Source: Candidatus Saccharimonadia bacterium
Lineage (GTDB): Bacteria; Patescibacteriota; Saccharimonadia; Saccharimonadales; JALRHH01
Length of the DNA stretch: 64,000 bases
NCBI GenBank assembly: GCA_023253175.1
Contig: JALRHH010000002.1
Location: 64,199-128,198 of the forward strand
Direction of reading: 5' to 3'
In this document: positions 1 to 64,000 of the stretch, in pieces
How the letters are laid out: every line of letters begins with the position of its first letter
Position numbering within the stretch: position 1 is the first letter of the stretch
The notes under the pieces: model-generated
Seen by the model: the letters and a program-made list of their open reading frames with translations, nothing else
The model's database searches: none
What the model was told of the DNA's origin: nothing
Position numbers and translations under genes: made by a program

Positions 1-392
1 TAAATCATGTCTGATTTCTGTATCTTGTCGAGGTTATAAAATATGGCGCTACCAGAATATGTAAAACGGTGACCGGCCAGCACTGTGTTACCGCCGAGGT
101 CAGGCTCGCCAGTACCCGGTATATGCCAGGCACCTTTGTTTAGACTTGTAATATTACCGTCATGAATAATCGTACGGAGATCAATTTTTGGTATTACAAG
201 CGTATTTTCAGCTGGAATCGAGTCGGTTACCGGCAAGACGGTAGCCGATTTTGCGCCAACCACCGGCGCATCGTGCTTGACCCACCAGCTTACTCCAGGC
301 ATAAATGGCAGTACAAATATATACAGTGCAGCCAGGATAACAAGTATTCCTAAGATGTTGTTTATTCGCTTATGGGTAATCACGCCCTTCAT
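1..392 (-). CDS. Sortase family transpeptidase, N-terminal part (rest of the gene lies left of the window)
   Basis: Not in the ORF track because there is no stop in the window. Manual reverse translation from ATG (392-390) gives MKGVITHKRINNILGILVILAALYIFVLPF (TM anchor) ... TLVIPKIDLRTIIHDGNITSLNKGAWHIPGTGEPDLGGNTVLAGHRFTYSGSAIFYNLDKIQKSDMI, open to base 2. This is the sortase N-half layout including the catalytic His in LAGHR. Confidence 0.8.
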   Translation of the reverse strand, partial: MKGVITHKRINNILGILVILAALYIFVLPFMPGVSWWVKHDAPVVGAKSATVLPVTDSIPAENTLVIPKIDLRTIIHDGNITSLNKGAWHIPGTGEPDLGGNTVLAGHRFTYSGSAIFYNLDKIQKSDMI

Positions 393-603
393 ATCTACAT
401 TATGTCACAGATAGTTTGAGTAGTTTTGGATATAAAACATATTGCATAATGTTCAGTAAGGTTGGATAATGTGTTTAGAACAAACAGCACACAGACAAGC
501 GACTAGGGGGCGGAGTTAACTAATCCTGGCGATTGACTGGGGTGAATTCTCCTACCAAATGACCTATTCACTTGCCTCACATAATGTAGTGAAGGAGGTC
601 GTT

Positions 604-3600
604 ATGCAAAAGATTAGTTTTGCTAGACTAAAACAAAGACTTAGTAGCGGCGCTATTGCAATGTTATTTATTGCCGCGCAGGTAGCTGCAATTGCCGTAC
701 CATTTATTAACCCCGCTGTCGCTGAGGCGGCACCTGTTTGTGTTAATGACCAGCAGCAAGCAAATGACGAGCCAGGCCAGAAGGATCTTACCCGCTTCTG
801 TGAAGATGCTGGTAACGGTTCAATTAGCTGGAACTGGGACGAACTCTCTGTGAACGGCGCAAATACGCTGGACGGCTGTGCGCTCTTTGATACAGATGGC
901 GACGGATTTGTTAACAGGTCCTTGTGTGTCTCCACTACTGATGGAGTGGCCTTCACAAAAACTATTTACACCTGTAACGACTCGCGAGTTGATCGCTGTT
1001 CAGGTGCAAATACCGGTAATCCAGCCACCTCAAGCTGTAGCTTAGCTGTAACGGCTACCCAGCCATTTGCCGCAGGCTCAAATTCACCTAACGACCTAAC
1101 TGCAACTTGTTCACCGACTGCAGCCGATACTGCCGGAGGTGATCTTATTGATGTCTGTTCTTACCCATCCGGTCAGCCTAATTCAGACCCATCTGACTGT
1201 ATTGTGTATAAGAAAAGTACTGCAAAGATTGAAGTCCGTAAGGTTCTATCACCAACTACTGACCTCGGTCTTTTTGACCTAAAGATCAATGGCACCACCT
1301 ATGCAGACAATGTCGGTAATGGTGGCACGACCGGTGAAGTCGTCGTAGGTGCCGGTAGCGTGACCGTGCTAGAGGCCGAAAATGCCCCAACTGACCTCGC
1401 TGGCTACACCACCACATTGGTTTGCCGCACCCTCAATGGCACTAACCAGACTGCGCTGATTTCGACTTCCCCTACCGGGGCTGACACACGCCAGGGCAGC
1501 TTCACCGCTAATGACGGTGACGACATTGTTTGTATCTTCACCAACACCCTCCAGACTGGCAGCATTAAGGTCGTCAAAGACGTTATTAATGATAATGGCG
1601 GCACAAAGACATACGCTGACTTCCACTTTACGCTTGGCGGTAACCAATATTCATTCGACCCAACGACCTCCCCTGACGGCGAAAAGACCGTTACGTTGCC
1701 TGTCGGATCAGGACCATTTACGGTTACCGAACCAGAAGCCAACACAATGGGCTATGCAACAACTTACAGTAACTGTGCGAACCTAACCGTTGTAGCAGGC
1801 CAGACCCAGACCTGTACGATTACCAATAACGATGTAAGTCCAACACTAACACTCGTAAAGACCGTCGTTAACAACAATGGTGGCACGGCAACTTCGGCAA
1901 ACTTCCAGGGTAAAATTGATTCCAACGAAGTTGCGTGGAGTACTGCAGTTCCCCTCAGCGCCGGTGCACACACCGCCAGCGAAGCGGCTATCTTGCCAGG
2001 CGGTGCTGGATATAGTGCTGGCTCCTGGACCGGTGACTGTGCGGCAAATGGCAGTATTACCCTTAACCTTGGCCAAAATGCCACTTGCTACATCACTAAC
2101 GACGATGTTGCACCAAGCTTAACATTGAACAAAATTGTCTCGAATACTCACGGCGGCACAGCAAGTGCAATAGACTGGATGCTCACCGCGAATGGCCCCT
2201 CACCTCTTTCTGGTGCTGGTGCAGATGGCACTAACGATGTAGTAAGCGGTCCTAGCTTCCAGGCCGGTACGTATACTCTCAGTGAGAGCGGTGGCATTAG
2301 CGGATACTCAGCTAGTGACTGGAGCTGTACTAACGGCATCACAGTTACCAACAACCAAATCACCTTAAAGACAGGTGACACAACAACCTGTACGATCATC
2401 AATAGTGATATTGCACCGATCATCACGATCATTAAACAAGTGCTTAACCCATACGGATCTGCTCTCGCTGCGTCAGCCTTTCCACTATTTGTAGATGGCA
2501 ATAGCGTTACGAGCGGTCAAGCAAACACACAGTTTAACGCTGGTTCGCACATCGTTACCGAAACACAGCAAAATGGCTATGAGTTTACGAGCTTTACTGG
2601 CGACAACTGTAGCATCGTAGATGGCGTTTGGACCGCAGTTGGCTACATCGGCGGCACCACTACTTGTACCATTACAAACACCGCTATTCAGCCTAAGCTG
2701 ATCGTCAAAAAGCACGTCATCAACGACAATGGCGGCACTAAATCAGCTGACGACTTCCAAATGACCGTAAGTGGCACCAGCGTTAGTAGCACGCAATTTG
2801 CGGGCGACGAGGATGGCACAACCGTCTACCTAAGTGAAGGTACGTACAGTGTCGACGAGCTTGCCGACAATGGCTACGCAAAAACGCTCAGCAAGGATTG
2901 TAGTGGCAGCATAAAAATTGGCGAAACTAAGACCTGTACAATCACCAATGATGACAAAGCTGGCAAGCTAACGGTTAACAAGGTTGTTAAGGGCGGTGAT
3001 AGCGAAGCGGATGACTTTAGCTTCAAGATCGATGGCAGCGAAACAGAATACAACTTCGTAAACGGCCAAACTACCGACGAAGGTAGTGTCAGCATTGAAT
3101 TAGATGCAGGCACCTACTCTGCAACAGAAAACGAAGCATACGGCTACGACAAAGATGACAGTGAATGTAAAAATGTAGTTGTGAGCAATGGATCAGAAGC
3201 TAGCTGTACCATCACCAACACAGCTCAGCGCAAGATTACCATCTGTCACGCTACTGCGGCAGTCAAGAATCCATACAACACGATTTCCGTGCCAATATCT
3301 GCTGTTGACGGCGTTGCCGGCAACGAGGCCGGACAAGGCGACCACTACGGTGAGCACCAGGGTCCAATCTTTGATGCGAGTGTGAACCAGAACGGCGATA
3401 ACTGGGGAGACATTATCCCACCAGTACCTCCATACCACGAAGGCCTTAACTGGACCGAAGATGGCCAAGCAGCCTACGAGAACCACTGTACTCCTCCTGC
3501 TAAAGTTATCGTTACTAAGTACAACGACCTAAACCGTAACGGTGTACACGATGAAGATGAGCCACTACTTCCCGACTGGGAGTTCACCCTACAGGAAGAA

Positions 3601-4500
3601 TGTGAAGAGATAGAGCTTGGTGACTTCTTGGCACAGGCCCTAGTTCTTGATGGAGGATGTTACAACAAGACACAGACAACCCTTGAAGATGGCACCACCA
3701 CCTTTACCGGCGTTAAAACAGATCATGTCTACGAGCTATCCGAAACAATTCCAGAAAACAGCAACTGGCACCTCAGCAATATCACTTGTGATGATGAGGG
3801 CGAAGGACAAATTGGCCGTACCATTGACGATGAGTACTACCTCTATCCAGAGTTCCCAGGCGCAACCATCAACTGCGAAGTCGGAAACTACCGTGATGCA
3901 GTACTTGATATTACTAAGGTTAATAATCGACCAAACGCAACGGTTGTGGGTGACACTGTTACCTACACTCTAACCGTGAGCCTTCCACAAGAAAGTGGCA
4001 AGGTATTCGGCACAACCGTGACTGATCTTCCTCCGGAAGGATTCACCTACGTACCAGGCAGCTGGACCGCAGTATCCAACCTGCGTGGCAATATCAAAAA
4101 CATCGTTACAACAGAACCGACGTATGGCTCACCTGGCGTCTGGATACTTGGCGATATGCTTCCTGGTGAAGTTGTCACACTTACCTACCAAACACTAATC
4201 ACATCAGCTGTAAGTGATGGTACATACCCAGATATTGCATTCGCAGAGGGCTGCGATGTACCGATAGACGGAGAGACTGAATGCGGCGAAGGTGCAGTAT
4301 ATGCAAATGTTCGAACCTCAGATGATGATCCATTTGTAGGTACAACGGTAACCGTAGCTTCAGCTCCGCTAAAACCAGCCGTCATAACCCAGCTCGTGAA
4401 CACCGGTAGCAATACCCTGATTAATGCGCTCATAGCAATAACCCTCACAGGAGCGGCCTTTGTCACACTTGTCCGCCGCGAACAGAAAGGAGCAAAGTAA
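604..4500 (+). CDS. Giant sortase-anchored cell-surface protein (7 tandem Ig/Cna-B-like repeats, ICH..NPY module, SdrD-B-like and DUF11-like domains, LVNTG sorting signal)
   Basis: ORF 559-4500. GGAGG at 593-597 favours ATG 604 (MQKISFARLK.. plus hydrophobic signal). Repeats each end in xTCTITN. Further motifs are KITICHATAAVKNPYNTISV, DLNRNGVHDEDE (Ca-site-like) and LDITKVNN..VGDTVTYTLTV. The C-terminus has LVNTG (4393-4407), a hydrophobic helix and RREQKGAK. Confidence 0.85.
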   Translation: MQKISFARLKQRLSSGAIAMLFIAAQVAAIAVPFINPAVAEAAPVCVNDQQQANDEPGQKDLTRFCEDAGNGSISWNWDELSVNGANTLDGCALFDTDGDGFVNRSLCVSTTDGVAFTKTIYTCNDSRVDRCSGANTGNPATSSCSLAVTATQPFAAGSNSPNDLTATCSPTAADTAGGDLIDVCSYPSGQPNSDPSDCIVYKKSTAKIEVRKVLSPTTDLGLFDLKINGTTYADNVGNGGTTGEVVVGAGSVTVLEAENAPTDLAGYTTTLVCRTLNGTNQTALISTSPTGADTRQGSFTANDGDDIVCIFTNTLQTGSIKVVKDVINDNGGTKTYADFHFTLGGNQYSFDPTTSPDGEKTVTLPVGSGPFTVTEPEANTMGYATTYSNCANLTVVAGQTQTCTITNNDVSPTLTLVKTVVNNNGGTATSANFQGKIDSNEVAWSTAVPLSAGAHTASEAAILPGGAGYSAGSWTGDCAANGSITLNLGQNATCYITNDDVAPSLTLNKIVSNTHGGTASAIDWMLTANGPSPLSGAGADGTNDVVSGPSFQAGTYTLSESGGISGYSASDWSCTNGITVTNNQITLKTGDTTTCTIINSDIAPIITIIKQVLNPYGSALAASAFPLFVDGNSVTSGQANTQFNAGSHIVTETQQNGYEFTSFTGDNCSIVDGVWTAVGYIGGTTTCTITNTAIQPKLIVKKHVINDNGGTKSADDFQMTVSGTSVSSTQFAGDEDGTTVYLSEGTYSVDELADNGYAKTLSKDCSGSIKIGETKTCTITNDDKAGKLTVNKVVKGGDSEADDFSFKIDGSETEYNFVNGQTTDEGSVSIELDAGTYSATENEAYGYDKDDSECKNVVVSNGSEASCTITNTAQRKITICHATAAVKNPYNTISVPISAVDGVAGNEAGQGDHYGEHQGPIFDASVNQNGDNWGDIIPPVPPYHEGLNWTEDGQAAYENHCTPPAKVIVTKYNDLNRNGVHDEDEPLLPDWEFTLQEECEEIELGDFLAQALVLDGGCYNKTQTTLEDGTTTFTGVKTDHVYELSETIPENSNWHLSNITCDDEGEGQIGRTIDDEYYLYPEFPGATINCEVGNYRDAVLDITKVNNRPNATVVGDTVTYTLTVSLPQESGKVFGTTVTDLPPEGFTYVPGSWTAVSNLRGNIKNIVTTEPTYGSPGVWILGDMLPGEVVTLTYQTLITSAVSDGTYPDIAFAEGCDVPIDGETECGEGAVYANVRTSDDDPFVGTTVTVASAPLKPAVITQLVNTGSNTLINALIAITLTGAAFVTLVRREQKGAK
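1225..3222 (+). repeat. Seven tandem intragenic repeats of ~86-109 aa inside the surface protein
   Basis: Units start with a beta-strand like KIEVRKV / SIKVVKDVINDNGGTK / LTLVKTVVNNNGGTA / LTLNKIVSNTHGGTA / IITIIKQVLNPYGS / KLIVKKHVINDNGGTK / KLTVNKVVKGGDSE. Units end in CIFTNT / CTITNND / CYITNDD / CTIINSD / CTITNTA / CTITNDD / CTITNTA (aa 223-888 of the 559 frame). Confidence 0.85.
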
Positions 4501-5216
4501 TGAAAAAGTTATTACTTTTCGTAGCAAGTGTTTTCAGCCTTGCGGTAGTATTTGGAACATCTGGATTGGCAGCAACACCAACTAACTCATGGAAGGTCGA
4601 GCTCTACACCCCTGCACTTTCAGACACCAAACGCTCACTTAATATCGAGTACAAAGTACTTTCTATTAATGAAGCGGACAATACTTACAGTGTAAAACTC
4701 TTCCAGAACGATGTAGAGGTTAGCAACCAAGCGCTCAACCACCCCTACGGTGATTCAGGCGTATTTAGCGTCTCCCTGCCAGCTAACGGCACGTACACCT
4801 ACAAAGTATCAGTAGATAATGTTAATGCAGGCCAGACGAAGGTTAGCAGCAGTAAAAGCGTTACCATCGTAAACGGCCCCCAGCCAATTGTTACCACTAC
4901 AGCGGTAAGTAATAGCGGGCAAGCAGCAACTGGTACTACAGCGGCCGCAGATGGCTCACAGGCGGCAGTCGCAGGTGCCAATACAGGAGCTACTGGCACC
5001 AACGCCGCTCCTGGTAGTACCGAGGACGCCAGTAACGATGGCAAAGTGACTGACGAAGCAGCCAACACTGACAAAAAGGACGGCCAGGCACTTGGTGCAG
5101 CAACAAACAAGAACAATGCCTCAGGTAATACCAAGTGGTTTATCCTGGGGGCAGTTATCCTTGGGCTAGGTGCCGGAGCCTACTACTGGCTTATGCGACG
5201 CGGACGTGAAGCGTAG
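4500..5216 (+). CDS. Secreted, C-terminally membrane-anchored protein with A/T/G-rich linker
   Basis: The ATG overlaps the upstream stop (TAATG), suggesting translational coupling. Signal peptide MKKLLLFVASVFSLAVVFGTSGLA, low-complexity TTAVSNSGQAATGTTAAADGSQAAVAGANTGATG linker, C-terminal TM WFILGAVILGLGAGAYYWL plus RRGREA. No LPXTG motif. Confidence 0.7.
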   Translation: MKKLLLFVASVFSLAVVFGTSGLAATPTNSWKVELYTPALSDTKRSLNIEYKVLSINEADNTYSVKLFQNDVEVSNQALNHPYGDSGVFSVSLPANGTYTYKVSVDNVNAGQTKVSSSKSVTIVNGPQPIVTTTAVSNSGQAATGTTAAADGSQAAVAGANTGATGTNAAPGSTEDASNDGKVTDEAANTDKKDGQALGAATNKNNASGNTKWFILGAVILGLGAGAYYWLMRRGREA

Positions 5217-5243
5217 CGAACAAAATTAAACACCAAAATGTGA

Positions 5244-5268
5244 AACTCCCCAGAATATGGGGAGTTTT
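5244..5268 (+). terminator. Rho-independent terminator after the surface-protein operon
   Basis: Stem aactcccc / ggggagtt with a 7-nt loop, followed by TTTT. Confidence 0.7.
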
Positions 5269-5279
5269 CGTGTGATGTA

Positions 5280-5452
5280 AATAATGGGAATTATTTCATA
5301 TATTCTTGCGGCGTGCTCGGTGCAAGCACCTGTGCGCGTCCTCGAATATGACCTCCACGACCTATGCATCTTTTGCTAGAGCAAAATCTGCGGTCGTGAG
5401 TTCTATTCATAAGCCCAAAAGAAAAACCCATCACTAGGATGGGTTTTTCTTT
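5280..5452. repeat. tRNA-3'-flanking structured element, copy 1 (next to tRNA-His)
   Basis: The left edge aataatgggaatt (5280-5292) is an exact 13-nt direct copy of tRNA-His acceptor/T-stem DNA at 5460-5472. The body shares block gtgctcggtgcaagcacctgtgcgcgtcctc with the copy at 49286. It has a 7-bp outer stem cacgacc/ggtcgtg enclosing hairpin ttttgc-taga-gcaaaa, as in the copies at 16393 and 49286. Confidence 0.65.
5422..5448 (-). terminator. Bidirectional hairpin terminator 3' of tRNA-His
   Basis: aaaaaccca-tcactagga-tgggttttt, with A/T runs on both sides. Confidence 0.6.
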
Positions 5453-5530
5453 TGGGGCGAATAATGGGAATTGAACCCACGACCTCCTGGACCACAATCA
5501 GGCGCTCTAACCAACTGAGCTATATCCGCC
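5453..5530 (-). tRNA. tRNA-His (GTG)
   Basis: The reverse complement folds as a cloverleaf: G-1 plus acceptor GCGGATA/TATTCGC, D arm GCTC-AGTTGGTTA-GAGC, anticodon loop TTGTGGT (GTG), T arm GTGGG-TTCAATT-CCCAT, discriminator C, encoded CCA. The extra 5' G pairing with C73 is the His hallmark. Confidence 0.9.
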
Positions 5531-5629
5531 ATATACTTAACATGTTAAGTAATGTATTTGTACGTTCGCAATTTGCGATTTACGGGATGATTATAACAGA
5601 GGTACGCAGAAAGAGCAAAGCTTGCATAG

Positions 5630-6394
5630 CTAGCTAGCCGATACCGATGGTCTTACTGTTGCCCAGACACCCCGATGATCAGCCGCATCACTCTCAAATA
5701 CACCGGCATCAAGCACCTCGCAGCCTCTCACGTAGATACGGTCAGAGGCAGTACCATGCGGGAGGATCAACTTCTTTACGGGACTGTAGAATATATCCCG
5801 ATAGGCATCAACGGGGTGTGTCTTCGGCTCTGGCAACCCCAATAGCTCAAACACAGAAACAAAGCCAGCATCCCTGATAAGCCTATTAGGCTTCTGCCAT
5901 CCAACGGCATTTAGGTCGCCCATAAGAGCAGCACACTCTTGGCCAACGACTCGCCCCAAAAAGTCTTCAGTCTGTTCGGAGCGCATCGGTCCAAATATCT
6001 CATGCCTGTTATGGAATCCCACGACCGCTAGAGAGCCTATCTTTGTGAATACAGCTACTTTGTCGTGCCTAGTCTGCACTTCCTCTACTGACGCAACCTT
6101 GGTACCAAACATACCTATATGCTCGCCGCCACGTCTAGTAGTATTGTGATTAAACCAAGTACCCGGCCTGTGCCCAAGTCGAGTTGCGATATACTCTCCA
6201 TGCTTGTTCTGTACCTCTTGTAGGCAAACTGCATCAAGCGGCACCCCTATATTCATGAGCGTCTCTACGTGGATATCGATTCGCTCCTTTTGCTCGGGAA
6301 TATACTGTGGGGAGTCTACTGGAAATTTACGGCGTTTGTAGTCAAGCAATATATTCCAGCTGACAAGTGTTGTTTCAGACTCATTCTCTCTCAT
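5630..6394 (-). CDS. Endonuclease/exonuclease/phosphatase (EEP) family protein
   Basis: 254 aa. Motifs WNILLDY, DAVCLQEV, GDLNA and C-terminal SDAADHRGVWA match the EEP fold catalytic set. Confidence 0.7.
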   Translation of the reverse strand: MRENESETTLVSWNILLDYKRRKFPVDSPQYIPEQKERIDIHVETLMNIGVPLDAVCLQEVQNKHGEYIATRLGHRPGTWFNHNTTRRGGEHIGMFGTKVASVEEVQTRHDKVAVFTKIGSLAVVGFHNRHEIFGPMRSEQTEDFLGRVVGQECAALMGDLNAVGWQKPNRLIRDAGFVSVFELLGLPEPKTHPVDAYRDIFYSPVKKLILPHGTASDRIYVRGCEVLDAGVFESDAADHRGVWATVRPSVSAS

Positions 6395-6457
6395 GCTGCA
6401 AGTATACGCTCGATTTTCAAATAAAAAAGTCCAGCCTTATGACCGAACCTTTTTATT

Positions 6458-6534
6458 TGGTGCCCCGAGGTGGATTCGAACCACCGACCTTAGGCTTAGA
6501 AGTCCTCTGCTCTATCCAGCTGAGCTATCAGGGC
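6458..6534 (-). tRNA. tRNA-Arg (TCT)
   Basis: Acceptor GCCCTGA/TCGGGGC, D arm GCTC-AGCTGGATA-GAGC, anticodon loop CTTCTAA (TCT), T arm GGTGG-TTCGAAT-CCACC, discriminator A, encoded CCA. The anticodon stem (GAGGA/GCCTA) has mismatches at both ends. Confidence 0.8.
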
Positions 6535-6641
6535 GCATTAATACATATAACAGAGGTGATTATACCATAGTCTATATACAGTGCTTACCAATGAATGTAC
6601 GTAGGTATATCTTTTAACCTGCAAACATTATACTGGTACTC

Positions 6642-7190
6642 ATGACGCAGTATGTAGCGCTTATCAGAGGCATTGGACCGGGTGACCCTCGAAAGACAAA
6701 CGAGAAACTCTGTATGGTGCTCAGAAAGTTAGGTTTTTCAAATGTGCAATCCGTTATCTCAAGTGGCAATATCATATTCGAATCTGATGAAATCGACCCA
6801 TTCAGGCTTGAGTGTATGATCGAGGAAGCCTGGCCAAGACTACTTGGCTTCCAGGCAACAACTATTGTACGCAGTCAAGCACAGCTGCAGAGCATACTAG
6901 ACATTGACCCATTTGGCGGTAGACCACATACCGCACAGTCATATCTGCTTATGACATTCATGAAGCGGCCGACAAACCCAAAATTTATCCTGCCCTTCCA
7001 GCCGGCCGGAAAACCGTATACTATTATTGGCTATAACGGCGGTGTTCTATTCAGCATTACCGATAATACACTCATGAAAACCACTGACTTAATGTCATGG
7101 CTTGAGCGGCAATTTAGCAAAGATATCACCTCTCGCACGCCCCTAACTATCCAGCAGATCCTGAAAAGAATGGCTACGCAAAGTTCTTAG
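6642..7190 (+). CDS. DUF1697 family protein
   Basis: 182 aa. The N-terminus MTQYVALIRGIGPG...KL..VLRKLGFSNVQSVISSGNIIF is typical of DUF1697 (recalled from memory). Confidence 0.6.
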   Translation: MTQYVALIRGIGPGDPRKTNEKLCMVLRKLGFSNVQSVISSGNIIFESDEIDPFRLECMIEEAWPRLLGFQATTIVRSQAQLQSILDIDPFGGRPHTAQSYLLMTFMKRPTNPKFILPFQPAGKPYTIIGYNGGVLFSITDNTLMKTTDLMSWLERQFSKDITSRTPLTIQQILKRMATQSS

Positions 7191-7198
7191 CGACCGGC

Positions 7199-7579
7199 CT
7201 AGCCTTCGACCGCCACCTCAAAGCCGCCATACGCCATTTTTCTCATATCGTTTGGCATCTCAAAGCCGACCTGATCACTGTATGACTCGTCCATCTCGGC
7301 CATAACTTTTGCATTAACTTCATCGCGGTGCGCCTTGGATTCAAACACAATGAAAGAAAACCAGACATTATCATCATCACTTGCACCCGTCATTTCTTTG
7401 TAGGCACGTGATTTTTGGTCACCCATTTCCTGTTGCTCCAGGTCATCACCACGGCACTCAAAATACTGAAGCGCGCCGTGCTTCATCCACGACTCACGAC
7501 CCATTTTGGCCATTTCTTCGTATTCAGCCTCTTTACCCTTAGGCACCACCAAAACAAATCCATCTACGTATTTAGCCAT
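7199..7579 (-). CDS. DUF1428 family protein
   Basis: 126 aa. MAKYVDGFVLVVPKGKEAEYEEMA...HGALQYFEC resembles DUF1428 (recalled from memory). Confidence 0.6.
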   Translation of the reverse strand: MAKYVDGFVLVVPKGKEAEYEEMAKMGRESWMKHGALQYFECRGDDLEQQEMGDQKSRAYKEMTGASDDDNVWFSFIVFESKAHRDEVNAKVMAEMDESYSDQVGFEMPNDMRKMAYGGFEVAVEG

Positions 7580-7668
7580 ATGATCTACCCTTCTCTTAAC
7601 ATTGTAGCTGTTCTAATTTTATCATTTGGGCAAGTCTGCTAGGTCGTATGGATCCTAAGAATTTGAAA

Positions 7669-8265
7669 TTAGATTTTGGATACCTGTTCTATGAGTTCAA
7701 GTCGCCCCACAACACTATTCTTCGCAAGCAGCGTACCAGGACTGGTTACTGCATTTGCGCCAACCTTAGTCCCGTCCCCTATTAAAGCTCCGAATTTCAC
7801 ACTATCGATACGTGCATTTTCGCCATCTACTCGCACAAAAATTGTCTTGTCTTCTCTCTCGTTATAGTGATTTGCGGTAATTGCACCTGCTTCAAAATTA
7901 ACCCCCGAACCAATGACGCTGTCACCTATGAAATTAAAATGGGCAAAAGAAGAGTTGCTGCCTATAAGTGCGTGCTTTATCTCACACGATGGCCCGACAC
8001 TGACGTTAGCCTCTAGGTATACCCCAGCGCGCAGCAAACTGTGAGGACCAATAAAGCAATCTGCACCAATGATAGCCGGAGCCTTTATAGTTGCGGTCGG
8101 ATCAACGATCGCAGTATTGTGAATGGCCACACCATCATGTAGGACATATTCATCACCAAGCTCAGCAAGCTGTTTCTGTATTGCATCTTCTAAATTAGCA
8201 AGTATGTGCCAGGGTTCAATATCTTGTTCAAGCCTAAGCGTTGCGCAGTAATCACTTGTTTTCAT
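7669..8265 (-). CDS. Left-handed beta-helix (hexapeptide-repeat) transferase family protein
   Basis: 198 aa with serial [LIV]-G-x-x-x-x hexapeptide-like turns (IGADCFIGPHSLL, VSVGPSCEI, IGSNSSFAHFNFIGDSVIGSGVNFEAGAI). Confidence 0.6.
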   Translation of the reverse strand: MKTSDYCATLRLEQDIEPWHILANLEDAIQKQLAELGDEYVLHDGVAIHNTAIVDPTATIKAPAIIGADCFIGPHSLLRAGVYLEANVSVGPSCEIKHALIGSNSSFAHFNFIGDSVIGSGVNFEAGAITANHYNEREDKTIFVRVDGENARIDSVKFGALIGDGTKVGANAVTSPGTLLAKNSVVGRLELIEQVSKI

Positions 8266-8277
8266 TCCTTCATAATA

Positions 8278-8313
8278 CCAAAAATGCTCAGCCTTACGTG
8301 CAGACTGAGCATT
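8278..8313 (-). terminator. Hairpin terminator downstream of the three-gene cassette
   Basis: Perfect 9-bp stem aatgctcag/ctgagcatt (8283-8291 / 8305-8313), followed on the minus strand by TTTTT. It lies only 13 nt upstream of the next gene start. Confidence 0.5.
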
Positions 8314-8450
8314 AGACTATACAAATGTGGTGCGATACCTGGGTAAATTTTTGCACGAAATTGATGATGAAATAGATAGATGGAGAGAGATTCTCACTGT
8401 CCCTTACACTCAATACAAACTATCCAAGTAAGTGTAGGGATTTACATAGG

Positions 8451-9701
8451 TTAAAGCTGCTTTAATTGTTTAAGTAGCACTTTGCGGCTAACTTGTTTAA
8501 TTCTAGAGACTTCGCTTATTGCAAAAAAGTCAGATGGTTCCGGATTGAAAATCGAAGGTAGACCAACGTGCCCAAACAGATCTTCATTACCATGAAGCTT
8601 CGCTTCGTGAGCAGTATCACTACGAGGCTTATAAGCATCAGCTATTTGTTTTGCCTTTGTTTTAGACTTTGCAACTGTCTCAATCCCAAGGATAAACCTC
8701 TTTTTGTTGCCTGCGTTGCGATTAATCTTTCTGCCTATTGTTTCAATAGAGGATACGAAGGCAAGTAAAGCAAATGAGGGGTGCTGTGCCTCCATAAGAA
8801 GACCTTGATGATACGTATTTATGGCATTAAGCACATGCTCATCAGTATTAATCTTCTTAAACGCATTAGGTAGCCATTTAGGTATAGTCCTCCTATGTCG
8901 CTGCGCCCACATAGCAGGAAAGTGCAGCGGCTGAATACCTATCCCCGTTTTTGGAACTTTGATAGGCTTGGCCCCTTGGGGTTGAGGGGAATGAATGATT
9001 TGCCACGTAGACTTCCATGCGATCGATATTAACGCTACAAGATTATTTAAATCTCTGCTCGCTTCTTTCGAAGCTTCGGTCCAGTCATACCCAGTAGCCG
9101 TACCCGTAATGATAATTGGATACGTCGAATTAAACGAACTGCTGTTAAATCTAGGCGCCGTATTAATGTCAAGCGACGTGTGCAAAGCTCTATTTGGACG
9201 AAGCGTAAGATCACCTATCTTTGATTTAGACTTCAGCGAATAGTGTTCACTTCTGCCAGTTTCCCGGACTTGGCCAATTACTGCCTCCCACTTGAATTGC
9301 TTTGCAAGTTGCTTCTTGAGTTCTAACGTGGCTTTATCGATTACTTCAAGCCACATATCAATTTGAGACTTTGTTATATCTGTTTCAGACTCAAGAACCA
9401 CATAAACACCATTAGGTGTTGTGCCGCCATGCAAGATGAGCAAATATGGTAGATCAATGGTTTTACCTTCATTACCATGGAATGTCATTTTTAAATGCCA
9501 GTATGGAAAATCTTCGTCAGCGGGTTTCGACTGTAATCCGTGGCCATTCATGTCAGGGACGAATTTTTTGAGTTCTTCGGCAACAAAGTTAACCCACCTT
9601 TCGCCTTCCTTTGAGTAATCTACTAGAAGCGATTTGACATAAAGCTGGTGGAAATTACGACTTGCCATTTTTTCTATTTTTAACCTCCTGGTCAACTTCA
9701 T
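8451..9701 (-). CDS. Cassette protein C: unknown N-terminal domain plus HEPN-like C-terminal module (R-x4-H)
   Basis: 416 aa (alternative start ATG 9668, MASRNF). C-terminal PSFALLAFVSSIETIG ... YKPRSDTAHEAKLHG: a hydrophobic helix with Glu, then RSDTAH (nt 8607-8624). No other motif recognised. Confidence 0.5.
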   Translation of the reverse strand: MKLTRRLKIEKMASRNFHQLYVKSLLVDYSKEGERWVNFVAEELKKFVPDMNGHGLQSKPADEDFPYWHLKMTFHGNEGKTIDLPYLLILHGGTTPNGVYVVLESETDITKSQIDMWLEVIDKATLELKKQLAKQFKWEAVIGQVRETGRSEHYSLKSKSKIGDLTLRPNRALHTSLDINTAPRFNSSSFNSTYPIIITGTATGYDWTEASKEASRDLNNLVALISIAWKSTWQIIHSPQPQGAKPIKVPKTGIGIQPLHFPAMWAQRHRRTIPKWLPNAFKKINTDEHVLNAINTYHQGLLMEAQHPSFALLAFVSSIETIGRKINRNAGNKKRFILGIETVAKSKTKAKQIADAYKPRSDTAHEAKLHGNEDLFGHVGLPSIFNPEPSDFFAISEVSRIKQVSRKVLLKQLKQL

Positions 9702-11394
9702 CTAGCTCTTCTTTGAATTTCCCAAGACACCATATGCCACGATCAATATATTTTAGAGACTCTTCAGGCACCTTTTCGGGTTCTGCTAATTTTGCGCTTT
9801 GCTTAGCGATCACTGCATCAACACGGCCTTTAAGTGATGTGAATGCATCTCTTGTGTATGGACCGCCAGGGCCAAACCTATTCTCGAGAGTGCCGCTAAT
9901 GATATAGGCTAGTTTGTCCTGATCAGATAGGATGCTCCGTGCTCTCTCAAATGCTTCATATACCTCCACGTCAAATAAGTGCTTAAAGAATTCCTCTGCA
10001 AATTTAATTGCCGTAGCATGGCTTACAGACCAGCATGTGCCTATATAGATTGAAGCACCGCCAAAAATGAACCTTGCGCTAATGTCGGTCCATGATCCAC
10101 ATGCGTTAACAATAACCATAGGTCTGTAGCCAGAGGCCAGCCCGTGGAAGGCTCCTGCTGAGCCTGCTCCCGATCCAGATCCTAGAGTCAGCTCTCGTCT
10201 TTGCATATCTACAGTTCCGTTCGTTCTACTCGCAGTAGGCAACTTAGCCTCCGACAAAAGCTCCCAGGTCTTGCCTCTTACCTTTGAGTGCATTTCTGTC
10301 CATCCAGGACCGTCTGCTTTTTCGCCGTCCACTTCAATTATTTCGAAAACGCTATATGTAGTCTTATCCGCTGACTCATGTATAAGCACTTCGTGGGAAG
10401 TATCATCCACATTGATCTGGTATACGTTTTCCAATCCCTCGACTTGACCCCCGTGTGTGGCAACATAGAGCACATCATAAGGAATAGTTTCAAGCATTAG
10501 ATCATTAAGTGCAGCATTGTAGGTAGTCATCTTCCTGAAGATACCGCCTGTTTTTAGCAATGCTGCATCAGCCGCTTTGCGTTCTCTTTTAGTGTCAAAA
10601 TCCTTGTCGGTGTTTTGACAAAAAAGCCCAAAAACACCATCTCTTTTTCCTAACGCATAGTTTCCGTCATATATATTTCTGACTATTTGCTGACCAACAT
10701 TAACAATGTATGTATGAACTGCCGGCAGGTCTGGCATACATAGCCCAAGCGGAAGCTCATCGGTTATGTAGACTGCTTGCTCATAGTTATCCCATTTTAT
10801 ATCTGGCAGGAGTTCCCTAAGCATTTCTATCAGTGCATCAATGTCAATTTGCCTAATATCTGCATGGGGCGTACCCGAGATAGCATTTAGCTTTGCTATG
10901 GCTTTCTTCTTTATGTCACTAGGTACATCAATGAGAAAAAAGTCGGCATCATGCGCGATGGCGTAGTTTGCTGCAATGACTGACGTAGGGTCATCAGGAC
11001 GAAATTCGCATATAACCACTTTTTTTGTATTACCTTGGCCCCGCAAATTTCTATGAAGCTCTGGAGCTGCCAGCAAAGTAGGGGTTTGTGCCGGTATTTT
11101 AATCTCCGTGTACTGTCCCAAATCATCACTACTGCTTACATGTTGGAAAGGTATATCTATTATTTCTGCAATCTGCGAAGAAACCTCTTCACTCATGTCA
11201 CCATAAAGCACTAGTTTAGGCTGAAGGCTGTGTATGGCATTTGCAACGCGGATAACTTCGTTATCAGCATCAGGTCGCAGCATCCGAGGCCCTTCTAGTA
11301 CGGGAAAATAAGTACCAGTTTCCGCAAGACCGGATGAAATTGAGGCGGCTAGAGAAGGGTTATCTGTCACTAATACAATTTTGCTGAGCTTCAT
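9655..11394 (-). CDS. Cassette protein B: CHAT / caspase-like cysteine protease with unassigned N-terminal alpha/beta region
   Basis: 579 aa. YDVLYVATHGG (His314, nt 10453-10455), RPMVIVNACGSW (Cys432, nt 10099-10101), then GGASIYIGTCWSVSHATAIKFAEEFFKHLF..AFERARSIL, which matches the CHAT tail consensus as I recall it. Confidence 0.6.
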   Translation of the reverse strand: MKLSKIVLVTDNPSLAASISSGLAETGTYFPVLEGPRMLRPDADNEVIRVANAIHSLQPKLVLYGDMSEEVSSQIAEIIDIPFQHVSSSDDLGQYTEIKIPAQTPTLLAAPELHRNLRGQGNTKKVVICEFRPDDPTSVIAANYAIAHDADFFLIDVPSDIKKKAIAKLNAISGTPHADIRQIDIDALIEMLRELLPDIKWDNYEQAVYITDELPLGLCMPDLPAVHTYIVNVGQQIVRNIYDGNYALGKRDGVFGLFCQNTDKDFDTKRERKAADAALLKTGGIFRKMTTYNAALNDLMLETIPYDVLYVATHGGQVEGLENVYQINVDDTSHEVLIHESADKTTYSVFEIIEVDGEKADGPGWTEMHSKVRGKTWELLSEAKLPTASRTNGTVDMQRRELTLGSGSGAGSAGAFHGLASGYRPMVIVNACGSWTDISARFIFGGASIYIGTCWSVSHATAIKFAEEFFKHLFDVEVYEAFERARSILSDQDKLAYIISGTLENRFGPGGPYTRDAFTSLKGRVDAVIAKQSAKLAEPEKVPEESLKYIDRGIWCLGKFKEELDEVDQEVKNRKNGKS

Positions 11395-11404
11395 GTTATT
11401 AATC

Positions 11405-12403
11405 CTAGAAATCCATCTTAAAGGTAAAGTTTGAGGATGTGATATTGGAGATTGTCTTACTATGTACTTCTATGCCTTTAAGTTCAGGAAATATGAAAGA
11501 ACCGGTGATTTGATTTAGTAGGACGTAGCGACACATCTGCCTCAGTTGTTCGACGAGACTCTCGAGTGAATAGTTCTCAGTGCGGTATTCTTCAATTGCC
11601 CTTTTGGTCGTAAATTCCGTCACACCATCAGCCAATGAGCCTTGACCTATGATCAATGATGGCATCAATCCGTTATGAACGGTATGATTTCTAATTTCTC
11701 TACGAGCAACATCAAAAATAAGTCGATACTGCTTTCTAATAGCCTTATCCTTTATATTTCCAAAAATCAAATTCTTCCAGTCTTGATCCGCATCCCTAAG
11801 TGGGTGGTGAAGGCCCTTTTTACAGACCTCGCAAGTTCCTTTGCAGTATGTTGGCGGTGGGAGCAGAGCTTCCATCGCAGATATAAACATCACAACCTGC
11901 CAATAAGCGGGGTTTATGCTCCTCAGTCGCTTGTTGAAGTCAATATCTATTGCCAGGAGGTAATTTTTCAAAGACACTAGATATTTTTCACCTAAACTAA
12001 GGTAAGTATTATAAATGTCACCGTAATTAACTGTAGGCTCAGGCTCACTGCTTAAATAAACTGCGGGGAGTACGTCATCCGGCTCAAAATTGATTTCGCG
12101 AGGTGTGACTTTAGGGTATTTTTTTGGGTCAAAATCCAATGTATTGAAATCACTAGCTTCATGACCGAATGCTTGGAAGGAGTAAACTGGAAGGCAGCTT
12201 TCAGCAAGTAGTGAGTGGAAATATATCCACTTTCCAATCTTTCCGCTTGAGTCTAGCGACTCTACCTCTATGGATCCACAAAAATGTTCCCTATTCCAGT
12301 CGTCAGAAACCGTAACAGGACTCCCCGGTTTAAGTAGCAGTCCTTCCAGTTGAATTGGCCGCACGGGAACTATGTAGCTAGGAATTTTTCTAACATTACT
12401 CAT
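11405..12403 (-). CDS. Cassette protein A: unknown N-terminal domain plus HEPN-like C-terminal module (RNxxxH) with Cys/His knuckle
   Basis: 332 aa. AAGGAG RBS sits 2 nt upstream of the ATG. AYWQVVMFISAMEALL ... CKGTCEVCKKGLHH ... ARREIRNHTVHNG (RNHTVH at nt 11675-11692). Confidence 0.5.
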   Translation of the reverse strand: MSNVRKIPSYIVPVRPIQLEGLLLKPGSPVTVSDDWNREHFCGSIEVESLDSSGKIGKWIYFHSLLAESCLPVYSFQAFGHEASDFNTLDFDPKKYPKVTPREINFEPDDVLPAVYLSSEPEPTVNYGDIYNTYLSLGEKYLVSLKNYLLAIDIDFNKRLRSINPAYWQVVMFISAMEALLPPPTYCKGTCEVCKKGLHHPLRDADQDWKNLIFGNIKDKAIRKQYRLIFDVARREIRNHTVHNGLMPSLIIGQGSLADGVTEFTTKRAIEEYRTENYSLESLVEQLRQMCRYVLLNQITGSFIFPELKGIEVHSKTISNITSSNFTFKMDF

Positions 12404-12413
12404 AACTCCTTAA

Positions 12414-12887
12414 AGTGTACTGCTTTTACGAAAGGGGTTCTATATTTATACTATCTATAAAGCTTATGGCAAGACCTACCGTAATGACTGGAAGGTCGCC
12501 TTCCCCGAGGGAAAAGCCGTCGTGGAAGTAAAGGGTGTCGGAAAGAGCGCCGCTGAGAAGCATGCTGCCCAACTTGAGAAGTGGGTGGCTTCGGAAATGG
12601 AAGAATCTGGCGAGGCCCCAAAGGGAATCCTAGTCGTAAACACGTGGAGAGAAACCGCACTGGATGAGCGGCCCGCCGAAGACTTTCCGGATCAGATGCT
12701 GAAGTACTCCAAGAGTCGCGGACACTGTCTAGTGTCAGGATTGCAGCTATTTGTAATCCGAGAGGAGGTGGAAGCTAATCCCAACCGCGCTGAGTTCTGG
12801 CGTAAGAAGATCATGAAGACCTCTGGCGTGCTTGCCGGCGCGACGGATTGGCCAAAGTATCTACTCAGAGTTCAGGCAGCCGAGTAG
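12414..12887 (+). pseudogene. 5'-truncated remnant of a PD-(D/E)xK (Mrr/restriction-endonuclease-like) nuclease gene
   Basis: The frame is open from 12414 with no ATG; the ORF track starts at GTG 12522. It reads ..YRNDWKVAFPEGKAVVEVKGVGKSAAEKHAAQLEKWV.., which is D-x12-E-V-K followed by a Q-containing helix. GC is 34/60 at 12541-12600, higher than the flanks. Confidence 0.45.
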
Positions 12888-13084
12888 CGTGGCGTCGGTA
12901 CATCCACCCCTGGCGACTGTTGTCGGAAATACTTGTACCGATGCGCTCGCACCCTAATGCGATTCAAACCCGTCTACAGAGGTGGGCCGAAACGGGGACA
13001 AAGCAAAAGCCGCCTCGGTGTGTACCAATGCGGCCCAATTGGTGCGCTCTCACCCCTGTTTTGGAATGAGAACCATTATCATAT

Positions 13085-13159
13085 TGGTGCGGGTGGAGGG
13101 AGTCTAACCCTCGTCGCCTGCTTGGAAGGCAGGAATAATAAACGTTATACCACACCCGC
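13085..13159 (-). tRNA. Atypical tRNA-Gly (TCC)-like gene
   Basis: 75 nt. Perfect acceptor GCGGGTG/CACCCGC, perfect anticodon stem CCTGC/GCAGG with loop CTTCCAA (TCC), perfect T stem GAGGG/CCCTC, discriminator A, encoded CCA. The D region (GTAT-AACGTTTA-TTAT) is AT-rich with TT where G18G19 are expected. The T loop is TTAGACT (A where C56 is expected). Confidence 0.55.
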
Positions 13160-13400
13160 TTATATCCGAAGACTTGGATATTATACAAGAAGAACGGAGG
13201 AGAGGGAAATTTATTTCATCTCTTTGAGTACTTCGTAGTAAGCGCAGCTATACAAGCGAAACGGAGTAAAGTGAATGTTACTTCAACTTTACGAGTATCG
13301 CGCCGTAACCGAAGGGTATACAAGGTTAACGGAGAAAACAGAAGTTTACTTATGATTTTCGAGTAAACCGCAGTAAGCGCCAGCTCTAACAGATCGATTC
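13160..13400. repeat. Tandem ~67-bp repeat array (about 3.5 units), family also at 21170-21350
   Basis: Anchor tatacaag at 13182, 13249 and 13317 (period 67-68), with degenerate ctctaacag near 13385. Unit is g(c/t)gc(c/a)gtaacc-gaagggtatacaag plus hairpin cggag-aaa-gtgaatgttacttcaacttt. Confidence 0.7.
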
Positions 13401-13444
13401 TGATATAATAAACCGTAAAGATAAGTAAGTTTTGAAGGGTAAAT

Positions 13445-15286
13445 ATGCTGAAGCGTATCAGGCGTTTTTTAAAGGAGTATCGAGAATTTAGTTTTGCGGC
13501 TACCGCTGCAATTATCGGAGCAGGACTTGACCTGGGCGGCCTAGACACGGCAGCGCACTGGGTACTTGCGATTGCAGCAGGTATCGTAGCCATACCCTTG
13601 GCGGTTGATATGGTCAAAACACTGCGGAGCGGACATTTTGGCATCGACGTACTCGCCCTGACCGCTATTGTAACCTCCATTATCCTTGGGGAATACTGGG
13701 CTGCAATCATCATCGTTTTGATGCTAACCGGTGGTGAATCGCTTGAAGATTACGCCGAGAAGCGTGCTAAGAATGAACTTACGAGCCTCCTCGCCCACAG
13801 GCCTAAAAAAGCCCACCTTGTAAAAGGACGCAAAACTACTGATATTCGCGTTTCGACAATTACGGTCGGCGACAAGCTATCAGTACTTCCGGGCGAGGTC
13901 ATTCCTGTTGACGGCATCATCCTAGAGGGCACAACCAGCATTAACGAAGCGACTATTACCGGCGAAAGCGTACCCCTCACGAAAGCCAAGGGTGACGAGG
14001 TACTGAGTGGTGCAATCAACATCGACGGCGTTATTACCATCAAGGCCCTACATACCGCAGCAGACAGTCAGTACGAACAAATCATCAAGCTCGTCCGGAA
14101 TGCCACAAATGGCCAATCTCCTTTTGTACGTCTTGCTGACCGCTATAGCGTGCCATTCACGGCAATCTCATTCATGATCGCCGGCGCAGCTTGGTTTATT
14201 TCCGGTGATGCCATGCGCTTCCTAGAAGTACTTGTCGTTGCAACCCCTTGCCCACTACTACTTGGCGCGCCAATTGCAATCATTTCAGGCATGAGCCGCG
14301 CCTCCAAAAACGGCGTTATCATCAAGACAGGTACTGCGCTTGAGCAGCTTGCAGCAATTGAAACGATTGCCTTTGACAAGACAGGTACTTTAACGCAAGG
14401 CCTTCCGGTGGTAGATAGCGTAAAAACCTACAATAAGTTCACTAAGGAAGAGGTTATTAAGGCAGCGGCAGCGCTTGAGCAAAACTCCAACCACATCCTT
14501 GCGAAAGCTATTACTGATTATGCAGTAAAGCAAAAAATTAAGGTCCAAGGCGCCAAGCAAGTTACCGAACTGGCCGGCCACGGACTCCAAGGCAGAATCA
14601 GCGGCAAAACCGTCTTAGCTGGCCACCGCAATCTTATTGCTGAAGCCAGTATTGAGATCCCAGCAAACATCAAGGCAGAAGACTTCAAGCAAACTGTTAC
14701 CTACGTAGCGATTGGAAATCAACTTGCCGGCATCGTGACATTTACCGATAAAATTAGACACGAGGCCAAGGGTATGTTTAGGCGTCTTCGTAAGGCTGGT
14801 GTCAAGAAGTTCGCGCTTATTACGGGTGACAACGAAGCGACAGCTGTCGCAGTTGCGCAGCAGCTCAATATCACTGATGTATATCCAGACTGCCTCCCTG
14901 GCCAGAAAATGACTGCCATTGAGGAAATGACTGCCCCTGTTGCATTTGTTGGAGATGGTGTTAACGACGCACCTGTGCTGACCACATCAGATGTTGGTAT
15001 TGCACTCGGCGCCCGCGGCTCAACAGCAGCTAGCGAAACCGCAGATGTCGTTATTATGCACGATGATATATCCCGCGTCGCGACCAGTGTCGAAGTGGCA
15101 AAACGAACCATGTTCATTGCCAAGCAAAGTGTTCTTATTGGTATCGTGATTAGCATCGGACTGATGGTTGCGTTTTCTACCGGCAAATTCACCGCGGTCC
15201 AAGGTGCGTTAATCCAGGAGCTTGTTGATGTTATCGTTATCGTCAACGCCCTTCGTGCCCACGGAAGCTTCCGGGCTAAAGCTTAG
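13445..15286 (+). CDS. Heavy-metal (P1B-type) cation-translocating P-type ATPase, no N-terminal metal-binding domain
   Basis: 613 aa. Motifs TGES, transmembrane ATPCPLLLGAP, phosphorylation site DKTGTLT, hinge VGDGVNDAP. Confidence 0.85.
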   Translation: MLKRIRRFLKEYREFSFAATAAIIGAGLDLGGLDTAAHWVLAIAAGIVAIPLAVDMVKTLRSGHFGIDVLALTAIVTSIILGEYWAAIIIVLMLTGGESLEDYAEKRAKNELTSLLAHRPKKAHLVKGRKTTDIRVSTITVGDKLSVLPGEVIPVDGIILEGTTSINEATITGESVPLTKAKGDEVLSGAINIDGVITIKALHTAADSQYEQIIKLVRNATNGQSPFVRLADRYSVPFTAISFMIAGAAWFISGDAMRFLEVLVVATPCPLLLGAPIAIISGMSRASKNGVIIKTGTALEQLAAIETIAFDKTGTLTQGLPVVDSVKTYNKFTKEEVIKAAAALEQNSNHILAKAITDYAVKQKIKVQGAKQVTELAGHGLQGRISGKTVLAGHRNLIAEASIEIPANIKAEDFKQTVTYVAIGNQLAGIVTFTDKIRHEAKGMFRRLRKAGVKKFALITGDNEATAVAVAQQLNITDVYPDCLPGQKMTAIEEMTAPVAFVGDGVNDAPVLTTSDVGIALGARGSTAASETADVVIMHDDISRVATSVEVAKRTMFIAKQSVLIGIVISIGLMVAFSTGKFTAVQGALIQELVDVIVIVNALRAHGSFRAKA

Positions 15287-15957
15287 AATCTATTCAGTAG
15301 CAGTACCGCGACAATCGGTATGAGCAGGTTGTCGCTACCGTACACACCTAGGTTCTCTGCAATCGTAACAAGTCCGGCGGTGAGTACAACAACCCCGAAG
15401 GCCACATCCCCAAGTGCCGCGCCGTGAAGTACTGAGAAAGCTAGAATAATAAAGAAAGCTGCTACAAAAAACGCCGAAGATCCGGCAATTGATTTCTTCT
15501 GGCCAAATACAAGATAGCCATTTTTCTTGCCGTATTTCTTGCCTACCAGTGCGGCAACGGCGTCAGCAACACCAAGTATTAACATTGCTGCGGCAAATTC
15601 CCACTTGGAATCGGCTAAATACGCCAGCGCGACTGCGCTTAGCGGGAAAAAGAATTCCCCATAGGATATTCGGCCAACGTTATATACCTGGCCACAGTAA
15701 CGGATCCAGGCAATACGACTGAAATGTTCAAATAGGTACCTGGCGATAAACATTGAGACCAGAATGAATAGCTCAATACCCACCACAACATCAAGCGGCA
15801 CCAAGAAAGCTAAAACTGCGATACCACTACCATGTAGCACATGGACGAGCTTCCTCAGCTGCTCATTATCTTTGCTATAGCGTCCTATCAACCACTGTCC
15901 AATAAATAAAACTAGTCCAATAACGCCTACAACTGCAGCAATTTTCAGTATCATCAT
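15283..15957 (-). CDS. Polytopic membrane protein, CdsA / dolichol(phytol) kinase-like cytidylyltransferase family
   Basis: 224 aa, multi-TM. LVGKKYGKKNGYLVFGQKKSIAGSSAFFVAAF resembles the G-x-x-x-GK...KS-x-EGS motif of this family. Confidence 0.5.
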   Translation of the reverse strand: MMILKIAAVVGVIGLVLFIGQWLIGRYSKDNEQLRKLVHVLHGSGIAVLAFLVPLDVVVGIELFILVSMFIARYLFEHFSRIAWIRYCGQVYNVGRISYGEFFFPLSAVALAYLADSKWEFAAAMLILGVADAVAALVGKKYGKKNGYLVFGQKKSIAGSSAFFVAAFFIILAFSVLHGAALGDVAFGVVVLTAGLVTIAENLGVYGSDNLLIPIVAVLLLNRF

Positions 15958-16025
15958 TGCCTATTATAATGCACAGCTTAGTAAATTGTGTATTGAGGCA
16001 ATGCTTAGTAACGGCACTGCTGATA

Positions 16026-16322
16026 CTATTTTTTGTCTATCTTTCTGAGTATCTTTTCGCTGACCTTTTTCTCGTCTTTTGATTTCTTTAAATCTTCCTT
16101 AATTTTTCGCTCAAGACGAGCAGACTGAATATTCTCCGCCCTTAATATAAAAAGCGCCAAGAATATCGCTTCAAGACTAACGATAATTGTTAAGAGCGAA
16201 TACTCCGGGTCAAATTTCAGAAATATATTAGAGACAACCCAAAGAGTAAACCACACTACATGGAATAATATAAAAGGGCCAGAACCAAAAATCTCTGCAA
16301 GTTTCTCTGCTATCTTATTCAT
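16026..16322 (-). CDS. DUF1003 family membrane protein
   Basis: AAGGAGGG RBS precedes ATG 16322 (the ORF track start 16358 is less likely). FILFHVVWFTLWVV..FDPEYSLLTIIVSLEAIFLALFIL..N pattern is typical of DUF1003 (recalled). Confidence 0.6.
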   Translation of the reverse strand: MNKIAEKLAEIFGSGPFILFHVVWFTLWVVSNIFLKFDPEYSLLTIIVSLEAIFLALFILRAENIQSARLERKIKEDLKKSKDEKKVSEKILRKIDKK

Positions 16323-16392
16323 ATTCCCTCCTTTGCATATCGTTATCGATGTAGGCATATTAATTATACTCCTCAGTAAAACCCCCTGGCGT

Positions 16393-16568
16393 GGGATAAA
16401 GGACAGGGCACTTCTACGGCTGTGCTCAGAATGAATTCCTGTGCGCAGCCTTGCAGACCGAACCGTTCGACCTTCAATCTTTTGCTATGGCAAAATCTTG
16501 GGTAGAAGGTCCGTATCTTTTAGCTCAGGCAAAGAAAAAACGACTCTCGGAAGAGAATCGTTTTTTCT
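16393..16568. repeat. tRNA-3'-flanking structured element, copy 2 (next to tRNA-Pro)
   Basis: The left edge gggataaaggac (16393-16404) repeats tRNA-Pro acceptor/T-stem DNA at 16575-16586. Block gtgctcagaatgaattcctgtgcgc, outer stem gaccttc/gaaggtc around ttttgc-tatg-gcaaaa, then terminator aaaaaacgactctc-ggaa-gagaatcgtttttt. Confidence 0.6.
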
Positions 16569-16645
16569 TGGTCGGGGATAAAGGACTCGAACCTTCGACC
16601 TCGCGGTCCCAAACCGCGCGCGCTAGCCAACTGCGCCAATCCCCG
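16569..16645 (-). tRNA. tRNA-Pro (TGG)
   Basis: Acceptor CGGGGAT/ATCCCCG, D arm GCGC-AGTTGGCTA-GCGC, anticodon arm CGCGG-TTTGGGA-CCGCG (TGG), T arm GAAGG-TTCGAGT-CCTTT, discriminator A, encoded CCA. Confidence 0.9.
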
Positions 16646-16702
16646 AAATTCTGTAGACTTGAGTAATTCTAACAGATAGGCTTATAAATTTCTAGAGGTT
16701 TG

Positions 16703-17269
16703 TTATGCGCGAACTCCAAAGGCCTCAAATGCCATTAATGCGGCTAGTTTTGCATCGTCAAATGGATGATGCTGAGAGAAGCTCGCATCCTTACGAACAT
16801 TTTTACGAATCTGACTCTTGTTCAGCCCAGAATCATGACCTTTTGCGATCAAAATAGAGGTTAAATCGAGGATCGGGAATGGGTGCTGCCAATATCTTTC
16901 ATCCAAATTTGCCTCCTGGCAGTCAATCAAAAAGCGATATTCCACTGGATAGCCATTGCTTACCAGCACATAATCAGATGACTGTTCTGCTGATACATAC
17001 CAGCGCCAAAATGCCTCCCGGATATCTGCATAGCTGCCATGCGTCTCTGGCATGTCCTTGATCGCCGGCAACACATTAGCCTGCACCCATGGATCAACTT
17101 CGCCAATAATAGGACACCTTGCCGTAAATGTGTCGTGAACTTTTCCGTGTCCATCAATCACGACAGCACCAATCGCAAAGGGCGTGCCATGGAGATTATT
17201 TGTCTCTAGATCAAAGCTGAGAATCTTTGTATCCCGAGTGATATTAGGTGTCTTCGCAATTTTAGTCAT
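16703..17269 (-). CDS. DEDDh-type 3'-5' exonuclease (DnaQ-like fold)
   Basis: 188 aa. ILSFDLETNNL (Exo I D-x-E), GYPVEYRFL, C-terminal HHPFDDAKLAA (Exo III H-x4-D). Confidence 0.7.
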   Translation of the reverse strand: MTKIAKTPNITRDTKILSFDLETNNLHGTPFAIGAVVIDGHGKVHDTFTARCPIIGEVDPWVQANVLPAIKDMPETHGSYADIREAFWRWYVSAEQSSDYVLVSNGYPVEYRFLIDCQEANLDERYWQHPFPILDLTSILIAKGHDSGLNKSQIRKNVRKDASFSQHHPFDDAKLAALMAFEAFGVRA

Positions 17270-17288
17270 TATCTATATTCTAAGCGTT

Positions 17289-18203
17289 TTACGTACGTTC
17301 ACCATCACTTTTATCAATAATATTAAGTGTTATACGATTATTAATCTTAGCAATATTCAAAGACACTACTTCCTCAAAACTACTGCCCGCATAGTGTGCG
17401 ATAGCTGCTATTCGAAGAGTTGCCTCAGCGGCGATCTTACCAATTTCGTGGCTGATGTGCTCGCCATTATCATGAGGAATGTATGTTTCACTACCATGGA
17501 GTTGCTCATTAAGACTTCTAAGGGCAGGTATATAAAACTTGAAATTCCAACATAGCTCATGTGTAGGTGATATTTTTTCTGGCTCATATAAATTCATAAC
17601 TGGGCTATGCTGCGGTACAAATCCAGCCCCCACCAAAGCATCAACATCACCAATGTTAAGAGGACCGCGTCGTACAACAAATTTAGCGGCCTCGTCGTAC
17701 CAATCCGGATAGTCAAATGATCCTGACTCTGTATAAATGCGTGTCCCTGTAAGATACGAATAGACCCGGTCCTTTAGGCTGTCACTAATCACTGCTCGCC
17801 CATTACTCGCAAGCGCATTTATGCCCCAGCCGACATCTCCAATCTCTTCGATTAAATGTCTATTGTCACGAGTATCCCGAAACTCTTCAAGTGCTTGCTC
17901 TGCCTCGTCGAGCTCCTCGCCAAGTTTATCGGCAAAGCGAGTGCTCGCAGCTAGCGTGCCATGTGGAACTTTCCAAGCACTTTCGTTCCATGCCTGCAAT
18001 GCATCAAAGCTCATATCGGCAAAGCTAGAAGTCCCATCTAGGCATTTATCTATAGCCTGGGACAAATCAGGCGCAACTCTTGATCGATAGTACAGCCCTG
18101 ATTCTGCAGCTTTTGTATCCTCTCTGCCGCCCTGTGAATATAAGTCAATACCAGGGTAGCCAAACGGAAAAAACTGCTCGCCGCTGCGATTAAACTGTGT
18201 CAT
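17289..18203 (-). CDS. MazG-like nucleoside triphosphate pyrophosphohydrolase-fold protein
   Basis: 304 aa. LGEELDEAEQALEEF ... HLIEEIGDVGWGINALA (E-x-x-E ... E-x-x-D) and a second helical half ending IAKINNR. Confidence 0.55.
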   Translation of the reverse strand: MTQFNRSGEQFFPFGYPGIDLYSQGGREDTKAAESGLYYRSRVAPDLSQAIDKCLDGTSSFADMSFDALQAWNESAWKVPHGTLAASTRFADKLGEELDEAEQALEEFRDTRDNRHLIEEIGDVGWGINALASNGRAVISDSLKDRVYSYLTGTRIYTESGSFDYPDWYDEAAKFVVRRGPLNIGDVDALVGAGFVPQHSPVMNLYEPEKISPTHELCWNFKFYIPALRSLNEQLHGSETYIPHDNGEHISHEIGKIAAEATLRIAAIAHYAGSSFEEVVSLNIAKINNRITLNIIDKSDGERT

Positions 18204-18230
18204 AATTTATATATTATACAATATTTGTAT

Positions 18231-18869
18231 CTATAAATCTACTTTTATAGATACACCATCAGTTGGTCGCAGGAATTGAGTGGGGCCATCTTTGAATATA
18301 GCCTCAAGGCGGCCGTATGCGTCCTCGCGCCATACATCATTCCACATCCAGTCATGAATGGGTAGAACGTATTTGGGCTGCAGTTTTTTTACGACCTCTA
18401 TGGCGTTGATTGTTGTACCCCATGGGGCTTGAAACGGCATAAAAAGTATCGGATTTGTCTTTTTAATATCATGTGTATCACCTGGATGAGTAATCACGCC
18501 GTCCCAATTTGTCTGCAAATTCTGCACCTGTTTGCCAAATGGCTCAACTGGCGCATGATTACCCTGCTCTACCTGAAAATTATCCAATGACGTGTTGGAC
18601 ACATGGATAACACCCCACGCCTTCAGCGTCTCATGAGCATCCAATGGCGCGAACCACTGAACCTGCGGATACTTTATGGCTAGTGCACGAACAAATGGTT
18701 CACCGCAGTGATCTGGATGCGCATGACTCACGACCACAGCATCAAGCTGCGGCAAATTGGCAACGGAAACAAGGCCACTGTTCCAGCTGAATATACCTGG
18801 ATCAAACAGTACATTCCCATTCTCTGATTCGACTAAAACACAAGAATGAACAAGCTTGGTTATTTTCAT
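18231..18869 (-). CDS. MBL-fold metallo-hydrolase
   Basis: 212 aa. VVVSHAHPDHCG (H-x-H-x-D-H) and later His/Asp ligands. Confidence 0.75.
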   Translation of the reverse strand: MKITKLVHSCVLVESENGNVLFDPGIFSWNSGLVSVANLPQLDAVVVSHAHPDHCGEPFVRALAIKYPQVQWFAPLDAHETLKAWGVIHVSNTSLDNFQVEQGNHAPVEPFGKQVQNLQTNWDGVITHPGDTHDIKKTNPILFMPFQAPWGTTINAIEVVKKLQPKYVLPIHDWMWNDVWREDAYGRLEAIFKDGPTQFLRPTDGVSIKVDL

Positions 18870-18886
18870 CTATCTCTCCTCATAGC

Positions 18887-19570
18887 CTATAATAATTCTC
18901 TCCAGGAAGATATTATGTATTTAGGCGCATGACTTTTGAGCTCCCTAAAATCATGGAATTTCTTATGTTCGGGTGGTGCAAAAAGAAGGCTATCAATGTT
19001 TGCATTTCTTGCTGCGAGCAGGTCCTTTTCAGAATCGCCCAGCATCAAGGTTCGGCCAGGACTAGTATCGAGCAGGAGCATTGCTCTGTGCAAAGCTTCC
19101 GGGCTAGGTTTCTGTTCCTTCATCTCATCCCCGCATATAACTACATCAAATACATCCTCAAGCTTATTCGCACCAATTATGATATCTACTGTTCGCCTTA
19201 CTGTAGCGGTGACCAGAGCAAGCTTTTTGCCTTGTGACTTCAGGTCGTATAGGAATTCCTCGGCCCCTTCATATAACCCTACGTATTTCATAGACTCTTG
19301 GGCGGCATCATCCCACGACGCAAAGATAGATAATAAAGCGCTTTCAGGAACACCTAAATCCACCAAGCCTTCTCTGGAATTACCAAAGACCTTTCTAATA
19401 ATGGTCTTCCGTTCGGCAGATATACCATACTCCCCAAGAGTACTCTGAACTATCCCTAGCCAGACCTCAAAGGTGTCACAAACAGTACCATCCATATCAA
19501 AAAGGTAGGTATCGTAGTTGGCTACTAGCCTACTTGGCGAATTCGATGGCGCGGGTTTCACGGATGACAT
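18887..19570 (-). CDS. HAD-superfamily hydrolase (phosphatase/beta-PGM-like)
   Basis: YLFDMDGTVCDT (DxDGT), VTATVR, GDSEKD. The ORF track extends to 19825, but that extension overlaps rny. ATG 19570 (MSSVKP..) is the last start that keeps motif I. The start is uncertain. Confidence 0.7.
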   Translation of the reverse strand: MSSVKPAPSNSPSRLVANYDTYLFDMDGTVCDTFEVWLGIVQSTLGEYGISAERKTIIRKVFGNSREGLVDLGVPESALLSIFASWDDAAQESMKYVGLYEGAEEFLYDLKSQGKKLALVTATVRRTVDIIIGANKLEDVFDVVICGDEMKEQKPSPEALHRAMLLLDTSPGRTLMLGDSEKDLLAARNANIDSLLFAPPEHKKFHDFRELKSHAPKYIISSWRELL

Positions 19571-21044
19571 TAACCTTGATGGTACCTGGGTACTGCATGG
19601 TGCTTTCAATCTTGGTCGCGATATCACGCGCAAGCTTGATAGCCGTGAGGTCATCAACTGCACCAGGCTTAACAAACACACGAACTTCACGTCCGGCGCT
19701 GATAGCATAGGATTTATCGATTCCAGGGAAGCCGTTTGCAATGTTTTCAAGATCACGCATACGCTCTGCAAAGTTTTCCGCACTAATATTTCGTGCGCCC
19801 GGACGGGAAGCACTGATTGCGTCAACCACGCGGATGATAAGAGCTTCCGTGCTGGTTGCTTCTACGTCATCGTGATGCTGCTCTGCAGCAAGTGCAACTT
19901 CTTCAGGAGCACCGTACTTACGGAGCATCTCACCGCTGATGTGGTGATGTTTGCCTTCCATTTTGTGTGTCAAAGCTTTGCCGAGATCATGCACAAGGGC
20001 AGCGTACTTAGAAGTCTTTACGTTAGCGCCAACTTGCTCGGCAATGATACCGGCCATGTGTGCCATTTCGGTGCTGTGCTTAAGCACATTCTGGCCATAG
20101 CTCGTACGATACTTCAGCTCACCGAGTAGGTGCAGAACCTCTTTTGGAATACCGATAATACCGACTTCGCGGGCAGCATCTTCACCAGCACGCATAACAT
20201 CTTTTTCGACATTTTTTTGTGCCTTTTCAACGATTTCTTCGATACGACCTGGATGAATACGTCCATCCTTCATAAGCATCTCAAGTGTCTGGCGAGCCAC
20301 TTCACGGCGGACCGGATCAAAGCTGCTGAGAATAATCATGCCGGGAGTATCATCAACCATAATATCGACACCCGTTGCACGCTGCAGTGCCTGGATATTA
20401 CGGCCTTCCTTACCGATAATACGGCCCTTCATTTCGTCGTCAGTGAGTTTAACTGAAGCAACCGTGCGGTCAGCAGTTACTTCACTGGCCATGCGCTCCA
20501 TTGCCTCTACGAGCACAGCGCCGGCCTTCTCCTCAGCGAGTTCTTTTGCTTCGTTCTGAAGCTTGTTTACGAGCCCAGTTAGATCGTTACGGATATCGCG
20601 TTCTGTCATCTGCATAAGCTTTTCAGCTGCATCGGTCTTGCTGAGTTTAGAAATCTTTTCAAGCTTTTCCTGCTGGCGAACGCGAATGTCACGAATTTCG
20701 TTCTTGAGTCCTTCGACCTCGTCCTCAGCCTTGCGTAGTGACTGAGCTCGCTTATCGATGTCATCAAGCTTTTTATCAAGCGCAACTTCGCGGTCAAGCA
20801 AACGCTGCTCGAGATCCTTGAGCTCTTTGCGGCGAGTTTTCTCTAGCTGGCGAGCTTCCTCATTTGCCTTATTTACCTCTTCCCTGGCCTCTTGAACCAG
20901 CTTATCGGCCGCTTTTTTAGCTTTTGCGAGTTCTTTGTCTGCCTGTTCTTGAGCTGAGCCAAGCTTGCGCTTTGATGTCGCAGTGCTTGCCCCAAATCCA
21001 ACAGCAATACCGGCTAAGGCCAGTAGTAAGGTGATTGGTTCCAT
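19530..21044 (-). CDS. rny: Ribonuclease Y
   Basis: 504 aa. N-terminal TM, long coiled coil, KH domain (GRIIGKEGRNIQAL), HD domain (LVHDLGK). Confidence 0.9.
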   Translation of the reverse strand: MEPITLLLALAGIAVGFGASTATSKRKLGSAQEQADKELAKAKKAADKLVQEAREEVNKANEEARQLEKTRRKELKDLEQRLLDREVALDKKLDDIDKRAQSLRKAEDEVEGLKNEIRDIRVRQQEKLEKISKLSKTDAAEKLMQMTERDIRNDLTGLVNKLQNEAKELAEEKAGAVLVEAMERMASEVTADRTVASVKLTDDEMKGRIIGKEGRNIQALQRATGVDIMVDDTPGMIILSSFDPVRREVARQTLEMLMKDGRIHPGRIEEIVEKAQKNVEKDVMRAGEDAAREVGIIGIPKEVLHLLGELKYRTSYGQNVLKHSTEMAHMAGIIAEQVGANVKTSKYAALVHDLGKALTHKMEGKHHHISGEMLRKYGAPEEVALAAEQHHDDVEATSTEALIIRVVDAISASRPGARNISAENFAERMRDLENIANGFPGIDKSYAISAGREVRVFVKPGAVDDLTAIKLARDIATKIESTMQYPGTIKVNVIRETRAIEFAK

Positions 21045-21169
21045 GATGTACCTCTTATCTGGTACTAAGAATTCCGTGTGTTGGCGATCACTATCACTTC
21101 ATTAGCCAAAGGGTAATTCTTAGAAATTCAAAAATTTTTGTAGTATCGGAAGAATAACTTGAAGTATCA

Positions 21170-21350
21170 GTATCTATCCTCTCTTAACTATACAAGCATC
21201 GTGCAGAAAAACGAAGCTCGCTTCAGTTTTCCGAACGATGCGCCGTAACCCAAAGGGTATACAAGCAAAGCGGAGGAAAATGAAGTTCACTTCAATTTTC
21301 TGAGCATTGTGCAGTAACCGAAGGTATACAGGCAGCACGCAGGAAGTTAA
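21170..21350. repeat. Tandem ~67-69-bp repeat array (about 2.5 units), same family as 13160-13400
   Basis: Anchors tatacaag at 21189 and 21258, tatacagg at 21325. tgcgccgtaacccaaagggtatacaagc and hairpin ggaaaatgaagttcacttcaattttc match the 13.2-kb array. Confidence 0.7.
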
Positions 21351-21353
21351 AGT

Positions 21354-22304
21354 TTATTTATCCTGCTGGACCGCAAAAACAATAATACGTTTTTCTGTGC
21401 CGCTAAATTTGTTGAGTGTCGTCACGAGATTAAGCCCTTTCTTAGCCGGGTCAATAGACGAAATTGCCGCACTCATATCGATCTGACCGCCGGTATATTC
21501 TTGAATTCGCTCTACCGCGTACGTAATTACATGGCCATCACCACGCTCTATAATAATTTCATCGCCAACATGGAGCGCTTGGATGTCGGTAAAAATACCC
21601 ATTTTTGTAGGACCCGCCAGGTGACCATTCAAAAGCACCGCTCCGTCTGCACCCGGACGACTACTGCCCTCGTACCACCCGACATCATTAATATTTTTTG
21701 GAGCAATTGGTTCACCGCTCAGTGTCGTACCAACCTGTCGAATACGTGCAGCAATCTGAAGATTCGGAATTTTAAGTGTCTTTGGCGCATCAGCAGCCAC
21801 AACATTTGATTCGATTTCCGCCTCAGATACCGGCGATTCATCAAGCGTTGCCATTTCCTTGGACACAGGTTCAACCGAATTAACTGCCTCATTCTTTTGC
21901 TTAAAGAATTCAAGATCAAACGGCAACGCCTCTCTGAATGACCATACAACCACACAAAACGCGCCAATAACCGCGAATGCAAAGATGTACCACAGAAAAT
22001 GCAGACTGCGCTCTTTTTTAACCTTAGCTTTTTGCTCTTTTGCACGCTCTACCATCTGACGGCGGAGAACCATTGACCGCTTTGTTCGGGCCATAGCAGG
22101 CTTAACACTTGATACTTGGCGAGGTACGTTCGCTTTAGGCACACTGGCACTATCTACATGGCTAGCTTTAGGCGGCTGGCTACTCGAATGACTTCGATGA
22201 GGAGCACTTATATCTCCTCCGGCACGAGCAAGCGGACTATGTGATACATAGCGGCGACCCGGCTCTCTTCTCGTAACTCTTGTGTGTTTTGTTGGCTCTT
22301 GCAT
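21354..22304 (-). CDS. Class F sortase-like protein lacking the catalytic cysteine (Thr at the Cys position)
   Basis: GGTGGAG RBS before ATG 22304. Basic N-terminus, TM (FLWYIFAFAVIGAFCVVVW), then LKIPNLQIAARI, DVGWYEGSSRPGADGAVLLNGHLAG, HVGDEIIIERGDGHVITYAV, LNLVTTLNKF (expected L-x-L-[IV]-T-C), EKRIIVFA. Confidence 0.6.
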   Translation of the reverse strand: MQEPTKHTRVTRREPGRRYVSHSPLARAGGDISAPHRSHSSSQPPKASHVDSASVPKANVPRQVSSVKPAMARTKRSMVLRRQMVERAKEQKAKVKKERSLHFLWYIFAFAVIGAFCVVVWSFREALPFDLEFFKQKNEAVNSVEPVSKEMATLDESPVSEAEIESNVVAADAPKTLKIPNLQIAARIRQVGTTLSGEPIAPKNINDVGWYEGSSRPGADGAVLLNGHLAGPTKMGIFTDIQALHVGDEIIIERGDGHVITYAVERIQEYTGGQIDMSAAISSIDPAKKGLNLVTTLNKFSGTEKRIIVFAVQQDK

Positions 22305-22352
22305 TACTCCACCTAGCAGGCACAAAGACTCTTTTGCTAACTCTACTATACA

Positions 22353-22745
22353 CTACTTCTTCTGCGGCGTAATATGGACGTCGGCACCATATTCTGGAAC
22401 CACAAACTGCTCTGACTGGCCATCAAGTAATCTTTTGATGGCAGACATCTGCCAGTCTTCGCCCGTCTCGCCTACAATTGGCAGCGCGTAACTTGCGGCC
22501 AACGCATTTGCGACTGACAGGCCAATACGCAGACCCGTAAAACTACCCGGGCCATTATATGCCGCAACCGCCCCGATATCCTCGAGCGTATAGCCTTGAG
22601 CTGTTAGCATATCTACTAACTTTTGGTGAATTGTTTCGGCCAGTTGGCGGTGGGCCTGCCACGACTCGTAAAACACCTGGTCCGTTTCGTTATAGAGACC
22701 AATTTCAGATTCAGGCTTGTCGGTTCGGATAGTAAGTATTAGCAT
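22353..22745 (-). CDS. tsaB: tRNA t6A biosynthesis protein TsaB (short form)
   Basis: 130 aa. GPGSFTGLRIGLSVANALA motif. Much shorter than the ~230 aa typical TsaB. Confidence 0.75.
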   Translation of the reverse strand: MLILTIRTDKPESEIGLYNETDQVFYESWQAHRQLAETIHQKLVDMLTAQGYTLEDIGAVAAYNGPGSFTGLRIGLSVANALAASYALPIVGETGEDWQMSAIKRLLDGQSEQFVVPEYGADVHITPQKK

Positions 22746-23203
22746 AGATCCTCCAGTAAATACGAGAGTTCTTCGGGATAGGTTACTTTCAAAGTACGCC
22801 CCTCATCACCAGTTCGTGAAATTTCAATATTCACCTTATTACTTGGCAAAACATGTTCAACTGCACCGCCCCACTCGACCACAATTACTACCTGCGGATC
22901 ACCAATTAAATCCTCTACTTCATGTGCAATCAGGCCAGCATCGGGTAATCTGTAAAAATCAAAGTGGTATATCTCAAACTGAGGTGCAGCATACACCTTA
23001 CTGATTGTAAAAGTTGGGCTGGCGACTACATCATTGCTGCCTGCACCCTTTGCGAGTCCCCTCGTAAACGTCGTCTTACCACCCCCGAGATCACTCGACA
23101 GTTCAATGATTTCGCCGCCCCGAAGCCGGGCACCGATAGATGAGGCGATTTGTTCCGTCTTTTCAGTGCCATCAGATGAAAGCACCAACTCTTTTGTATT
23201 CAT
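22739..23203 (-). CDS. tsaE: tRNA t6A biosynthesis ATPase TsaE
   Basis: 154 aa. LSSDLGGGKTTFTRGLAKG P-loop, SPTFTI, HFDFYRL. Confidence 0.85.
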   Translation of the reverse strand: MNTKELVLSSDGTEKTEQIASSIGARLRGGEIIELSSDLGGGKTTFTRGLAKGAGSNDVVASPTFTISKVYAAPQFEIYHFDFYRLPDAGLIAHEVEDLIGDPQVVIVVEWGGAVEHVLPSNKVNIEISRTGDEGRTLKVTYPEELSYLLEDLC

Positions 23204-23396
23204 TACTCATATACTACATAAGCCGTGTATGCCGCGGCAAGCAAAAGAGGTATCACCGCGCAGCAGGCAAGCATACTTTTGTTCCGTTTTTATCTATACG
23301 ACGACGCTATAGCGCTTGCGCGCTGAAACCTGCGGTGCTCAGAAAAGATGAGCAAGCTCCTCTTTTCTTCCGCTCCTAGGTTATAATAAGCACATT

Positions 23397-23921
23397 ATGT
23401 TAAAGCTTAGTGGATCACTCGTGAATCAGCCCGTTGTCAGCCTGAGGACCGGCGGTACAATCGCCCGAACCGAAGCCGCAATCATCAATCCTCATAATCT
23501 TAAAATTGAGGGCTTTTATTGTATCGATTCACGCAGTAGGCAGCGTCTGATACTACTCACGCAAGATATTCGCGACATAATTCCGGCAGGTATTGTCGTG
23601 GACGATTATGATGTGCTTTCAGAACCGGACGAACTTATAAGATTACAGAGCGTCATAGAGCTGCGCTATGAATTAGTTGGGAAGCCTGTTCAGACCGCCA
23701 AAAAGCACAAGCTCGGTAAGGTTAATGACTACGCGGTAGATGACCAGGCCTTCTTTATTCAAAAACTGTATGTTGAACGATCCCTACTCAAAAGCCTGAG
23801 TAGCGATCAGCTAGCCATTGATCGGACAGAAATTGTAGAGGTGACCGATCGACGCGTTATTATCAAAGAGATAGAGAAAACCAGTAAGTCAGGCCTGACC
23901 GCACCAGCGCCTGCTATATGA
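23397..23921 (+). CDS. PRC-barrel domain protein (two PRC-like halves)
   Basis: 174 aa. LVNQPVVSLRTGGTIARTEAAIINPHNLKIEGFYC and LVGKPVQTAKKHKLGKVNDYAVDD resemble PRC-barrel/YlmC-type repeats. TATAAT sits 9 nt before the ATG with no RBS, so the mRNA may be leaderless. Confidence 0.45.
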   Translation: MLKLSGSLVNQPVVSLRTGGTIARTEAAIINPHNLKIEGFYCIDSRSRQRLILLTQDIRDIIPAGIVVDDYDVLSEPDELIRLQSVIELRYELVGKPVQTAKKHKLGKVNDYAVDDQAFFIQKLYVERSLLKSLSSDQLAIDRTEIVEVTDRRVIIKEIEKTSKSGLTAPAPAI

Positions 23922-24348
23922 TAGTGCGCTGTTTATAGCGAGCATACCGGCGTCCAAGTTTTGCCTTTAGGACACGCTCTTCTCGTCTAATTCTTACCAC
24001 CATAAATGCAACAAGTGCCGCAAATGGCACGAGAATAATTGGCGTCCAAATAAGTATAAATACCGTAAATCCCAAGAATGCTAGCGTCGACGCATAGTAG
24101 ATAGGATGGCGAACCTCGCCGTAAAGCCCGGACGTAATCAAGCGGTCTTCGGCCGGCGCATCGCCGAGCTGAAGCCGAGCAATAATCCACAGAACGCACA
24201 TGACAAAGGTAAAGAGCGCGCAAATTACGCGCAGCGGTGTACTGCCAGCCAAAAAGATTGCAAGCACAAAGAAGCCAAAATAACCAAACAAAGCTGCCAC
24301 CGGCATAAAGATCTTCAATCTGGTGGTTGGCTTAAACGGTTCGCTCAT
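23914..24348 (-). CDS. Isoprenylcysteine carboxyl / phospholipid methyltransferase family membrane protein
   Basis: 144 aa, 4 TM. LITSGLYGEVRHPIYYASTLAFLG signature. Confidence 0.65.
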   Translation of the reverse strand: MSEPFKPTTRLKIFMPVAALFGYFGFFVLAIFLAGSTPLRVICALFTFVMCVLWIIARLQLGDAPAEDRLITSGLYGEVRHPIYYASTLAFLGFTVFILIWTPIILVPFAALVAFMVVRIRREERVLKAKLGRRYARYKQRTII

Positions 24349-24377
24349 TACACGTGATTGTATACATAAACGTGTTG

Positions 24378-24983
24378 CTACTCAACAGATTCTGATAGGA
24401 CACTTTTGATATCATCGTAGCCGTAGCCTTGGCGGGCCAGGTATTGCATGAGCTTCAGTTGGTCAGGATATCGACCACGTTTCTTTTCTACCAATTGTCG
24501 GAGCACCTCGCATTCGTCGGTATCTTCCTTGTCTTCCGCAAGGACTTTATCAATAATATCGGTGCTGATCCTTTTTTGTCTAAGTTCCTGCGACAGGCGT
24601 CGACGACTTGTTGCCTTGAGTAAGCGGCGATTTTCTACCCAGCGCCTTGCAAACTGCTCGTCATTGACATAACCATTAACGCTTAACTTGTTAAGTATCC
24701 TGTCAGAAATCTCTGGGGGGCAGTCTTTCCTTTTCAGGTAATCACGTAGCTCCCACTCGCTACGTAACCTAAAGCTTAACAAGTTAAGCGTTTTATCAAA
24801 CCACTTACCAAACGCCGATTCATCCTGATAGGATGCCAGTTCTTCCTCTGTTAATTCCTGTCCGGAATGGAGCCCTAGCTTCAAAAGCTCATGCTCTCCC
24901 AATGAGAAAGAATACCTCCCGTCCAAGTAAATTGAATACCGGTCAGCTCGCTTAACCTGCTGTTTGATCTGCGTAATCTTCAT
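24378..24983 (-). CDS. recX: RecA regulator RecX
   Basis: 201 aa. Three-helix repeats; position downstream of recA; YSIYLDG..FSL start typical of RecX. Confidence 0.7.
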   Translation of the reverse strand: MKITQIKQQVKRADRYSIYLDGRYSFSLGEHELLKLGLHSGQELTEEELASYQDESAFGKWFDKTLNLLSFRLRSEWELRDYLKRKDCPPEISDRILNKLSVNGYVNDEQFARRWVENRRLLKATSRRRLSQELRQKRISTDIIDKVLAEDKEDTDECEVLRQLVEKKRGRYPDQLKLMQYLARQGYGYDDIKSVLSESVE

Positions 24984-24986
24984 AAT

Positions 24987-25454
24987 CTAGCGAGATGGAA
25001 CCCAGAAATGTGTATCTGGGTCGCCGTCTTGACCGTACACAAGACCGACGGTCATACCAGGAACTTCGGGCAGTGGCGCCTGCCGACGTAGATCTTGCAT
25101 GAAAGTATCCTGAGTCTTCCCCGTAACCCCGGAATAAGTAGCTTCTACTAGAGTACTACTTACGCCCTCACTGGTTGCCTCTATAGTCACAAAATGCCCC
25201 ACCGTCCTAGCAGCCTCATGGAAGCGCAGCGCATAACGTAAGTCCGGATCTTCGAGATTATCTATCTCGCTTGTCGCGATTCTTGTTATTGACGGCTGAA
25301 TGCTCCTGTCGTTATATACGAACTCTTTGCGGAAAATCGCTCTGCGCAAGAATCGACTGCGTGACTGTACTTGCTTGACATTCATCCACCATACTTCTCT
25401 ATTTTCCCTGATTGGTATAGGTAGCATGAGTTGTTCTGATTCTTGATCTGTCAT
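24987..25454 (-). CDS. Hypothetical protein inserted between recA and recX
   Basis: 155 aa. Tight spacing (9 nt after recA, 3 nt before recX). No motif recognised. Confidence 0.5.
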   Translation of the reverse strand: MTDQESEQLMLPIPIRENREVWWMNVKQVQSRSRFLRRAIFRKEFVYNDRSIQPSITRIATSEIDNLEDPDLRYALRFHEAARTVGHFVTIEATSEGVSSTLVEATYSGVTGKTQDTFMQDLRRQAPLPEVPGMTVGLVYGQDGDPDTHFWVPSR

Positions 25455-25463
25455 CGTAAGTCT

Positions 25464-26495
25464 CTACTCCGCTGCAGCTAGTTCGCGGACTTTTTGATCA
25501 AGCTCTGTGAGGACTTCTGAGTTTTCCTTCAGATATTCCTTGGCAGCTTCGCGTCCTTGGCCGATGGTCTGGCCATTATATTTGTAGAAAGCGCCGGCCT
25601 TTTCAACTAGGTTACGGTTGGTAGCAAGGTCAAGCACGTCACCAGCGGTTGAGATACCCTGGTTGTACATAATGTCGAACTCCGCTTCACGGAATGGCGG
25701 AGCGATCTTATTTTTGACTACCTTTACACGGGTCCGGTTACCAACAACCGAATCGCCTTGTTTAATCTGTGAAATACGGCGAATGTCCATACGGACAGAT
25801 GCATAGAACTTCAGCGCATTACCACCGGTTGTAGTCTCCGGGTTGCCAAACATAACACCGATCTTCATACGGATCTGGTTAATGAAGATAACTGTCGCCT
25901 TTGACTTGTTAATAACACCGGTCAACTTACGGAGTGCCTGGCTCATAAGGCGGGCCTGAAGACCGGGCAATGAATCACCCATGTCACCTTCGATTTCTGC
26001 ACGTGGAACCAATGCCGCAACAGAGTCAACAACGATCAGATCAACTGCATTTGAACGGACCAAAGTCTCTACGATTTCGAGCGCCTGCTCACCGTTGTCT
26101 GGCTGTGAAAGGAGCAAGTTCTCTACGTCAACACCAATACGTTTTGCGTAGGCTGGATCAAGCGCGTGCTCTGCATCGATAAATGCAGCAGTGCCGCCTT
26201 GGCGCTGCACCTCTGCAATTGCATGAAGCGTTAGTGTCGTCTTACCAGAACTTTCTGGACCATAAATCTCAACCACGCGGCCCTTTGGAATACCGCCGCC
26301 AAGCGCAAGATCAAGCGATAATGCACCCGTTGGGATCGTCTCTACGTTTACTTTGTGCGCCTCGCCAAGCTTCATAATAGAGCCCTTGCCGAATTGCTTC
26401 TCGATAGATTCTAATGCAAGGCCGAGCGCCTTGGTCTTGCCCTCTGATTCTGCATCAGTCATTGTCTTTAGTGGCTTGTCTTTTTTCGCTGCCAT
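25464..26495 (-). CDS. recA: Recombinase RecA
   Basis: AAGGAGGG RBS 9 nt before ATG 26495 (MAAKKDK..). GPESSGKTT Walker [10 protein letters not shown], unmistakable RecA sequence. Confidence 0.95.
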
Positions 26496-26715
26496 GTCTG
26501 TATACCCTCCTTGATTAATCGGCCCTTCACATCTTGGTGTCAATGACAGGCTTTGCCCTAACTATAGCGAAAATTGTTTAATTTATCGAAGGGTAGTAAA
26601 TACTACACTTAAGAGAAATAAAACGATTTGCAGCCAGGTAGGCTAAGCGTGTCGTGGCACAAAAGTGTGAAGGTCCGATTTTTGTCCACCTGTTACTTCT
26701 TATTATATCAAGAGA

Positions 26716-26729
26716 CGAAATATATTTCG
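26716..26729. promoter_or_regulatory. Perfect 14-bp palindrome CGAAATATATTTCG, candidate operator upstream of pilB
   Basis: It lies 40 nt upstream of the pilB ATG in the recA/pilB divergent intergenic region. No cognate regulator identified. Confidence 0.3.
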
Positions 26730-26769
26730 CCTATATTATGCTTGAGCTTTTGCTATACTAAGCATAACT

Positions 26770-28578
26770 ATGCGCATATCTGATGCATTGGTGGAAAAAC
26801 TGTTGGTGGGGGCAGACAGAATTGCCGCTGACCAATTGAGTGCGCTCAAGGAACAAGAGAAAACAGAGAAAAAGCCGCTTCAAGACCTTGTCATTGGCAA
26901 CGGTCTCATATCTGAAAAAGACCTAACCCAGCTTTACGCCGATGAAGTTGATATACCCTACACTGACCTCAATCCAAAAGAGATAAAAAAGGACGTTCTG
27001 AAGCTGATTCCAGAACATATCGCCCGGCAGTACGGAGTCATCCTATTCGGTGTCGATGAAGATGAGACGAAGCTCCTGGCCATGGAAGACCCAGATGACA
27101 TTCCGGCGATTAACTTCCTGCGAAAACAACTGGGTGATGCAATCAAGGTCTATGTTGCGCCGGTCAGTCAAATTCAGTCAGCACTTGATCTCTACCGTGG
27201 AAACATCAGTAGTGAACTCACGCAGGTTATCAGCGAAGAGGAAGAAGAGGCAGCGACAGAAGATGTCAGTGCCGAAGACCTCAGTGAAGACTCCCCGATT
27301 GCCCAGACTGTTAATTTACTCATCGAGTATGCGATCCGGAGTGGCGCCAGTGATATTCACATTGAACCAAGGGAAAACGTTGTATCCGTACGTTACCGTG
27401 TTGATGGTATTTTGCGCGAAGCCAATAAGCTTCCCAAAAAAGTGCATAGCGCATTAATTTCCCGTATTAAGATCCTTTCAAATCTTAAAATCGACGAACG
27501 TCGCGTACCCCAGGATGGTCGATTCAAGATCAAAATTGGAAGCGGTATTTATGCGCTTCGTGTCTCGACACTGCCTATTACTGAGGGCGAGAAGGTCGTT
27601 ATGCGTATCCTTAACGAATCAAGCGGTGCAGCAACCCTCGAAGAACTGGGATACTGGGGCATCTCACTAGATACACTTAATGAATCAATTCGCCAGCCGC
27701 ACGGTATGATTCTCGTAACTGGACCGACGGGGTCTGGAAAATCAACAAGTCTTTTCAGTACCCTAAGCCTTCTGAACAAGCCAAGCGTCAATATCTCTAC
27801 CGTTGAAGATCCGGTTGAATATAAAATACCCGGTGCAAACCAGACGCAGGTTAACCCTAAGGCGGGTATGACGTTTGCCGCAGGACTCCGTGCACTCCTT
27901 AGGCAAGACCCGAACATTATTATGGTTGGTGAGATTCGTGACGGTGAAACATCGGGCCTAGCCGTACAAGCAGCGCTTACAGGTCACCTTGTGTTCGCAA
28001 CGCTTCACACCAATAACGCGGCAACCTGTCTTCCCCGTCTACTTGATATGGGTATCGAGCCATTCTTGATCGCAAGCACGGTGCGCTCTGTCGTGGGTCA
28101 GCGTCTTGTCCGAAAGCTATGTGTCGACTGCCGCGAGGAAATCACACCAGACACAGCAGCACTGAAGCAAATCGCGGATATCTATGGTATCAATGACACT
28201 GCTGTCATGAAGCGTATCCACGACCTTGAGGTGAGTGCACTCGAAGGTGGCATCGGCAAGAGCAACAGCGGCAAGGCTAAGGTTGATACGACCAAATTAT
28301 CCACTACCGACTCCAAGATACAGCGGCTCTTTAGGGCACATGATGAGGGCTGTGACAGCTGTGGCCACACTGGCTACAAGGGCCGAATGGGAATCTATGA
28401 AGTGCTTCGAAACTCCGGAGAAGTACAGCGCCTTATCGTAAGCAATGCAACAAGTGACACTATTCAGAATCAGGCCGTCAAAGAAGGTATGGTGACAATG
28501 CAGGTTGACGGTTTCATAAAGGCACTCCGTGGCCAAACAACCATTGAAGAAATCCTACGAGTAACCGCAGAAAGTTAA
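26770..28578 (+). CDS. pilB: Type IV pilus assembly ATPase PilB (GspE family)
   Basis: 602 aa. VTGPTGSGKST Walker A, GEIRD, tetracysteine CVDC..CDSC, GspE N-terminal domain. Confidence 0.9.
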   Translation: MRISDALVEKLLVGADRIAADQLSALKEQEKTEKKPLQDLVIGNGLISEKDLTQLYADEVDIPYTDLNPKEIKKDVLKLIPEHIARQYGVILFGVDEDETKLLAMEDPDDIPAINFLRKQLGDAIKVYVAPVSQIQSALDLYRGNISSELTQVISEEEEEAATEDVSAEDLSEDSPIAQTVNLLIEYAIRSGASDIHIEPRENVVSVRYRVDGILREANKLPKKVHSALISRIKILSNLKIDERRVPQDGRFKIKIGSGIYALRVSTLPITEGEKVVMRILNESSGAATLEELGYWGISLDTLNESIRQPHGMILVTGPTGSGKSTSLFSTLSLLNKPSVNISTVEDPVEYKIPGANQTQVNPKAGMTFAAGLRALLRQDPNIIMVGEIRDGETSGLAVQAALTGHLVFATLHTNNAATCLPRLLDMGIEPFLIASTVRSVVGQRLVRKLCVDCREEITPDTAALKQIADIYGINDTAVMKRIHDLEVSALEGGIGKSNSGKAKVDTTKLSTTDSKIQRLFRAHDEGCDSCGHTGYKGRMGIYEVLRNSGEVQRLIVSNATSDTIQNQAVKEGMVTMQVDGFIKALRGQTTIEEILRVTAES

Positions 28579-28579
28579 T

Positions 28580-29788
28580 ATGAAATTTACCTATACCGCA
28601 ATCGACAAAACTGGCAAACGAACAACAGGCGCCATTGAATCAAGCTCAGAGGCAGCTGCGAATGAATCACTCAAAAACAAAGGACTTCGGCCGCTGAGCC
28701 TCAAGAAACAATCAGGTCTTGCCGGCGGTGCACTATTTGGCAAAAAGAAGGTAAAGCTCAAAGAAACGATGATTTTTACTCGCCAGCTGGCGACTATGAT
28801 TAATGCCGGGGTGCCGCTCGTAAGGTCGCTCAATACCCTGCAGAGCCAAACCGAGAACGCAACGTTAAAGCGCCACATTACAGAAGTATGTAAAGACGTC
28901 GAAGGAGGAATTGCTTTTGCGGATGCTCTCGAAAAACACCCTTCTATTTTTAGTCCAATTTACATCAACATGGTGCGTGCCGGTGAAGCCGGAGGTATCC
29001 TTGATGACATCCTTGGAAAGCTCGCAACGCAGCAAGAAAAAGATGCCCACATTCGTGCCAAGTTTAAAGGTGCGATGACCTATCCAGTTATTCTGCTTTC
29101 GATCACGTTCCTCGTTTTCTTAGGACTTATGGTTGTTGTGATGCCAAAGCTCGGACAGATCATCAAAGAGCTCGCTGGACCAGACGCGACCATGCCGGCA
29201 ACCACACAAGCCATGCTTAATTTCAGCTCATTTTTAATACATAACTGGCTGCTTATTATTATCGTGGTCGGCGTCGGTAGTTTCTTCTTGAGACGCTATA
29301 TTAAAACACCTAAAGGCAGACGGGCCAAAGACAAGTTCCTCATGAAAATACCGGTACTCAATGGCATCATCAAAAAAGTTGCGATTGCACGCTTCGCCAG
29401 AATCTTCGCCAGCCTCATGGGCGCAGGTGTTAATGTCGTCGATTCTATTCACATTACCGCAAAAGCACTCGGTAATGCAGTAATTGAAGATGAGCTAATG
29501 GATGCATCAAAAGCAGTCGTAAATGGACAGCAATTATCAGTCCCCCTTAGTAACAGCCAAGTACTACCTCAAATTGTTAGCCAGATGCTTGCCGTTGGCG
29601 AGGAAACAGGTCAGACCGATGTTATCCTGCTAAAAATTGCTGACTTCTACGAAGAAGAAGTCGATGTTGTCGTTGATAGCCTCAGTTCTATCCTGGAGCC
29701 AATTATGATCGTCGTAATGGGCGGCATGGTTGGAGTTGTGGCGATTAGTGTTATTGGGCCGATTAGTAAGCTCTCTTCTCAGTTATAG
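28580..29788 (+). CDS. pilC: Type IV pilus platform protein PilC (GspF family)
   Basis: 402 aa. Two GspF repeats and 3 TM segments. Confidence 0.85.
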   Translation: MKFTYTAIDKTGKRTTGAIESSSEAAANESLKNKGLRPLSLKKQSGLAGGALFGKKKVKLKETMIFTRQLATMINAGVPLVRSLNTLQSQTENATLKRHITEVCKDVEGGIAFADALEKHPSIFSPIYINMVRAGEAGGILDDILGKLATQQEKDAHIRAKFKGAMTYPVILLSITFLVFLGLMVVVMPKLGQIIKELAGPDATMPATTQAMLNFSSFLIHNWLLIIIVVGVGSFFLRRYIKTPKGRRAKDKFLMKIPVLNGIIKKVAIARFARIFASLMGAGVNVVDSIHITAKALGNAVIEDELMDASKAVVNGQQLSVPLSNSQVLPQIVSQMLAVGEETGQTDVILLKIADFYEEEVDVVVDSLSSILEPIMIVVMGGMVGVVAISVIGPISKLSSQL

Positions 29789-29911
29789 CTGTGCAAAAAC
29801 ACTTGCATAACCGCCATGCTGTGATACTGTTATAAGCATAAGCCTCATATGATTGATATGATGCAGGTTTAGATATAGAAATTAAGCTAATAAGTAATAA
29901 GGGTGGGAATA

Positions 29912-30394
29912 ATGTCCAAAACACTTAAGGCAGTACAAAAAGGTTTCACAATCATCGAACTTTTGATTGTGATTGCGATTATCGCTATCTTGGCGCTCTT
30001 CGTTATTAATAACATTCAGGGTGGTCAGGCCAAGGCTCGTGACCAGCAGCGTGTCAACGACATCAACGCTATCAAGAACCAACTTGAGAGCGTCTACAAC
30101 GAGACAAGCACATACCCAAGCACCGTGAGCACTACAACGCTTACCGGCGTTGAAGAAGGTGCCCTAAAGGACCCAATCGGGAACCAGGACGTAAGTAACG
30201 TAACTCCAGTTGCGAACCAGGCTGCAGCACTTGCCGCAACTGCAGCAGCTGACACCGGCACAAGCGCTGGATACTACTACATCCCTTACAACTGTACTGG
30301 TACAACATGTACTGGCTACGTTCTAAAGGCTCCAGTAGAAAAGAACACTGATGCAATTACTGGCGTATACGTCGTAAAGAGCCTCAACCAATAG
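29912..30394 (+). CDS. pilA: Major type IV pilin (prepilin N-terminal methylation motif)
   Basis: ATG 29912. KGFTIIELLIVIAIIAILA class III signal, followed by a strong terminator. Confidence 0.85.
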   Translation: MSKTLKAVQKGFTIIELLIVIAIIAILALFVINNIQGGQAKARDQQRVNDINAIKNQLESVYNETSTYPSTVSTTTLTGVEEGALKDPIGNQDVSNVTPVANQAAALAATAAADTGTSAGYYYIPYNCTGTTCTGYVLKAPVEKNTDAITGVYVVKSLNQ

Positions 30395-30413
30395 TAAGTT
30401 GCCTCTTACATAT

Positions 30414-30441
30414 AAAAACACCCCATGATCGGGGTGTTTTT
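30414..30441 (+). terminator. Rho-independent terminator after pilA
   Basis: acacccc-atgatc-ggggtgt followed by TTTTT. Confidence 0.75.
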
Positions 30442-30492
30442 ATATGACCGTCAAAATGCTTATGCTATAATTACCCCTGAAAGAGACAAGCC

Positions 30493-30888
30493 GTGGTGAA
30501 AAAAAACAGTCTTGGGTTTACGACAGTTGAACTTCTGATAGCAATTGGCATGATTGGCATTATCGTGCCGTCAGTCATTGGTCTCACAACAACTATAAAT
30601 AAACTCAATAACCGCGCAAACGATCTCAATACCATCAACTCACTTGCTGAAAACAAAATTGAGAGTTTACGAAGCCTAGGCTTTACAGGTCTTAATAACG
30701 GAACGACCACATTCACGAATGAGCTACCGCCTAGTATTGGTAGCCCCAGGTCCGCTACATATACCGTTACCTCACCTCAGCCAGATATTAGGCAAGTTGA
30801 TATTCAAATTAATTACACCGACCATGGAACTTCACAGTCAGCGTCGTACAAAACATACGTAGGAGAAGTTGGTGTTGGGCAATATTAA
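30493..30888 (+). CDS. Minor pilin (prepilin-type N-terminal domain)
   Basis: GTG start. LGFTTVELLIAIGMIGII motif. Confidence 0.7.
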   Translation: MVKKNSLGFTTVELLIAIGMIGIIVPSVIGLTTTINKLNNRANDLNTINSLAENKIESLRSLGFTGLNNGTTTFTNELPPSIGSPRSATYTVTSPQPDIRQVDIQINYTDHGTSQSASYKTYVGEVGVGQY

Positions 30889-31555
30889 ACAACAGCTTAA
30901 TGAACGGGGCGTGACGCTCGTTGAACTCATGGTCGTGATATCTATTGCGAGCATCGTCCTGCTGGCCGTAGCATCTATCAGTATATATATTTATGGAGAC
31001 ACGCTTCGAGGCTCTATACGCGCGCGGCTAGGCGGTGAGTCACAGAACATTTTACGCTCAGTGACGGAGGAACTCCGGCAGAGCTCAGCGATCCGGACAA
31101 CTAATGCTAACCCAGATAGCCATGCTCCGAGCGGCGGCTGGAACACAAGTAACGCCAACCTTATTCTGATCATCTCTACCCCCGCCCTCGACACTAATAA
31201 CAATTTCATCATGAACACCCAGTCAGGCTTTCCGTACCAAAATGAAATTGTCTATTTCGTGAGCGGTGGAACCCTGTACAAGAGATACATAGCCAATCAA
31301 AGCGCTGCAGGAAATCGCACAAAGACCACCTGCCCCGCAGCGAGCGCCAATGCAAGCTGCCCGCAGGATATCGAAATGAGCAAGTATTTCAAGGATATGA
31401 ATTTTGTATTCTATGATCAAAATAATGATGTAACCACCAACATTCCAAACGCCCGGTCAATACTTTTGAATATCGACCTTGAACGAAAAGTGTACGGACA
31501 GCCGGTGACCTTTGAAAACGCAATACGTATTACAATCAGGAATAATGCATCATGA
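30869..31555 (+). CDS. Minor pilin (prepilin-type N-terminal domain)
   Basis: RGVTLVELMVVISIASIVL motif. Overlaps its neighbours. Confidence 0.7.
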   Translation: MVLGNIKQQLNERGVTLVELMVVISIASIVLLAVASISIYIYGDTLRGSIRARLGGESQNILRSVTEELRQSSAIRTTNANPDSHAPSGGWNTSNANLILIISTPALDTNNNFIMNTQSGFPYQNEIVYFVSGGTLYKRYIANQSAAGNRTKTTCPAASANASCPQDIEMSKYFKDMNFVFYDQNNDVTTNIPNARSILLNIDLERKVYGQPVTFENAIRITIRNNAS

Positions 31556-32925
31556 AAAAATCAGAAAACGGATTCATACTACTTTCTATACTTCTCAGTA
31601 CTACGATATTAACCCTTATGGGTGTTGCTGCACTAGAAATTGTGAGCAGCAATCTGCGTGCCGCTAGGGCCGAGCAAAGCAGAGTTAACGCACAGTTTAC
31701 GGCTGACGCGGGGCTCGATGATGCAATCAGACAGCTCAATCAAAACTCCAGCTGGACTGGCCAACCTCAGACCACACTCTTGAACACGACAAAACAACGC
31801 ACAACATACGAGACAACCGTTACTGAAGGCTCAACTCAATTTCAAAAATTCATAAACGTTACTGCGCACACATACACCCCGGGTAGTAGCACCACTCCAT
31901 CTCATACACGTAAATACAGTGTTGAAATGCGCGGTGTCGGAAGTGGTAGCTACTCGATTGTAAGTGGTGTTGGTGGCCTGATCATGAAAAACAACTCCAA
32001 AATCCTTGGCGGCGAAGTATACGTCAATGGTGAGCTCAGTCTATCTAACTCAGCCCAAATAGGCCTTAGTCTATTGCCAGTTAAGGTTAGCGTGGCGGAC
32101 CAATCGTGCCCCCTAAATGGCAGCAGTGGCTACCCAAGAGTCTGTACTGCCGGCGAACGGAGCAGTACCCAACCAATCACCTTTGCGGGTAATTCTCGTA
32201 TCTACGGCCAAGTTCAGGCAACCAACCAAACTAATGGGGCAAACATGTTCAGCCCCGGTCTCGTAGCTGGCTCACCAGCTGCCGCGCCGTTACCGGAATA
32301 CGACAGACAAGCACAAATAGATCGCGTGGCGAACAATATGACAGGTTCTCAGGCAAGCTGCTCACTCGGCGTAAAAACCTGGCCAGCTAACACGAAAATA
32401 ACCGGTGACGTGACCGTGTCTGGTGTCTGTGTCATCACCGTAGAAGGAGATGTCTGGATCACGGGTAACTTGAACCTCAGCAATGCCGCTATCGTCATCG
32501 TAAAGCTTGGCGTTACTCAACAACCCGTCATCATGGTTGACGGAAATAACGGCGTCACAATTCGCAACGCCGCCGGACTGATGGCAAACATCAATCTATC
32601 CCCTGTTGGGTTTAAGGTCATAACGTACGCAAGTACTGTGGCTTGCTCCACTGCCGCCAGCAATGCCTGTGATGTGACTGGCACAAATCTCTACAACAGC
32701 AAGAGCAAGGTGACAATTAGTATCGAAAACGCGGCAACTGCAGCTGAAACAGAATTCTATGCACGCTGGTCAAAAGTAACCATTAATAATTCAGGGAATA
32801 TCGGGGCACTTGTTGGTCAAACGGTTGAGCTAAGTAACGCAGCGGCAATCACTTTTGGTACAGAAGTTTCAGGCTTTAGCGGACCAGTTGCCTGGGTAGT
32901 CAATTCCTATAAGCGGACATACTAA
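31552..32925 (+). CDS. PilX-like large minor pilin / pilus tip-associated protein
   Basis: 457 aa. ENGFILLSILLSTTILTLMG N-terminal hydrophobic helix; beta-rich remainder. Confidence 0.55.
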   Translation: MKKSENGFILLSILLSTTILTLMGVAALEIVSSNLRAARAEQSRVNAQFTADAGLDDAIRQLNQNSSWTGQPQTTLLNTTKQRTTYETTVTEGSTQFQKFINVTAHTYTPGSSTTPSHTRKYSVEMRGVGSGSYSIVSGVGGLIMKNNSKILGGEVYVNGELSLSNSAQIGLSLLPVKVSVADQSCPLNGSSGYPRVCTAGERSSTQPITFAGNSRIYGQVQATNQTNGANMFSPGLVAGSPAAAPLPEYDRQAQIDRVANNMTGSQASCSLGVKTWPANTKITGDVTVSGVCVITVEGDVWITGNLNLSNAAIVIVKLGVTQQPVIMVDGNNGVTIRNAAGLMANINLSPVGFKVITYASTVACSTAASNACDVTGTNLYNSKSKVTISIENAATAAETEFYARWSKVTINNSGNIGALVGQTVELSNAAAITFGTEVSGFSGPVAWVVNSYKRTY

Positions 32926-32986
32926 TGAAAACGAATGTCGTCTGGTATACTAAGCGTAGAAATACCGCTTATGGTGGGCAGTAATA

Positions 32987-34063
32987 ATGAGCAAAGAAAC
33001 ACTTTTCTACAAAGATAAACCAATTTTCGGACTTGATGTTGGCTATGGCAGCATCAAGGTGATGCAGATTACCAGTAATGGTCATCATCACAATGTTATT
33101 GGTTACGGTGCCGCAAATTTTGATGCTTCATGCATCAAAGATGGCATTATTACTGACATCGAACCAGTCGCAAAGGCAATCCAGTCGCTGTTTAAAGAAA
33201 AGTTAACTGGCGACATAACAACGCACCGCGTCGTAATGTCCATCCCTGCCGCCCACGTATTCAATCGCACGGTAAAGCTCCCGAATCTCAGCACCAAAGA
33301 GCTTGAGGAAGCCATTAATTCTGAAGTCGAGCGCTACGTGCCGATCCCAAATGCAGACCTGTATACCGACTACACAAAGCTTAGAACAGCCGGGAGCGAG
33401 TCGGAGTATCTTGTAGTGGCGACACCCAGAAAAGTCGTAGACCGAAGAGTAGATCTGGCAAAAGTACTGGGCCTTGAACTTGTTGGTATCCAAACCACTA
33501 TCGATGCAAGTGGCCGTATGTTCTTGCAATCGGACGCCAGCACAAACCCTACGGCCCTGATAGACTTCGGATCAACTTCATCAGACCTCACTATCTATGA
33601 TCAAGGCCTCATCGTAACAGGAACCGTACCGGTTGGTGGCGACGCATTTACCGACAGGATCGCCCAAACACTCAGTGTCACCAAAGAAGAAGCCCATATT
33701 ATCAAGACAAAATACGGGCTTGGTGTTAGTAAAAAACAGAAACAAATCACAGACGGACTCGTTCCAACGCTGCAAATGATCATTAAAGAAGTTAAACGAA
33801 CAATTCGTTACTACGAAGAACGATCGGGTAGCGAACAAAAGGTACTTCAAATCGTAACCATGGGTGGTGGTGCCAACATGCCCGGGCTCTCTGATTACCT
33901 TACAAACACACTGCGTATTCCTACTCGCACTTGTGACCCATGGCAAAATCTGGAATTCTCCAGACTTCAGCCGCCAAATAATACCGAAAAGACGATGTAC
34001 GTAACCGCAGCTGGTCTCGCACTTACGCCTGCAAAAGCATTATTCTCAAGGGGTAGCGCATGA
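32987..34063 (+). CDS. pilM: Type IV pilus assembly protein PilM (actin-like ATPase fold)
   Basis: 358 aa. IFGLDVGYGSIKVMQI, IDFGSTSSDLTI, MGGGANMPGL. Confidence 0.8.
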   Translation: MSKETLFYKDKPIFGLDVGYGSIKVMQITSNGHHHNVIGYGAANFDASCIKDGIITDIEPVAKAIQSLFKEKLTGDITTHRVVMSIPAAHVFNRTVKLPNLSTKELEEAINSEVERYVPIPNADLYTDYTKLRTAGSESEYLVVATPRKVVDRRVDLAKVLGLELVGIQTTIDASGRMFLQSDASTNPTALIDFGSTSSDLTIYDQGLIVTGTVPVGGDAFTDRIAQTLSVTKEEAHIIKTKYGLGVSKKQKQITDGLVPTLQMIIKEVKRTIRYYEERSGSEQKVLQIVTMGGGANMPGLSDYLTNTLRIPTRTCDPWQNLEFSRLQPPNNTEKTMYVTAAGLALTPAKALFSRGSA

Positions 34064-34659
34064 TCAATTTACTCCCTCCCGACACCAAGCAAGAGATTAC
34101 CTTTGCACGCCGAAATACTGTACTCAGAAACTGGCTTCTGGCAATGATTGTAGGCTTCGCCGGAATTCTACTTGTGATTGGTGGTGGACTCTTCTTCATC
34201 GTACATTCAACAGACAACTGGGAAAAACAAGTTGTGGCAACCGACGCTAAACTGAAGGAGCAGAAACTTCAAGAAACACAGACCCGTGTTAAGGATATGA
34301 GTGAGAGTATAAAGCTTGCATCAGACGTGTTATCAAGCCAAGTGCTATTTTCAAAACTACTCTCGCAGGTTACGACCGTCCTGCCTTCCCGCGCCCTACT
34401 ACAAAGTCTTACCATTCAGTCAGTCAGTGGGGGTATCGACCTGACCGTAGGCGCAAAAGACTATCAGGCGGCAACACAGGCTCAGATCAATCTAGCCGAT
34501 CCCAACAATAAAGTATTTGAAAAGGCTGATATCGTAAGTATTAATTGTCAGACCGATGATCCTGATAATGAATACCCCTGTACCGCAACCATCAGGGCAC
34601 TATTCGCAAAAGATAATACATTCCAGTACGGCAGCTCAGCTAAAGGGAGTACACCATGA
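34060..34659 (+). CDS. pilN: PilN-like pilus assembly protein
   Basis: MINLLPP start, single TM, coiled coil. Start overlaps the pilM stop. Confidence 0.65.
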   Translation: MINLLPPDTKQEITFARRNTVLRNWLLAMIVGFAGILLVIGGGLFFIVHSTDNWEKQVVATDAKLKEQKLQETQTRVKDMSESIKLASDVLSSQVLFSKLLSQVTTVLPSRALLQSLTIQSVSGGIDLTVGAKDYQAATQAQINLADPNNKVFEKADIVSINCQTDDPDNEYPCTATIRALFAKDNTFQYGSSAKGSTP

Positions 34660-35276
34660 CCGCTAAAAAACTTTTCTATGGATTAGTGGGCAGCATTGGG
34701 CTACTTGTAGTCATTATTGGGTTGACCGTATTTTATGGCAATCAAATGCTTATCAAGCAAAATAATAAACTAGCCGAGGCCAAGGTGCAGGTTGCAAACC
34801 TCGATCTTGTGCAAAGTTCCCTTGTAACCGCAAAACGTGACATCGAACAGTACAGCACTATTGAGCAGATTGCCAAGACGGTTGTTCCTCAGGAAAAAGA
34901 TCAAGCAAAAACCGTTCGAGAAATCGTAAAAATTGCTAATGAACTGGGTATATCAATATCGAGTATTGGCTTTGCGAGTTCTAGCCTCGGCACCACTGGC
35001 AAGGCGACAACACCTGCTGCTGCGAGCGCCGGCAATACAAGTACAACAACTCAAACCGAGAAAGTAGAAGGCCTTACGGGCGTCGAGAAACTACCTATTA
35101 CTGTCACTTCAGATTCCAACAAGCCAGTCAGTTACAAAAGCTTCCTTCTCTTCCTAGAACGGCTCGAGCAGAATCGACGAACATCACAAGTTGCAGATGT
35201 AAATATTCAACCAAATGCTGATAACCGGAACTTCATTAACTTCAGCCTAAAACTTAACGCATATATCAAAAAGTAG
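34656..35276 (+). CDS. PilO-like pilus assembly protein
   Basis: 206 aa. N-terminal TM plus coiled coil; position after pilN. Confidence 0.45.
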   Translation: MTAKKLFYGLVGSIGLLVVIIGLTVFYGNQMLIKQNNKLAEAKVQVANLDLVQSSLVTAKRDIEQYSTIEQIAKTVVPQEKDQAKTVREIVKIANELGISISSIGFASSSLGTTGKATTPAAASAGNTSTTTQTEKVEGLTGVEKLPITVTSDSNKPVSYKSFLLFLERLEQNRRTSQVADVNIQPNADNRNFINFSLKLNAYIKK

Positions 35277-35281
35277 GACAT

Positions 35282-35584
35282 ATGAATTTCAATATCGACA
35301 TTATTAAATCCCAACTCCCTAAGTACAAGAAAATATTTGAACGTTACGCAGTGTTTATTTTCCTGATTACATTTCTTGGAATTTATATCTTCCTTGTGCA
35401 GCAAATCGGTAAGCTTATCAATTCAGAACCTTCCCCGCAAGCAGTCACAGAAACAAGTACAAAACCAATTAGCCGCCTTAAGATCGACAAGAATGCAGTT
35501 TCCCAGATGGAGCAACTAGAAAGTCAGAATATCCAGGTACAAACGCTCTTCAGTGAAGCGCGACAAAACCCTTTTGCTGAATAA
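35282..35584 (+). CDS. Small membrane protein, last gene of the pilus cluster
   Basis: 100 aa, one TM (YAVFIFLITFLGIYIFLV). Confidence 0.4.
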   Translation: MNFNIDIIKSQLPKYKKIFERYAVFIFLITFLGIYIFLVQQIGKLINSEPSPQAVTETSTKPISRLKIDKNAVSQMEQLESQNIQVQTLFSEARQNPFAE

Positions 35585-35585
35585 T

Positions 35586-36173
35586 CTAGTTTCCGTGGGC
35601 GGCGACATCCGCCTCATGCGCACCCGTCAGGGCCTTTGATACGTCATACGGACTTGGAGCAAACGTAAAGTTATAGTTCCGCTGCTCACCGGCTGTTTCA
35701 ATAATGACCGTACCGTAATTAAACATGTGTGGGAATATACCATTTTGAGTCACGGTAGAATCCTGAACGTCTGCAATACTAAGCTGGGATATCTTCTTAC
35801 TAAATAGGGACAGATACAACTGCTGAGCGATCTTTTCAGAAGTGACAATCAGTACGTTCTGAGAATAGATGTAGGCTGCAACCGTAGTAATTAAAATAGA
35901 AAATAGCGTCATAAATAAGCCAACCGCAATAATGATCGCTTGTAGCGAACCGCCGCTCATGCTCACGTCAGCACCGACTTCACTAAAATCATATGATGCC
36001 GGGAATAGGACCAAAAGGCCAAACACCGTAATGGTAGCCAAAATCCCAAAAACGTACGTAATCACCAACCCGATTGGGTGCTTTCGTACCTCAAGAAAGA
36101 TCTTCTCGTTTTCATCAAATTCAATATTTTGTAGTAGCTTCTTGCCTACTGGCGATAATTGGTCTGGAGTCAT
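35586..36173 (-). CDS. Bacterial PH-domain (bPH_2/YdbS-like) membrane protein
   Basis: 195 aa. Two TM hairpins, then a VLIVTSEKIAQQ...GTVIIETAG beta-sandwich-like tail. Confidence 0.5.
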   Translation of the reverse strand: MTPDQLSPVGKKLLQNIEFDENEKIFLEVRKHPIGLVITYVFGILATITVFGLLVLFPASYDFSEVGADVSMSGGSLQAIIIAVGLFMTLFSILITTVAAYIYSQNVLIVTSEKIAQQLYLSLFSKKISQLSIADVQDSTVTQNGIFPHMFNYGTVIIETAGEQRNYNFTFAPSPYDVSKALTGAHEADVAAHGN

Positions 36174-36183
36174 ATATTCTATT

Positions 36184-37221
36184 TTACAGTAATTTTTCGT
36201 TCGTAGCGTTAACTTGTTTACCGAGATGTTTGTATGCTTTATGCGTTACTTTACGGCCGCGCGGCGTTCGCTCCAGTAGACCTATCTGCATAAGATATGG
36301 CTCAATGAAATCTTCGATCGTACTGCGTTCTTCGGCGGTAAGTGCCGCTAATGTCTCGACACCAACCGGGCCACCACCATAGCTTTCAATAATTGCTTCC
36401 AGCAAATGACGATCTGCCGGATCAAGACCAAGCTCATCAATTTCGAGCAATCCCAACGCTTTTTCACCAACCACCGTATCAATAATTCCATCGCCATTTA
36501 CGTCAGCATAGTCGCGTACTCGCTTTAATAACCTATTTGCAATTCGTGGGGTCAGGCGTGAACGATGTGCAAGCAGCAGCGCCCCATCACTATTAATTTT
36601 TGCGCCCAAAATACCAGCCGCGCGCTCAATGATTTTGCCAATTTGATCTGGTGTATAAAATTCTAACCGATGTATGTGGCCAAAACGGTCCCGTAGTGGC
36701 GCGGCCAAAGCTCCGGTTCGTGTCGTGGCACCAATCAATGTAAACTGCGGCAGGTCTAATCGCATGCTGCGCGCACTCGGGCCTTTGCCCAGCATAATAT
36801 CGAGCTTGTAATCCTCCATCGCACTATAGAGCACTTCCTCAACCGTGCGGTTAAGGCGATGAATTTCATCAATGAATAGCACATCACCATCCTGTAGATT
36901 GGTCAGTAGGCTTGCCAAATCACCTGCCCGTTCAATTGCAGGACCAGAAGTAATCCGAACCTGTGCACCCATTTCGTTGGCAATGACGCTCGCCATGGTC
37001 GTCTTACCTAACCCCGGCGGACCATATAAAAGCACATGGTCCAGTGGCTCGCCGCGCTTCTTAGCAGCCTCAATCGCAAGCTGCAGATTCTTCTTTAATC
37101 TATCCTGGCCGATATAGTTCGCAAAGTCATGCGGCCGTAGCTTGACCTCAAACTCTTCTTCGACAATATCAACCGTAGTTGGATCGTCAGGAGTCGCCGC
37201 ATTAACAATTCGTTCGATCAC
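36184..37221 (-). CDS. ruvB: Holliday junction helicase RuvB
   Basis: 345 aa. [15 protein letters not shown], typical RuvB throughout. Confidence 0.95.
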
Positions 37222-37311
37222 GAGACTTTGCCTCCTGACTGCATTTTATAGATATGTTCTAGGCTGATCATTAACCATAAGTATATCGCAAAAAGCAAAA
37301 AGCTGGTGTTG

Positions 37312-37890
37312 TTAGTTTGCCTTCAAGGCAAGCTTAATACGCTCTTCTACTGCAAGATCTTTATCAATGTCTTTCAGTGCAGCAGTTGCGTCTTGTGGTG
37401 AGTAGCCCAGACTGATAAGTGCCTCAACTGCCTCATCGCCACTAACTACTCCAGGCCGGGTCACAATGCCTTCCGCAGCCTCGCTTGCGCCAAGTCCCAC
37501 TTTGTCACGTAGCTCAACAACAATCTGCTCGGCCGCGCGCTTGCCGACGCCCTTTGCGCTCTGCAGCAACTTAACATCACCTGCCGCAATTGCACCGCGC
37601 ACGGCAGGTGCAGTGCCAATATCTAGTACGGCAAGCGCAACCTTTGGTCCAACATTCTTTACGCCCAATAATTGCTCGAATAATCGTTTTGTATCTAATT
37701 GCACGAAGCCGAATAGGTCAAAGCTCTGTTCGCGAATATGCTCATACACATACAATTTTGCTTCTTGCTCGGTCGTCAGGCGACCGTAATCCTCTGCCGT
37801 AACCTGCACCCCGTAGCCAATGCCTGCGCAGTCAATCACAACCTGCGTATCTATCTTTTCCGAAACAATTCCCCTTAATGTCGCAATCAT
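37312..37890 (-). CDS. ruvA: Holliday junction DNA-binding protein RuvA
   Basis: 192 aa. MIATLRGIV start, HhH motifs (GVGPKVALAVL, VKGVGKRAAEQI). Confidence 0.9.
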   Translation of the reverse strand: MIATLRGIVSEKIDTQVVIDCAGIGYGVQVTAEDYGRLTTEQEAKLYVYEHIREQSFDLFGFVQLDTKRLFEQLLGVKNVGPKVALAVLDIGTAPAVRGAIAAGDVKLLQSAKGVGKRAAEQIVVELRDKVGLGASEAAEGIVTRPGVVSGDEAVEALISLGYSPQDATAALKDIDKDLAVEERIKLALKAN

Positions 37891-37929
37891 AAAATCATTA
37901 TCTCATATAAACTTTGCTATAATCGCAGC

Positions 37930-38814
37930 ATGTCGGAAATTTATGTCGAAGAACTAAATGTATATCCTATTAAATCCTGTGGCCCAATCAGGAGCGAAAG
38001 TTTTGAAGTCTCCGCCAAAGGACTTGCCTATGACAGAGAATGGGTTATTACAAGACCAAACGGCACATTCATATCCCAGCGCACCAATCCAGAACTTGCG
38101 CTCGTAGAGACAGCCCTAGATGGAGACAAATTATTACTTAACGCACCATTGGTAGGTGAAATAGCTATTTCGCTTGAGAGAGATTCAGAGGAAGAAACTG
38201 AAATAGATATATTCAAAAAGCCAGGGACAGGCACAGATGAAGGAGATGTAGCCGCCAATTACTTCAGTGACTACCTCGGAAAGCCAGTTCGACTGTTCAG
38301 AAATAAGCAGCCGCGGCTTATTAAAGAAGAGTGTCGGCAGGATGGAGTGAGTTCTGACGTGGGATTTGCAGACGGCTTCCCCGTTCTACTCGCTTCAATA
38401 AAGTCACTCGGTATGCTCAACAAATCATCCCTTCAGCCAATAGACATGGCACGCTTCCGGGCTAATATCGTCATTAATGGCGACGGGCTTGAGGCGTACG
38501 AAGAAGATTACTGGCGCCAAGTTTCCATCGGCAAGCATGCAGGCTTCCATATTGTCCGCGCCTGTGCTCGTTGTCCTATGCCAAATATCGATCAGTCGGC
38601 AGGAATCTTACCTAAACCAGCAGACCGCTTCGTCTCGGCTGCGCTGAAAGAAAGCCGGAGCGGGATTGACCCACTCAATGGCAAAGAAGAAGTTTTCTTT
38701 GGTCAAAACCTCAGCCCAAGTCTTAGTACGATTGGCCAGACTATTAGCGTTGGCGATAAACTGAGCATACATGATGCAGAAGACTCCAGAAATCTTCTGC
38801 CAATTAGCGAATAG
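37930..38814 (+). CDS. MOSC domain-containing protein
   Basis: 294 aa. LNVYPIKSCG N-terminal beta-barrel, C-terminal RANIVI..CARCPMPNIDQ with conserved Cys. Confidence 0.75.
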   Translation: MSEIYVEELNVYPIKSCGPIRSESFEVSAKGLAYDREWVITRPNGTFISQRTNPELALVETALDGDKLLLNAPLVGEIAISLERDSEEETEIDIFKKPGTGTDEGDVAANYFSDYLGKPVRLFRNKQPRLIKEECRQDGVSSDVGFADGFPVLLASIKSLGMLNKSSLQPIDMARFRANIVINGDGLEAYEEDYWRQVSIGKHAGFHIVRACARCPMPNIDQSAGILPKPADRFVSAALKESRSGIDPLNGKEEVFFGQNLSPSLSTIGQTISVGDKLSIHDAEDSRNLLPISE

Positions 38815-39277
38815 TCTGGGCACAGGTTAGTGCGGCTGCGATTGCGTCGGCTGCGTCATCTGGTTTTGGCACTTCTTGAAGTCCCAGAATTACACGCACC
38901 ATTTCCTGAACCTGCTTTTTGTCTGCCTTACCATACCCCGTAATTGCCATCTTGATTTGTAGCGGCGTGAACTCATGCAGTTCCATACCGTGCTGTTTGC
39001 CGCAAAGCAGCACTACACCCCTTGCCTGTGATACGCTCATCGCCGTTGTCACATTCTGTGCAAAGAATAGCTTTTCAACCGACATAACTGTTGGTTTTAA
39101 TTCGGTAATAATTTCATGGAGTTCATCATAGATTGTTATCAAGCGATCACTATCTGCCTGATGTGCTGGTGTCCGAATAACACCGCCATCAACCAACGTT
39201 GCCTTACCTCGACTATCCACATCAATGACCCCAAACCCCAAAATACCCGTTCCTGGATCAATGCCTAGAATTCGCAT
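38804..39277 (-). CDS. ruvC: Holliday junction resolvase RuvC
   Basis: 157 aa. MRILGIDPGT, EKLFF, DAADAIAAAL. Confidence 0.9.
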   Translation of the reverse strand: MRILGIDPGTGILGFGVIDVDSRGKATLVDGGVIRTPAHQADSDRLITIYDELHEIITELKPTVMSVEKLFFAQNVTTAMSVSQARGVVLLCGKQHGMELHEFTPLQIKMAITGYGKADKKQVQEMVRVILGLQEVPKPDDAADAIAAALTCAQTIR

Positions 39278-39876
39278 AAAGAAAACTCCATGACCCGTCT
39301 AACACAGGTGCCGTTATCACCCATTTCGTATAGCCCAACCTTGTCGAACAATCCCGTAAAATCATGGAAATCAGGAAGCTGCAGGGCTCTAAGTTCCTGG
39401 TCTTCATCAAACCTAGTAATCGTTAGATGTGGTCGGTATAGTGTGCCAATACTGTCCCAGCCATATGTCATGAAATTATATAACTTGTCCCCTTCAGAAA
39501 CTTTCATACGTTCCGCATCTTTCTCGCGCATACCGTCTCTTAAGGGGTTAAGTGCATTGACCACGTCAAACTGCAAACTACTAAGAGCATCTGGTTTACT
39601 ATACTCTACATCAAGAAATTGCATTGCCTGCCAATAACGCAAGGCTATCAAGTTAAACATTTTAGTATTAACAGCAATCCTTTTCAGTGCTTCCTCCACT
39701 TTGCCTAATATAGAAGTCTCTAGTTGGAGCATGTATATCGAGACATGGGGATAAAAAAGACCGTCCTCCAAGGTGAAGCGGACGCCATGTATATGCAGCT
39801 CTTTACTGAGAGCCGCTGCCTTGTTTGCAATGCTGCTGTCAGGCAAGAGCACAACATTATAAGCCCGACTTGCCAT
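39265..39876 (-). CDS. 2H phosphoesterase (LigT / 2'-5' RNA ligase-like)
   Basis: 203 aa. Two H-x-[ST]-x motifs: PHVSIYM and PHLTITR. Confidence 0.6.
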   Translation of the reverse strand: MASRAYNVVLLPDSSIANKAAALSKELHIHGVRFTLEDGLFYPHVSIYMLQLETSILGKVEEALKRIAVNTKMFNLIALRYWQAMQFLDVEYSKPDALSSLQFDVVNALNPLRDGMREKDAERMKVSEGDKLYNFMTYGWDSIGTLYRPHLTITRFDEDQELRALQLPDFHDFTGLFDKVGLYEMGDNGTCVRRVMEFSLCEF

Positions 39877-39879
39877 CTC

Positions 39880-40605
39880 CTAGCCTAGCAGTTCTTCTGG
39901 AATATCGAAATTTACGTGGGTGTTGGTTACGTCATCGACTTCGTCAAGGGCATCCATCATACGCATGATTTTTCCAGCAGTAGCTTCGTCAGTAACCTCA
40001 ATTGTGTTATTTGGAATATATGTCAGTTCTGCTTCGATAATCTCTATACCAGCTTCGCGGAGTGCATCACGAACCTTTGCGAGCTCTTTTGGATCGGTGT
40101 AAATCAGTGACTCGCCATCGTCTTCTTGCACATCATCTGCGCCTGCATCAAGCGCCTGCAACATGATCTCGTCACCCACGCCCTTTACACGGATTTCGCC
40201 TTTGTGCGAAAACTGAAATGCCACAGAGCCCTTGTCCGCCATTGTGCCGCCGTGTTTCGTAACAGCCAAACGGACTTCCGGGAATGTGCGGTTTACATTG
40301 TCAGTCGCCGCTTCGATAATAATTGCAGTTCCACCTGGACCGTAGGCTTCGTACAGCAATTCCTGGAGTGCCGCAGCGTTCTTGTCCTTAACACGATCAA
40401 TTGCCCGGTTAATGTTGTTAGCCGGCATGTTGGCGGCCTTTGCCTTATCAATTGCAAGACGCAGCGCAAAGTTCGTATCAGGATCCGTACCGCTCCGCGC
40501 AGCAAGCGCAATTGCGTTACCTAACTTTGTGAAAACTACACCGCGCTTGGCGTCTTCGATTGCCTTACCGCGGTGAATTTTTGCCCATTTTGAATGTCCG
40601 GCCAC
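39880..40605 (-). CDS. yebC: YebC/PmpR family DNA-binding regulator
   Basis: 241 aa. MAGHSKWAKIHRGKA start. Confidence 0.9.
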   Translation of the reverse strand: MAGHSKWAKIHRGKAIEDAKRGVVFTKLGNAIALAARSGTDPDTNFALRLAIDKAKAANMPANNINRAIDRVKDKNAAALQELLYEAYGPGGTAIIIEAATDNVNRTFPEVRLAVTKHGGTMADKGSVAFQFSHKGEIRVKGVGDEIMLQALDAGADDVQEDDGESLIYTDPKELAKVRDALREAGIEIIEAELTYIPNNTIEVTDEATAGKIMRMMDALDEVDDVTNTHVNFDIPEELLG

Positions 40606-40681
40606 TACTAAACTCCGTATTATATATCGTATTTCTTATCTGTTATTGTAACAGAATGATCTACTAGCTTAAAGTATCCGG

Positions 40682-41128
40682 CTACCTGGACGGCTGGACG
40701 GCACGCTCAACATATTCAACCGCACGGCCAAGTGATTCAAGCGTGTACACCTCGGTAGATGCGACGACCGGCTCCCCGCTACCATCAGGCGACGGCATCC
40801 ATACCTGTATTTCAGATACACCTCCATCACTACTAATATCGATAGCTGCGAAGTATCGCGGTTCGTCCTCCATTGGCATAAAGTAATCAATATGCGCCGA
40901 AAATTCTGATGTATCGGCTGCATTCCGCCTGAGCCACATCGGTCTAATACTCTTACCATCCTCAAGCGCATCTTCAGCAGACTCCACCCACTGCTCACAT
41001 ATTTCCTGAAAATATGTGTCATAGTCCCTCGGTATATGTACGTGCAGTTCAGCAAACCGCCCTGCACGATCTATATCCGGACTTGATACTTCCTGATTCT
41101 CTGGCTGAGCCGCCTGATTTTCCGCCAT
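40682..41128 (-). CDS. Hypothetical acidic protein
   Basis: 148 aa. AAGGAG RBS 7 nt upstream. Preferred over the alternative-frame ORF 40669-41067, which is R/C/L-rich. Confidence 0.5.
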   Translation of the reverse strand: MAENQAAQPENQEVSSPDIDRAGRFAELHVHIPRDYDTYFQEICEQWVESAEDALEDGKSIRPMWLRRNAADTSEFSAHIDYFMPMEDEPRYFAAIDISSDGGVSEIQVWMPSPDGSGEPVVASTEVYTLESLGRAVEYVERAVQPSR

Positions 41129-41320
41129 AACATAACTCCTTAAACTACTTATCTATCCGTTATTATAGCGCATCTTTTATCACAAAGTTGACAATAGTAC
41201 CCTTTCTATACATAGTACTTTTCATGAACACTGAAGGAGCTCAAGAACCCGGTCTACCCAGTGGCAATATCTAAAACCCTAATGCTTGCACTGCTATAGT
41301 CATAGGACTATTATTGCTCA

Positions 41321-41653
41321 ATGACAGAAAACATCGGACCACTCAACCGCGAATTTCCGCCTTTTGGAAGCATGACACTCAATGGTAATGAAATTATTCA
41401 CCACATGGACGTGCTTGATTTTCCTGATAAACCAAAAAATGAAACATGCATCGAACATCTTGAAGAAGGTGCTGCGTCAGACTTACTAGACGAATTCATG
41501 CTGGCTGGCTGTCATTTTCCTAAACCGGGTGAAGAGCAAATGATACGAACTGCCTTTGTCTGCCCCGGTCCATCAATGCTTAAAAAATGTAGACTTAAAC
41601 TAGTCCAAGCTGATGCTGAAGGCAAAATTATAACCACTGTGGATGTTATCTAA
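41321..41653 (+). CDS. Hypothetical protein
   Basis: 110 aa, no motif recognised. Confidence 0.4.
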   Translation: MTENIGPLNREFPPFGSMTLNGNEIIHHMDVLDFPDKPKNETCIEHLEEGAASDLLDEFMLAGCHFPKPGEEQMIRTAFVCPGPSMLKKCRLKLVQADAEGKIITTVDVI

Positions 41654-41945
41654 TATGGATGCTCACGGAGTAGAACAACAATACGGTGAAAAATTTGAGA
41701 AAACAATGCGCGAAAAAAAGTTTTTCAATGGCATGTTCAAAGGTATGGCCGGTATTTCAGTTGCAGCAGGAAGCGTAAACGCGCTTATCCTCGAAGACGA
41801 TCGTCTGACATATGTTTGCGGACCCTACCTCGGGGCAGCTGTCATGCTTCTTGCAAGCGAAGCAATGAACTACGTTTACGACAGACTACAAGACAATGTT
41901 ATACAACTCGGGACTCATAGCTTCCACGAAGAACACCCAGAGTAA
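41643..41945 (+). CDS. Hypothetical membrane protein
   Basis: 100 aa with two hydrophobic segments. Overlaps the upstream ORF by 11 nt. Confidence 0.4.
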   Translation: MLSNMDAHGVEQQYGEKFEKTMREKKFFNGMFKGMAGISVAAGSVNALILEDDRLTYVCGPYLGAAVMLLASEAMNYVYDRLQDNVIQLGTHSFHEEHPE

Positions 41946-43493
41946 TCACCTCCTAGCGCCAATCCTGCTCAACAAAGATCTAGTAAACAGTGTGATATCT
42001 TGGCGCCATTCGTAGACCGCATAGCCGATTACTGCAACCAGTACAACAGCTGCAATTATCCATTTTTTAGACGACTCTTTTATTGGAGACTGGACATCAG
42101 TCACGGCCGCAAGAGTATTTGGCGAAGCAGATGAGACCTTGCGGCAGCGATTTGTTTCAGGGTTTCTTTCCTGATTCTCGCCGCATGCTGCAAGTGCCTG
42201 GCTCGCAGCGGCAATACGCCTGCAACGATTAGTAAGAATATTACGCTCCTCCCCTGGCTCACAAGACACTAATGTTGCGGCAGCAGTTGTAATAATAGAA
42301 CGACAACGGTTCGTGGCCGGATTACGCTCTTTGCCCTCCTCGCAGGCCGCAAGCTCGCTCACCGCGTCCTCTATTGATCGGCACCTATTGGTCTCCGGGT
42401 TTCGGTATTTACCCGCAGGGCATACTGCAGGAGTTGATACAATCTCTGGTTCATTAGTAATAATTGGAAAGTTATTTGCATCAATCGGACTCGGTATTGC
42501 CCATGTCCAAATTCCAGTCTGGTCATTCAGGGCCCAGGACTGATCAACATACTTCTCGCTGCCTGCATCCGCATATGAAATAAGTGTGTTTCCATAGCGA
42601 GTTACACCAAATATGTCCTCCAACCAAACATATCCTCCGCTGTTTGTAAGTGATAGCACGTCTCCGTCATCCCTCAGATTAAGAAGTAAGTAGTTATCAT
42701 GAACTGTGGCATTCAATAATGAGAAAGTATTAGTAACTGATTCACTGGTTCCCGTGCGCACACGATACCTTCCAATATCAGATGCATCAAACCCGGCCTT
42801 CATCCTGAGCTTTATGTAGTCACTGCATGTCGGCGATGCCTCAAAAGGCGAACAACTTTTTGAACGTGCTAAAACCTCAACTATTTCAACAAGCGGCTCA
42901 GGCGGTACGTCATACAAATGGTCCGCCTCTATGGACCCAGTTGACAGTGGAGTGTTCAGTGCAGAGACAGCGGTACTATAACCAGTAGTCGTGCGGCTCC
43001 GTTTATATACGACGTCGTCAGTCTTCAGGTCAGTCGGTATGGTCACCGTCAAGAAATTAGGGGATTCAATCCATAGCGTTTTTGGCTCCCAGCCGGAAGG
43101 CGCAAAACGAAACGAAACCCTGTTATTGGAAGTCAACACATCGACGGCAGCAGCCAATATATGACTGTTTGGCAACATGCGGCCGCTCAGCGGTATTGAC
43201 TCAGTGATAGCTGGATTACTCTTGCGTGAGTAGCGAAGCTGCATACCATCCAACGTCAATAGATCATCACTTCCGTTGTATAACTGCACAAGATTCAGAC
43301 CATCTGATGCAGCCTGATAGGCAGTAATCATAAGAGCCGAGGAAGGCGAGACCGGGCTGGTAGGCACAGGCGTAAGCTCAGCACTCACTTGCTCCAGTGG
43401 AGCAAGTGAAAGTATCACCAAAACTACAGCTGCTATATAATTAACCACCCTAAGCATTACCGAAATAGTACACGTGCTGCTAGGAACTGTCAA
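41946..43493 (-). CDS. Secreted lamin-tail-domain (LTD)-like protein with four Cys-bracketed repeats and C-terminal TM anchor
   Basis: 515 aa (alternative start ATG 43457). LMITAYQAASDGLNLVQLYNGSDDLLTLDGMQLRY resembles the LTD consensus. Four C-x2-G-x2-RN-x2-TNRCR repeats; TM WIIAAVVLVAVIGYAVY. Confidence 0.6.
   Translation of the reverse strand: MTVPSSTCTISVMLRVVNYIAAVVLVILSLAPLEQVSAELTPVPTSPVSPSSALMITAYQAASDGLNLVQLYNGSDDLLTLDGMQLRYSRKSNPAITESIPLSGRMLPNSHILAAAVDVLTSNNRVSFRFAPSGWEPKTLWIESPNFLTVTIPTDLKTDDVVYKRSRTTTGYSTAVSALNTPLSTGSIEADHLYDVPPEPLVEIVEVLARSKSCSPFEASPTCSDYIKLRMKAGFDASDIGRYRVRTGTSESVTNTFSLLNATVHDNYLLLNLRDDGDVLSLTNSGGYVWLEDIFGVTRYGNTLISYADAGSEKYVDQSWALNDQTGIWTWAIPSPIDANNFPIITNEPEIVSTPAVCPAGKYRNPETNRCRSIEDAVSELAACEEGKERNPATNRCRSIITTAAATLVSCEPGEERNILTNRCRRIAAASQALAACGENQERNPETNRCRKVSSASPNTLAAVTDVQSPIKESSKKWIIAAVVLVAVIGYAVYEWRQDITLFTRSLLSRIGARR
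42138..42422 (-). repeat. Four tandem ~24-aa repeats C-x2-G-x-x-RN-x-x-TNRCR-x
   Basis: CPAGKYRNPETNRCRSI / CEEGKERNPATNRCRSI / CEPGEERNILTNRCRRI / CGENQERNPETNRCRKV (aa 358-452). Confidence 0.85.
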
Positions 43494-44959
43494 AAATCTC
43501 TTTGCAGATTGCTGTTCTTGCGGAAGCTATGACCCGTAACCTTCCATAAATATATCATCAAGAACATGATTGCCGTGTATGCAGCAGCTACTACCTGCCA
43601 GCCTATCTCAAGCTCCTTTTTCGCCCCAGGAGCAGTCGCAAGCCAATCAATAACCAGCTTCATGTACTCAAGGATTGCATCAAGAGGTAACCCTATTAGA
43701 AATGCGAGAGACGGCATCACGACTCCAATAATACCAGCGGCAAATGTCAACAACATAGTCAGTGGGACCAGAGGAACAACGAGAATATTTGCCAGCAACG
43801 CATAGGGTGAATAATAACCGAAGGCCGCAACGACAATCGGTAGTGTCGTGACTTGAGCTGCAATTGTTGCAATCAGCACTTCCCTAAATATTCCTGGACT
43901 CTTGTCTGCACCCCAAAAATAATGATGCAGTAGTGGAGCCAGAATGATCACTCCTGCAAATGCCGCAAACGAGAGATACCATCCCACATCACCCCATATA
44001 TATGATGGATTATAGAGTACCGTAATTGCCGCCACGAATGGCAGTAGCACCATAGGATGAACTACCCTTCCGTAATACCAAGCCAAGAGACTAATCCCTG
44101 ATACAAGTCCCGCCCTAGTCATCGACGGACTGAATCCCGTAACAAGTAAAAAACCACCAATCATTCCAAATGACATGACAGCTGTTAAATACTTTGAAAC
44201 TTTAATAAATAGTCGTCGGACCGCGCCTACTAAAATAGTCAGATGTGCACCGCTTGCAACAACTGCATGAATAAGACCGATCGTCTTCAGCTGGTCGTTG
44301 AGTGTTTCTGGTGTAGTTAACTTCTGTCCTACCAAATAAGCCAATGCAAACTGTGCATCTTCACCAGGAACAGCCTTTTCAACCCCACCAGCAAACCAAT
44401 CACGTGCCTCCCTGCCAATATCACCATGGCTTGGATATGTAATGCCTAGAATCTTCGCCCGAAACATACTTGCTGGCATCGTACCAAATCCTTCTAGCAA
44501 AGAACCACGAACCGTAACCAAATCGCCTCTCTTCATAACGCCGGTATCCGATGTTGACACCCACACTACCCCAGGTAAGTGTTGCCCCTTAATACTTACA
44601 TCACCGATACGAAGGCGTACATCTCCTTTCTTGCCAAATGAGACGTCTTCAACAACCCTACCCGTAAGTACAACCTCTTTACCATAGTATTTCTGATAAT
44701 CCTGAAGATGTACATACTCTGAACTCCCCCTATAAAGACCAAGTAGCATACCTGCCACCAAAGCGAATACAAATAAATAGCGATACTTGTGCAATAAAGA
44801 GCTTAGGGACAAAGACAAGGCAACTATGAGCCACAAATAGGAGTCGAATCCGCTACTAATCGTTGCTGCGAAAGAACCAGCCAGCACCCCGATGCTAATC
44901 CACATGAAAAACCAGGAGGCGTGCATTCGTCCCCCGAGCCACCTCAATACAAATCTCAT
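43490..44959 (-). CDS. comEC: ComEC/Rec2 family DNA internalisation channel (competence domain only)
   Basis: 489 aa, polytopic. OB-like N region (VVLTGRVVEDV..), LIHAVVASGAHLTIL-type competence motif. Confidence 0.75.
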   Translation of the reverse strand: MRFVLRWLGGRMHASWFFMWISIGVLAGSFAATISSGFDSYLWLIVALSLSLSSLLHKYRYLFVFALVAGMLLGLYRGSSEYVHLQDYQKYYGKEVVLTGRVVEDVSFGKKGDVRLRIGDVSIKGQHLPGVVWVSTSDTGVMKRGDLVTVRGSLLEGFGTMPASMFRAKILGITYPSHGDIGREARDWFAGGVEKAVPGEDAQFALAYLVGQKLTTPETLNDQLKTIGLIHAVVASGAHLTILVGAVRRLFIKVSKYLTAVMSFGMIGGFLLVTGFSPSMTRAGLVSGISLLAWYYGRVVHPMVLLPFVAAITVLYNPSYIWGDVGWYLSFAAFAGVIILAPLLHHYFWGADKSPGIFREVLIATIAAQVTTLPIVVAAFGYYSPYALLANILVVPLVPLTMLLTFAAGIIGVVMPSLAFLIGLPLDAILEYMKLVIDWLATAPGAKKELEIGWQVVAAAYTAIMFLMIYLWKVTGHSFRKNSNLQRDF

Positions 44960-44960
44960 A

Positions 44961-45680
44961 TTAGTTACCTACAATCGGTAATACTTGGTCAGGGCAAGCA
45001 GACAAGATAGATCTCATCGCACGCCCCTCAGCATCCGCGAGCCATAATGAATATTTAATTTTGACGGCAATTTGGCGGGCGACGTAGCGGCAACGGTACT
45101 CTTTGTTTGGTGGCAGCCACGTTGCGGCATCCCCATCACCTTTATCATTATTTGTCGGGCCATCTACGGCCAATAGATTCAGTGGATCGTTATAAAACTG
45201 ATTACGTAATTCTGGCGTTAACTGCTGGGCACCCTTTTGCCAGGCATCTGACACTGCGACTACGTGATCAATCTGCACTGCTTGGCTGGTATTAATCCCC
45301 CGCTGGAAATCAATTACCTTACCAGAATACGGATCTGGATCGAGCCGACCAGTCAGCACGCGGCAGCCGTCTTCATCCAATTTTGTATCTTTTAAATCAC
45401 GCAGTAAAATAAGCTCACGTACGCTGCAGTTATCAATTTCTCCCCAGCCATTACTGAACTTGCTCCGGTCATAGCCAGTTTTTGGCGCCCTACCCTTAAC
45501 CTCTAATTTTTCCAGTGCCTGCAGTGCATTTTCGGATGGCGGCTGTTCAGCTTTTGAAACCACACCCAGCGTTTGGGGCTGCTCCGTAGGACGTTCCTGA
45601 ATTGCCTCGTATAACAGCCCTGAAAGTAGCGATACGATCACGAAAATAGCTGCAGACAATCGCCGCTTACGCTCACGCAC
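44961..45680 (-). CDS. Secreted DUF1524 / His-Me finger (HNH-like) nuclease
   Basis: 239 aa. N-terminal TM/signal, VQIDHVVAVSDAWQKGA ... NLLAVDGPTNNDKGDGDAATWLP. Confidence 0.65.
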   Translation of the reverse strand: MRERKRRLSAAIFVIVSLLSGLLYEAIQERPTEQPQTLGVVSKAEQPPSENALQALEKLEVKGRAPKTGYDRSKFSNGWGEIDNCSVRELILLRDLKDTKLDEDGCRVLTGRLDPDPYSGKVIDFQRGINTSQAVQIDHVVAVSDAWQKGAQQLTPELRNQFYNDPLNLLAVDGPTNNDKGDGDAATWLPPNKEYRCRYVARQIAVKIKYSLWLADAEGRAMRSILSACPDQVLPIVGN

Positions 45681-45855
45681 CTAGAATATCCCCATATTTC
45701 ATTACAATGCATTATAACTGCATACGCTTGTTGGCTCTACGTAATATTCACCAGGTGAACAGTATGTACAGACAATAAGTAGTTGTGTTGCCGGGCGCGT
45801 CAGAGGTTGGCTGTTAGGCCAAACAATGACGCACCCGGCGACTTCACAACTGGTT

Positions 45856-46608
45856 CTACTCCAGACCGACGTATTCCGCGAAGAACACGTGGTTATCAGT
45901 CTGTTGACCTCCATCCTCACGCAAGTTGCACGTGATGAAGACGAGACGATCGGGGATCTTCCTCCACACTCTGGCTACGCTGGGGAGCGTTTCCTGTGGA
46001 GTCTTGAGACTATCCTTCACCCTGTAGTGCAACCGGACGCCGAGCGCCAGAGAAGCCTCCGTGGTGAGGTAGATGTCATCCCCATCTTGAAGTTGTTGAT
46101 CAAGCACATCGAACGCTGCAAGGCAGCCGGGCTTCCTGCAGGTGTGGCCTGCGAAGTAGGAAGACCTCGATGTGTTTGAACCTGGACGCGTCCCTCGAGA
46201 CGTGTCGAAGTAGATCGTGTCGGCAGCCGTTGCCGGGTCGAAGGGCGGATCGATGATATCACCGAAGTAGTCGTCCTCAACCCGAACCTGGAAACCGATA
46301 CGCGGTACCTCGACTCGAATTGGCCGAGAGATCTCAACCTGTACTGGTTGTACAGGAGCTGTCTCTTCGGGCATGAAGGGACCATATACTGCCGGAGGCA
46401 GTACAGGTGGCCGAGGGAAGAAGTCACCTTGCGCTGACGGAAGATCCGTCTTCGGAGCACCGAGCTTACCGGTTGTGGCCAGAGGCACACTCGCAGTCAG
46501 CAGGGTTGCTACGAACGCAAGGAGGGCGCACGTGCACCAGAACTTCATCCATCGACCAGCAGTTGAACTGCCGGGTTTTGGTGCCCGGTGCCGTGCGCCG
46601 CGGACCAC
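45856..46608 (-). CDS. Class F sortase (intact His and Cys), high-GC
   Basis: 250 aa (GTG start; alternative ATG 46548 MKFWCTCALLAFVATLL TM). VEVPRIGFQVRV, YFAGHT, DGDDIYLT, RLVFITCN. Confidence 0.75.
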   Translation of the reverse strand: MVRGARHRAPKPGSSTAGRWMKFWCTCALLAFVATLLTASVPLATTGKLGAPKTDLPSAQGDFFPRPPVLPPAVYGPFMPEETAPVQPVQVEISRPIRVEVPRIGFQVRVEDDYFGDIIDPPFDPATAADTIYFDTSRGTRPGSNTSRSSYFAGHTCRKPGCLAAFDVLDQQLQDGDDIYLTTEASLALGVRLHYRVKDSLKTPQETLPSVARVWRKIPDRLVFITCNLREDGGQQTDNHVFFAEYVGLE

Positions 46609-46633
46609 TGTGTTCCCTCAGGTCATGAGGTTG

Positions 46634-47737
46634 TCAGCGGCCGGTGTGCGCGATGGCCGGGGTCTCCATGCCGGAGTCCTGGTCGTCGACACCGCCACCG
46701 TTGCCGCCGTTGTTGCCGCCACCGTTGCCGTTGCTGCAGGGCTTGATCGTGACGCGCTCCGACCCGACGTTCTCGCCGTTGACGAAGAGGTCCACGACGT
46801 ACTCGCCGGCCTTGACCTTGTGGGTCCCGGGCTTGACGAGCTCGTCGTTCAGCGTGACCGTCGCCGTGGCGTTGGCCGGGCTGAAGGTCGGCGTACCGAT
46901 CGTGATCGACTCGCAGTCGGGGTCCACGTCGACGGAGCCGGCGACGCCGATCTCACCGTCGTCGCACAGCTTGCCGCTGTCCACCGGCGCCGGGTAGGTG
47001 TACGTCTCCTGGTTGTCCGGGAACACGTAGCCCTCGTTGGCCGTCAGCGTGATGCTGCCGTCGGGGTTGCGGTCCACGGAGTAGTTGCCGCTGGGGACGT
47101 TGCCGTAGGCCGCGTTGTCGGGGCCGCAGGGGTCGTTGACCGGAACGGTGGGGGCCGTGATCTCGGTCGGGTCGCAGGGCTCGTTGAAGTCCGGAGCGAT
47201 CCCGAAGTTGATCTCGGTGGTGCCGTCGTCGAACGTGACGCCGTCCTCGACGAGCGGCTTCTTGATCTCGACCTTGAGCGACCGCGCGTCGGGACTGATG
47301 GTCCAGTCGAGCGTGTTGGTGTCGTCCGGCAAGACCCAGGTGTTGTTGTCCGGACCGCAGACCGTCAGGTAGACCGCCTCCGGCCGCTCGATCTGCTCGG
47401 GCGGGTTGTCACCACCGGGGCAGTCGCTGCGGCTGGGCTGCGCGATCTCGCCGACGTAGCCGAGAACGTACGAACGGTCGTGGGCGTCGTTGAAGTAGCC
47501 CGGAACCGTGCCGTCCCACTGGTTCTGGTCGATCGAGCTGGTGGCAACCTCGATGGGGTTCTTGCCGGCCTTGAGGCGCTCGTCGACACCGGGCTGTCCG
47601 ACGTACTTGCAGACGTAGACCTTGTCGGTCGCCGCAGAAGCCGGGCTGGTCATCACGGACACGCCCGTCGACAGTGACGCGGCGGCCAGTACGACCGTGG
47701 TGCCGGGCACCAAGATCCGCTTGTTGAGAGAAAACAT
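46634..47737 (-). CDS. Secreted actinobacterial-type surface protein ending in AIAHTGR
   Basis: 367 aa. Signal peptide ..VMTSPASA, KVYVCKYVGQPGVDERLKAGKNPIEV module, Cys pairs, GNGGGNNGGNGGG tract. The C-terminus is AIAHTGR then stop, with no hydrophobic tail. Confidence 0.75.
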   Translation of the reverse strand: MFSLNKRILVPGTTVVLAAASLSTGVSVMTSPASAATDKVYVCKYVGQPGVDERLKAGKNPIEVATSSIDQNQWDGTVPGYFNDAHDRSYVLGYVGEIAQPSRSDCPGGDNPPEQIERPEAVYLTVCGPDNNTWVLPDDTNTLDWTISPDARSLKVEIKKPLVEDGVTFDDGTTEINFGIAPDFNEPCDPTEITAPTVPVNDPCGPDNAAYGNVPSGNYSVDRNPDGSITLTANEGYVFPDNQETYTYPAPVDSGKLCDDGEIGVAGSVDVDPDCESITIGTPTFSPANATATVTLNDELVKPGTHKVKAGEYVVDLFVNGENVGSERVTIKPCSNGNGGGNNGGNGGGVDDQDSGMETPAIAHTGR

Positions 47738-47923
47738 CTCTCTGTCCTTTCCTTGGGAGTTGAACCGAATTGTGAAGTTACGCGCTTATGCGGGCACGAA
47801 ACCACTCATATCAGCTCATTCGGGGGGACCGAATACGTATAGTTTAACATGTTTTGCATATTTTGTAAATAACTACACCTCTTTCAGGTACTTGATGGAG
47901 AATTCTGGTATTATGAGTGGTAA

Positions 47924-48661
47924 ATGAGTATCAAATCAACACCGGAGCCTGTTTCCAAGAAACGCTCTCTTTCAATCAGTATATTTACCTGGCTCATGGG
48001 TGTAATTGGCACACTTATCGTCGCCCACCTGACCATGCAGTACCTCGATTTAAACGTATATCACCAGCTGAATGGGCAAGTTTTTGAAATCAGCAACCGC
48101 GTAGACTTCGATGATGAAGCGAGTATTCCAACCTGGATCTCTCAAGCAATTCTATTAGCTATTGCGGCCAGCGCTTTCTTTGCCGGTCTCTTGCAAAAAA
48201 CCAAAGCAGCCAAAAGAGCATGGATATCCATTGGTATCGTGGGTCTATTACTGTCGATTGACGAGGTATCTGCTATGCATGAACTCCTACTGCAAACTAC
48301 ACATCTCCTGCTCTACAACGAGGCGAGCCCAACGCTATACCAAAACGCCTGGCTTATACTGCTACCGTTCATTGCAATTGCGGGCTCTATCCTGGCATAC
48401 GTTGTTATCAAATACGTACCACGTAAAACGATCTTACTTATGATGCTAGGGTCCGTAATCCTAGTGCTCGGAGCTGCTGTTGTGGATGCGTTGACAAACG
48501 CGGATAACGTCAATACCTTTACGACGAAAGGTATTATGGTAGCTATCGAAGAGTCGCTAGAGTTGATTGGATCATCAACGATCCTCTACGCCATACTGGA
48601 CTATCTGGAAACAAATCATGGTGGGCAGATAAGGGCTGCGCGGAAAAAACTTTTAGGCTAG
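47924..48661 (+). CDS. Polytopic membrane protein, unknown function
   Basis: 245 aa, about 6 TM segments. Confidence 0.55.
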   Translation: MSIKSTPEPVSKKRSLSISIFTWLMGVIGTLIVAHLTMQYLDLNVYHQLNGQVFEISNRVDFDDEASIPTWISQAILLAIAASAFFAGLLQKTKAAKRAWISIGIVGLLLSIDEVSAMHELLLQTTHLLLYNEASPTLYQNAWLILLPFIAIAGSILAYVVIKYVPRKTILLMMLGSVILVLGAAVVDALTNADNVNTFTTKGIMVAIEESLELIGSSTILYAILDYLETNHGGQIRAARKKLLG

Positions 48662-48665
48662 CGCT

Positions 48666-49283
48666 ATGGCAAAGAAACAAGCCTGGTATTCACGGATCAC
48701 CCCAACCCAGCAGCTGGGGCTTGCATCGGCACTTTTTATCGCTGCAACCCTGTTGTCCAGAGATGCCGCTATTAGCGATCTAGAGATCAAGATCTTTAAT
48801 CTCGTATATACCTTACCCGAATTTTTACGAATACCGTTCTATATCATCACTCAGTTTGGCAGTATATACGTACTGCTAGCACTGGGACTCTTCTATGTCG
48901 CCAAAAGGCACTATCATATTGTCATCAGACTACTGATGACGGGCACATTTGCGTTTTTGTTAGCGGGTTTTGCAAAAAGCATTTGGGGGCGAGCCCGACC
49001 AGAACAGCTACTCCCAGATATTGTCACGCTTGATATATCACACGGTCCAGGCTTTCCATCAGGACACACCGCCCTAGCCGTTGCGCTTGCGTTCACGATC
49101 GGTCACTACATACCGCGTAAATACCACTGGATACCAGTAGTGTGGATAGTCGGCGTCGCCCTGTCACGCATGTATTTAGGAGTTCACTTGCCACTTGATA
49201 TTGTGGGAGGCTTCGCAATTGGCTGGTTCTCGTATGCACTATTCAGGCATGTACGGATTTACGATTTAGTAAAATCAAGATAG
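48666..49283 (+). CDS. PAP2 family phosphatase (undecaprenyl-PP/lipid phosphatase-like)
   Basis: 205 aa. KSIWGRARP, PSGHT, SRMYLGVHLPLD. Confidence 0.8.
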   Translation: MAKKQAWYSRITPTQQLGLASALFIAATLLSRDAAISDLEIKIFNLVYTLPEFLRIPFYIITQFGSIYVLLALGLFYVAKRHYHIVIRLLMTGTFAFLLAGFAKSIWGRARPEQLLPDIVTLDISHGPGFPSGHTALAVALAFTIGHYIPRKYHWIPVVWIVGVALSRMYLGVHLPLDIVGGFAIGWFSYALFRHVRIYDLVKSR

Positions 49284-49285
49284 AG

Positions 49286-49450
49286 GGGCTCACCGGGGTC
49301 GCTTCGCTCTTTCGCTGTGGCATGCTCGGTGCAAGCACCTGCGCGTGTCCTCACTCCACCGAACCCGCTTTTGCTGCACAAAAGTTCCGGGTTCAAAATC
49401 TCGAAGAGATTCTCCAAGTAAAAGACCCCAACAAAGTGGGGTCTTTTACT
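49286..49450. repeat. tRNA-3'-flanking structured element, copy 3 (next to tRNA-Lys)
   Basis: The left edge gggctcaccgggg (49286-49298) repeats tRNA-Lys acceptor/T-stem DNA at 49455-49467. Block atgctcggtgcaagcacctgcgcgtgtcctc, outer stem gaacccg/cgggttc around cttttg-ctgca-caaaag, terminator aaaagacccca-acaaa-gtggggtctttt. Confidence 0.65.
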
Positions 49451-49526
49451 TGGAGGGCTCACCGGGGCTCGAACCCGGGACACGAGGCTTAAAAGGCCTC
49501 TGCTCTACCAACTGAGCTATGAGCCC
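49451..49526 (-). tRNA. tRNA-Lys (TTT)
   Basis: Acceptor GGGCTCA/TGAGCCC, D arm GCTC-AGTTGGTA-GAGC, anticodon arm GAGGC-CTTTTAA-GCCTC, T arm CCGGG-TTCGAGC-CCCGG, encoded CCA. Confidence 0.9.
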
Positions 49527-49681
49527 GTAAACATGATAATTTACGGAAATTAACTCCTTACATTATCCAGATTTAGAGACAAAAGTCAATGAACCTACTT
49601 TGTGTATAGTTATCCACATAAACCGTTAAATGTTAAATTTCTTACGCTTACGCCTCCAATAATAGTTAAAAATATTACTGC

Positions 49682-50542
49682 ATGGAAGCAAACTACGGCG
49701 CAAACCAACTTCAACACTTCCTTGAAAATGAGCATCCAAGTAATGTTCGCGAGGTGGGAGAATCTATGGGCAGACTCCGCCCCTTACTTCAACCTGCCGG
49801 GTTTAAGGGCGTAGAGGATTTTCTCGGCACTTATCATACTGTAACCATTAATATTGCGGACAAGCTTAACTTATCGCTAACAGATGGGATTAGAGTATTC
49901 CGAGAAGAAGAGGTGCTGAATGCAGCAACCCCCATATTCTATTCGTTATTTACCGAAAACCTGCTAGAAACAAAGCAACATTGGAGCTGGATACGCGATG
50001 AGAGGACCCAACAGATTGACCGGGCAACTCAAGGTGCACTTGGCTATGCATCGCATATCGGCGGTGACCTAGGTCTAACCGTACATTCAATCCGTACAAG
50101 CGACCGGTTCTCCGAAAGGCAGATCAGAAATTACTTGCGATACGACTACGCACCCAAGATCGACCTTACGCTTTGGAAGACTGCCCATCAGATGGCCCCA
50201 GTGCTTACAAATATAGAGAACAAAAAGATCGAGAAAGCACTCACAAATATTTTTATGTTGGGCGTTATTTCTGGCAGGCAGATTGCACTCATTGACGCAA
50301 AGAGAATGGCCAATGCGAAGTCATTCGATCACCAAGAAGCTATTGCAGAGTCCGCCAGGATAAGAACTGCCAAGTTGACGGAAATAATACTTTCACGGAG
50401 CTTGGAGCTTAATCAGTGGGCGGCCTATGAGGCTGGAAGACAAATAGAAACAAGGCCTTCGGTTATAGACTTAGACTTAAGAAAAAATACTTCTCACAGG
50501 ATAGCAAAGTTTATCGGAACAAGCCTTCGAAGAGCAGCCTAA
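49682..50542 (+). CDS. Hypothetical protein
   Basis: 286 aa, mostly helical-looking. No motif recognised. Confidence 0.45.
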   Translation: MEANYGANQLQHFLENEHPSNVREVGESMGRLRPLLQPAGFKGVEDFLGTYHTVTINIADKLNLSLTDGIRVFREEEVLNAATPIFYSLFTENLLETKQHWSWIRDERTQQIDRATQGALGYASHIGGDLGLTVHSIRTSDRFSERQIRNYLRYDYAPKIDLTLWKTAHQMAPVLTNIENKKIEKALTNIFMLGVISGRQIALIDAKRMANAKSFDHQEAIAESARIRTAKLTEIILSRSLELNQWAAYEAGRQIETRPSVIDLDLRKNTSHRIAKFIGTSLRRAA

Positions 50543-50922
50543 ACTTCTTGGGATCTTACGAGCTCCAGTAGATCATTTGGCGTTAGACTAGACTTCAAAA
50601 TAAACTGATGTGCACCGAGACCTAATACTTCTGACTCTGTATCTTTGTCCGATAGATTCGAATATACAATGACTCGCATACCTGGATACTCTGATAGATC
50701 AATATTGCGAAGAAGTTCTTTGCCGTCCATTTTAGGCATGAAAATATCCAAAAGCACGACATCAGGCTTGACTGTTTTAATTTGCTGAAGACCCTCTACG
50801 CCATTACTGGCAGTGTGCACGGCGTATCCACCGGTCTCAAGGATCATTCTATAGACGTCTTGGAGAACCATTTCGTCCTCTACTACTAGTACTGTCTTTA
50901 GATTACTCATAACGGTAAACAA
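50539..50922 (-). CDS. Stand-alone response-regulator receiver (CheY-like)
   Basis: 127 aa. VLVVEDE, VLLDIFMPKMDG, terminal K in ILKS. Confidence 0.85.
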   Translation of the reverse strand: MFTVMSNLKTVLVVEDEMVLQDVYRMILETGGYAVHTASNGVEGLQQIKTVKPDVVLLDIFMPKMDGKELLRNIDLSEYPGMRVIVYSNLSDKDTESEVLGLGAHQFILKSSLTPNDLLELVRSQEV

Positions 50923-52472
50923 ATCTTAAATGTTGTGCCCTTGCCCCGCTCCGATTCAACCGTGATCGAACCATCGTGCAACATAATGATTCGCTCCACC
51001 CAATACAATCCCAAACCAGTGCCAGAGACCGTATCGGACAGTTCGTTATCAACCCGAGTAAACTTATCAAAAATGCGTGTCCGATCTTGCTTACTAATGC
51101 CAACGCCCTGATCCTTCACACGTATTTCCAGTTTTTTTGCACCGCTTTTACGCACATCAACTGTGATTGTTGTTTTAGGGTAGCTGTACTTGCTGGCGTT
51201 TTCAAACAAGTTAACAAACACGAGCTTCATTTCGGCGACATCAATATTTAGAACCGCCTTATCAAGCCCTTTGATGACAACCTTCTGCTCCCTCATCTCG
51301 AATGCAGTTTCTACATCTTCACAGGCCGACCGAATAATAGAAACGAGATCACTCTTTTCCTTTTTAAGCGTATAAAGACTTGAATCAATCTGGGCTGTTT
51401 TTAGCAAATCATTAATGATTCTGAGTTGCCGTTCGTTACTATTAAATGCAATCTGCAAATACTGCAGTTGATCCGCAGAAACCGGACCAGCAATTTCATT
51501 AATCAGTAGGCTGATGTATTGTTTTACAGCTGTTGCAGGTGTTCGGAGTTGATGAGACGCCAACGCAATAAACTCGTCCTTTGCACGGTTCAGTGCGAGC
51601 AGTTCAGCGCGTTCAGTCTTTAGTTCCGTGTTAGCGGCCTTAAGCTCCTGCGCCTGCTTTACGGAATCAATATTCATGCTGGTGCCGATCATACGAACCG
51701 GCTTGCCATTCTCGTGAATAACCCTTCCCGTTCCCAGCAGCCAATGTATGCTGCCATCATGGTGCACGATTCGGTGCTCGAATTGATACGTCTCCCCAGT
51801 TTTCATACTGTTCTCTGCGATACTGCCAGCCATTTCACGGTCTTCTGGGTGGACCATCGACATATACATTTCAAACGAGACAGGCTCCGATAAACTCAGG
51901 CCATAGATCTTGCGCAGCTCTGGTGACCAATACAGTTCAGACGACCCAATCTCCCACTCCCATAGCCCCATGGAAGATGCCTGCAGTGCTAATTTGAGAC
52001 GCTCTTCACTAAGCTGGAGTGCTTGACCTGCTGCCTTCTGGTCGGTTACGTCATGCTGCGTTCCCCATGCACGGACTAATTTACCGTCCTCAACAACGCC
52101 AATGAGGCTATTCAAAAAATATTTGTCATTCCCGTGCTTGTCACGCTCGTGCGATTCAACCTGCGATAAGTTATATCCACTCGCGATAAACGCTTCAAGA
52201 TATGCCCTGTTTTGTGGATCTGATTCTATCAGGAAATCAGATACTTTCATGCCGATCATTGGCTTTACAGATTTAAAACCATACATTCTAGCGAGCGCGA
52301 TATTTGTTTCTGCAAGATAGGCATGCTGATACATGCGCTTAATTTGAATACTCGGGGTTAAAGATACAGGGATTGGCTCATCGATTTCAAAGCGCCAAAT
52401 ACCCTCACTACTGTTCTGGATAAACGCTTGGTAGCGTTCTTTGCTTTGGTCTTGCTGATCCGTATTAGGCAT
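50907..52472 (-). CDS. PAS-domain sensor histidine kinase (cytoplasmic)
   Basis: 521 aa. PAS repeats (EGIWRFE.., GLWEWEI..), HisKA ALASHQLRTP, HATPase GTGLGLYWV. Confidence 0.85.
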   Translation of the reverse strand: MPNTDQQDQSKERYQAFIQNSSEGIWRFEIDEPIPVSLTPSIQIKRMYQHAYLAETNIALARMYGFKSVKPMIGMKVSDFLIESDPQNRAYLEAFIASGYNLSQVESHERDKHGNDKYFLNSLIGVVEDGKLVRAWGTQHDVTDQKAAGQALQLSEERLKLALQASSMGLWEWEIGSSELYWSPELRKIYGLSLSEPVSFEMYMSMVHPEDREMAGSIAENSMKTGETYQFEHRIVHHDGSIHWLLGTGRVIHENGKPVRMIGTSMNIDSVKQAQELKAANTELKTERAELLALNRAKDEFIALASHQLRTPATAVKQYISLLINEIAGPVSADQLQYLQIAFNSNERQLRIINDLLKTAQIDSSLYTLKKEKSDLVSIIRSACEDVETAFEMREQKVVIKGLDKAVLNIDVAEMKLVFVNLFENASKYSYPKTTITVDVRKSGAKKLEIRVKDQGVGISKQDRTRIFDKFTRVDNELSDTVSGTGLGLYWVERIIMLHDGSITVESERGKGTTFKICLPL

Positions 52473-52533
52473 TTGCTCCGACGTCCCTTGCTACACCATT
52501 CATTATACGCCTTCAGCTCAGTAATCTACCAGT

Positions 52534-53013
52534 TTAGTGATGCTTTCCCTTTTCATGGCTCGTCTTAAACAGAGCCCACATGAGGAGCAGATTTGAAACA
52601 ACTGCAGCGGCAAGTACTAAGTCTTGAGCACCCTTGATGTTTCCACCATAGTGCGTGTTGTAGATTGATTGCTCCATGCCTGGTGGCAAGAGAGGTAATG
52701 CAATTACTGCGACAAAACATCCCGTCAGAACGAGAGGTGCAATCTGAATAAGCGCGCTCTTTCCTGCACTCTTTCGAAGCAATAGAATCGTCAATACAAT
52801 AGGCAATGCCAATAGTACGAGCCGCGCCACCACTACAGAATTACTACCTTTGACAATTGCAGCCAACGCCAAATCAACGTCATCGCTGAGGGCAAATTGC
52901 AAAAAATATCCCACACAAACACTGACAAATACAAAGAGCGCGTGTACACGAAAAATGAGTGCCAGTAGCACTGGTACAAGCGCAATTGCGCCGATTACAA
53001 TAAGCGGAATCAT
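52534..53013 (-). CDS. Membrane protein, unknown function
   Basis: 159 aa, 4-5 TM segments. Confidence 0.5.
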   Translation of the reverse strand: MIPLIVIGAIALVPVLLALIFRVHALFVFVSVCVGYFLQFALSDDVDLALAAIVKGSNSVVVARLVLLALPIVLTILLLRKSAGKSALIQIAPLVLTGCFVAVIALPLLPPGMEQSIYNTHYGGNIKGAQDLVLAAAVVSNLLLMWALFKTSHEKGKHH

Positions 53014-53031
53014 AGGCCCATCATAGCATGA

Positions 53032-53484
53032 TTAGTAGCTCAATGAATCACCGATATACAGTGGTACGCGATCGGCAGTTCCAGCCGCAAATTCAGCGAC
53101 TGTTTTTCCGTCATGACAGAATGATTGCGGGTAGGTCGATGGAGTAACGTTTCGCTCAATTGCAGTTACTTTTTTTGTATCATCCAGCCATACCATATCA
53201 ATAGCAAACTTCATGTCTTTCATCCACATACAGTGCTGCCCTGATGATCCGAAATCGAACACCATAACCGCACCGCGATCAATACTATCCCTGCCCGACA
53301 AACCGCGTGCTAAATCCTCTTTAGAAGAAACAATTTCTGGCGCAAAAAACGATCCACGGACCGTCAAGCCCTGGTCGCGTGTCATAAAGTAATGCGCCCC
53401 TGAAACGGCGCCAACGAGTGGCACAAGGCCAATTACAATAAGTAGAATATCTTTGAGAACAAACTTACGCGCCGACACGGTCAC
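53032..53484 (-). CDS. DUF192 family protein
   Basis: 150 aa. N-terminal TM, MVFDF..CMWMKDMKFAIDMVWLD motif. Confidence 0.6.
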   Translation of the reverse strand: MTVSARKFVLKDILLIVIGLVPLVGAVSGAHYFMTRDQGLTVRGSFFAPEIVSSKEDLARGLSGRDSIDRGAVMVFDFGSSGQHCMWMKDMKFAIDMVWLDDTKKVTAIERNVTPSTYPQSFCHDGKTVAEFAAGTADRVPLYIGDSLSY

Positions 53485-54376
53485 GACGTCGCTTGCCCTT
53501 AGCGTTCAGTTCGATGTAATCAACAATCTTAGCAGCAATGTCGCGGTTCGTAACCTTCTCGATACCAAAACCAGGACTTGCATTTACTTCAAGCACAAGC
53601 GGGCCCTTATCGCTCCGCATCATGTCGACACCACAAACGGCGAGACCCATAGATTTCGCAGCACGGATTGCCGTACGACGCTCTTCGTCAGTAAGCTTAA
53701 TTGCGACGCCGCTACCGCCCTGGTGGAGGTTAGAACGGAAATCATCATCAAGACTCTGGCGCTTCATACTGGCCACGACCTTGCCGCCAACCACAAATGC
53801 ACGAATGTCAGTACCAGCAGATTCTTTTACAAACTCCTGCAGCAAGATGTTGGTACCGTCTTCATCCATCACGTAGAAAGCCTGGAGTACAGACTTGGCA
53901 GCCTTTTTAGTCTCAGCCAAAACAACACCGTTTCCGTGCGTACCACGTGCTAGCTTAATAATCACTGGCGTGCCACCAACCTGATCAATGAGGTCCTCTG
54001 TATCGGCCGCAGAACGCGTAACAACCGTCTTTGGGATACCGACACCCGCACGTGCAAGCAGCTGCATGCTTCGTAGTTTGTCGCGTGAACGAACCAGCGC
54101 GATTGAGCTCGTCAACGTGTACACACCCTGCATCTCGAACTGACGGACAATTGCACTACCATAGCGCGTCCAGCCGTTTGCAATACGTGGAATGACCACA
54201 TCAATGCCAGTGAGCTCTTCACCCTGGTGAAGCACCTTTGGGTCACCTCGTTCAATTGAGGTATAGCAATCACGGTATTTGATGATACGTACATCGTGAC
54301 CACGCGCCGCACACTCCTCGAACAAACGCTTTGTCGAGTAGTTACCTGGACCATTAGATAAAATAGCAATATTCAT
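53465..54376 (-). CDS. rimK: RimK-type ATP-grasp ligase
   Basis: 303 aa. MNIAILS.., VIIKLARGTHGNGV, LQEFV, typical RimK. Confidence 0.85.
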   Translation of the reverse strand: MNIAILSNGPGNYSTKRLFEECAARGHDVRIIKYRDCYTSIERGDPKVLHQGEELTGIDVVIPRIANGWTRYGSAIVRQFEMQGVYTLTSSIALVRSRDKLRSMQLLARAGVGIPKTVVTRSAADTEDLIDQVGGTPVIIKLARGTHGNGVVLAETKKAAKSVLQAFYVMDEDGTNILLQEFVKESAGTDIRAFVVGGKVVASMKRQSLDDDFRSNLHQGGSGVAIKLTDEERRTAIRAAKSMGLAVCGVDMMRSDKGPLVLEVNASPGFGIEKVTNRDIAAKIVDYIELNAKGKRRRDRVGA

Positions 54377-54387
54377 AATTTCAAATC

Positions 54388-54813
54388 CTACTCTGCAAAC
54401 GATACTTGAGCGCTGCGTCTTACGTCAACCAAAAAATGCTGTTCGCTTAAAAACTTTTTTCCAATCAGTACGGGCCAAGTCATTTCCTTGCGATCAGCCA
54501 GGCTGAGTGTAATTGGATATTCCTTGCCTTGAACGACGATTGCTGTGTCAATAAAATACCGCTTTTCACGATCACCGTTGCTGCTTTTAACAACCTTCAT
54601 CATGTAGTCAGTGGCGATAATAACGTTCTCCGGGTGGTCAAATGGCGAGAAGCGGAGTACGGATTTACCGCCTATTTCTCGCTCTTCAATAGTCGTGCAG
54701 TGAATCGCACCACTGTCCGCCCCGGTATCAATCTTTGCCGGCACGTTGAACATATCAAAACGTGGAAACGAAACGATTTCAGATGAACCAACAATGTTTT
54801 TTATTACGGTCAT
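54388..54813 (-). CDS. RimK-associated retropepsin-like (DUF785, putative zinc/aspartic) protease
   Basis: 141 aa. AKIDTGADSGAIH (D-T-G-A); conserved adjacency to rimK. Confidence 0.65.
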   Translation of the reverse strand: MTVIKNIVGSSEIVSFPRFDMFNVPAKIDTGADSGAIHCTTIEEREIGGKSVLRFSPFDHPENVIIATDYMMKVVKSSNGDREKRYFIDTAIVVQGKEYPITLSLADRKEMTWPVLIGKKFLSEQHFLVDVRRSAQVSFAE

Positions 54814-55041
54814 GTTTTTATTATATCACATTTAAGGGTAAAATGTCAATACTCTAACGGATTACTTGGCTCCGGAAACGCGCCAATATGCGAGTGCGAT
54901 AACACCGACAATCAAAAGCACAAGACAAATAATCATAGGTATAAAGCCAGCTTCAGAATGGTTAAGCTTTTTCATTTATCAGTATTATACAAAATTGCAC
55001 CGCAAAATAGGAAACGGGCTTCTTCCTGCGGAATAGTCAAC

Positions 55042-56148
55042 CTACCCAAAAAGGCCGGACTTCTTGTTTTCCTTGAACTCGCGAAGGAGCTCTTGCTGCT
55101 TTTTGCTCAGTTTTGTGGGAGTTTCTACGGTAACTGTCACAATATGCGCACCACGGGTGTCTTTGCGTATATGTGGGACGCCGTGATTAGAAAGTTTAAA
55201 GTCCGTACCGCTCTGTGTGCCGGCAGGAACCTTCATAGTGACGGGACCATCGACGGTCTCAACCTGGATTTCCGTACCCAGCGCGGCGTCCACCATGCTT
55301 ACGTGCTCTTCGGATAGAATAAGGTCACCTTCACGGGTAAATTTCTTGTGTGGGCGAACACGAATATTCACATATAAATCGCCCTTTGGTCCATGGGCAA
55401 TCGCTTCACCGTGCTCACGCAGGCGAATCACCGCACCATCATCTACACCTGCTGGGATCTTAAGCGTTAGGTCTTGCTTCTTGCGCTGGGTACCTGCACC
55501 GCGGCAAACCGAACAGACTTTTTCTGGAACCTTACCGGATCCATCACATTTGTCACAAACGGTTGCCTGCTGAATATTACCAAACATGGTTTGCATGACG
55601 CGTACTGTCTGGCCAGAACCTTTACACTGGTCACACGTTTTTAGTTCGTGTCCTGGTTCTACGGTACTGCCCTTACAGTGTTCACAGATATCGTTGAGAT
55701 CAAGATTTACTTCAACTTCCGTGCCAAAGACGGCTTGTTCGAAATCAATTTCGACCATCACTTCGACGTCACGACCGCGGTTCGAGCGCTGCTGGCGCTG
55801 TTGGCCGCCACCAAAAAAGCTGCCAAAGATATCGCCCAGCCCTAGATCGCCAAAGTCAAAGTTAACGTTCTGGCCCTGACCAAATCCACCGAAGCCTTCA
55901 AATGGATTACCGCCTCCGCCACCTGCACCACCAACACCAGCGTGACCGAACTGGTCATAACGCTGACGCTTGGAGCTATCTTTGAGCACCTCGTAGGCTT
56001 CATTGATCTCCTTGAACTTGGTTTCGTCGCCACCTTCTTTGTCTGGGTGGTACTGCACTGCAAGGCGCCTAAACGCCTTTTTTAATTCATCTGCCGATGC
56101 GTCCTTGGACACACCTAATACTTCGTAATAATCGCGCTTACTCATCAC
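55042..56148 (-). CDS. dnaJ: Chaperone DnaJ
   Basis: 368 aa. J domain HPD, G-rich linker, four CxxCxG zinc motifs. Confidence 0.95.
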   Translation of the reverse strand: MMSKRDYYEVLGVSKDASADELKKAFRRLAVQYHPDKEGGDETKFKEINEAYEVLKDSSKRQRYDQFGHAGVGGAGGGGGNPFEGFGGFGQGQNVNFDFGDLGLGDIFGSFFGGGQQRQQRSNRGRDVEVMVEIDFEQAVFGTEVEVNLDLNDICEHCKGSTVEPGHELKTCDQCKGSGQTVRVMQTMFGNIQQATVCDKCDGSGKVPEKVCSVCRGAGTQRKKQDLTLKIPAGVDDGAVIRLREHGEAIAHGPKGDLYVNIRVRPHKKFTREGDLILSEEHVSMVDAALGTEIQVETVDGPVTMKVPAGTQSGTDFKLSNHGVPHIRKDTRGAHIVTVTVETPTKLSKKQQELLREFKENKKSGLFG

Positions 56149-56155
56149 CTATATT

Positions 56156-56182
56156 TTAGCACTCAAAAGTCCAGAGTGCTAG
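56156..56182. promoter_or_regulatory. CIRCE operator upstream of dnaJ
   Basis: TTAGCACTC-AAAAGTCCA-GAGTGCTAG, one mismatch to the TTAGCACTC-N9-GAGTGCTAA consensus. Confidence 0.85.
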
Positions 56183-56204
56183 TCACGGGCAAACTGTCTG
56201 ATAT

Positions 56205-56230
56205 AAAAAAGCAGCCACAAATGTGGCCGC
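56205..56230 (-). terminator. Terminator after the GlsB-like gene
   Basis: gcagccaca-aa-tgtggccgc hairpin with a T-run on the minus strand. Confidence 0.6.
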
Positions 56231-56252
56231 TCTTTAACTCCTCAATGAGCTT

Positions 56253-56519
56253 TTAGTGTACGTTTGAGCCGCTTCGGCGGAACATTTTGACAATTGTCAA
56301 AAGTATAAATGCTCCGACAGTAGCGACGAGCAAGCTATATAGATTAAGCCCACTTACATCAGATGCGCCGAACATCTCAAATATAAAACCACCAATTAAG
56401 GCACCAATTATACCTACAATGATGTTTGCGAAAATTCCCATACTTTCATTGGTTTTGGCAAACATAGATGCAATCCAACCAGCCAAACCGCCGAGTATAA
56501 TCCAAGACAGAATTCCCAT
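56253..56519 (-). CDS. GlsB/YeaQ/YmgE (transglycosylase-associated) small membrane stress protein
   Basis: 88 aa. ILSWIILGGLAGWIA.., G-rich TM helices. Confidence 0.75.
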   Translation of the reverse strand: MGILSWIILGGLAGWIASMFAKTNESMGIFANIIVGIIGALIGGFIFEMFGASDVSGLNLYSLLVATVGAFILLTIVKMFRRSGSNVH

Positions 56520-56588
56520 ATTGTACCTCCTATTAGTTACTTATACAGTTTAGTGAATTTGTCTAATAAATACTGTGAAGTTTTACAC

Positions 56589-56620
56589 AAAAAAGCGGCT
56601 ACAAATGTAACCGCTTTTTT
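56589..56620 (-). terminator. Bidirectional terminator after dnaK
   Basis: aaaaaagcggcta-caaatg-taaccgctttttt. Confidence 0.7.
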
Positions 56621-56634
56621 GCATCCAGCAGGCT

Positions 56635-58545
56635 TTATTTCTTGTCGTCTACGACTTCGCCTTCTACCGGTTCGTCTTTGTCTGATTTCTTATCTTCTTC
56701 AGAACCTTCAGGCGCATCAGCACCTTCTTTTTGCGCTTGCTCATACATCTTGGCGCCGACTGGCATGATCTTGTCAGTCAATGCCTTAGCTGCTGATTCA
56801 AGTGCATCTTTGTCAGCACTTTCGTCCGCAACAACCTTCTTAGCTTCTTCGATTGCTTCATCCAATGTCTTCACATCTTCTTCAGCGAGCTTGTCTTTGT
56901 TGTCAGACTTCATCTTCTCAGCCTGATAGACAGCGCTGTCGAGCTGGTTACGGGCATCGATTGCTTCACGCTTTTTCTTGTCTTCTTCTGCATGTGCTTC
57001 AGCTTCCTTAGCCATCTTTTCAACTTCAGCCTTATCAAGGTTGCCACTGTTCTGAATGGTAATACTCTGTTCCTTACCAGAACCCTTGTCCTTGGCTGTA
57101 ACATTTAGAATTCCGTTGGCGTCAAGGTTAAAGGTAACTTCGATCTGTGGAACACCACGCGGCGCTGATGGGATACCATCAAGCACGAAGCGGCCCAGCG
57201 ACTTATTGTCGGCAACCATTTCACGCTCACCCTGCACGACGTGAATTTCTACTTGCGGCTGATTATCGGCTGCGGTACTGAATGTTTCACTCTTTGATGT
57301 AGGAATCGTGGTATTGCGCTCGATCAGCTTTGTCGCAACGCCGCCGAGTGTCTCAATACCAAGTGACAGTGGAGTCACATCGAGAAGCAGCACGTCCTTT
57401 ACATCACCCTGCAGTACGCCGCCCTGGATTGCAGCACCGATAGCAACGACTTCATCAGGGTTCACACCCTTCATTGGGTCTTTGCCAAAGATCTGCTTAA
57501 CCTTTTCCTGTACAGCTGGCATACGGGTCATACCACCAACAAGCACGACTGCATCGATGTCACTTGCAGACAATCCTGCATCCTTTAGTGCCTTTTCGCA
57601 TGGCTGGGCAGTGTTATCGATCAGATCACCGACCAGGCTCTCGAGCTTAGCGCGGGTCAGCTTGTGTTCGAAGTGCTTTGGACCGTCTGCATCTGCGGTT
57701 AGGAACGGGAGGTTGATTGTTACTTCATTAGTAGTTGAAAGTTCGATCTTAGCCTTTTCAGCCTCGTCGCGGAGACGCTGCATCGCTGCATTGTCATCCT
57801 TTAGATCAATGCCATTCTCTTTTTTGAATTCATCAACAAAGTAATTAACGATAGCGCGGTCAAAGTCAGCACCACCAAGGTGTGTATCACCGTTAGTAGA
57901 CTTCACTTCGAAAACGCCGTCGCCAAGCTCCAGGATAGAAACATCGAACGTACCGCCACCAAGGTCATAGACCGCAATCTTTTCATCCTTGCCAGCTCCC
58001 TTATCAAGGCCGTACGCAAGCGCTGCGGCAGTTGGTTCGTTGATGATACGCTTTACTTCGAGTCCAGCAATTTTACCAGCGTCTTTGGTTGCCTGACGTT
58101 GACTATCGTCAAAGTATGCAGGAACGGTAATAACTGCTTCTGTTACTGGTTCACCGAGGAAGCCTTCAGCATCGCTCTTGAGCTTGCCAAGGATCATAGC
58201 GCTAACTTCTTCTGGGCTGTATTCTTTGTCGCCCATCTTGACCTTAACGCCGGTCTTGCTCTTTACGATTTCGTAACCCATAAGCTTTAGGTCACGCTGA
58301 ACCTCTTTATCTTCAAAGTTACGTCCGATTAGACGCTTTACTTCGTAGATTGTGTTCTTTGGATTTGTCACCTGCTGGCGACGTGCTACCTGACCAACCA
58401 GACGTTCACCGTTCTTATTAACAGCTACGACTGATGGAGTAGTGCGGTTTCCTTCGCTGTTCGCGATAATTTCAGCCTTACCTGCCTGCATGACAGCCAT
58501 AGCTGAGTTTGTTGTACCTAAGTCGATACCAATAATCTTTCCCAT
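56635..58545 (-). CDS. dnaK: Chaperone DnaK (Hsp70)
   Basis: True start is ATG 58545 ([14 protein letters not shown]). The ORF-track N-terminal extension runs through CIRCE. Confidence 0.95.
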
Positions 58546-58613
58546 TTTGTATAGTTTCCTTTCCGTTAGCAAACAATTGGGTGGAGTGCTAATACAATTG
58601 TAGCATATAAAAA

Positions 58614-58640
58614 TTAGCACTCACATGTCAAGAGTGCTAA
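58614..58640. promoter_or_regulatory. CIRCE operator upstream of dnaK (perfect consensus)
   Basis: TTAGCACTC-ACATGTCAA-GAGTGCTAA. An extra half-site GAGTGCTAA lies at 58584-58592. Confidence 0.9.
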
Positions 58641-58662
58641 TTTTTATATGCTCTAGGTGTTA

Positions 58663-58815
58663 CTAGTCGTTTTTTAGCAAAAAATCACCGATTCTTTTGG
58701 TGACGGTCTCTATTGCATCTGGAATCACGCGAGCCGTCTCAATAAACGCTTCGCGCCACGCAGTTACCGCTGGGTCTTCGCTGCCAAATGACTCTATATT
58801 TGTTATTTGTGTCAT
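58663..58815 (-). CDS. Small unannotated ORF (50 aa) between grpE and dnaK
   Basis: Below the ORF-track cutoff. GGAGGA sits 5 nt before the ATG (58815). MTQITNIESFGSEDPAVTAWREAFIETARVIPDAIETVTKRIGDFLLKND. Confidence 0.45.
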   Translation of the reverse strand: MTQITNIESFGSEDPAVTAWREAFIETARVIPDAIETVTKRIGDFLLKND

Positions 58816-58931
58816 GATTATCCTCCAACTGCATAGTATGCCTAAGGGTAGCTAACAGTGAAGCAGAGAATATGAAAGCCATAAGCTTTTCCACTATTTA
58901 TATCGTGTATGAGAATATTTGGGCCAAATAA

Positions 58932-59390
58932 CTACTGGGTCTTAACGCGGACCATGGCGTGACGGATCACCTCATCGCCAAGCGCATAGCCAGACTGAAG
59001 CTCTTCGCTAACGACTTCAGTATCACCCTCGCCCTCTTCCATGCTTACGGCTTCATGGAGCTTTGGATCGAATGGTTCACCAACTGTCTTGATACGGCTA
59101 ACACCGATGTCCTCTAGGGTCTTCTCAAACTGCTTTACGACACCTTGTACGCCCTTGATGTAATCATTGTCTTTCAGCTCTTCTGGAACATGCTTGAGTG
59201 CCCGCTCGAAATTATCAACAACTGGCAGTAAGTCACTTACAACACCTGCCTTAACAACTGTTCTAAGGTTTGTGATCTGATCTTCGTGCCTTCGGCGTAC
59301 GTTAATAACGTCCGCTCGCTCACGCTGTAGTGCATCAGTTAATTCTGCGATTTTTGCTTCTAATTCTTCTATGGTTGGCTTTTTCGTCAT
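58932..59390 (-). CDS. grpE: Nucleotide exchange factor GrpE
   Basis: 152 aa. Coiled N-terminus, LLPVVDNFERAL, GEPFDPKLHEAV. Confidence 0.9.
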   Translation of the reverse strand: MTKKPTIEELEAKIAELTDALQRERADVINVRRRHEDQITNLRTVVKAGVVSDLLPVVDNFERALKHVPEELKDNDYIKGVQGVVKQFEKTLEDIGVSRIKTVGEPFDPKLHEAVSMEEGEGDTEVVSEELQSGYALGDEVIRHAMVRVKTQ

Positions 59391-59668
59391 TACTTCTGTC
59401 CTTTTAATCTTCGTCTTGCAAAGCTTCTTTCAAATACGGAAGTCACATACCATACTGCAACTGCCGCCAAATATATAATCATGTATTTCAGTGTGAGACT
59501 TTCAGTTGTTTCTGCAGGCTTATCCTCGCCAATCGTTACAGATAAAAGTGTAAATATGAGCACCAGAATTGCCGCCTGGATTAACGAAGTTGTAAAAAGT
59601 TTTTTGTCAGTTCTACTGGCAATCTCTTCTAGGCGGCTTCGTTGTTCTTGGGCAGTCAATCGTCTCAT
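59390..59668 (-). CDS. Small two-TM membrane protein in the heat-shock operon
   Basis: 92 aa. Its stop overlaps the grpE start. Confidence 0.5.
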   Translation of the reverse strand: MRRLTAQEQRSRLEEIASRTDKKLFTTSLIQAAILVLIFTLLSVTIGEDKPAETTESLTLKYMIIYLAAVAVWYVTSVFERSFARRRLKGQK

Positions 59669-59949
59669 TGTTCCACCCTCTTACGGGCTAGTGACCGTTC
59701 AAACTTTAGTACCCATATCATGACCACACTGATGGCAAGATACAAACCAATGACTTCTAAAACTATCAGAATAGCTGAATACGTATCAAATTTGCCTGAT
59801 ATATATTTCAGCAAAACTGCAGCTGCCACAATATGCACCGCCTGGGTCATAGCTTCTATACGGAGTATCTTATTGGAAGCGCTCGCTTTGGAGGTGTAAA
59901 ATTCTGCTGCTTCTGATTTTGTAAGTGACGTGAAAAACACTCTAGGCAT
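59665..59949 (-). CDS. Small two-TM membrane protein in the heat-shock operon
   Basis: ATG 59949 overlaps the hrcA stop (ATGCCTAG). The ORF-track start 59979 would overlap hrcA by 38 nt. Confidence 0.45.
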   Translation of the reverse strand: MPRVFFTSLTKSEAAEFYTSKASASNKILRIEAMTQAVHIVAAAVLLKYISGKFDTYSAILIVLEVIGLYLAISVVMIWVLKFERSLARKRVEQ

Positions 59950-60646
59950 AGAGCACTTCCTCCAGTGAACGACCCGCATGCTCTACAAGTCCCATAACAT
60001 TTCGGTAGCTCTGACGAGTTGGGCCAAGCACACCGATGTAGCTGCGATCGCTATACGGGCTACGGAACTTACTGATAATCAGCGTACAGTTGGCTGCTCG
60101 GCCAATTGGATTTTCTGCGCCAATATAGACACTGAGTGGCTCATTTGGTGCTGCCTCACGGAGCCATGGCTCAAGATTGTCCAGCAATCTCGCAACTTGC
60201 TGGACCTGGTTGCCACCCGCGAATTCGGGCTGACCAAATAGATTTGATAGTCCTGACATATAAAGCTGATTACCGATAGTCGCAATGCCAAGGTTGTGTG
60301 TTAATTCCACGAGTGTATCCACTGCATTTCGAATTGTTCGTTCAGGCAATCCACCGCCTTCAACGCGGGCCGCGAGTGCACGCTCGCCGCGGCGCTCGGT
60401 TGGTGACTGCTGTGTGTCACTCAGGCTATTCACATAGAGACGATAGCCCTTATCCGTCGGAATTCGGCCCGCGCTCGTATGTGGCTGCGCAATAAAACCA
60501 AGCCGTTCGAGTTCTGCCATTTCGGCACGAATTGTCGCTGAAGAGACATTAAAGACTTTTGCCAGAAGGCTCGATCCAACCGGACTAGCCACTTCGGCAT
60601 ATTGCTCAACAATTGCTCGTAATATCTGGTTTTGACGGTCTGTCAT
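59942..60646 (-). CDS. hrcA: Heat-inducible repressor HrcA (short form, 234 aa)
   Basis: ATG 60646 (MTDRQNQILRAIVEQY..). wHTH SSATIRAEMAELERLGFI, PHTSAGRIPTDKGYR, C-terminal IGVLGPTRQSY. Confidence 0.85.
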   Translation of the reverse strand: MTDRQNQILRAIVEQYAEVASPVGSSLLAKVFNVSSATIRAEMAELERLGFIAQPHTSAGRIPTDKGYRLYVNSLSDTQQSPTERRGERALAARVEGGGLPERTIRNAVDTLVELTHNLGIATIGNQLYMSGLSNLFGQPEFAGGNQVQQVARLLDNLEPWLREAAPNEPLSVYIGAENPIGRAANCTLIISKFRSPYSDRSYIGVLGPTRQSYRNVMGLVEHAGRSLEEVLYA

Positions 60647-60666
60647 AATGTCCCCAGTATACGAAA

Positions 60667-60693
60667 CTGGCACTCAAAAGTCCAGAGTGCTAG
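60667..60693. promoter_or_regulatory. CIRCE-like operator upstream of hrcA
   Basis: CTGGCACTC-AAAAGTCCA-GAGTGCTAG. The spacer is identical to the dnaJ copy. Confidence 0.75.
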
Positions 60694-61397
60694 ACTTGTG
60701 ACTCGAGGTAATCAATAAGGTGTTCTGTGACCTTGTCGGCATAACCGCTCGTACGGGAAACACTGCCATCCAGAACATCCAGTACGCGCTTTACAGTTGT
60801 CTGGAGATCATCATTAATTATTAAAACGAATCGTTCGTCGGCTTGAATGTGTTTAATCTCATCATAAGCAGTCCGGAAGCGCTTTTTAAGTTCCTCTTCG
60901 TGATCAGATAAATTTCCATCATATCTACGTGATAACCTATCAAGCCATGTATCCACGCTTGGAGGCAGTAAAAATACCGCATGGGTGTCCGGCTTTACAC
61001 CCAAATATTCCACAACACCCTGAATATCAATATCGGTCACCGCGACTTTGTTTTCGGTAAACGCCTGCTCGACTTCGGTAACACTCGTACCATAGATATT
61101 GCCGTGTACATACTTTGCCTCGACGAAGGCCTGCTCCTGTAAAAGCTCAGTAGCACCCTTTTGGTCAATAAAATGGTAATCAATGCCATCTTTTTCGAGT
61201 ATCCCATGGTTTGACCGCGGGCTACGAGTTGTATGCGAAACAATACGATGGAAGTTGCCAGTTTTGACAAGTTCCTTCACGACCGTGTCCTTACCGCCGC
61301 CTGCGATGCTCGCAATAAGTAATAGCTTTGTTTTTTGGACAACTGCATGTGCCTCGTCTGACATGTGGTAGTTTTTGATTATTTCTTCAAGATTCAT
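60690..61397 (-). CDS. Guanylate kinase-like P-loop NMP kinase
   Basis: 235 aa. SIAGGGKDT (degenerate P-loop), SHTTRSPRS..GIDYHFI, FVEAKYVHGNIYGTS. Confidence 0.65.
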   Translation of the reverse strand: MNLEEIIKNYHMSDEAHAVVQKTKLLLIASIAGGGKDTVVKELVKTGNFHRIVSHTTRSPRSNHGILEKDGIDYHFIDQKGATELLQEQAFVEAKYVHGNIYGTSVTEVEQAFTENKVAVTDIDIQGVVEYLGVKPDTHAVFLLPPSVDTWLDRLSRRYDGNLSDHEEELKKRFRTAYDEIKHIQADERFVLIINDDLQTTVKRVLDVLDGSVSRTSGYADKVTEHLIDYLESQV

Positions 61398-61443
61398 ATC
61401 TGATAATTGTACAAGACAAGTACTTCTAAACTAAAATAATAGT

Positions 61444-61908
61444 ATGAAGAAAGCACCAGATTTTACCCTCGAAGATCAAAATGGAACCAAACATTCATTA
61501 GCAGACTATGCAGGTAGATGGGTAGTCATATACTTTTACCCCAAGGATGATACCCCTGGATGTACGACCGAAGCATGTAGTTTTAGGGATAGTCGCGATG
61601 CTATTGCTGAATTTGGAAATAGCGTCGTTATTGGAATCAGCAAAGATACCGTAAAGAGCCACAAGAAATTTGCCGATAAGTTTGATTTAAATTTCACACT
61701 TCTGAGCGATCCAGAACATAAAGTTATTGAAGCCTACGGCGCGTGGCAAGAAAAATCTATGTTTGGCAAAAAATACATGGGAATTCAGCGCATGACCGTC
61801 ATTATCGACCCGATAGGAAACATCGTAAAAGAATATCCCAAAGTTAGCCCTAATAAGCACGGCGCTGAAATTATTGCTGATTTACGTCAGCTTCAGGCTG
61901 CTCGCTAG
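61444..61908 (+). CDS. bcp: Thiol peroxidase Bcp (peroxiredoxin)
   Basis: 154 aa. FYPKDDTPGCTTEAC. Confidence 0.9.
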   Translation: MKKAPDFTLEDQNGTKHSLADYAGRWVVIYFYPKDDTPGCTTEACSFRDSRDAIAEFGNSVVIGISKDTVKSHKKFADKFDLNFTLLSDPEHKVIEAYGAWQEKSMFGKKYMGIQRMTVIIDPIGNIVKEYPKVSPNKHGAEIIADLRQLQAAR

Positions 61909-62077
61909 GAACGTCGAGATCAAGCGCCTCGGGCTTCTTTTCTGGAAGTGGCTCGGGTGCCTTCTCCAGTTCTGGCCATGCCGCAGATGCCCCAATGGCA
62001 CGAGCCTTGGACTCTTGAATCATCTGCATTTTGAGCGTATTTAGCGCAGATCCTGTTGGCTGCGGTTCATTGTTCAT
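61871..62077 (-). CDS. Hypothetical small acidic protein (weak call)
   Basis: 68 aa, no RBS. Overlaps the bcp 3' end by 38 nt. Confidence 0.3.
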   Translation of the reverse strand: MNNEPQPTGSALNTLKMQMIQESKARAIGASAAWPELEKAPEPLPEKKPEALDLDVPSEQPEADVNQQ

Positions 62078-62089
62078 ACAAGAAAGATA

Positions 62090-62347
62090 CTATCCAAGTT
62101 TACGGAGTGCAAGTCCTGTTATAGAAAGTGTCGTTATACCGATAATCAGTAAAATCCATGGGTGGTTCACAAACAGATCGATGCTATCAATAATCTTTTC
62201 AAATCCATAAAACGTAGATACTAACCCAAATGTTCCTATCAGCGCAAATGTCAGTGGATACCTTCCGGCAATGGTCTCACGGCGTGTCTTCGCCTTTTCG
62301 ATAATTCTGTCATCAATATCAGTAAATGGAATAACACTTTTTGTCAT
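62090..62347 (-). CDS. Small two-TM membrane protein
   Basis: 85 aa, immediately downstream of lepA (2-nt gap). Confidence 0.5.
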   Translation of the reverse strand: MTKSVIPFTDIDDRIIEKAKTRRETIAGRYPLTFALIGTFGLVSTFYGFEKIIDSIDLFVNHPWILLIIGITTLSITGLALRKLG

Positions 62348-62349
62348 GC

Positions 62350-64000
62350 TTAATCCCTTTTGAGCATTACTGTGAAGGCTTCGGCCGGGATGTCGACTTT
62401 ACCGAATCGCTTCATCCTTGCCTTACCCTTTTTCTGCTTTTCTAGCAGCTTCTTGCGGCGCGTTACGTCACCACCATAGAGTTTTGCGGTTACGTCTTTA
62501 CGGTAGCCACTGAGGTCTTCGCGCGCTATGAAACGTCCGCCAATTGCAGCCTGTAATGCAACCTGGAAGTTCTGACGTGGAATAACTTCCTTTAGTTTCT
62601 TCACTGTTTCGCGGCCGAGAGCTTGGGCCTCCGTCTTGTGTGCCATAACACTTAGCGCCGCCACCATGTCACCTGCAATATAAAAATCAACACGGACGAG
62701 GTCTTCTGCACGGTAGTTATCAAGTTCATAATTAAATGAACCGTAGCCGCTTGTCACGCTCTTTAATTGGTCATAGAAATCAGTCAAAAGGTTTGCCAGA
62801 GGCGCATCAAATGCGACGACCGCCAGCTGCGCGTCAACAAATGATAGATTCTTTTGGATACCCCGCTTACTGACGATCAACTGAATAACCGCACCGACAT
62901 AATCTTTAGGCACGACAACCTCACCCTTGATCCAAGGCTCACGGATTTCAGCGACTTTGGCAACGTCAGGTAGATCTGCCGCAGAGCGAATACCAATAGA
63001 CTCGCCGTCATTAAGATCAACCTGGTAATCAGTACTTGGGTTAGTCACGATGAGATCAAGGTTGTATTCCCGCTCCAAACGCTCACGGACAATATCCATG
63101 TGGAGCAGTCCCAAGAATCCAATGCGTACACCAAATCCGAGTACTGGAGAATTTTCTGGCTCCCACACGAGGGCAGAGTCACTAAGACTGAGCTTTTCGA
63201 TCGCTTCTTTTAGCTCATTATACTGTTCGTTACTTTCAGGGAAAAAGCCTGCATATACGAATGGCTTTACATCCTTATAACCCGGAAGTACTTCTGTTGC
63301 CGGAGACTTTACAAGTGTCACCGTATCGCCAACCTTTGCCTCGCGGGTGCTACGAAGGTTTGTCACGATATAGCCGATTTCACCTGCATCAATTGACGGT
63401 AGCGGTGACATAGCAGGAGTCAGCGCACCTACCTCAAGTGCAAGGCCCTGACTATCTGTCGCCATCATTTGGATCTGGTCGCCCTTGCTGATCTTGCCGT
63501 CAACGGTTCGGACGTACAGGATAACGCCGCGGTAATCGTCGTAGTAGCTGTCAAAAATAAGTGCGCGCGTCGGAAGGCTTTCATCGCCCTTTGGTGCTGG
63601 AATCTCGCTGACAACTTTATCAAGCACCACTTCTACGCCCATTCCGGTTTTAGCAGAAATATGTAGGATGTCTTCTTTCTTACAGCCGAGTAAGCTAATC
63701 ACCTCTTCACTCACGCGATCAACATCTGCTGCCGGCAGGTCGATCTTATTAAGCACTGGGATAATTGTCAGGTCGGCATCCATTGCAAGGTATACATTGG
63801 CGAGTGTCTGCGCCTGGATACCCTGACTGGCGTCCACGACAAGAATAGCCCCTTCACATGCCTCAAGACTCCGAGACACCTCATAGCTAAAGTCGACGTG
63901 CCCTGGCGTATCAATGAGATTAAGTTCATAGTCCTGATACTTCATGCGAACGGGTGCCAGCTTGATGGTGATACCTTTTTCACGCTCTAGATCCATCTTA
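62350..64000 (-). CDS. lepA: Elongation factor 4 (LepA), N-terminus beyond the window end
   Basis: ERERGITIK-like DLEREKGITIKLAPV, LIDTPGHVDF, NKIDLP, C-terminal LepA_C. The frame is open to base 64000; the Met at 63996 is internal. Confidence 0.95.
   Translation of the reverse strand, partial: KMDLEREKGITIKLAPVRMKYQDYELNLIDTPGHVDFSYEVSRSLEACEGAILVVDASQGIQAQTLANVYLAMDADLTIIPVLNKIDLPAADVDRVSEEVISLLGCKKEDILHISAKTGMGVEVVLDKVVSEIPAPKGDESLPTRALIFDSYYDDYRGVILYVRTVDGKISKGDQIQMMATDSQGLALEVGALTPAMSPLPSIDAGEIGYIVTNLRSTREAKVGDTVTLVKSPATEVLPGYKDVKPFVYAGFFPESNEQYNELKEAIEKLSLSDSALVWEPENSPVLGFGVRIGFLGLLHMDIVRERLEREYNLDLIVTNPSTDYQVDLNDGESIGIRSAADLPDVAKVAEIREPWIKGEVVVPKDYVGAVIQLIVSKRGIQKNLSFVDAQLAVVAFDAPLANLLTDFYDQLKSVTSGYGSFNYELDNYRAEDLVRVDFYIAGDMVAALSVMAHKTEAQALGRETVKKLKEVIPRQNFQVALQAAIGGRFIAREDLSGYRKDVTAKLYGGDVTRRKKLLEKQKKGKARMKRFGKVDIPAEAFTVMLKRD

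Follow-up and report, generated by a model that had tools for sequence, protein, structure and literature searches.

Structured units at three tRNA genes

The window, that is, the whole 64-kb stretch of DNA analysed here, carries structured units at tRNA-His, tRNA-Pro and tRNA-Lys. At tRNA-His, the 13-nt sequence AATAATGGGAATT was found exactly twice in the 64-kb window, at 5280–5292 and 5460–5472 with a separation of 180 bp, confirming the exact repeat that an earlier note on this DNA had described as bounding the unit. In standard tRNA numbering, however, the repeat covers approximately positions 57–69, i.e., the end of the T-loop, the 3′ strand of the T-stem and the first 4 nt of the acceptor 3′ strand, and not 60–72 as given there. 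The features of the His unit are as follows.

5453–5529, minus strand: tRNA-His (GTG), called by ARAGORN and scoring 64.9 bits with the Rfam tRNA model
5460–5472, minus strand: proximal copy of the 13-nt repeat (AATTCCCATTATT), within tRNA-His
5414–5457, no strand: T, a long A-tract/T-tract hairpin read from the sequence as a bidirectional terminator, part of the putative inserted unit
5392–5417, minus strand: A, antisense copy of the 3′ half of tRNA-His (~46–62 and beyond), degenerate
5371–5386, minus strand: H1, conserved hairpin TTTTGC-TCTA-GCAAAA at the tip of stem P1, invariant in 26 of 26 family members
5350–5362, minus strand: b′, sense copy of tRNA-His ~45–52 (GGTCGTGG...)
5310–5343, no strand, folding best on plus: M, conserved module GAGGACGCGCACAGG-TGCTTGCA-CCGAGCACGCC, hairpin interrupted by an internal loop
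5293–5309, minus strand: P4, site of a small 3′ hairpin placed by alignment, degenerate in the His copy (GCAAGAATATATGAAAT)
5280–5292, minus strand: c′, distal copy of the 13-nt repeat

The stem of T reaches into the CCCCA end of tRNA-His. The reverse complement of A, GGTCGTGAGTTCTATTC, was compared with the tRNA sequence GGTCGTGGGTTCAATTC; its 3′ part, CACGACC at 5392–5398, is the 5′ strand of P1, and the partly decayed b′ supplies the 3′ strand (5356–5362). The other two units have the same architecture.

16393–16586, minus strand: unit at tRNA-Pro(TGG), covariance model score 64.8 bits; c′ 16393–16404, M 16418–16453, b′ 16458–16475, H1 16480–16495, A 16501–16531, T 16532–16572, proximal repeat 16575–16586, P1 16505–16511/16469–16475
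49286–49467, minus strand: unit at tRNA-Lys(TTT), covariance model score 74.4 bits; c′ 49286–49298, M 49319–49352, b′ 49359–49367, H1 49368–49384, A 49387–49416, T 49412–49455, proximal repeat 49455–49467, P1 49388–49394/49361–49367

Each is bounded by a tRNA-specific repeat, of 12 nt at tRNA-Pro (16393–16404 and 16575–16586) and 13 nt at tRNA-Lys (49286–49298 and 49455–49467), which likewise occurs only twice in the window. The bodies of the three units, each ~170–180 bp, are homologous: a 30-nt block at 5314–5343 has 2 mismatches to 49323–49352, with 0 such matches expected from shuffles, and the 7-bp stems and TTTTGC-N4-GCAAAA hairpin that had been noted before are present in all three. A covariance model built from the wider family scored the three copies at 62.8–74.4 bits and found no fourth copy in the window.

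A family of units in Saccharibacteria and related Patescibacteria

Relatives of the units were compiled from 40+ loci of Saccharibacteria/Patescibacteria (labelled L001 onwards). A family pattern matched 5 times in genomes and gave 25 real matches in metagenomes, and the covariance model added 9 further matches, 2 of which are weak. Nearly all of them lie directly 3′ of a tRNA on the same strand. Read in the sense of the tRNA, the order of parts was constant: the tRNA is followed by a long terminator hairpin and an antisense copy of the tRNA 3′ half, then by the TTTTGC-N3-4-GCAAAA hairpin and a sense copy of tRNA ~45–57, and finally by a conserved covarying hairpin module and a sense copy from tRNA ~57/60 onwards. 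The junction sequence, GGTTCGG / CGA-TCC, corresponds to the T-loop GTTCGR.

Beyond the three units of the window, >40 further copies lie at no fewer than 17 tRNA species, with arms that match the unit's own tRNA; no unit with arms of a 'wrong' tRNA was caught in the family. Inverted-copy scores were mostly 25–41 at tRNAs with units vs. 14–21 at empty sites. The hairpin loops of the units belong to the GNA/GNNA class, as is usual for DNA mini-hairpins of high stability.

Filled and empty sites

At tRNA-Arg(TCT), an empty site was found in L043, where the tRNA is directly followed by the terminator ...AAGCTTTGGCATTGCCGAAGCTTTTTTGTTGAG, and the site is also empty in the window. In the related L044/L045 it is filled: the tRNA-Arg is followed by an island, a decayed 3′ copy, T, A, H1, b′, M and c′ (ATCCAGCTCGGGGCACTA), and after c′ comes the same original terminator that directly follows tRNA-Arg in L043. 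Because the original terminator abuts c′ in L044/L045, it is unlikely that the L043 state arose by deletion from the L044 state. Conversely, the tRNA-His site holds a unit in the window but none in L043 and L002; in L043, synteny to an Exo_endo_phos gene near tRNA-His is kept. Both states thus exist at orthologous tRNA-His and tRNA-Arg(TCT) sites, as seen in the comparison of tRNA loci among relatives that the earlier note had proposed. Ten same-species contigs (L033–L042, with an identical neighbour protein) have the window's 414-nt spacing between the flanking genes, and L033, the one of these scanned with the model, has the His unit.

The displaced original 3′ end and original terminator lie just beyond the unit, and the terminator of the unit differs from the original one. 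Across copies, the repeat is 11–34 nt long and starts at T-loop ~57–60 in all of them. Its end is variable and often falls exactly at CCA (17 nt in L001; also to CCA in L006, L010, and L021), and the 34-nt repeat of L023 includes 17 nt of trailer. Tandem arrangements were found as well: L008 has two units, the distal one being the ortholog of the sole L004 unit and the proximal one common to L001/L014; L015 has two units of different types; and L044/L045 carry the island and an older unit. The synteny break between L010 and L027 falls exactly inside c′.

These comparisons show, at the level of sequence, that the unit is an insertion with its right-hand junction in the T-loop at ~57–60, bringing a replacement 3′ end and terminator and displacing the originals, and that in tandem arrays the newer units adjoin the tRNA with the older ones pushed outward. 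On this insertion model, the last ~20 nt of tRNA-His (5453–5472) would come from inserted DNA, and c′ of the His unit would be what is left of the original tRNA 3′ end after its displacement. The 12–13-nt duplication, formerly taken as that of a target site, is then better described as the remnant of an att-type repeat, which reaches 17 or even 34 nt elsewhere. The His and Lys repeats of the window do not fade out but stop sharply, within the acceptor strand or where it ends, which calls for either a subsequent deletion or selection acting on exactly these 13 nt. The Pro units of the window and L002 are orthologous and look vertically inherited, so that mobility may be ancient or rare.

It is very unlikely that the units are leftover att scars of larger prophages or islands whose interior was deleted, and not discrete elements. 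Although tRNA 3′ ends are clear hot spots for larger islands, such as those in L019 (5 kb, with a serine recombinase), L044 (2 kb), L028, and L016, and although decayed partial tRNA copies and nested fragments do occur (L004, L026-Ser, L017-Leu), ~35 copies at 17 or more tRNAs share a size of ~170–190 bp and one order of parts. In every case the terminator is placed immediately after the tRNA 3′ copy and immediately before the antisense arm, a constancy that random internal deletions would not yield. Moreover, the islands are separate insertions with a repeat of their own, located between the tRNA and an older complete unit, and M was never seen at the end of a gene-bearing element.

The antisense arm sets in precisely at the base of the terminator hairpin, where its TGG faces CCA, and in several units runs, degenerate, through the whole tRNA 3′ half; the part of it outside P1 has no strand-specific wobble bias, consistent with copying followed by drift, and the direct-inverted-direct layout recurs with unrelated module types. 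These features would suit by-products of local replication or repair errors, made by fold-back template switching at the terminator hairpin, quasi-palindrome correction or snap-back copying of a terminated pre-tRNA, with no mobile element involved. We consider this origin highly improbable, however, since H1 and M are homologous across many tRNAs and genomes, indicating that something was inherited or transferred, and the differing terminators of unit and original site also speak against it. In the young unit L001, furthermore, agreement between the antisense arm and its tRNA is confined to the two ends and missing in the middle, suggesting that the arm was carried in and not copied in situ. 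The same arm weakens the idea that the antisense arm is freshly copied from the target at insertion. At L011 there is a hint that CCA/TGG is kept in the 3′ copy and antisense arm of a unit whose tRNA gene encodes no CCA; if so, mature tRNA would be the source of the arms, suggesting a retro-type origin.

Searches for genes, promoters and known RNA families

No ORF was found inside the ~180-bp unit. With neither an ORF nor an integrase, the unit would be non-autonomous if mobile. Pfam searches of 30 window ORFs and 98 non-redundant ORFs around the units revealed no tyrosine recombinase among the families listed, and no recombinase was found among the 30 window ORFs. The only recombinases listed for the ORFs around the units are two large serine recombinases, which belong to separate islands that join at the CCA end, not the T-loop. 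The family pattern had no match in 2.9 million viral contigs, and no free or circular form was seen in the assembled contigs.

A promoter scan detected none directing transcription into the His unit on either strand. With Rfam 15 at gathering thresholds, only five tRNAs were detected in the window, and permissive thresholds added only sub-threshold terminator hairpins for the His and Lys units, in agreement with the earlier note, which had recognised no named RNA family in the unit. No published description of these units was found in the literature. The tRNA group I introns of Patescibacteria were ruled out, as they are located at 35/36 in the anticodon loop (PMC13011429). A tRNA-like fold, a split or permuted tRNA and a tmRNA-like domain were rejected too, the unit having no copy of the 5′ acceptor strand, D-arm or anticodon arm; its spacer has no pairing to the acceptor 3′ strand.

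Covariation and strand preference

The outer stem P1 had been described as textbook covariation. Its 3′ strand copies the variable-loop/T-stem 5′ strand of each tRNA, and the 5′ strand of P1 repeats that segment in antisense orientation; since both strands copy the same tRNA segment, the changes are not independent. The genuine covariation sits in the conserved module hairpin, where the observed score for M was reached by 0 of 500 shuffles. The covariance modelling advocated in the earlier note yielded further copies, and support for covariation came from the module. That note had not recognised the stem strands as tRNA copies, the terminator as part of the insertion or the T-loop as the insertion point.

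Nearly all nucleotides of a unit are self-complementary: the antisense arm A pairs with the two sense arms, b′ and c′, on either side of M. When the inserted segment was folded as a DNA circle, z-scores were −2.1 to −9.7 and 67–76% of the bases were paired. Counting of G·U pairs, which should have assigned a single strand, gave contradictory answers from the two helices, with 49 on the sense strand vs. 9 on the antisense strand for P1/H1, and 12 on the sense vs. 35 on the antisense strand for M; accordingly, no strand was assigned. Opposite preferences are hard to reconcile with a single RNA and suit a DNA element, because DNA has both strands, which favours a DNA-level role as a folded-strand recombination site.

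We regard as unlikely the alternative that the unit or its module is a functional ncRNA from the plus strand of the window, antisense to the tRNA. Such an RNA would consist of a 5′ arm antisense to tRNA ~60–72, an M/P4 scaffold, a second arm antisense to ~46–57, H1, a tRNA-like decoy and the shared bidirectional terminator. Its arms would pair with the tRNA or the tRNA-sense DNA strand flanking T-loop nucleotides 58–59, to which it might direct a partner protein in the manner of an H/ACA-type bipartite guide; it could also be the cargo of a mobile unit. This reading accounts well for M, which on the plus strand is a nearly continuous hairpin with 98.1% of cells paired (69–85% on the minus strand), an invariant U·G and one position that switches between G·U and Watson–Crick. 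It is also consistent with the arms flanking M, which match the cognate tRNA in every copy, with P4, which is intact in other members and in which a compensatory change separates the near-identical L010 and L027, and with the hairpin at the plus-strand 3′ end, which read this way is likewise a good intrinsic terminator. The compensated conserved hairpins would equally fit a functional RNA. However, the promoter scan offers no plus-strand start, young copies are enclosed by terminators on both sides, and P1 shows its wobble tolerance on the opposite strand in 26 of 26 units. The distal arm c′ is decayed in many copies (L020, L022, L026-Arg, L009), contrary to expectation for a guide. The units have no linked gene for a partner protein, and pairing with a mature tRNA, whose T-arm and acceptor are folded, is sterically unlikely. 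Of the structured plus-strand RNA suggested earlier, therefore, the preferred folding of M on that strand was retained, whereas the position between two bidirectional terminators with no promoter found, and the opposite preference of the other helix, tell against it.

Discussion

Integration into tRNA genes is textbook knowledge, and the elements concerned are normally kilobase-sized, carry their own integrase and use one tRNA each. By contrast, the whole element considered here is ~180 bp long, contains no gene and consists almost throughout of self-complementary sequence; versions matched to no fewer than 17 tRNAs occur in organisms whose genomes measure roughly 1 Mb. We think it probable, if far from certain, that 5280–5472 is an integrated copy of a family of miniature, non-autonomous elements free of protein genes in the tRNA genes of Saccharibacteria and related Patescibacteria. 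Of the reading of an integrative element at the tRNA T-arm/acceptor given in the earlier note, this keeps the integration, on the evidence of filled and empty sites, displaced ends, arrays and >40 copies, and gives up the likeness to MITEs.

The site comparisons show that the inserted DNA opens with a tRNA 3′ end that it brings along, made up of the T-stem 3′ strand, the acceptor 3′ strand and CCA. A strong hairpin terminator, also part of the element, comes after it, and an intact tRNA gene is thereby regenerated; the antisense copy of the 3′ half, H1, the second sense copy (~45–57), M and P4 come next. The original 3′ end of the host, with the original terminator where preserved, is pushed downstream and decays to the 12–13-nt repeat of the window. 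We infer that a recombinase encoded elsewhere moves the units in trans, by an att-type site-specific recombination of the tRNA T-arm with the junction of M and the element's tRNA 3′ copy. Given the near-total self-complementarity, the recombining form is probably a folded single strand or a cruciform, which would imitate the duplex of the tRNA gene, M being extruded where the crossover takes place. If this mechanism holds, the units would be among the smallest site-specific integrative elements known to us, and a natural system for re-addressing a folded DNA or RNA recombination site to new targets.

Matched arms at 17 tRNAs or more are hard to explain by a classical sequence-specific integrase. 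A distinctly unlikely possibility is that the units are a self-contained, retargetable nucleic-acid-guided system, in which the arms serve as guides re-templated from the target and M recruits an enzyme. The antisense and two sense arms, as RNA or folded single-stranded DNA, would then recognise the uninterrupted T-arm or tRNA, and M would bring a candidate host or element enzyme to T-loop positions 57–60. Snap-back copying at the pre-tRNA terminator hairpin, or quasi-palindrome correction, might re-template the arms, which would explain how one scaffold colonised at least 17 tRNAs. A guided system of this type would be a new kind of programmable insertion element without protein genes, and its RNA version would provide the first case in bacteria of a bipartite guide RNA directed at the tRNA T-loop. 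Partial copies of tRNAs and puzzling 'structured intergenic' signals 3′ of tRNA genes in Patescibacteria are accounted for by the units, which mark hot spots of genome plasticity there.

Comparison with known systems

The topology of the folded form is probably the same as that in integration of CTX-phage attP(+) or integron attC. In those systems, as is well established, the product consists of a hybrid site, a short 'genome', an inverted site copy, a loop and a hybrid site; structure is conserved over sequence, pairing is imperfect with bulges at the crossover, and tandem arrays form at the target, all of which resembles the units. The units differ in targeting the tRNA T-arm instead of dif or attI, and in the wobble tolerance of their helices on opposite strands (P1/H1 tRNA-sense, M antisense). 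The integron core GTTRRRY (RYYYAAC/GTTRRRY) is not matched by the T-loop GTTCGR, whose fourth nucleotide is C, and no dif-like 28-mer (XerC/D site) was noticed on reading the sequence. For the units, a part played by Xer or IntI and a single-stranded stage would be hypothetical.

The bridge RNA of IS110 is a structured non-coding segment of ~150–250 nt next to a DEDD recombinase gene, with guides that match both target strands beside a short core and are held in two internal loops, the 5′ guide for the bottom and the 3′ guide for the top strand (PMC11208160). It was rejected as a model: no DEDD recombinase gene adjoins the units, and polarity and loop architecture do not fit (compare PMC11208160). 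The guides of the units are stems paired together and not internal loops, their 5′ ends point to the core where the 3′ ends do so in IS110, and 13–34 nt of the target are duplicated, whereas IS110 repeats only a 2-nt core.

Like MITEs, REP/REPIN sequences and IS200/IS605-derived palindromes, the units are small, non-coding, structured, intergenic, multi-copy and presumably trans-mobilised. They differ in having no terminal inverted repeats, fixed-length target-site duplication or identified transposase, and in lying strictly at tRNA 3′ ends with tRNA-specific arms. A MITE was rejected on two grounds: the inverted partner of the left-end tRNA copy is internal, after the terminator, with the M/P4 module forming the right end, and the repeat, of 11–34 nt with a variable end, is not a fixed-length target-site duplication.

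The closest likeness is to the integrative elements that target tRNA genes, including derivatives of them that lack an integrase: genomic islands whose crossover lies in the T-loop or at the 3′ end, cis-mobilizable elements (CIMEs) and tycheposons with their remnants. Both insert in the 3′ part of a tRNA gene, restore the gene with a tRNA 3′ copy of their own, leave a partial tRNA copy at the far side, accrete in tandem and leave filled and empty sites among relatives; in tycheposons, newcomers to a tandem array push older elements outward (bioRxiv 10.1101/2020.12.28.424599). Of the marks of such integration, a restored 3′ end, filled and empty sites and tandem accretion are all found in the units, and an integrase of their own is not. 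The units further differ in being only ~180 bp long and gene-less, with one family on at least 17 tRNA species, in adding to the 3′ half of the tRNA an antisense copy and another sense copy, which makes the layout direct-inverted-direct, and in carrying a conserved covarying hairpin module exactly at the junction. They are best read as a variant of the tRNA-targeting integrative elements not previously described.

Three homologous units at tRNA genes

The feature at 5280-5472 is real and clearly non-random, and belongs to a family of units that probably represent miniature, gene-less integrative elements specific for the tRNA T-loop, with a triple-copy architecture and a conserved structured module. 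ARAGORN predicted five tRNA genes in the window:

5453-5529, minus strand, tRNA-His
6458-6534, minus strand, tRNA-Arg(TCT)
13085-13159, minus strand, tRNA-Gly(TCC)
16569-16645, minus strand, tRNA-Pro(TGG)
49451-49526, minus strand, tRNA-Lys(TTT)

Homologous segments lie 3' of tRNA-His, tRNA-Pro and tRNA-Lys, toward lower coordinates, while tRNA-Arg is followed by a terminator alone. The 30-nt block GAGGACGCGCACAGGTGCTTGCACCGAGCA at 5314-5343 recurs at 49323-49352 with two mismatches (chance expectation, 0). Each unit ends with an exact copy from its own tRNA, of 13 nt for tRNA-His (5280-5292, identical to 5460-5472; about 57-69 in standard tRNA numbering), 12 nt for tRNA-Pro (16393-16404 and 16575-16586) and 13 nt for tRNA-Lys (49286-49298 and 49455-49467), and each repeat word occurs twice in the whole 64 kb. 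These exact repeats and homologous segments confirmed the three units, each with its own tRNA repeat, described in the earlier note, and the stems and TTTTGC-N4-GCAAAA hairpin reported there were present.

Unit anatomy

In the tRNA-sense direction, the part order was identical in every unit: c, T, A, H1, b', M, P4, c'. Part c is the tRNA's own end (T-stem 3' strand, acceptor 3' strand and CCA), and T is a long hairpin with A-rich/T-rich flanks, whose stem runs on into the tRNA NCCA, paired with an opposite TGG. A is an antisense copy of the tRNA 3' half, well kept at about 46-65 and traceable to CCA in several units; at L004 (L001-L045 denote related genome and metagenome loci of Saccharibacteria/Patescibacteria), rc(A) reads GGTCCCAGGTTCGGGTCTTGG--CCAAAACCA against the tRNA GGTCCCAGGTTCGAGTCCTGGTCCCGCAACCA. 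The conserved hairpin H1 (TTTTGC-N3-4-GCAAAA) is followed by b', a sense copy of tRNA positions about 45-57 with GGTTCGG at its end, by the module M (conserved CGCRCAGG-N10-GAGCA plus an outer stem), by the small variable hairpin P4 (often GCGAAGC or GGC-NNN-GCC), and by c', which repeats the tRNA in sense orientation from about 57/60 onward. The inserted piece, from c to M, is 169-190 bp long.

The tRNA 3' half is therefore present at each locus in direct-inverted-direct order, and the inverted-copy score was mostly 25-41 at unit-bearing tRNAs vs. 14-21 at empty ones. A pairs both with b' (stem P1) and with the beginning of c', which leaves M extruded at the T-loop as a third junction arm. 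As the P1 strands are a tRNA copy and its complement, the outer-stem covariation claimed in the earlier note does not represent independent compensatory evolution. The same layout was found with quite different modules at tRNA-Gly(GCC) in L029 (3900-4170) and at tRNA-Leu(GAG) and tRNA-Leu(CAG) in L017 (430-640 and 7230-7450), indicating that it is a property of the process and not of one module.

Family distribution

A pattern from the window's three copies matched in five representative genomes, all of them MAGs labelled Candidatus Saccharibacteria/Saccharimonadales or 'Patescibacteria group', and a related pattern matched 27 metagenome contigs, two of them by chance in high-GC coding sequence. 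With a covariance model covering H1 and the module, the family gained seven more matches in pattern-found loci (two weak) and two in later-fetched loci. Nearly all copies directly follow the 3' end of a same-strand tRNA gene; those without an adjoining tRNA are on a cut contig or have another island between tRNA and unit (L016, L019, L028, L044). Hosts include tRNA-His, Lys, Pro(TGG), Pro(CGG), Trp, Met(CAT) of two kinds, Asn, Val, Ala, Phe, Leu(TAA), Ser(GGA, GCT, CGA) and Arg(CCG, GCG, TCT), with arm-matched units at no fewer than 17 tRNA species. Consistent with the first impression of no named RNA family, Rfam gave no family, scores being confined to tRNAs and terminator look-alikes. Neither a match in viral contigs nor a description in the literature was found.

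Insertion into the tRNA gene

The clearest case of a unit inserted in a tRNA gene comes from related genomes, L043 vs. L044/L045. In the empty L043, tRNA-Arg(TCT) is directly followed by AATAAAAGCTTTGGCATTGCCGAAGCTTTTTTGTTGAG and then an Exo_endo_phos gene. In the filled L044/L045, a ~2-kb island comes next after this tRNA, then a decayed 3' copy, GCATCCCAGAGGAGCACCA, and T, A, H1, b' and M; to the right of M come c' (ATCCAGCTCGGGGCACTA) and the same terminator and gene as in L043. The original 3' end and terminator are thus displaced, and the working tRNA uses the inserted ones. Both states were also seen for tRNA-His downstream of the orthologous Exo_endo_phos gene, filled in the window and empty in L043; it is empty in L002 as well. 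In young copies the repeat reaches exactly CCA (L001, 17 nt; also L006, L010 and L021), and in L023 it spans 34 nt, trailer included. L008 carries two tandem units, the distal one being the orthologue of L004's only unit and the proximal one common to L001/L014, indicating that newcomers enter beside the tRNA. The sequences of L010 and L027 agree almost completely as far as a point within c' and are unrelated past it.

These comparisons indicate that the units behave as tRNA-targeting integrative elements: they insert at the T-loop, regenerate the tRNA 3' end, supply a terminator, displace the original end and accrete at the same site, with no gene within the unit.

Structure and strand preference

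Alignment of 26 distinct sequences indicated structural selection on the module, as its hairpin was 100% paired, three positions alternated between two Watson-Crick pairs (17:9, 17:9 and 16:9), and its covariation score was reached by 0 of 500 shuffles. Between L010 and L027, which are almost identical, P4 has changed in ways that preserve the hairpin.

With regard to strand, the two helices contradict each other. For the A-H1-b' hairpin, the tRNA-sense strand gave the better fold in 26/26 units (mean -4.45 kcal/mol), with 49 G.U pairs vs. 9 on the other strand. In contrast, M folds better on the antisense (window plus) strand, the one considered in the earlier note for a structured RNA: 98.1% of cells are paired, an invariant U.G and a position alternating between G.U and Watson-Crick are A.C on the sense strand, and G.U pairs number 35 vs. 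12. A outside P1 showed no strand bias (whole-arm transitions, 61 G.T-type vs. 55 A.C-type) and so resembles copied sequence drifting neutrally. No promoter was found on either strand, and bidirectional terminators flank the unit on either side. Folded as a DNA circle, the inserted segment gave z of -2.1 to -9.7 with 67-76% paired, and its small loops are mostly GNA/GNNA closed by C-G, a classic type of stable DNA mini-hairpin. Taken together, the opposite strand preferences, missing promoter, terminator flanks, strong DNA self-structure and DNA-type loops lean toward the unit acting as folded DNA, where both strands are available, over one RNA; a functional RNA, as alternative or addition to an insertion element, is a less likely but live reading.

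Recombinase search and proposed mechanism

For 30 ORFs of the window and 98 ORFs near units, the listed Pfam families included no tyrosine recombinase, and the only recombinases were large serine recombinases in separate islands joined at the CCA end. We propose that the integrative unit is mobilised in trans by a putative recombinase whose site would be the tRNA T-arm, which naturally forms an inverted repeat around a 7-nt spacer. In the recombining form, A would pair with b' and the element's tRNA 3' copy, and the folded rod, with M bulging at the crossover, would mimic the duplex of the tRNA gene; one strand exchange between the folded strand and the tRNA gene would yield exactly the observed part order. 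The arms appear to be carried in rather than copied at insertion, since the middle of A in the young L001 unit mismatches its own tRNA, and a unit of another family in L015 has an antisense arm from a different tRNA. Speculatively, arms could be matched by hairpin-templated correction from the adjacent tRNA, or by copying of pre-tRNA transcripts, with the terminator hairpin possibly self-priming.

Other insertions and genome context

Window positions 12875-13085, the ~210 nt directly 3' of tRNA-Gly(TCC), share ~70% identity with the left end of the L044 island (~2 kb) at tRNA-Arg(TCT), including the hairpin terminator GCCGCATTGGTACACACCGAGGCGGCTTTT. This segment appears to represent a second conserved family of non-coding DNA at tRNA 3' ends, in which case four of the five window tRNAs may carry insertions. 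In L019 (4900-9840; Resolvase, Recombinase and Zn_ribbon domains at 8497-9360) and L016 (1-3000; Resolvase domain at 1-840), serine-recombinase islands separate the CCA end of the tRNA from an older mini-unit; they are bounded by a short repeat (GCAACCA in L019) and use the same tRNAs as mini-units at a different sublocation. L015 670-885 (tRNA-Trp) is likewise direct-inverted-direct with an unrelated module, and the antisense arm of the L015 proximal unit fits a tRNA other than its own (rc = GGTTCGAATCCGTATCGCCTAC), a hint that a unit moved from one tRNA to another. Within the displaced 3' copy, nested or partial insertions were seen in L004 (6440-6520, an ~85-nt piece between flanking TCCTGGTC), in the L026 tRNA-Ser(GCT) unit (duplicated P4-plus-junction block) and in L017 (7400-7450, a remnant of the studied family's P4, AAAGGACGAAGTCCGCTA, on the far side of a newer unit of a different type).

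At tRNA-Asn of L011/L028, the displaced copy reads ...CCTCCCGAG|AAAC, without CCA, and the working tRNA ...CCCGAGCCAAAC. Possible causes are a 3-nt deletion, or an original gene with no encoded CCA and an element-borne end that has one; the latter, if true, would point to an origin from mature tRNA. L009 1700-1907 holds a second, slightly divergent tRNA-Lys-plus-unit copy on the opposite strand of the same contig ('tRNA-???' per ARAGORN), which may be a duplication or an assembly artefact. The window context (559-5216, 21354-22325, 25464-37221) is ordinary Saccharibacteria chromosome, with a 1313-aa SpaA-type pilin-like protein, its 238-aa partner, a sortase, the type IV pilus genes PilM and T2SSF (which may serve competence), RecA, RuvB and DnaJ.

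Comparison with known systems

The earlier reading of a miniature, non-autonomous integrative or MITE-like element was essentially right as to integration at tRNA genes, given the filled and empty sites, displaced 3' end and accretion; its MITE-like part was rejected, as the units have neither terminal inverted repeats nor a fixed-length duplication. An IS110 bridge-RNA locus (PMC11208160) was also rejected, because guide polarity and architecture differ and no recombinase gene is present. The proposed strand exchange shares its topology with the integration of CTX-phage attP(+) at dif; the likeness to CTX attP(+) and integron attC is topological only, as core sequences mismatch and the unit strand evidence is mixed. 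With tRNA-targeting integrative elements and their integrase-less satellites or remnants, the units share the tested defining features except an encoded integrase. In tycheposons, new elements push older ones outward and leave partial tRNAs behind (bioRxiv 10.1101/2020.12.28.424599), and the units match them in both outward displacement by newcomers and leftover partial tRNAs.

Follow-up and report, generated by a model that had tools for sequence, protein, structure and literature searches.

Saccharibacteria are epibionts attached to Actinomycetota, and little is understood of the way in which they recognise their hosts and hold on to them. The window studied here, that is, the whole 64,000-nucleotide stretch analysed from a Candidatus Saccharimonadia contig, carries about 2 kb of high-GC DNA with one gene for a secreted surface protein and one for a sortase. 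This raises the question of whether the segment is a recent acquisition from a high-GC actinobacterial host, an assembly or binning chimera, or a long-standing unit of the epibiont itself. The evidence points to the last: the unit is probably a stable operon of a Saccharimonadales clade, inherited and recombining, and neither an artefact nor a fresh insertion. The supposition in an earlier note on this DNA that the organism is Saccharibacteria-like proved right, its RuvB being 85-86% identical to proteins named Candidatus Saccharimonadales.

Composition and extent of the segment

The GC profile gives a content of 0.626 for the 2-kb segment (45.79-47.74 kb), against a mean of 0.465 (sd 0.018, maximum 0.503) for the other 2-kb intervals of the 64 kb. 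Lying about 9 sd above that mean, the abrupt high-GC segment is real. The counts first reported for its low-coordinate edge, 24/60 (45721-45780) and 37/60 (45781-45840), were reproduced; those for 46681-46740 and 47821-47880 are corrected here from 45/60 to 42/60 and from 23/60 to 22/60, respectively. The anomaly is mostly synonymous and gene-specific. It is strong in the surface gene alone, where GC3 reaches 0.935 against a background of 0.462 ± 0.047, while the sortase is raised moderately (GC3 0.61). The features of the segment, by position in the window, are:

45781..45851, minus strand: terminator hairpin, rich in GC, with its core at 45790-45839; it comes straight after the sortase stop
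45856..46608, minus strand: divergent class-F-like sortase, 250 aa, from fold search and family alignment
46373..47677, plus strand: 434-aa antisense shadow ORF, a codon-aligned antisense frame and not a gene
46634..47737, minus strand: ORF for the secreted surface protein, 367 aa, GC3 0.935, with LPXTG-annotated homologues
46637..46654, minus strand: truncated sorting signal I-A-H-T-G-R; the stop codon comes next, at 46634-46636
47738..47840, minus strand: about 100 nt of 5' leader, conserved in five lineages, for which a hairpin is predicted
47841..47869, minus strand: sigma-70-type promoter, TTTACA-17-TAAACT plus an extended -10 (TG), from a consensus scan

Since promoter, conserved leader and hairpin are all present, the segment is a single minus-strand transcription unit, a self-contained operon of about 2.1 kb from promoter to terminator hairpin, and its two genes are co-oriented with a 25-nt gap, as had been noted. 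Four diverged relatives (L086, L004, L005 and L088) carry the same unit, three of these having it at a common locus. Both promoter hexamers are kept in the window and in all four, in L088 despite a different upstream gene. The leader contains long blocks that are invariant in the five lineages (GTGGTTTCGT.CCCGCA and AACTTCACAATT) and is single-copy within the window; its predicted hairpin shows only one compensatory pair. It had no match in Rfam, and its pattern had none in JGI metagenome contigs. The terminator hairpin (dG -43.2 kcal/mol, z -6.1) is near-invariant in the window, L086, L004 and L005; homology to L005 stops immediately past it, and the unit and the GC jump share their right edge here. 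A consensus terminator scan did not call it, as it has no clear T-run, and an Rfam match on it was dismissed as a spurious sub-threshold miRNA. Promoter, leader and hairpin are conserved and native in composition, the promoter being AT-rich.

The same contrast between the two genes recurs outside the window. GC3 of the surface gene stays at 0.87-1.0 over its entire coding sequence and falls at the stop codon, and in five lineages the anomaly is confined to this coding sequence with a step at the stop. The gene has a GC3 of 0.87 in L086, 0.83 in L088 and 0.80-0.90 in L004, L005 and L008; the sortase ranges from 0.53 to 0.72, and the gap between the two is sharp in every lineage.

The unit and its junctions are identical in L001-L003, three independent assemblies (SRR14560398, SRR14560443 and SRR14560396). 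Among the sister genomes checked, L086 and L004 have it at the same site as the window, between a gene for a 245-aa membrane protein and GmrSD_C/ComEC; L005 shares the upstream side only (PAP2 and the membrane-protein gene), and L088 has different neighbours. Immediately downstream of the unit, the window continues with a GmrSD_C nuclease-like gene and ComEC, in keeping with the DNA-uptake neighbourhood described in the earlier note. This adjacency is not essential, L005, L088, L008 and L019 carrying the pair in other contexts. The chimera that the earlier note offered as its alternative has the abrupt composition change alone in its favour. Both junctions occur in contigs from each of the three assemblies, homologous junctions occur in four other samples, and both edges coincide with promoter and terminator; a chimera would need systematic mis-assembly in seven independent data sets, and we give it virtually no chance.

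The segment resembles a genomic island in its sharply bounded composition and in a history at odds with that of its flanks. Unlike such an island, it lacks an integrase, a transposase, direct repeats and a tRNA junction, the repeats around it being of 12-21 nt and at chance level, so that the reported lack of mobility genes and of convincing flanking repeats stands. The tRNA-Lys(UUU) gene at 49451-49526 is 1.6 kb away, beyond two genes. The unit also differs from genomic islands in being found in all sampled relatives, in its native regulatory sequences and in an anomaly that ends at coding-sequence boundaries.

The surface protein and its sortase

The 367-aa protein begins with a signal peptide (residues 1-35), followed by the KVYVCKYVG module and three more small beta-sandwich domains; it also has a disordered G/N-rich linker and ends in IAHTG, one Arg and the stop. 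The KVYVCKYVGQPGVDERLKAGKNPIEV stretch and G/N tract by which it was first recognised are both present. Its homologues are annotated as LPXTG cell-wall-anchored proteins. Searches against Pfam, NCBIfam and PDB sequences gave nothing specific, and the protein belongs to no Pfam family. An AF2 model reached pLDDT 80, and a fold search with it returned weak generic matches to Ig-like arrays alone (TM below 0.25).

This gene is absent from public annotations because gene callers pick the shadow ORF on the opposite strand: the public gene calls for L001, L002 and L086 all chose the antisense frame. The 434-aa antisense ORF exists, as previously described, and is indeed a shadow of the GC3 skew. It stays open because its stops correspond to sense TTA, CTA and TCA, none of which occurs at GC3 0.93. 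The possibility that it is a true overlapping gene was rejected on its inverted positional GC, its position 1 being position 3 of the sense frame (0.935), and on the homologues, signal peptide and confident fold of the sense frame.

The pentapeptide IAHTG (residues 362-366) is an LPXTG-type motif. Neither a hydrophobic segment nor a positively charged tail follows it; the protein ends G-R-stop, and the next ORF lies in another frame 25 nt downstream. Five close homologues all end in [IVY]A[HN]TG[RH]*, with a variable linker before the motif. The partners of the basal sortases (L007, L008 and L019) retain motif, TM segment and basic tail, the motifs being YANTG, LADTS or SAHTG, and L007 has YANTG within a full-length signal. 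The loss of the membrane anchor from the substrate is a derived and conserved trait. To our knowledge, no characterised sortase substrate has a TG-plus-one-residue ending, and we know of no efficient in vivo processing of an anchorless substrate by a sortase. The signal peptide, the C-terminal domain and the truncated motif are clade-specific, and dN/dS of the protein is about 0.5-0.9. We regard it as a candidate attachment protein, served by a sortase of its own, that evolves fast and is exchanged between lineages.

The second gene product has a basic N-terminus, one TM helix, a Pro-rich linker and a catalytic domain, whose core is modelled by AF2 at pLDDT 88-95. In a Foldseek search against the PDB, all of the best 50 matches listed were sortases of classes A, C, D and E (probability 1.0, E about 1e-8, TM-target 0.51-0.73). 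The predicted structure, with the beta-barrel of the sortase superfamily, thus confirms it as a sortase by fold. In the family alignment, H155 and C227 do not vary across 41 relatives. Of the candidates for the Arg of the His-Cys-Arg triad, R221 is kept in 33/41 and R230 is invariant in the close clade only; position 240, at first aligned with the beta8 Arg, is His here and variable elsewhere. His240 had been considered as a replacement of the catalytic Arg, an idea withdrawn once a wider alignment showed the column to be variable in class-F-like sortases.

At the sequence level the protein is divergent. It matches no Pfam model even at E<=10, PF04203 included, and none from NCBIfam or among PDB sequences; weak precomputed PF04203 matches exist for the homologues P0003-7 and P0012. 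Matches of the sortase to TAL effectors and mucins were discarded as low-complexity noise. Of the close family, 5 of 12 members weakly match the class F model NF033748 (best E 1.2e-7), as do 30 of 41 wider relatives (best 3e-19); the window protein gives no match, and the close clade lies far below the curated cut-off of 166 bits. Class F is nevertheless the nearest class. The "intact class F sortase" of the earlier note keeps its YFAGHT and LVFITC motifs, its sortase fold and class F as nearest class, but "intact class F" was an overstatement because the window protein matches no Pfam, NCBIfam or PDB sequence model. The family is very small, 9 representatives having been recovered at E<=1e-30 from 1.84 billion searched, and it occurs in Saccharimonadales contigs; scans with sortase patterns found no relative in 185,579 species genomes and no match in JGI metagenome contigs.

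Divergence and the source of the codon usage

Comparison of the window with L004 or L005 gives no computable flank dS, the flanks being saturated with an identity of 0.29-0.46 at 4-fold sites. Against L086, flank dS is 1.3-2.0 and sortase dS 0.24; the surface gene has a dS of 0.49 and a dN of 0.27, which make for rough age estimates only, because its two-state codon usage compresses dS. Sliding nucleotide identity is 0.84-0.95 over sortase and hairpin, 0.65-0.83 in the flanks and 0.61-0.91, in mosaic patches, over the surface gene. On these figures, the unit is less diverged between lineages than its flanks, and the surface gene is mosaic. Had there been one ancient transfer and then neutral amelioration, a GC3 of 0.9 could not stand next to 0.53-0.72 in the operon partner. 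That one gene of a 47% GC genome should keep a GC3 of about 0.9 in lineages saturated at neutral sites contradicts simple amelioration, and the locus makes host-to-epibiont gene flow or synonymous-site selection directly testable. An outgroup polarisation of the synonymous changes was set aside, as the outgroups are about 90% G/C at those sites and saturated, and the exercise restates the GC3 difference.

Codon usage in the surface gene is that of a textbook high-GC actinobacterium, with K 13/0, E 20/0, N 26/0 and D 34/0; native genes, by contrast, favour GAA. Outside the clade, the best full-length matches to its product are LPXTG proteins of Nocardioides, which share 40-43% identity with it overall and 68% in one domain; the top actinobacterial match, 43% aa over 228 residues, is too distant for a donor homologue. 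The domain at residues 190-258 reaches 75-79% nt and 68% aa against Nocardioides genes (79% nt over 158 nt); over stretches of more than 100 nt, nucleotide identity to actinobacterial loci never rises above 80%. Every close relative lies in a low-GC context, and searches of 5.8 billion proteins and 185,579 species genomes brought up no relative from a high-GC one. In an NJ tree of low resolution, the N-terminal module (72 aa) falls with other Saccharibacteria and not with Nocardioides, in a group that mixes high-GC3 genes with the native-GC3 relative L012. The label "actinobacterial-type" hence fits the codon usage and the best matches outside the clade, but neither the grouping of the N-terminal module nor the missing donor. 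A literature search on Saccharibacteria sortases, or on HGT with a GC anomaly, found nothing describing this locus.

The earlier note took the segment for a recent transfer, in a single event, of both genes together from a high-GC actinobacterium to its epibiont. The organism is indeed a member of the Saccharimonadales, the best outside matches are from Nocardioides, and the GC3 and codon usage of the surface gene are typical of the Nocardioides homologues (GC3 0.88-0.97). Yet the unit occupies the same site in lineages whose flanks are saturated in dS, has a native-type AT-rich promoter and conserved leader, and pairs this gene with a sortase of clearly lower GC3; with its closest actinobacterial protein at 43% identity, all close relatives in low-GC contexts and no sortase relative in the species genomes scanned, we consider such a transfer very unlikely and do not retain it. 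A second reading is repeated import: segments of homologous high-GC genes, supplied by actinobacterial hosts or a high-GC3 allele pool, would be taken up by natural competence and recombine between the conserved leader and the sortase, keeping GC3 high by renewed import or gene conversion. The mosaic identity profile, a unit younger than its flanks, the conserved bracketing sequences, the ComEC and nuclease genes, the GC3-rich homologues in many other Saccharimonadales and a domain 190-258 as close to Nocardioides as to clade members other than L086 are all in its favour. Against these stand the lack of any actinobacterial segment longer than 100 nt above 80% nucleotide identity, the clade-specific signal peptide, C-terminal domain and truncated motif, and the Saccharibacteria-specific tree of the N-terminal module, and we find repeated import improbable.

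Alternatively, the gene may have no actinobacterial origin, a gene-specific force within Saccharimonadales raising its GC3 and holding it near 0.9. Such a force might be selection that acts on mRNA or synonymous sites or, if the locus is a recombination hot spot, GC-biased gene conversion. This would suit an anomaly confined to one coding sequence with a step at its stop codon in five lineages, an adjacent sortase of intermediate GC3, a module tree uniting high-GC3 and native-GC3 Saccharibacterial genes, and the sharing of the anomaly by Microsaccharimonas homologues at a different, conserved locus. However, the codon pattern is exactly that of the actinobacterial homologues, and the use of GAG, AAG and CAG is the reverse of what native chaperone-like genes prefer; this opposite usage and the tRNA-Lys(UUU) present make native translational selection unlikely. 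Effects reported for GC-biased conversion in bacteria amount to a few percent, against 45 points here. We consider this explanation unlikely. Most likely, the codon usage reflects an actinobacterial (Nocardioidaceae-like) ancestry of the surface-protein lineage, with a signature that may predate the diversification of the clade or be repeatedly renewed.

A model for the unit and its relation to known systems

In the stable operon that we favour, the 367-aa protein would be exported via Sec, its signal peptide being removed after ASA, and its four small modelled beta-sandwich domains would form a short stalk or adhesin. The class-F-like sortase would recognise the C-terminal [I/V/Y]-A-[H/N]-T-G, cleave after Thr and join the protein to the cell wall or another amine acceptor, a step suggested by gene pairing and motif conservation. 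With membrane anchor and charged tail lost in the clade, a Gly-Arg or Gly-His dipeptide alone would be released. The surface gene evolves fast, is mosaic and is bracketed by the conserved leader on one side and by sortase and hairpin on the other; the unit, being less diverged than its flanks, behaves like a recombining allele cassette of competent bacteria. A bolder and rather improbable proposal is that a hypervariable, sortase-displayed protein is kept in the "host dialect", either rebuilt from high-GC host DNA via competence or selected to be host-like. If it were true, the TG-plus-one-residue ending would represent a new sortase handling of an untethered substrate, for example ligation to the host or self wall during attachment, and the GC3-rich family at conserved Microsaccharimonas loci would point to a general feature of the epibiont-host interaction. 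The conserved truncated signal could broaden the range of substrates that sortases accept, and the unit offers a testable function for a class-F-like sortase.

The prototype of class F is SrtF of Cutibacterium/Propionibacterium acnes (Di Girolamo et al. 2019, cited in PMC13251363, PMC8225981). The class occurs mainly in actinobacteria, and its physiological roles are for the most part unknown. The window sortase resembles class F (NF033748) in its N-terminal TM anchor, its beta-barrel fold and the His and Cys of its GHT and TC motifs, and its wider relatives match that model best. It departs from class F in its score and in its partner's motif, which is LAxTG-like ([IVY]A[HN]TG) and not LPXTG.

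As in LPXTG or LAXTG substrates of classes A and E, such as the Streptomyces chaplins with LAXTG, the surface protein combines a signal peptide, a wall-spanning linker of low complexity and a C-terminal xAxTG, and its homologues bear the full tripartite sorting signal of these substrates. In contrast to them, it lacks hydrophobic segment and basic tail, stopping one residue past the Gly in five diverged sequences. With the uncharacterised KVYVCKYVG-module LPXTG proteins of Nocardioides, other Actinomycetota and Saccharibacteria (e.g. P0033 of Nocardioides sp. BYT-33-1) it shares the N-terminal module and DPCGxxNA repeats and, with the actinobacterial ones, a high GC3. Those relatives are longer (450-700 aa), have full sorting signals and are only 30-43% identical to it overall; a C-terminal beta-sandwich domain specific to its clade further sets the window protein apart.

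Architecture of the unit and its truncated sorting signal

The two genes lie on the minus strand of the window, between a promoter and leader on one side and a hairpin on the other.

Features of the unit (window coordinates)
47869-47841 (-): promoter TTTACA-17-TAAACT with a TG extended -10, found by sequence scan
47840-47738 (-): leader, about 100 nt
47737-46634 (-): surface-protein gene, 367 aa
between the two genes (-): 25-nt spacer
46608-45856 (-): sortase gene, 250 aa
45851-45781 (-): GC-rich hairpin directly 3' of the sortase stop codon (-43 kcal/mol, z = -6)

Neither protein had a direct match in Pfam, NCBIfam or PDB sequences. For the 250-aa protein, a search of 5.8 billion proteins gave twelve relatives and a search of 1.84 billion representatives gave 9 matches at E<=1e-30. 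Using an AlphaFold model built from its family (core pLDDT 88-95) we searched the PDB by fold, and the top 50 matches listed were all sortases (probability 1.0, E about 1e-8), in agreement with the assignment made in the earlier note. The residues H155 (YFAGHT) and C227 (FITC) are invariant across the sortase relatives; of the candidates for the catalytic Arg, R230 is invariant in the close clade alone and R221 occurs in 33 of 41 relatives. The NCBIfam class_F_sortase model is the best-matching class for 5 of the 12 close members and for 30 of 41 wider relatives, and the close clade scores far below its curated cut-off of 166 bits; the protein is therefore a divergent class-F-like sortase, outside the class by the curated threshold, and not the intact class F enzyme first proposed.

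The 367-aa protein carries a Sec-type signal peptide. In its model (pLDDT 80) four small beta-sandwich domains precede a disordered linker rich in G and N, and the only structural neighbours are generic Ig-like arrays. Its homologues are LPXTG-type wall proteins from Nocardioides, other Actinomycetota, Saccharibacteria and some Chloroflexota. The five closest (44-67% identical) all end in [P/N][A/T][I/V/Y]-A-[H/N]-T-G-[R/H]-stop. The window substrate, with TG plus one residue at its C-terminus, falls outside the definition of the tripartite sorting signal. The classical signal is carried by more distant homologues and by the partners of more basal sortases at three loci.

C-termini of the partners of more basal sortases
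L007: TPTYANTG, TM segment, RPRRGSHQ...
L008: KLADTS, TM segment, RRSRARHGDKA
L019 (protein P0028): SAHTG, TM segment, RRGQEN

Given this distribution, the truncation is derived. The terminal motif is still constrained while the adjoining linker varies, which argues that the sortase still reads it. In functional kind the unit matches known dedicated sortase/substrate pairs.

Promoter, leader and hairpin are kept at every compared locus that covers them. The leader (window 47738-47840, -) has long blocks that are invariant in five lineages, in which the synonymous sites of coding DNA are saturated. It is predicted to form a hairpin, in which one pair is compensatory; it is single copy in the window, matched no Rfam family and may be a regulatory RNA. 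The terminal hairpin (45781-45851, -) is nearly invariant, including its loop, in the window and in its relatives L086, L004 and L005, more so than the genes preceding it. Homology to L005 stops exactly at this hairpin, which might be more than a terminator, e.g. a recombination or uptake-related site.

Composition, annotation and conservation of the locus

Between about 45.85 and 47.75 kb the GC content rises from 0.48 to 0.56-0.69 and returns to 0.41-0.48 (300-nt windows), and no other 1-kb bin of the 64-kb window exceeds 0.511. The 2-kb unit segment has a GC of 0.626, against a mean of 0.465 +/- 0.018 (maximum 0.503) for all other 2-kb windows, which bears out the anomaly claimed in the earlier note. 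Its two ORFs, 25-nt spacer and 434-aa antisense ORF were all found; two of its four 60-nt GC counts were exact and two were off by 1-3, and the jump that it placed at 45781 is the hairpin after the sortase gene.

The anomaly is mostly synonymous and gene-specific. The surface gene has GC1/2/3 of 0.60/0.47/0.935 and the sortase gene 0.63/0.49/0.61, with a background GC3 of 0.462 +/- 0.047 (49 ORFs). GC3 stays at 0.87-1.0 all along the surface gene, from signal peptide to stop codon, and past that stop drops in a step to 0.4-0.77 within the sortase gene. The surface gene is all-or-none in its choice of codons (Lys AAG 13/0, Glu GAG 20/0, Asn AAC 26/0, Asp GAC 34/0); native chaperone-like genes favour GAA (10/51).

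The 434-aa ORF lies antisense in the codon-aligned frame, in which a stop codon would require TTA, CTA or TCA on the sense strand. Since only 4 of 368 surface-gene codons end in A, this frame is necessarily open, and the ORF is a shadow. Public gene calls for L001, L002 (contigs reproducing the window locus) and L086 chose the shadow over the true surface gene, leaving these annotations effectively without the real surface protein. The shadow calls (350-360 aa, strand opposite to the sortase) lie at 8872-9924 in both L001 and L002 and at 1366-2448 in L086; a record identical to the 367-aa protein exists for one 2.4-kb contig only.

The taxon guessed at first holds, the window RuvB sharing 85-86% identity with proteins that carry the name Candidatus Saccharimonadales. 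An assembly chimera, offered earlier as an alternative, is excluded: both junctions occur at 100% identity in contigs from three runs (L001-L003), and homologous units are present in the diverged relatives L086, L004, L005 and L088. In L086 and L004, whose sortases are 87% and 60% identical to that of the window, the unit likewise lies between 245-aa membrane-protein/PAP2 genes and GmrSD_C/ComEC/LTD; L005 shares only the upstream side, and L088 has a histidine kinase gene upstream.

Age, exchange and origin of the codon signature

Housekeeping proteins of the window and L004 are 83-95% identical, and their synonymous sites are saturated, as identity at four-fold third positions is only 29-46% and no NG86 dS value can be computed. 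Surface-gene GC3 is nevertheless 0.86 in L004, 0.90 in L005, 0.87 in L086, 0.83 in L088 and 0.80 in L008. Between the window and L086, dS is 1.3-2.0 in the flanks, 0.24 in the sortase and 0.49 in the surface gene (dN 0.27). For this pair, sliding nucleotide identity runs at 0.84-0.95 across the sortase gene and hairpin and about 0.90 in the leader, at 0.65-0.83 in the flanks and at a mosaic 0.61-0.91 in the surface gene. Surface-gene dS of distant pairs (0.56-0.79) is held down by the two-state codon usage and is no sign of young age. Taken together, these comparisons show a unit that is old at the locus, or at least common to deeply diverged lineages, that was exchanged between lineages after the flanks diverged, and whose surface gene is hypervariable and mosaic between conserved sequences; the latter could act as recombination arms. 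High-identity patches also occur in the flanks (window 40500-41200 and 41700-41900, 0.87-0.97 to L086), which suggests widespread mosaic recombination between the two lineages.

The actinobacterial affinity proposed earlier holds. Codon usage of the surface gene is indistinguishable from that of its Nocardioides homologues (GC3 0.88-0.97), its best full-length counterparts beyond the clade come from Nocardioides Root682, LC069 and CPCC 206347 (40-43%), domain 190-258 shares 68% amino acid and 75-79% nucleotide identity with Nocardioides genes, and class F sortases are chiefly actinobacterial. However, a recent transfer of the whole two-gene block from an actinobacterium does not hold: no donor was found, all close relatives are embedded in low-GC DNA, and saturated lineages carry the unit. 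Moreover, each lineage keeps a GC3 gap of 0.2-0.35 between surface and sortase genes, and the regulatory sequences are native-type. A low-resolution NJ tree of the 72-aa N-terminal module places it among other Saccharibacterial genes, in a cluster that includes L012, a relative of native composition (GC3 0.38) with a sortase of its own beside it. One transfer with neutral amelioration afterwards is also rejected, as it cannot give a partner GC3 of 0.53-0.72 beside about 0.9 in lineages that are saturated. This leaves two readings, repeated re-seeding of the surface gene from DNA of high GC, or a gene-specific force that maintains the synonymous sites of this gene.

The surface-gene anomaly is not confined to the window clade. 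A homologue at GC3 0.73-0.85 is present in the Microsaccharimonas species representatives L016, L024, L025 and L075, preceded by GreA-like and P-type ATPase genes in the last three and with a DEAD-box helicase gene downstream in the first three; loci L017, L019, L051 and L060 have homologues of the same high-GC3 composition. Native-composition homologues occur in other Saccharibacteria (L010, L011, L034, L045, L081). The Microsaccharimonas locus is conserved between species of the genus. In Microsaccharimonas and other Saccharimonadales the homologues form discrete GC islands (L016 296-2863, L024 5653-7431, L025 5710-7791, L075 5536-8289; also L017, L019, L051 and L060), with GC3 0.73-0.86 against a locus GC of about 0.5. 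A class-F-like sortase directly follows the homologue in L024 and L019, and L019 has a second gene with GC3 0.82 (11288-12721, +) about 3 kb from the first.

We consider as new the conserved TG-plus-one-residue ending, the conserved uncharacterised leader, the cassette-like layout of a mosaic gene between conserved leader and conserved sortase plus hairpin, and an actinobacterial codon signature in an epibiont that is confined to one gene, holds across the clade and reaches a wider Saccharimonadales gene family; none of the four was described in the literature searched. In its core function the unit is ordinary, and its striking readings are unproven; the unit is a good, testable host-interaction candidate with a real compositional puzzle.

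Neighbouring genes and related contigs

A second sortase of native composition, with weak matches to several sortase classes, is cut by the window start (3-404, -; ...GNTVLAGHRFTY). A 1313-aa protein divergent from it (559-4500, +; GC3 0.47) ends in LVNTG, a TM segment and RREQKGAK. Sortase anchoring is thus native here, with the high-GC unit as a dedicated system in addition to it.

Adjoining the unit in the window (41946-45680, -), L086 and L004 is a conserved gene trio: a membrane-anchored GmrSD_C (DUF1524/HNH-type) nuclease-like protein, a ComEC that has only the competence domain, and a protein of 515 aa that weakly matches the lamin-tail domain, contains Cys-rich repeats and has a TM segment at its C-terminus. 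The trio could plausibly serve as a DNA-uptake module and is present independently of the cassette.

The Saccharibacteria-type module also occurs on contigs with GC 0.38-0.53 binned under unrelated taxa, namely L012 (DATMTU010000006.1) as Dongiaceae, L026 as Gammaproteobacteria and L031 as Methanoperedens; these are probably mis-binned Patescibacteria contigs.
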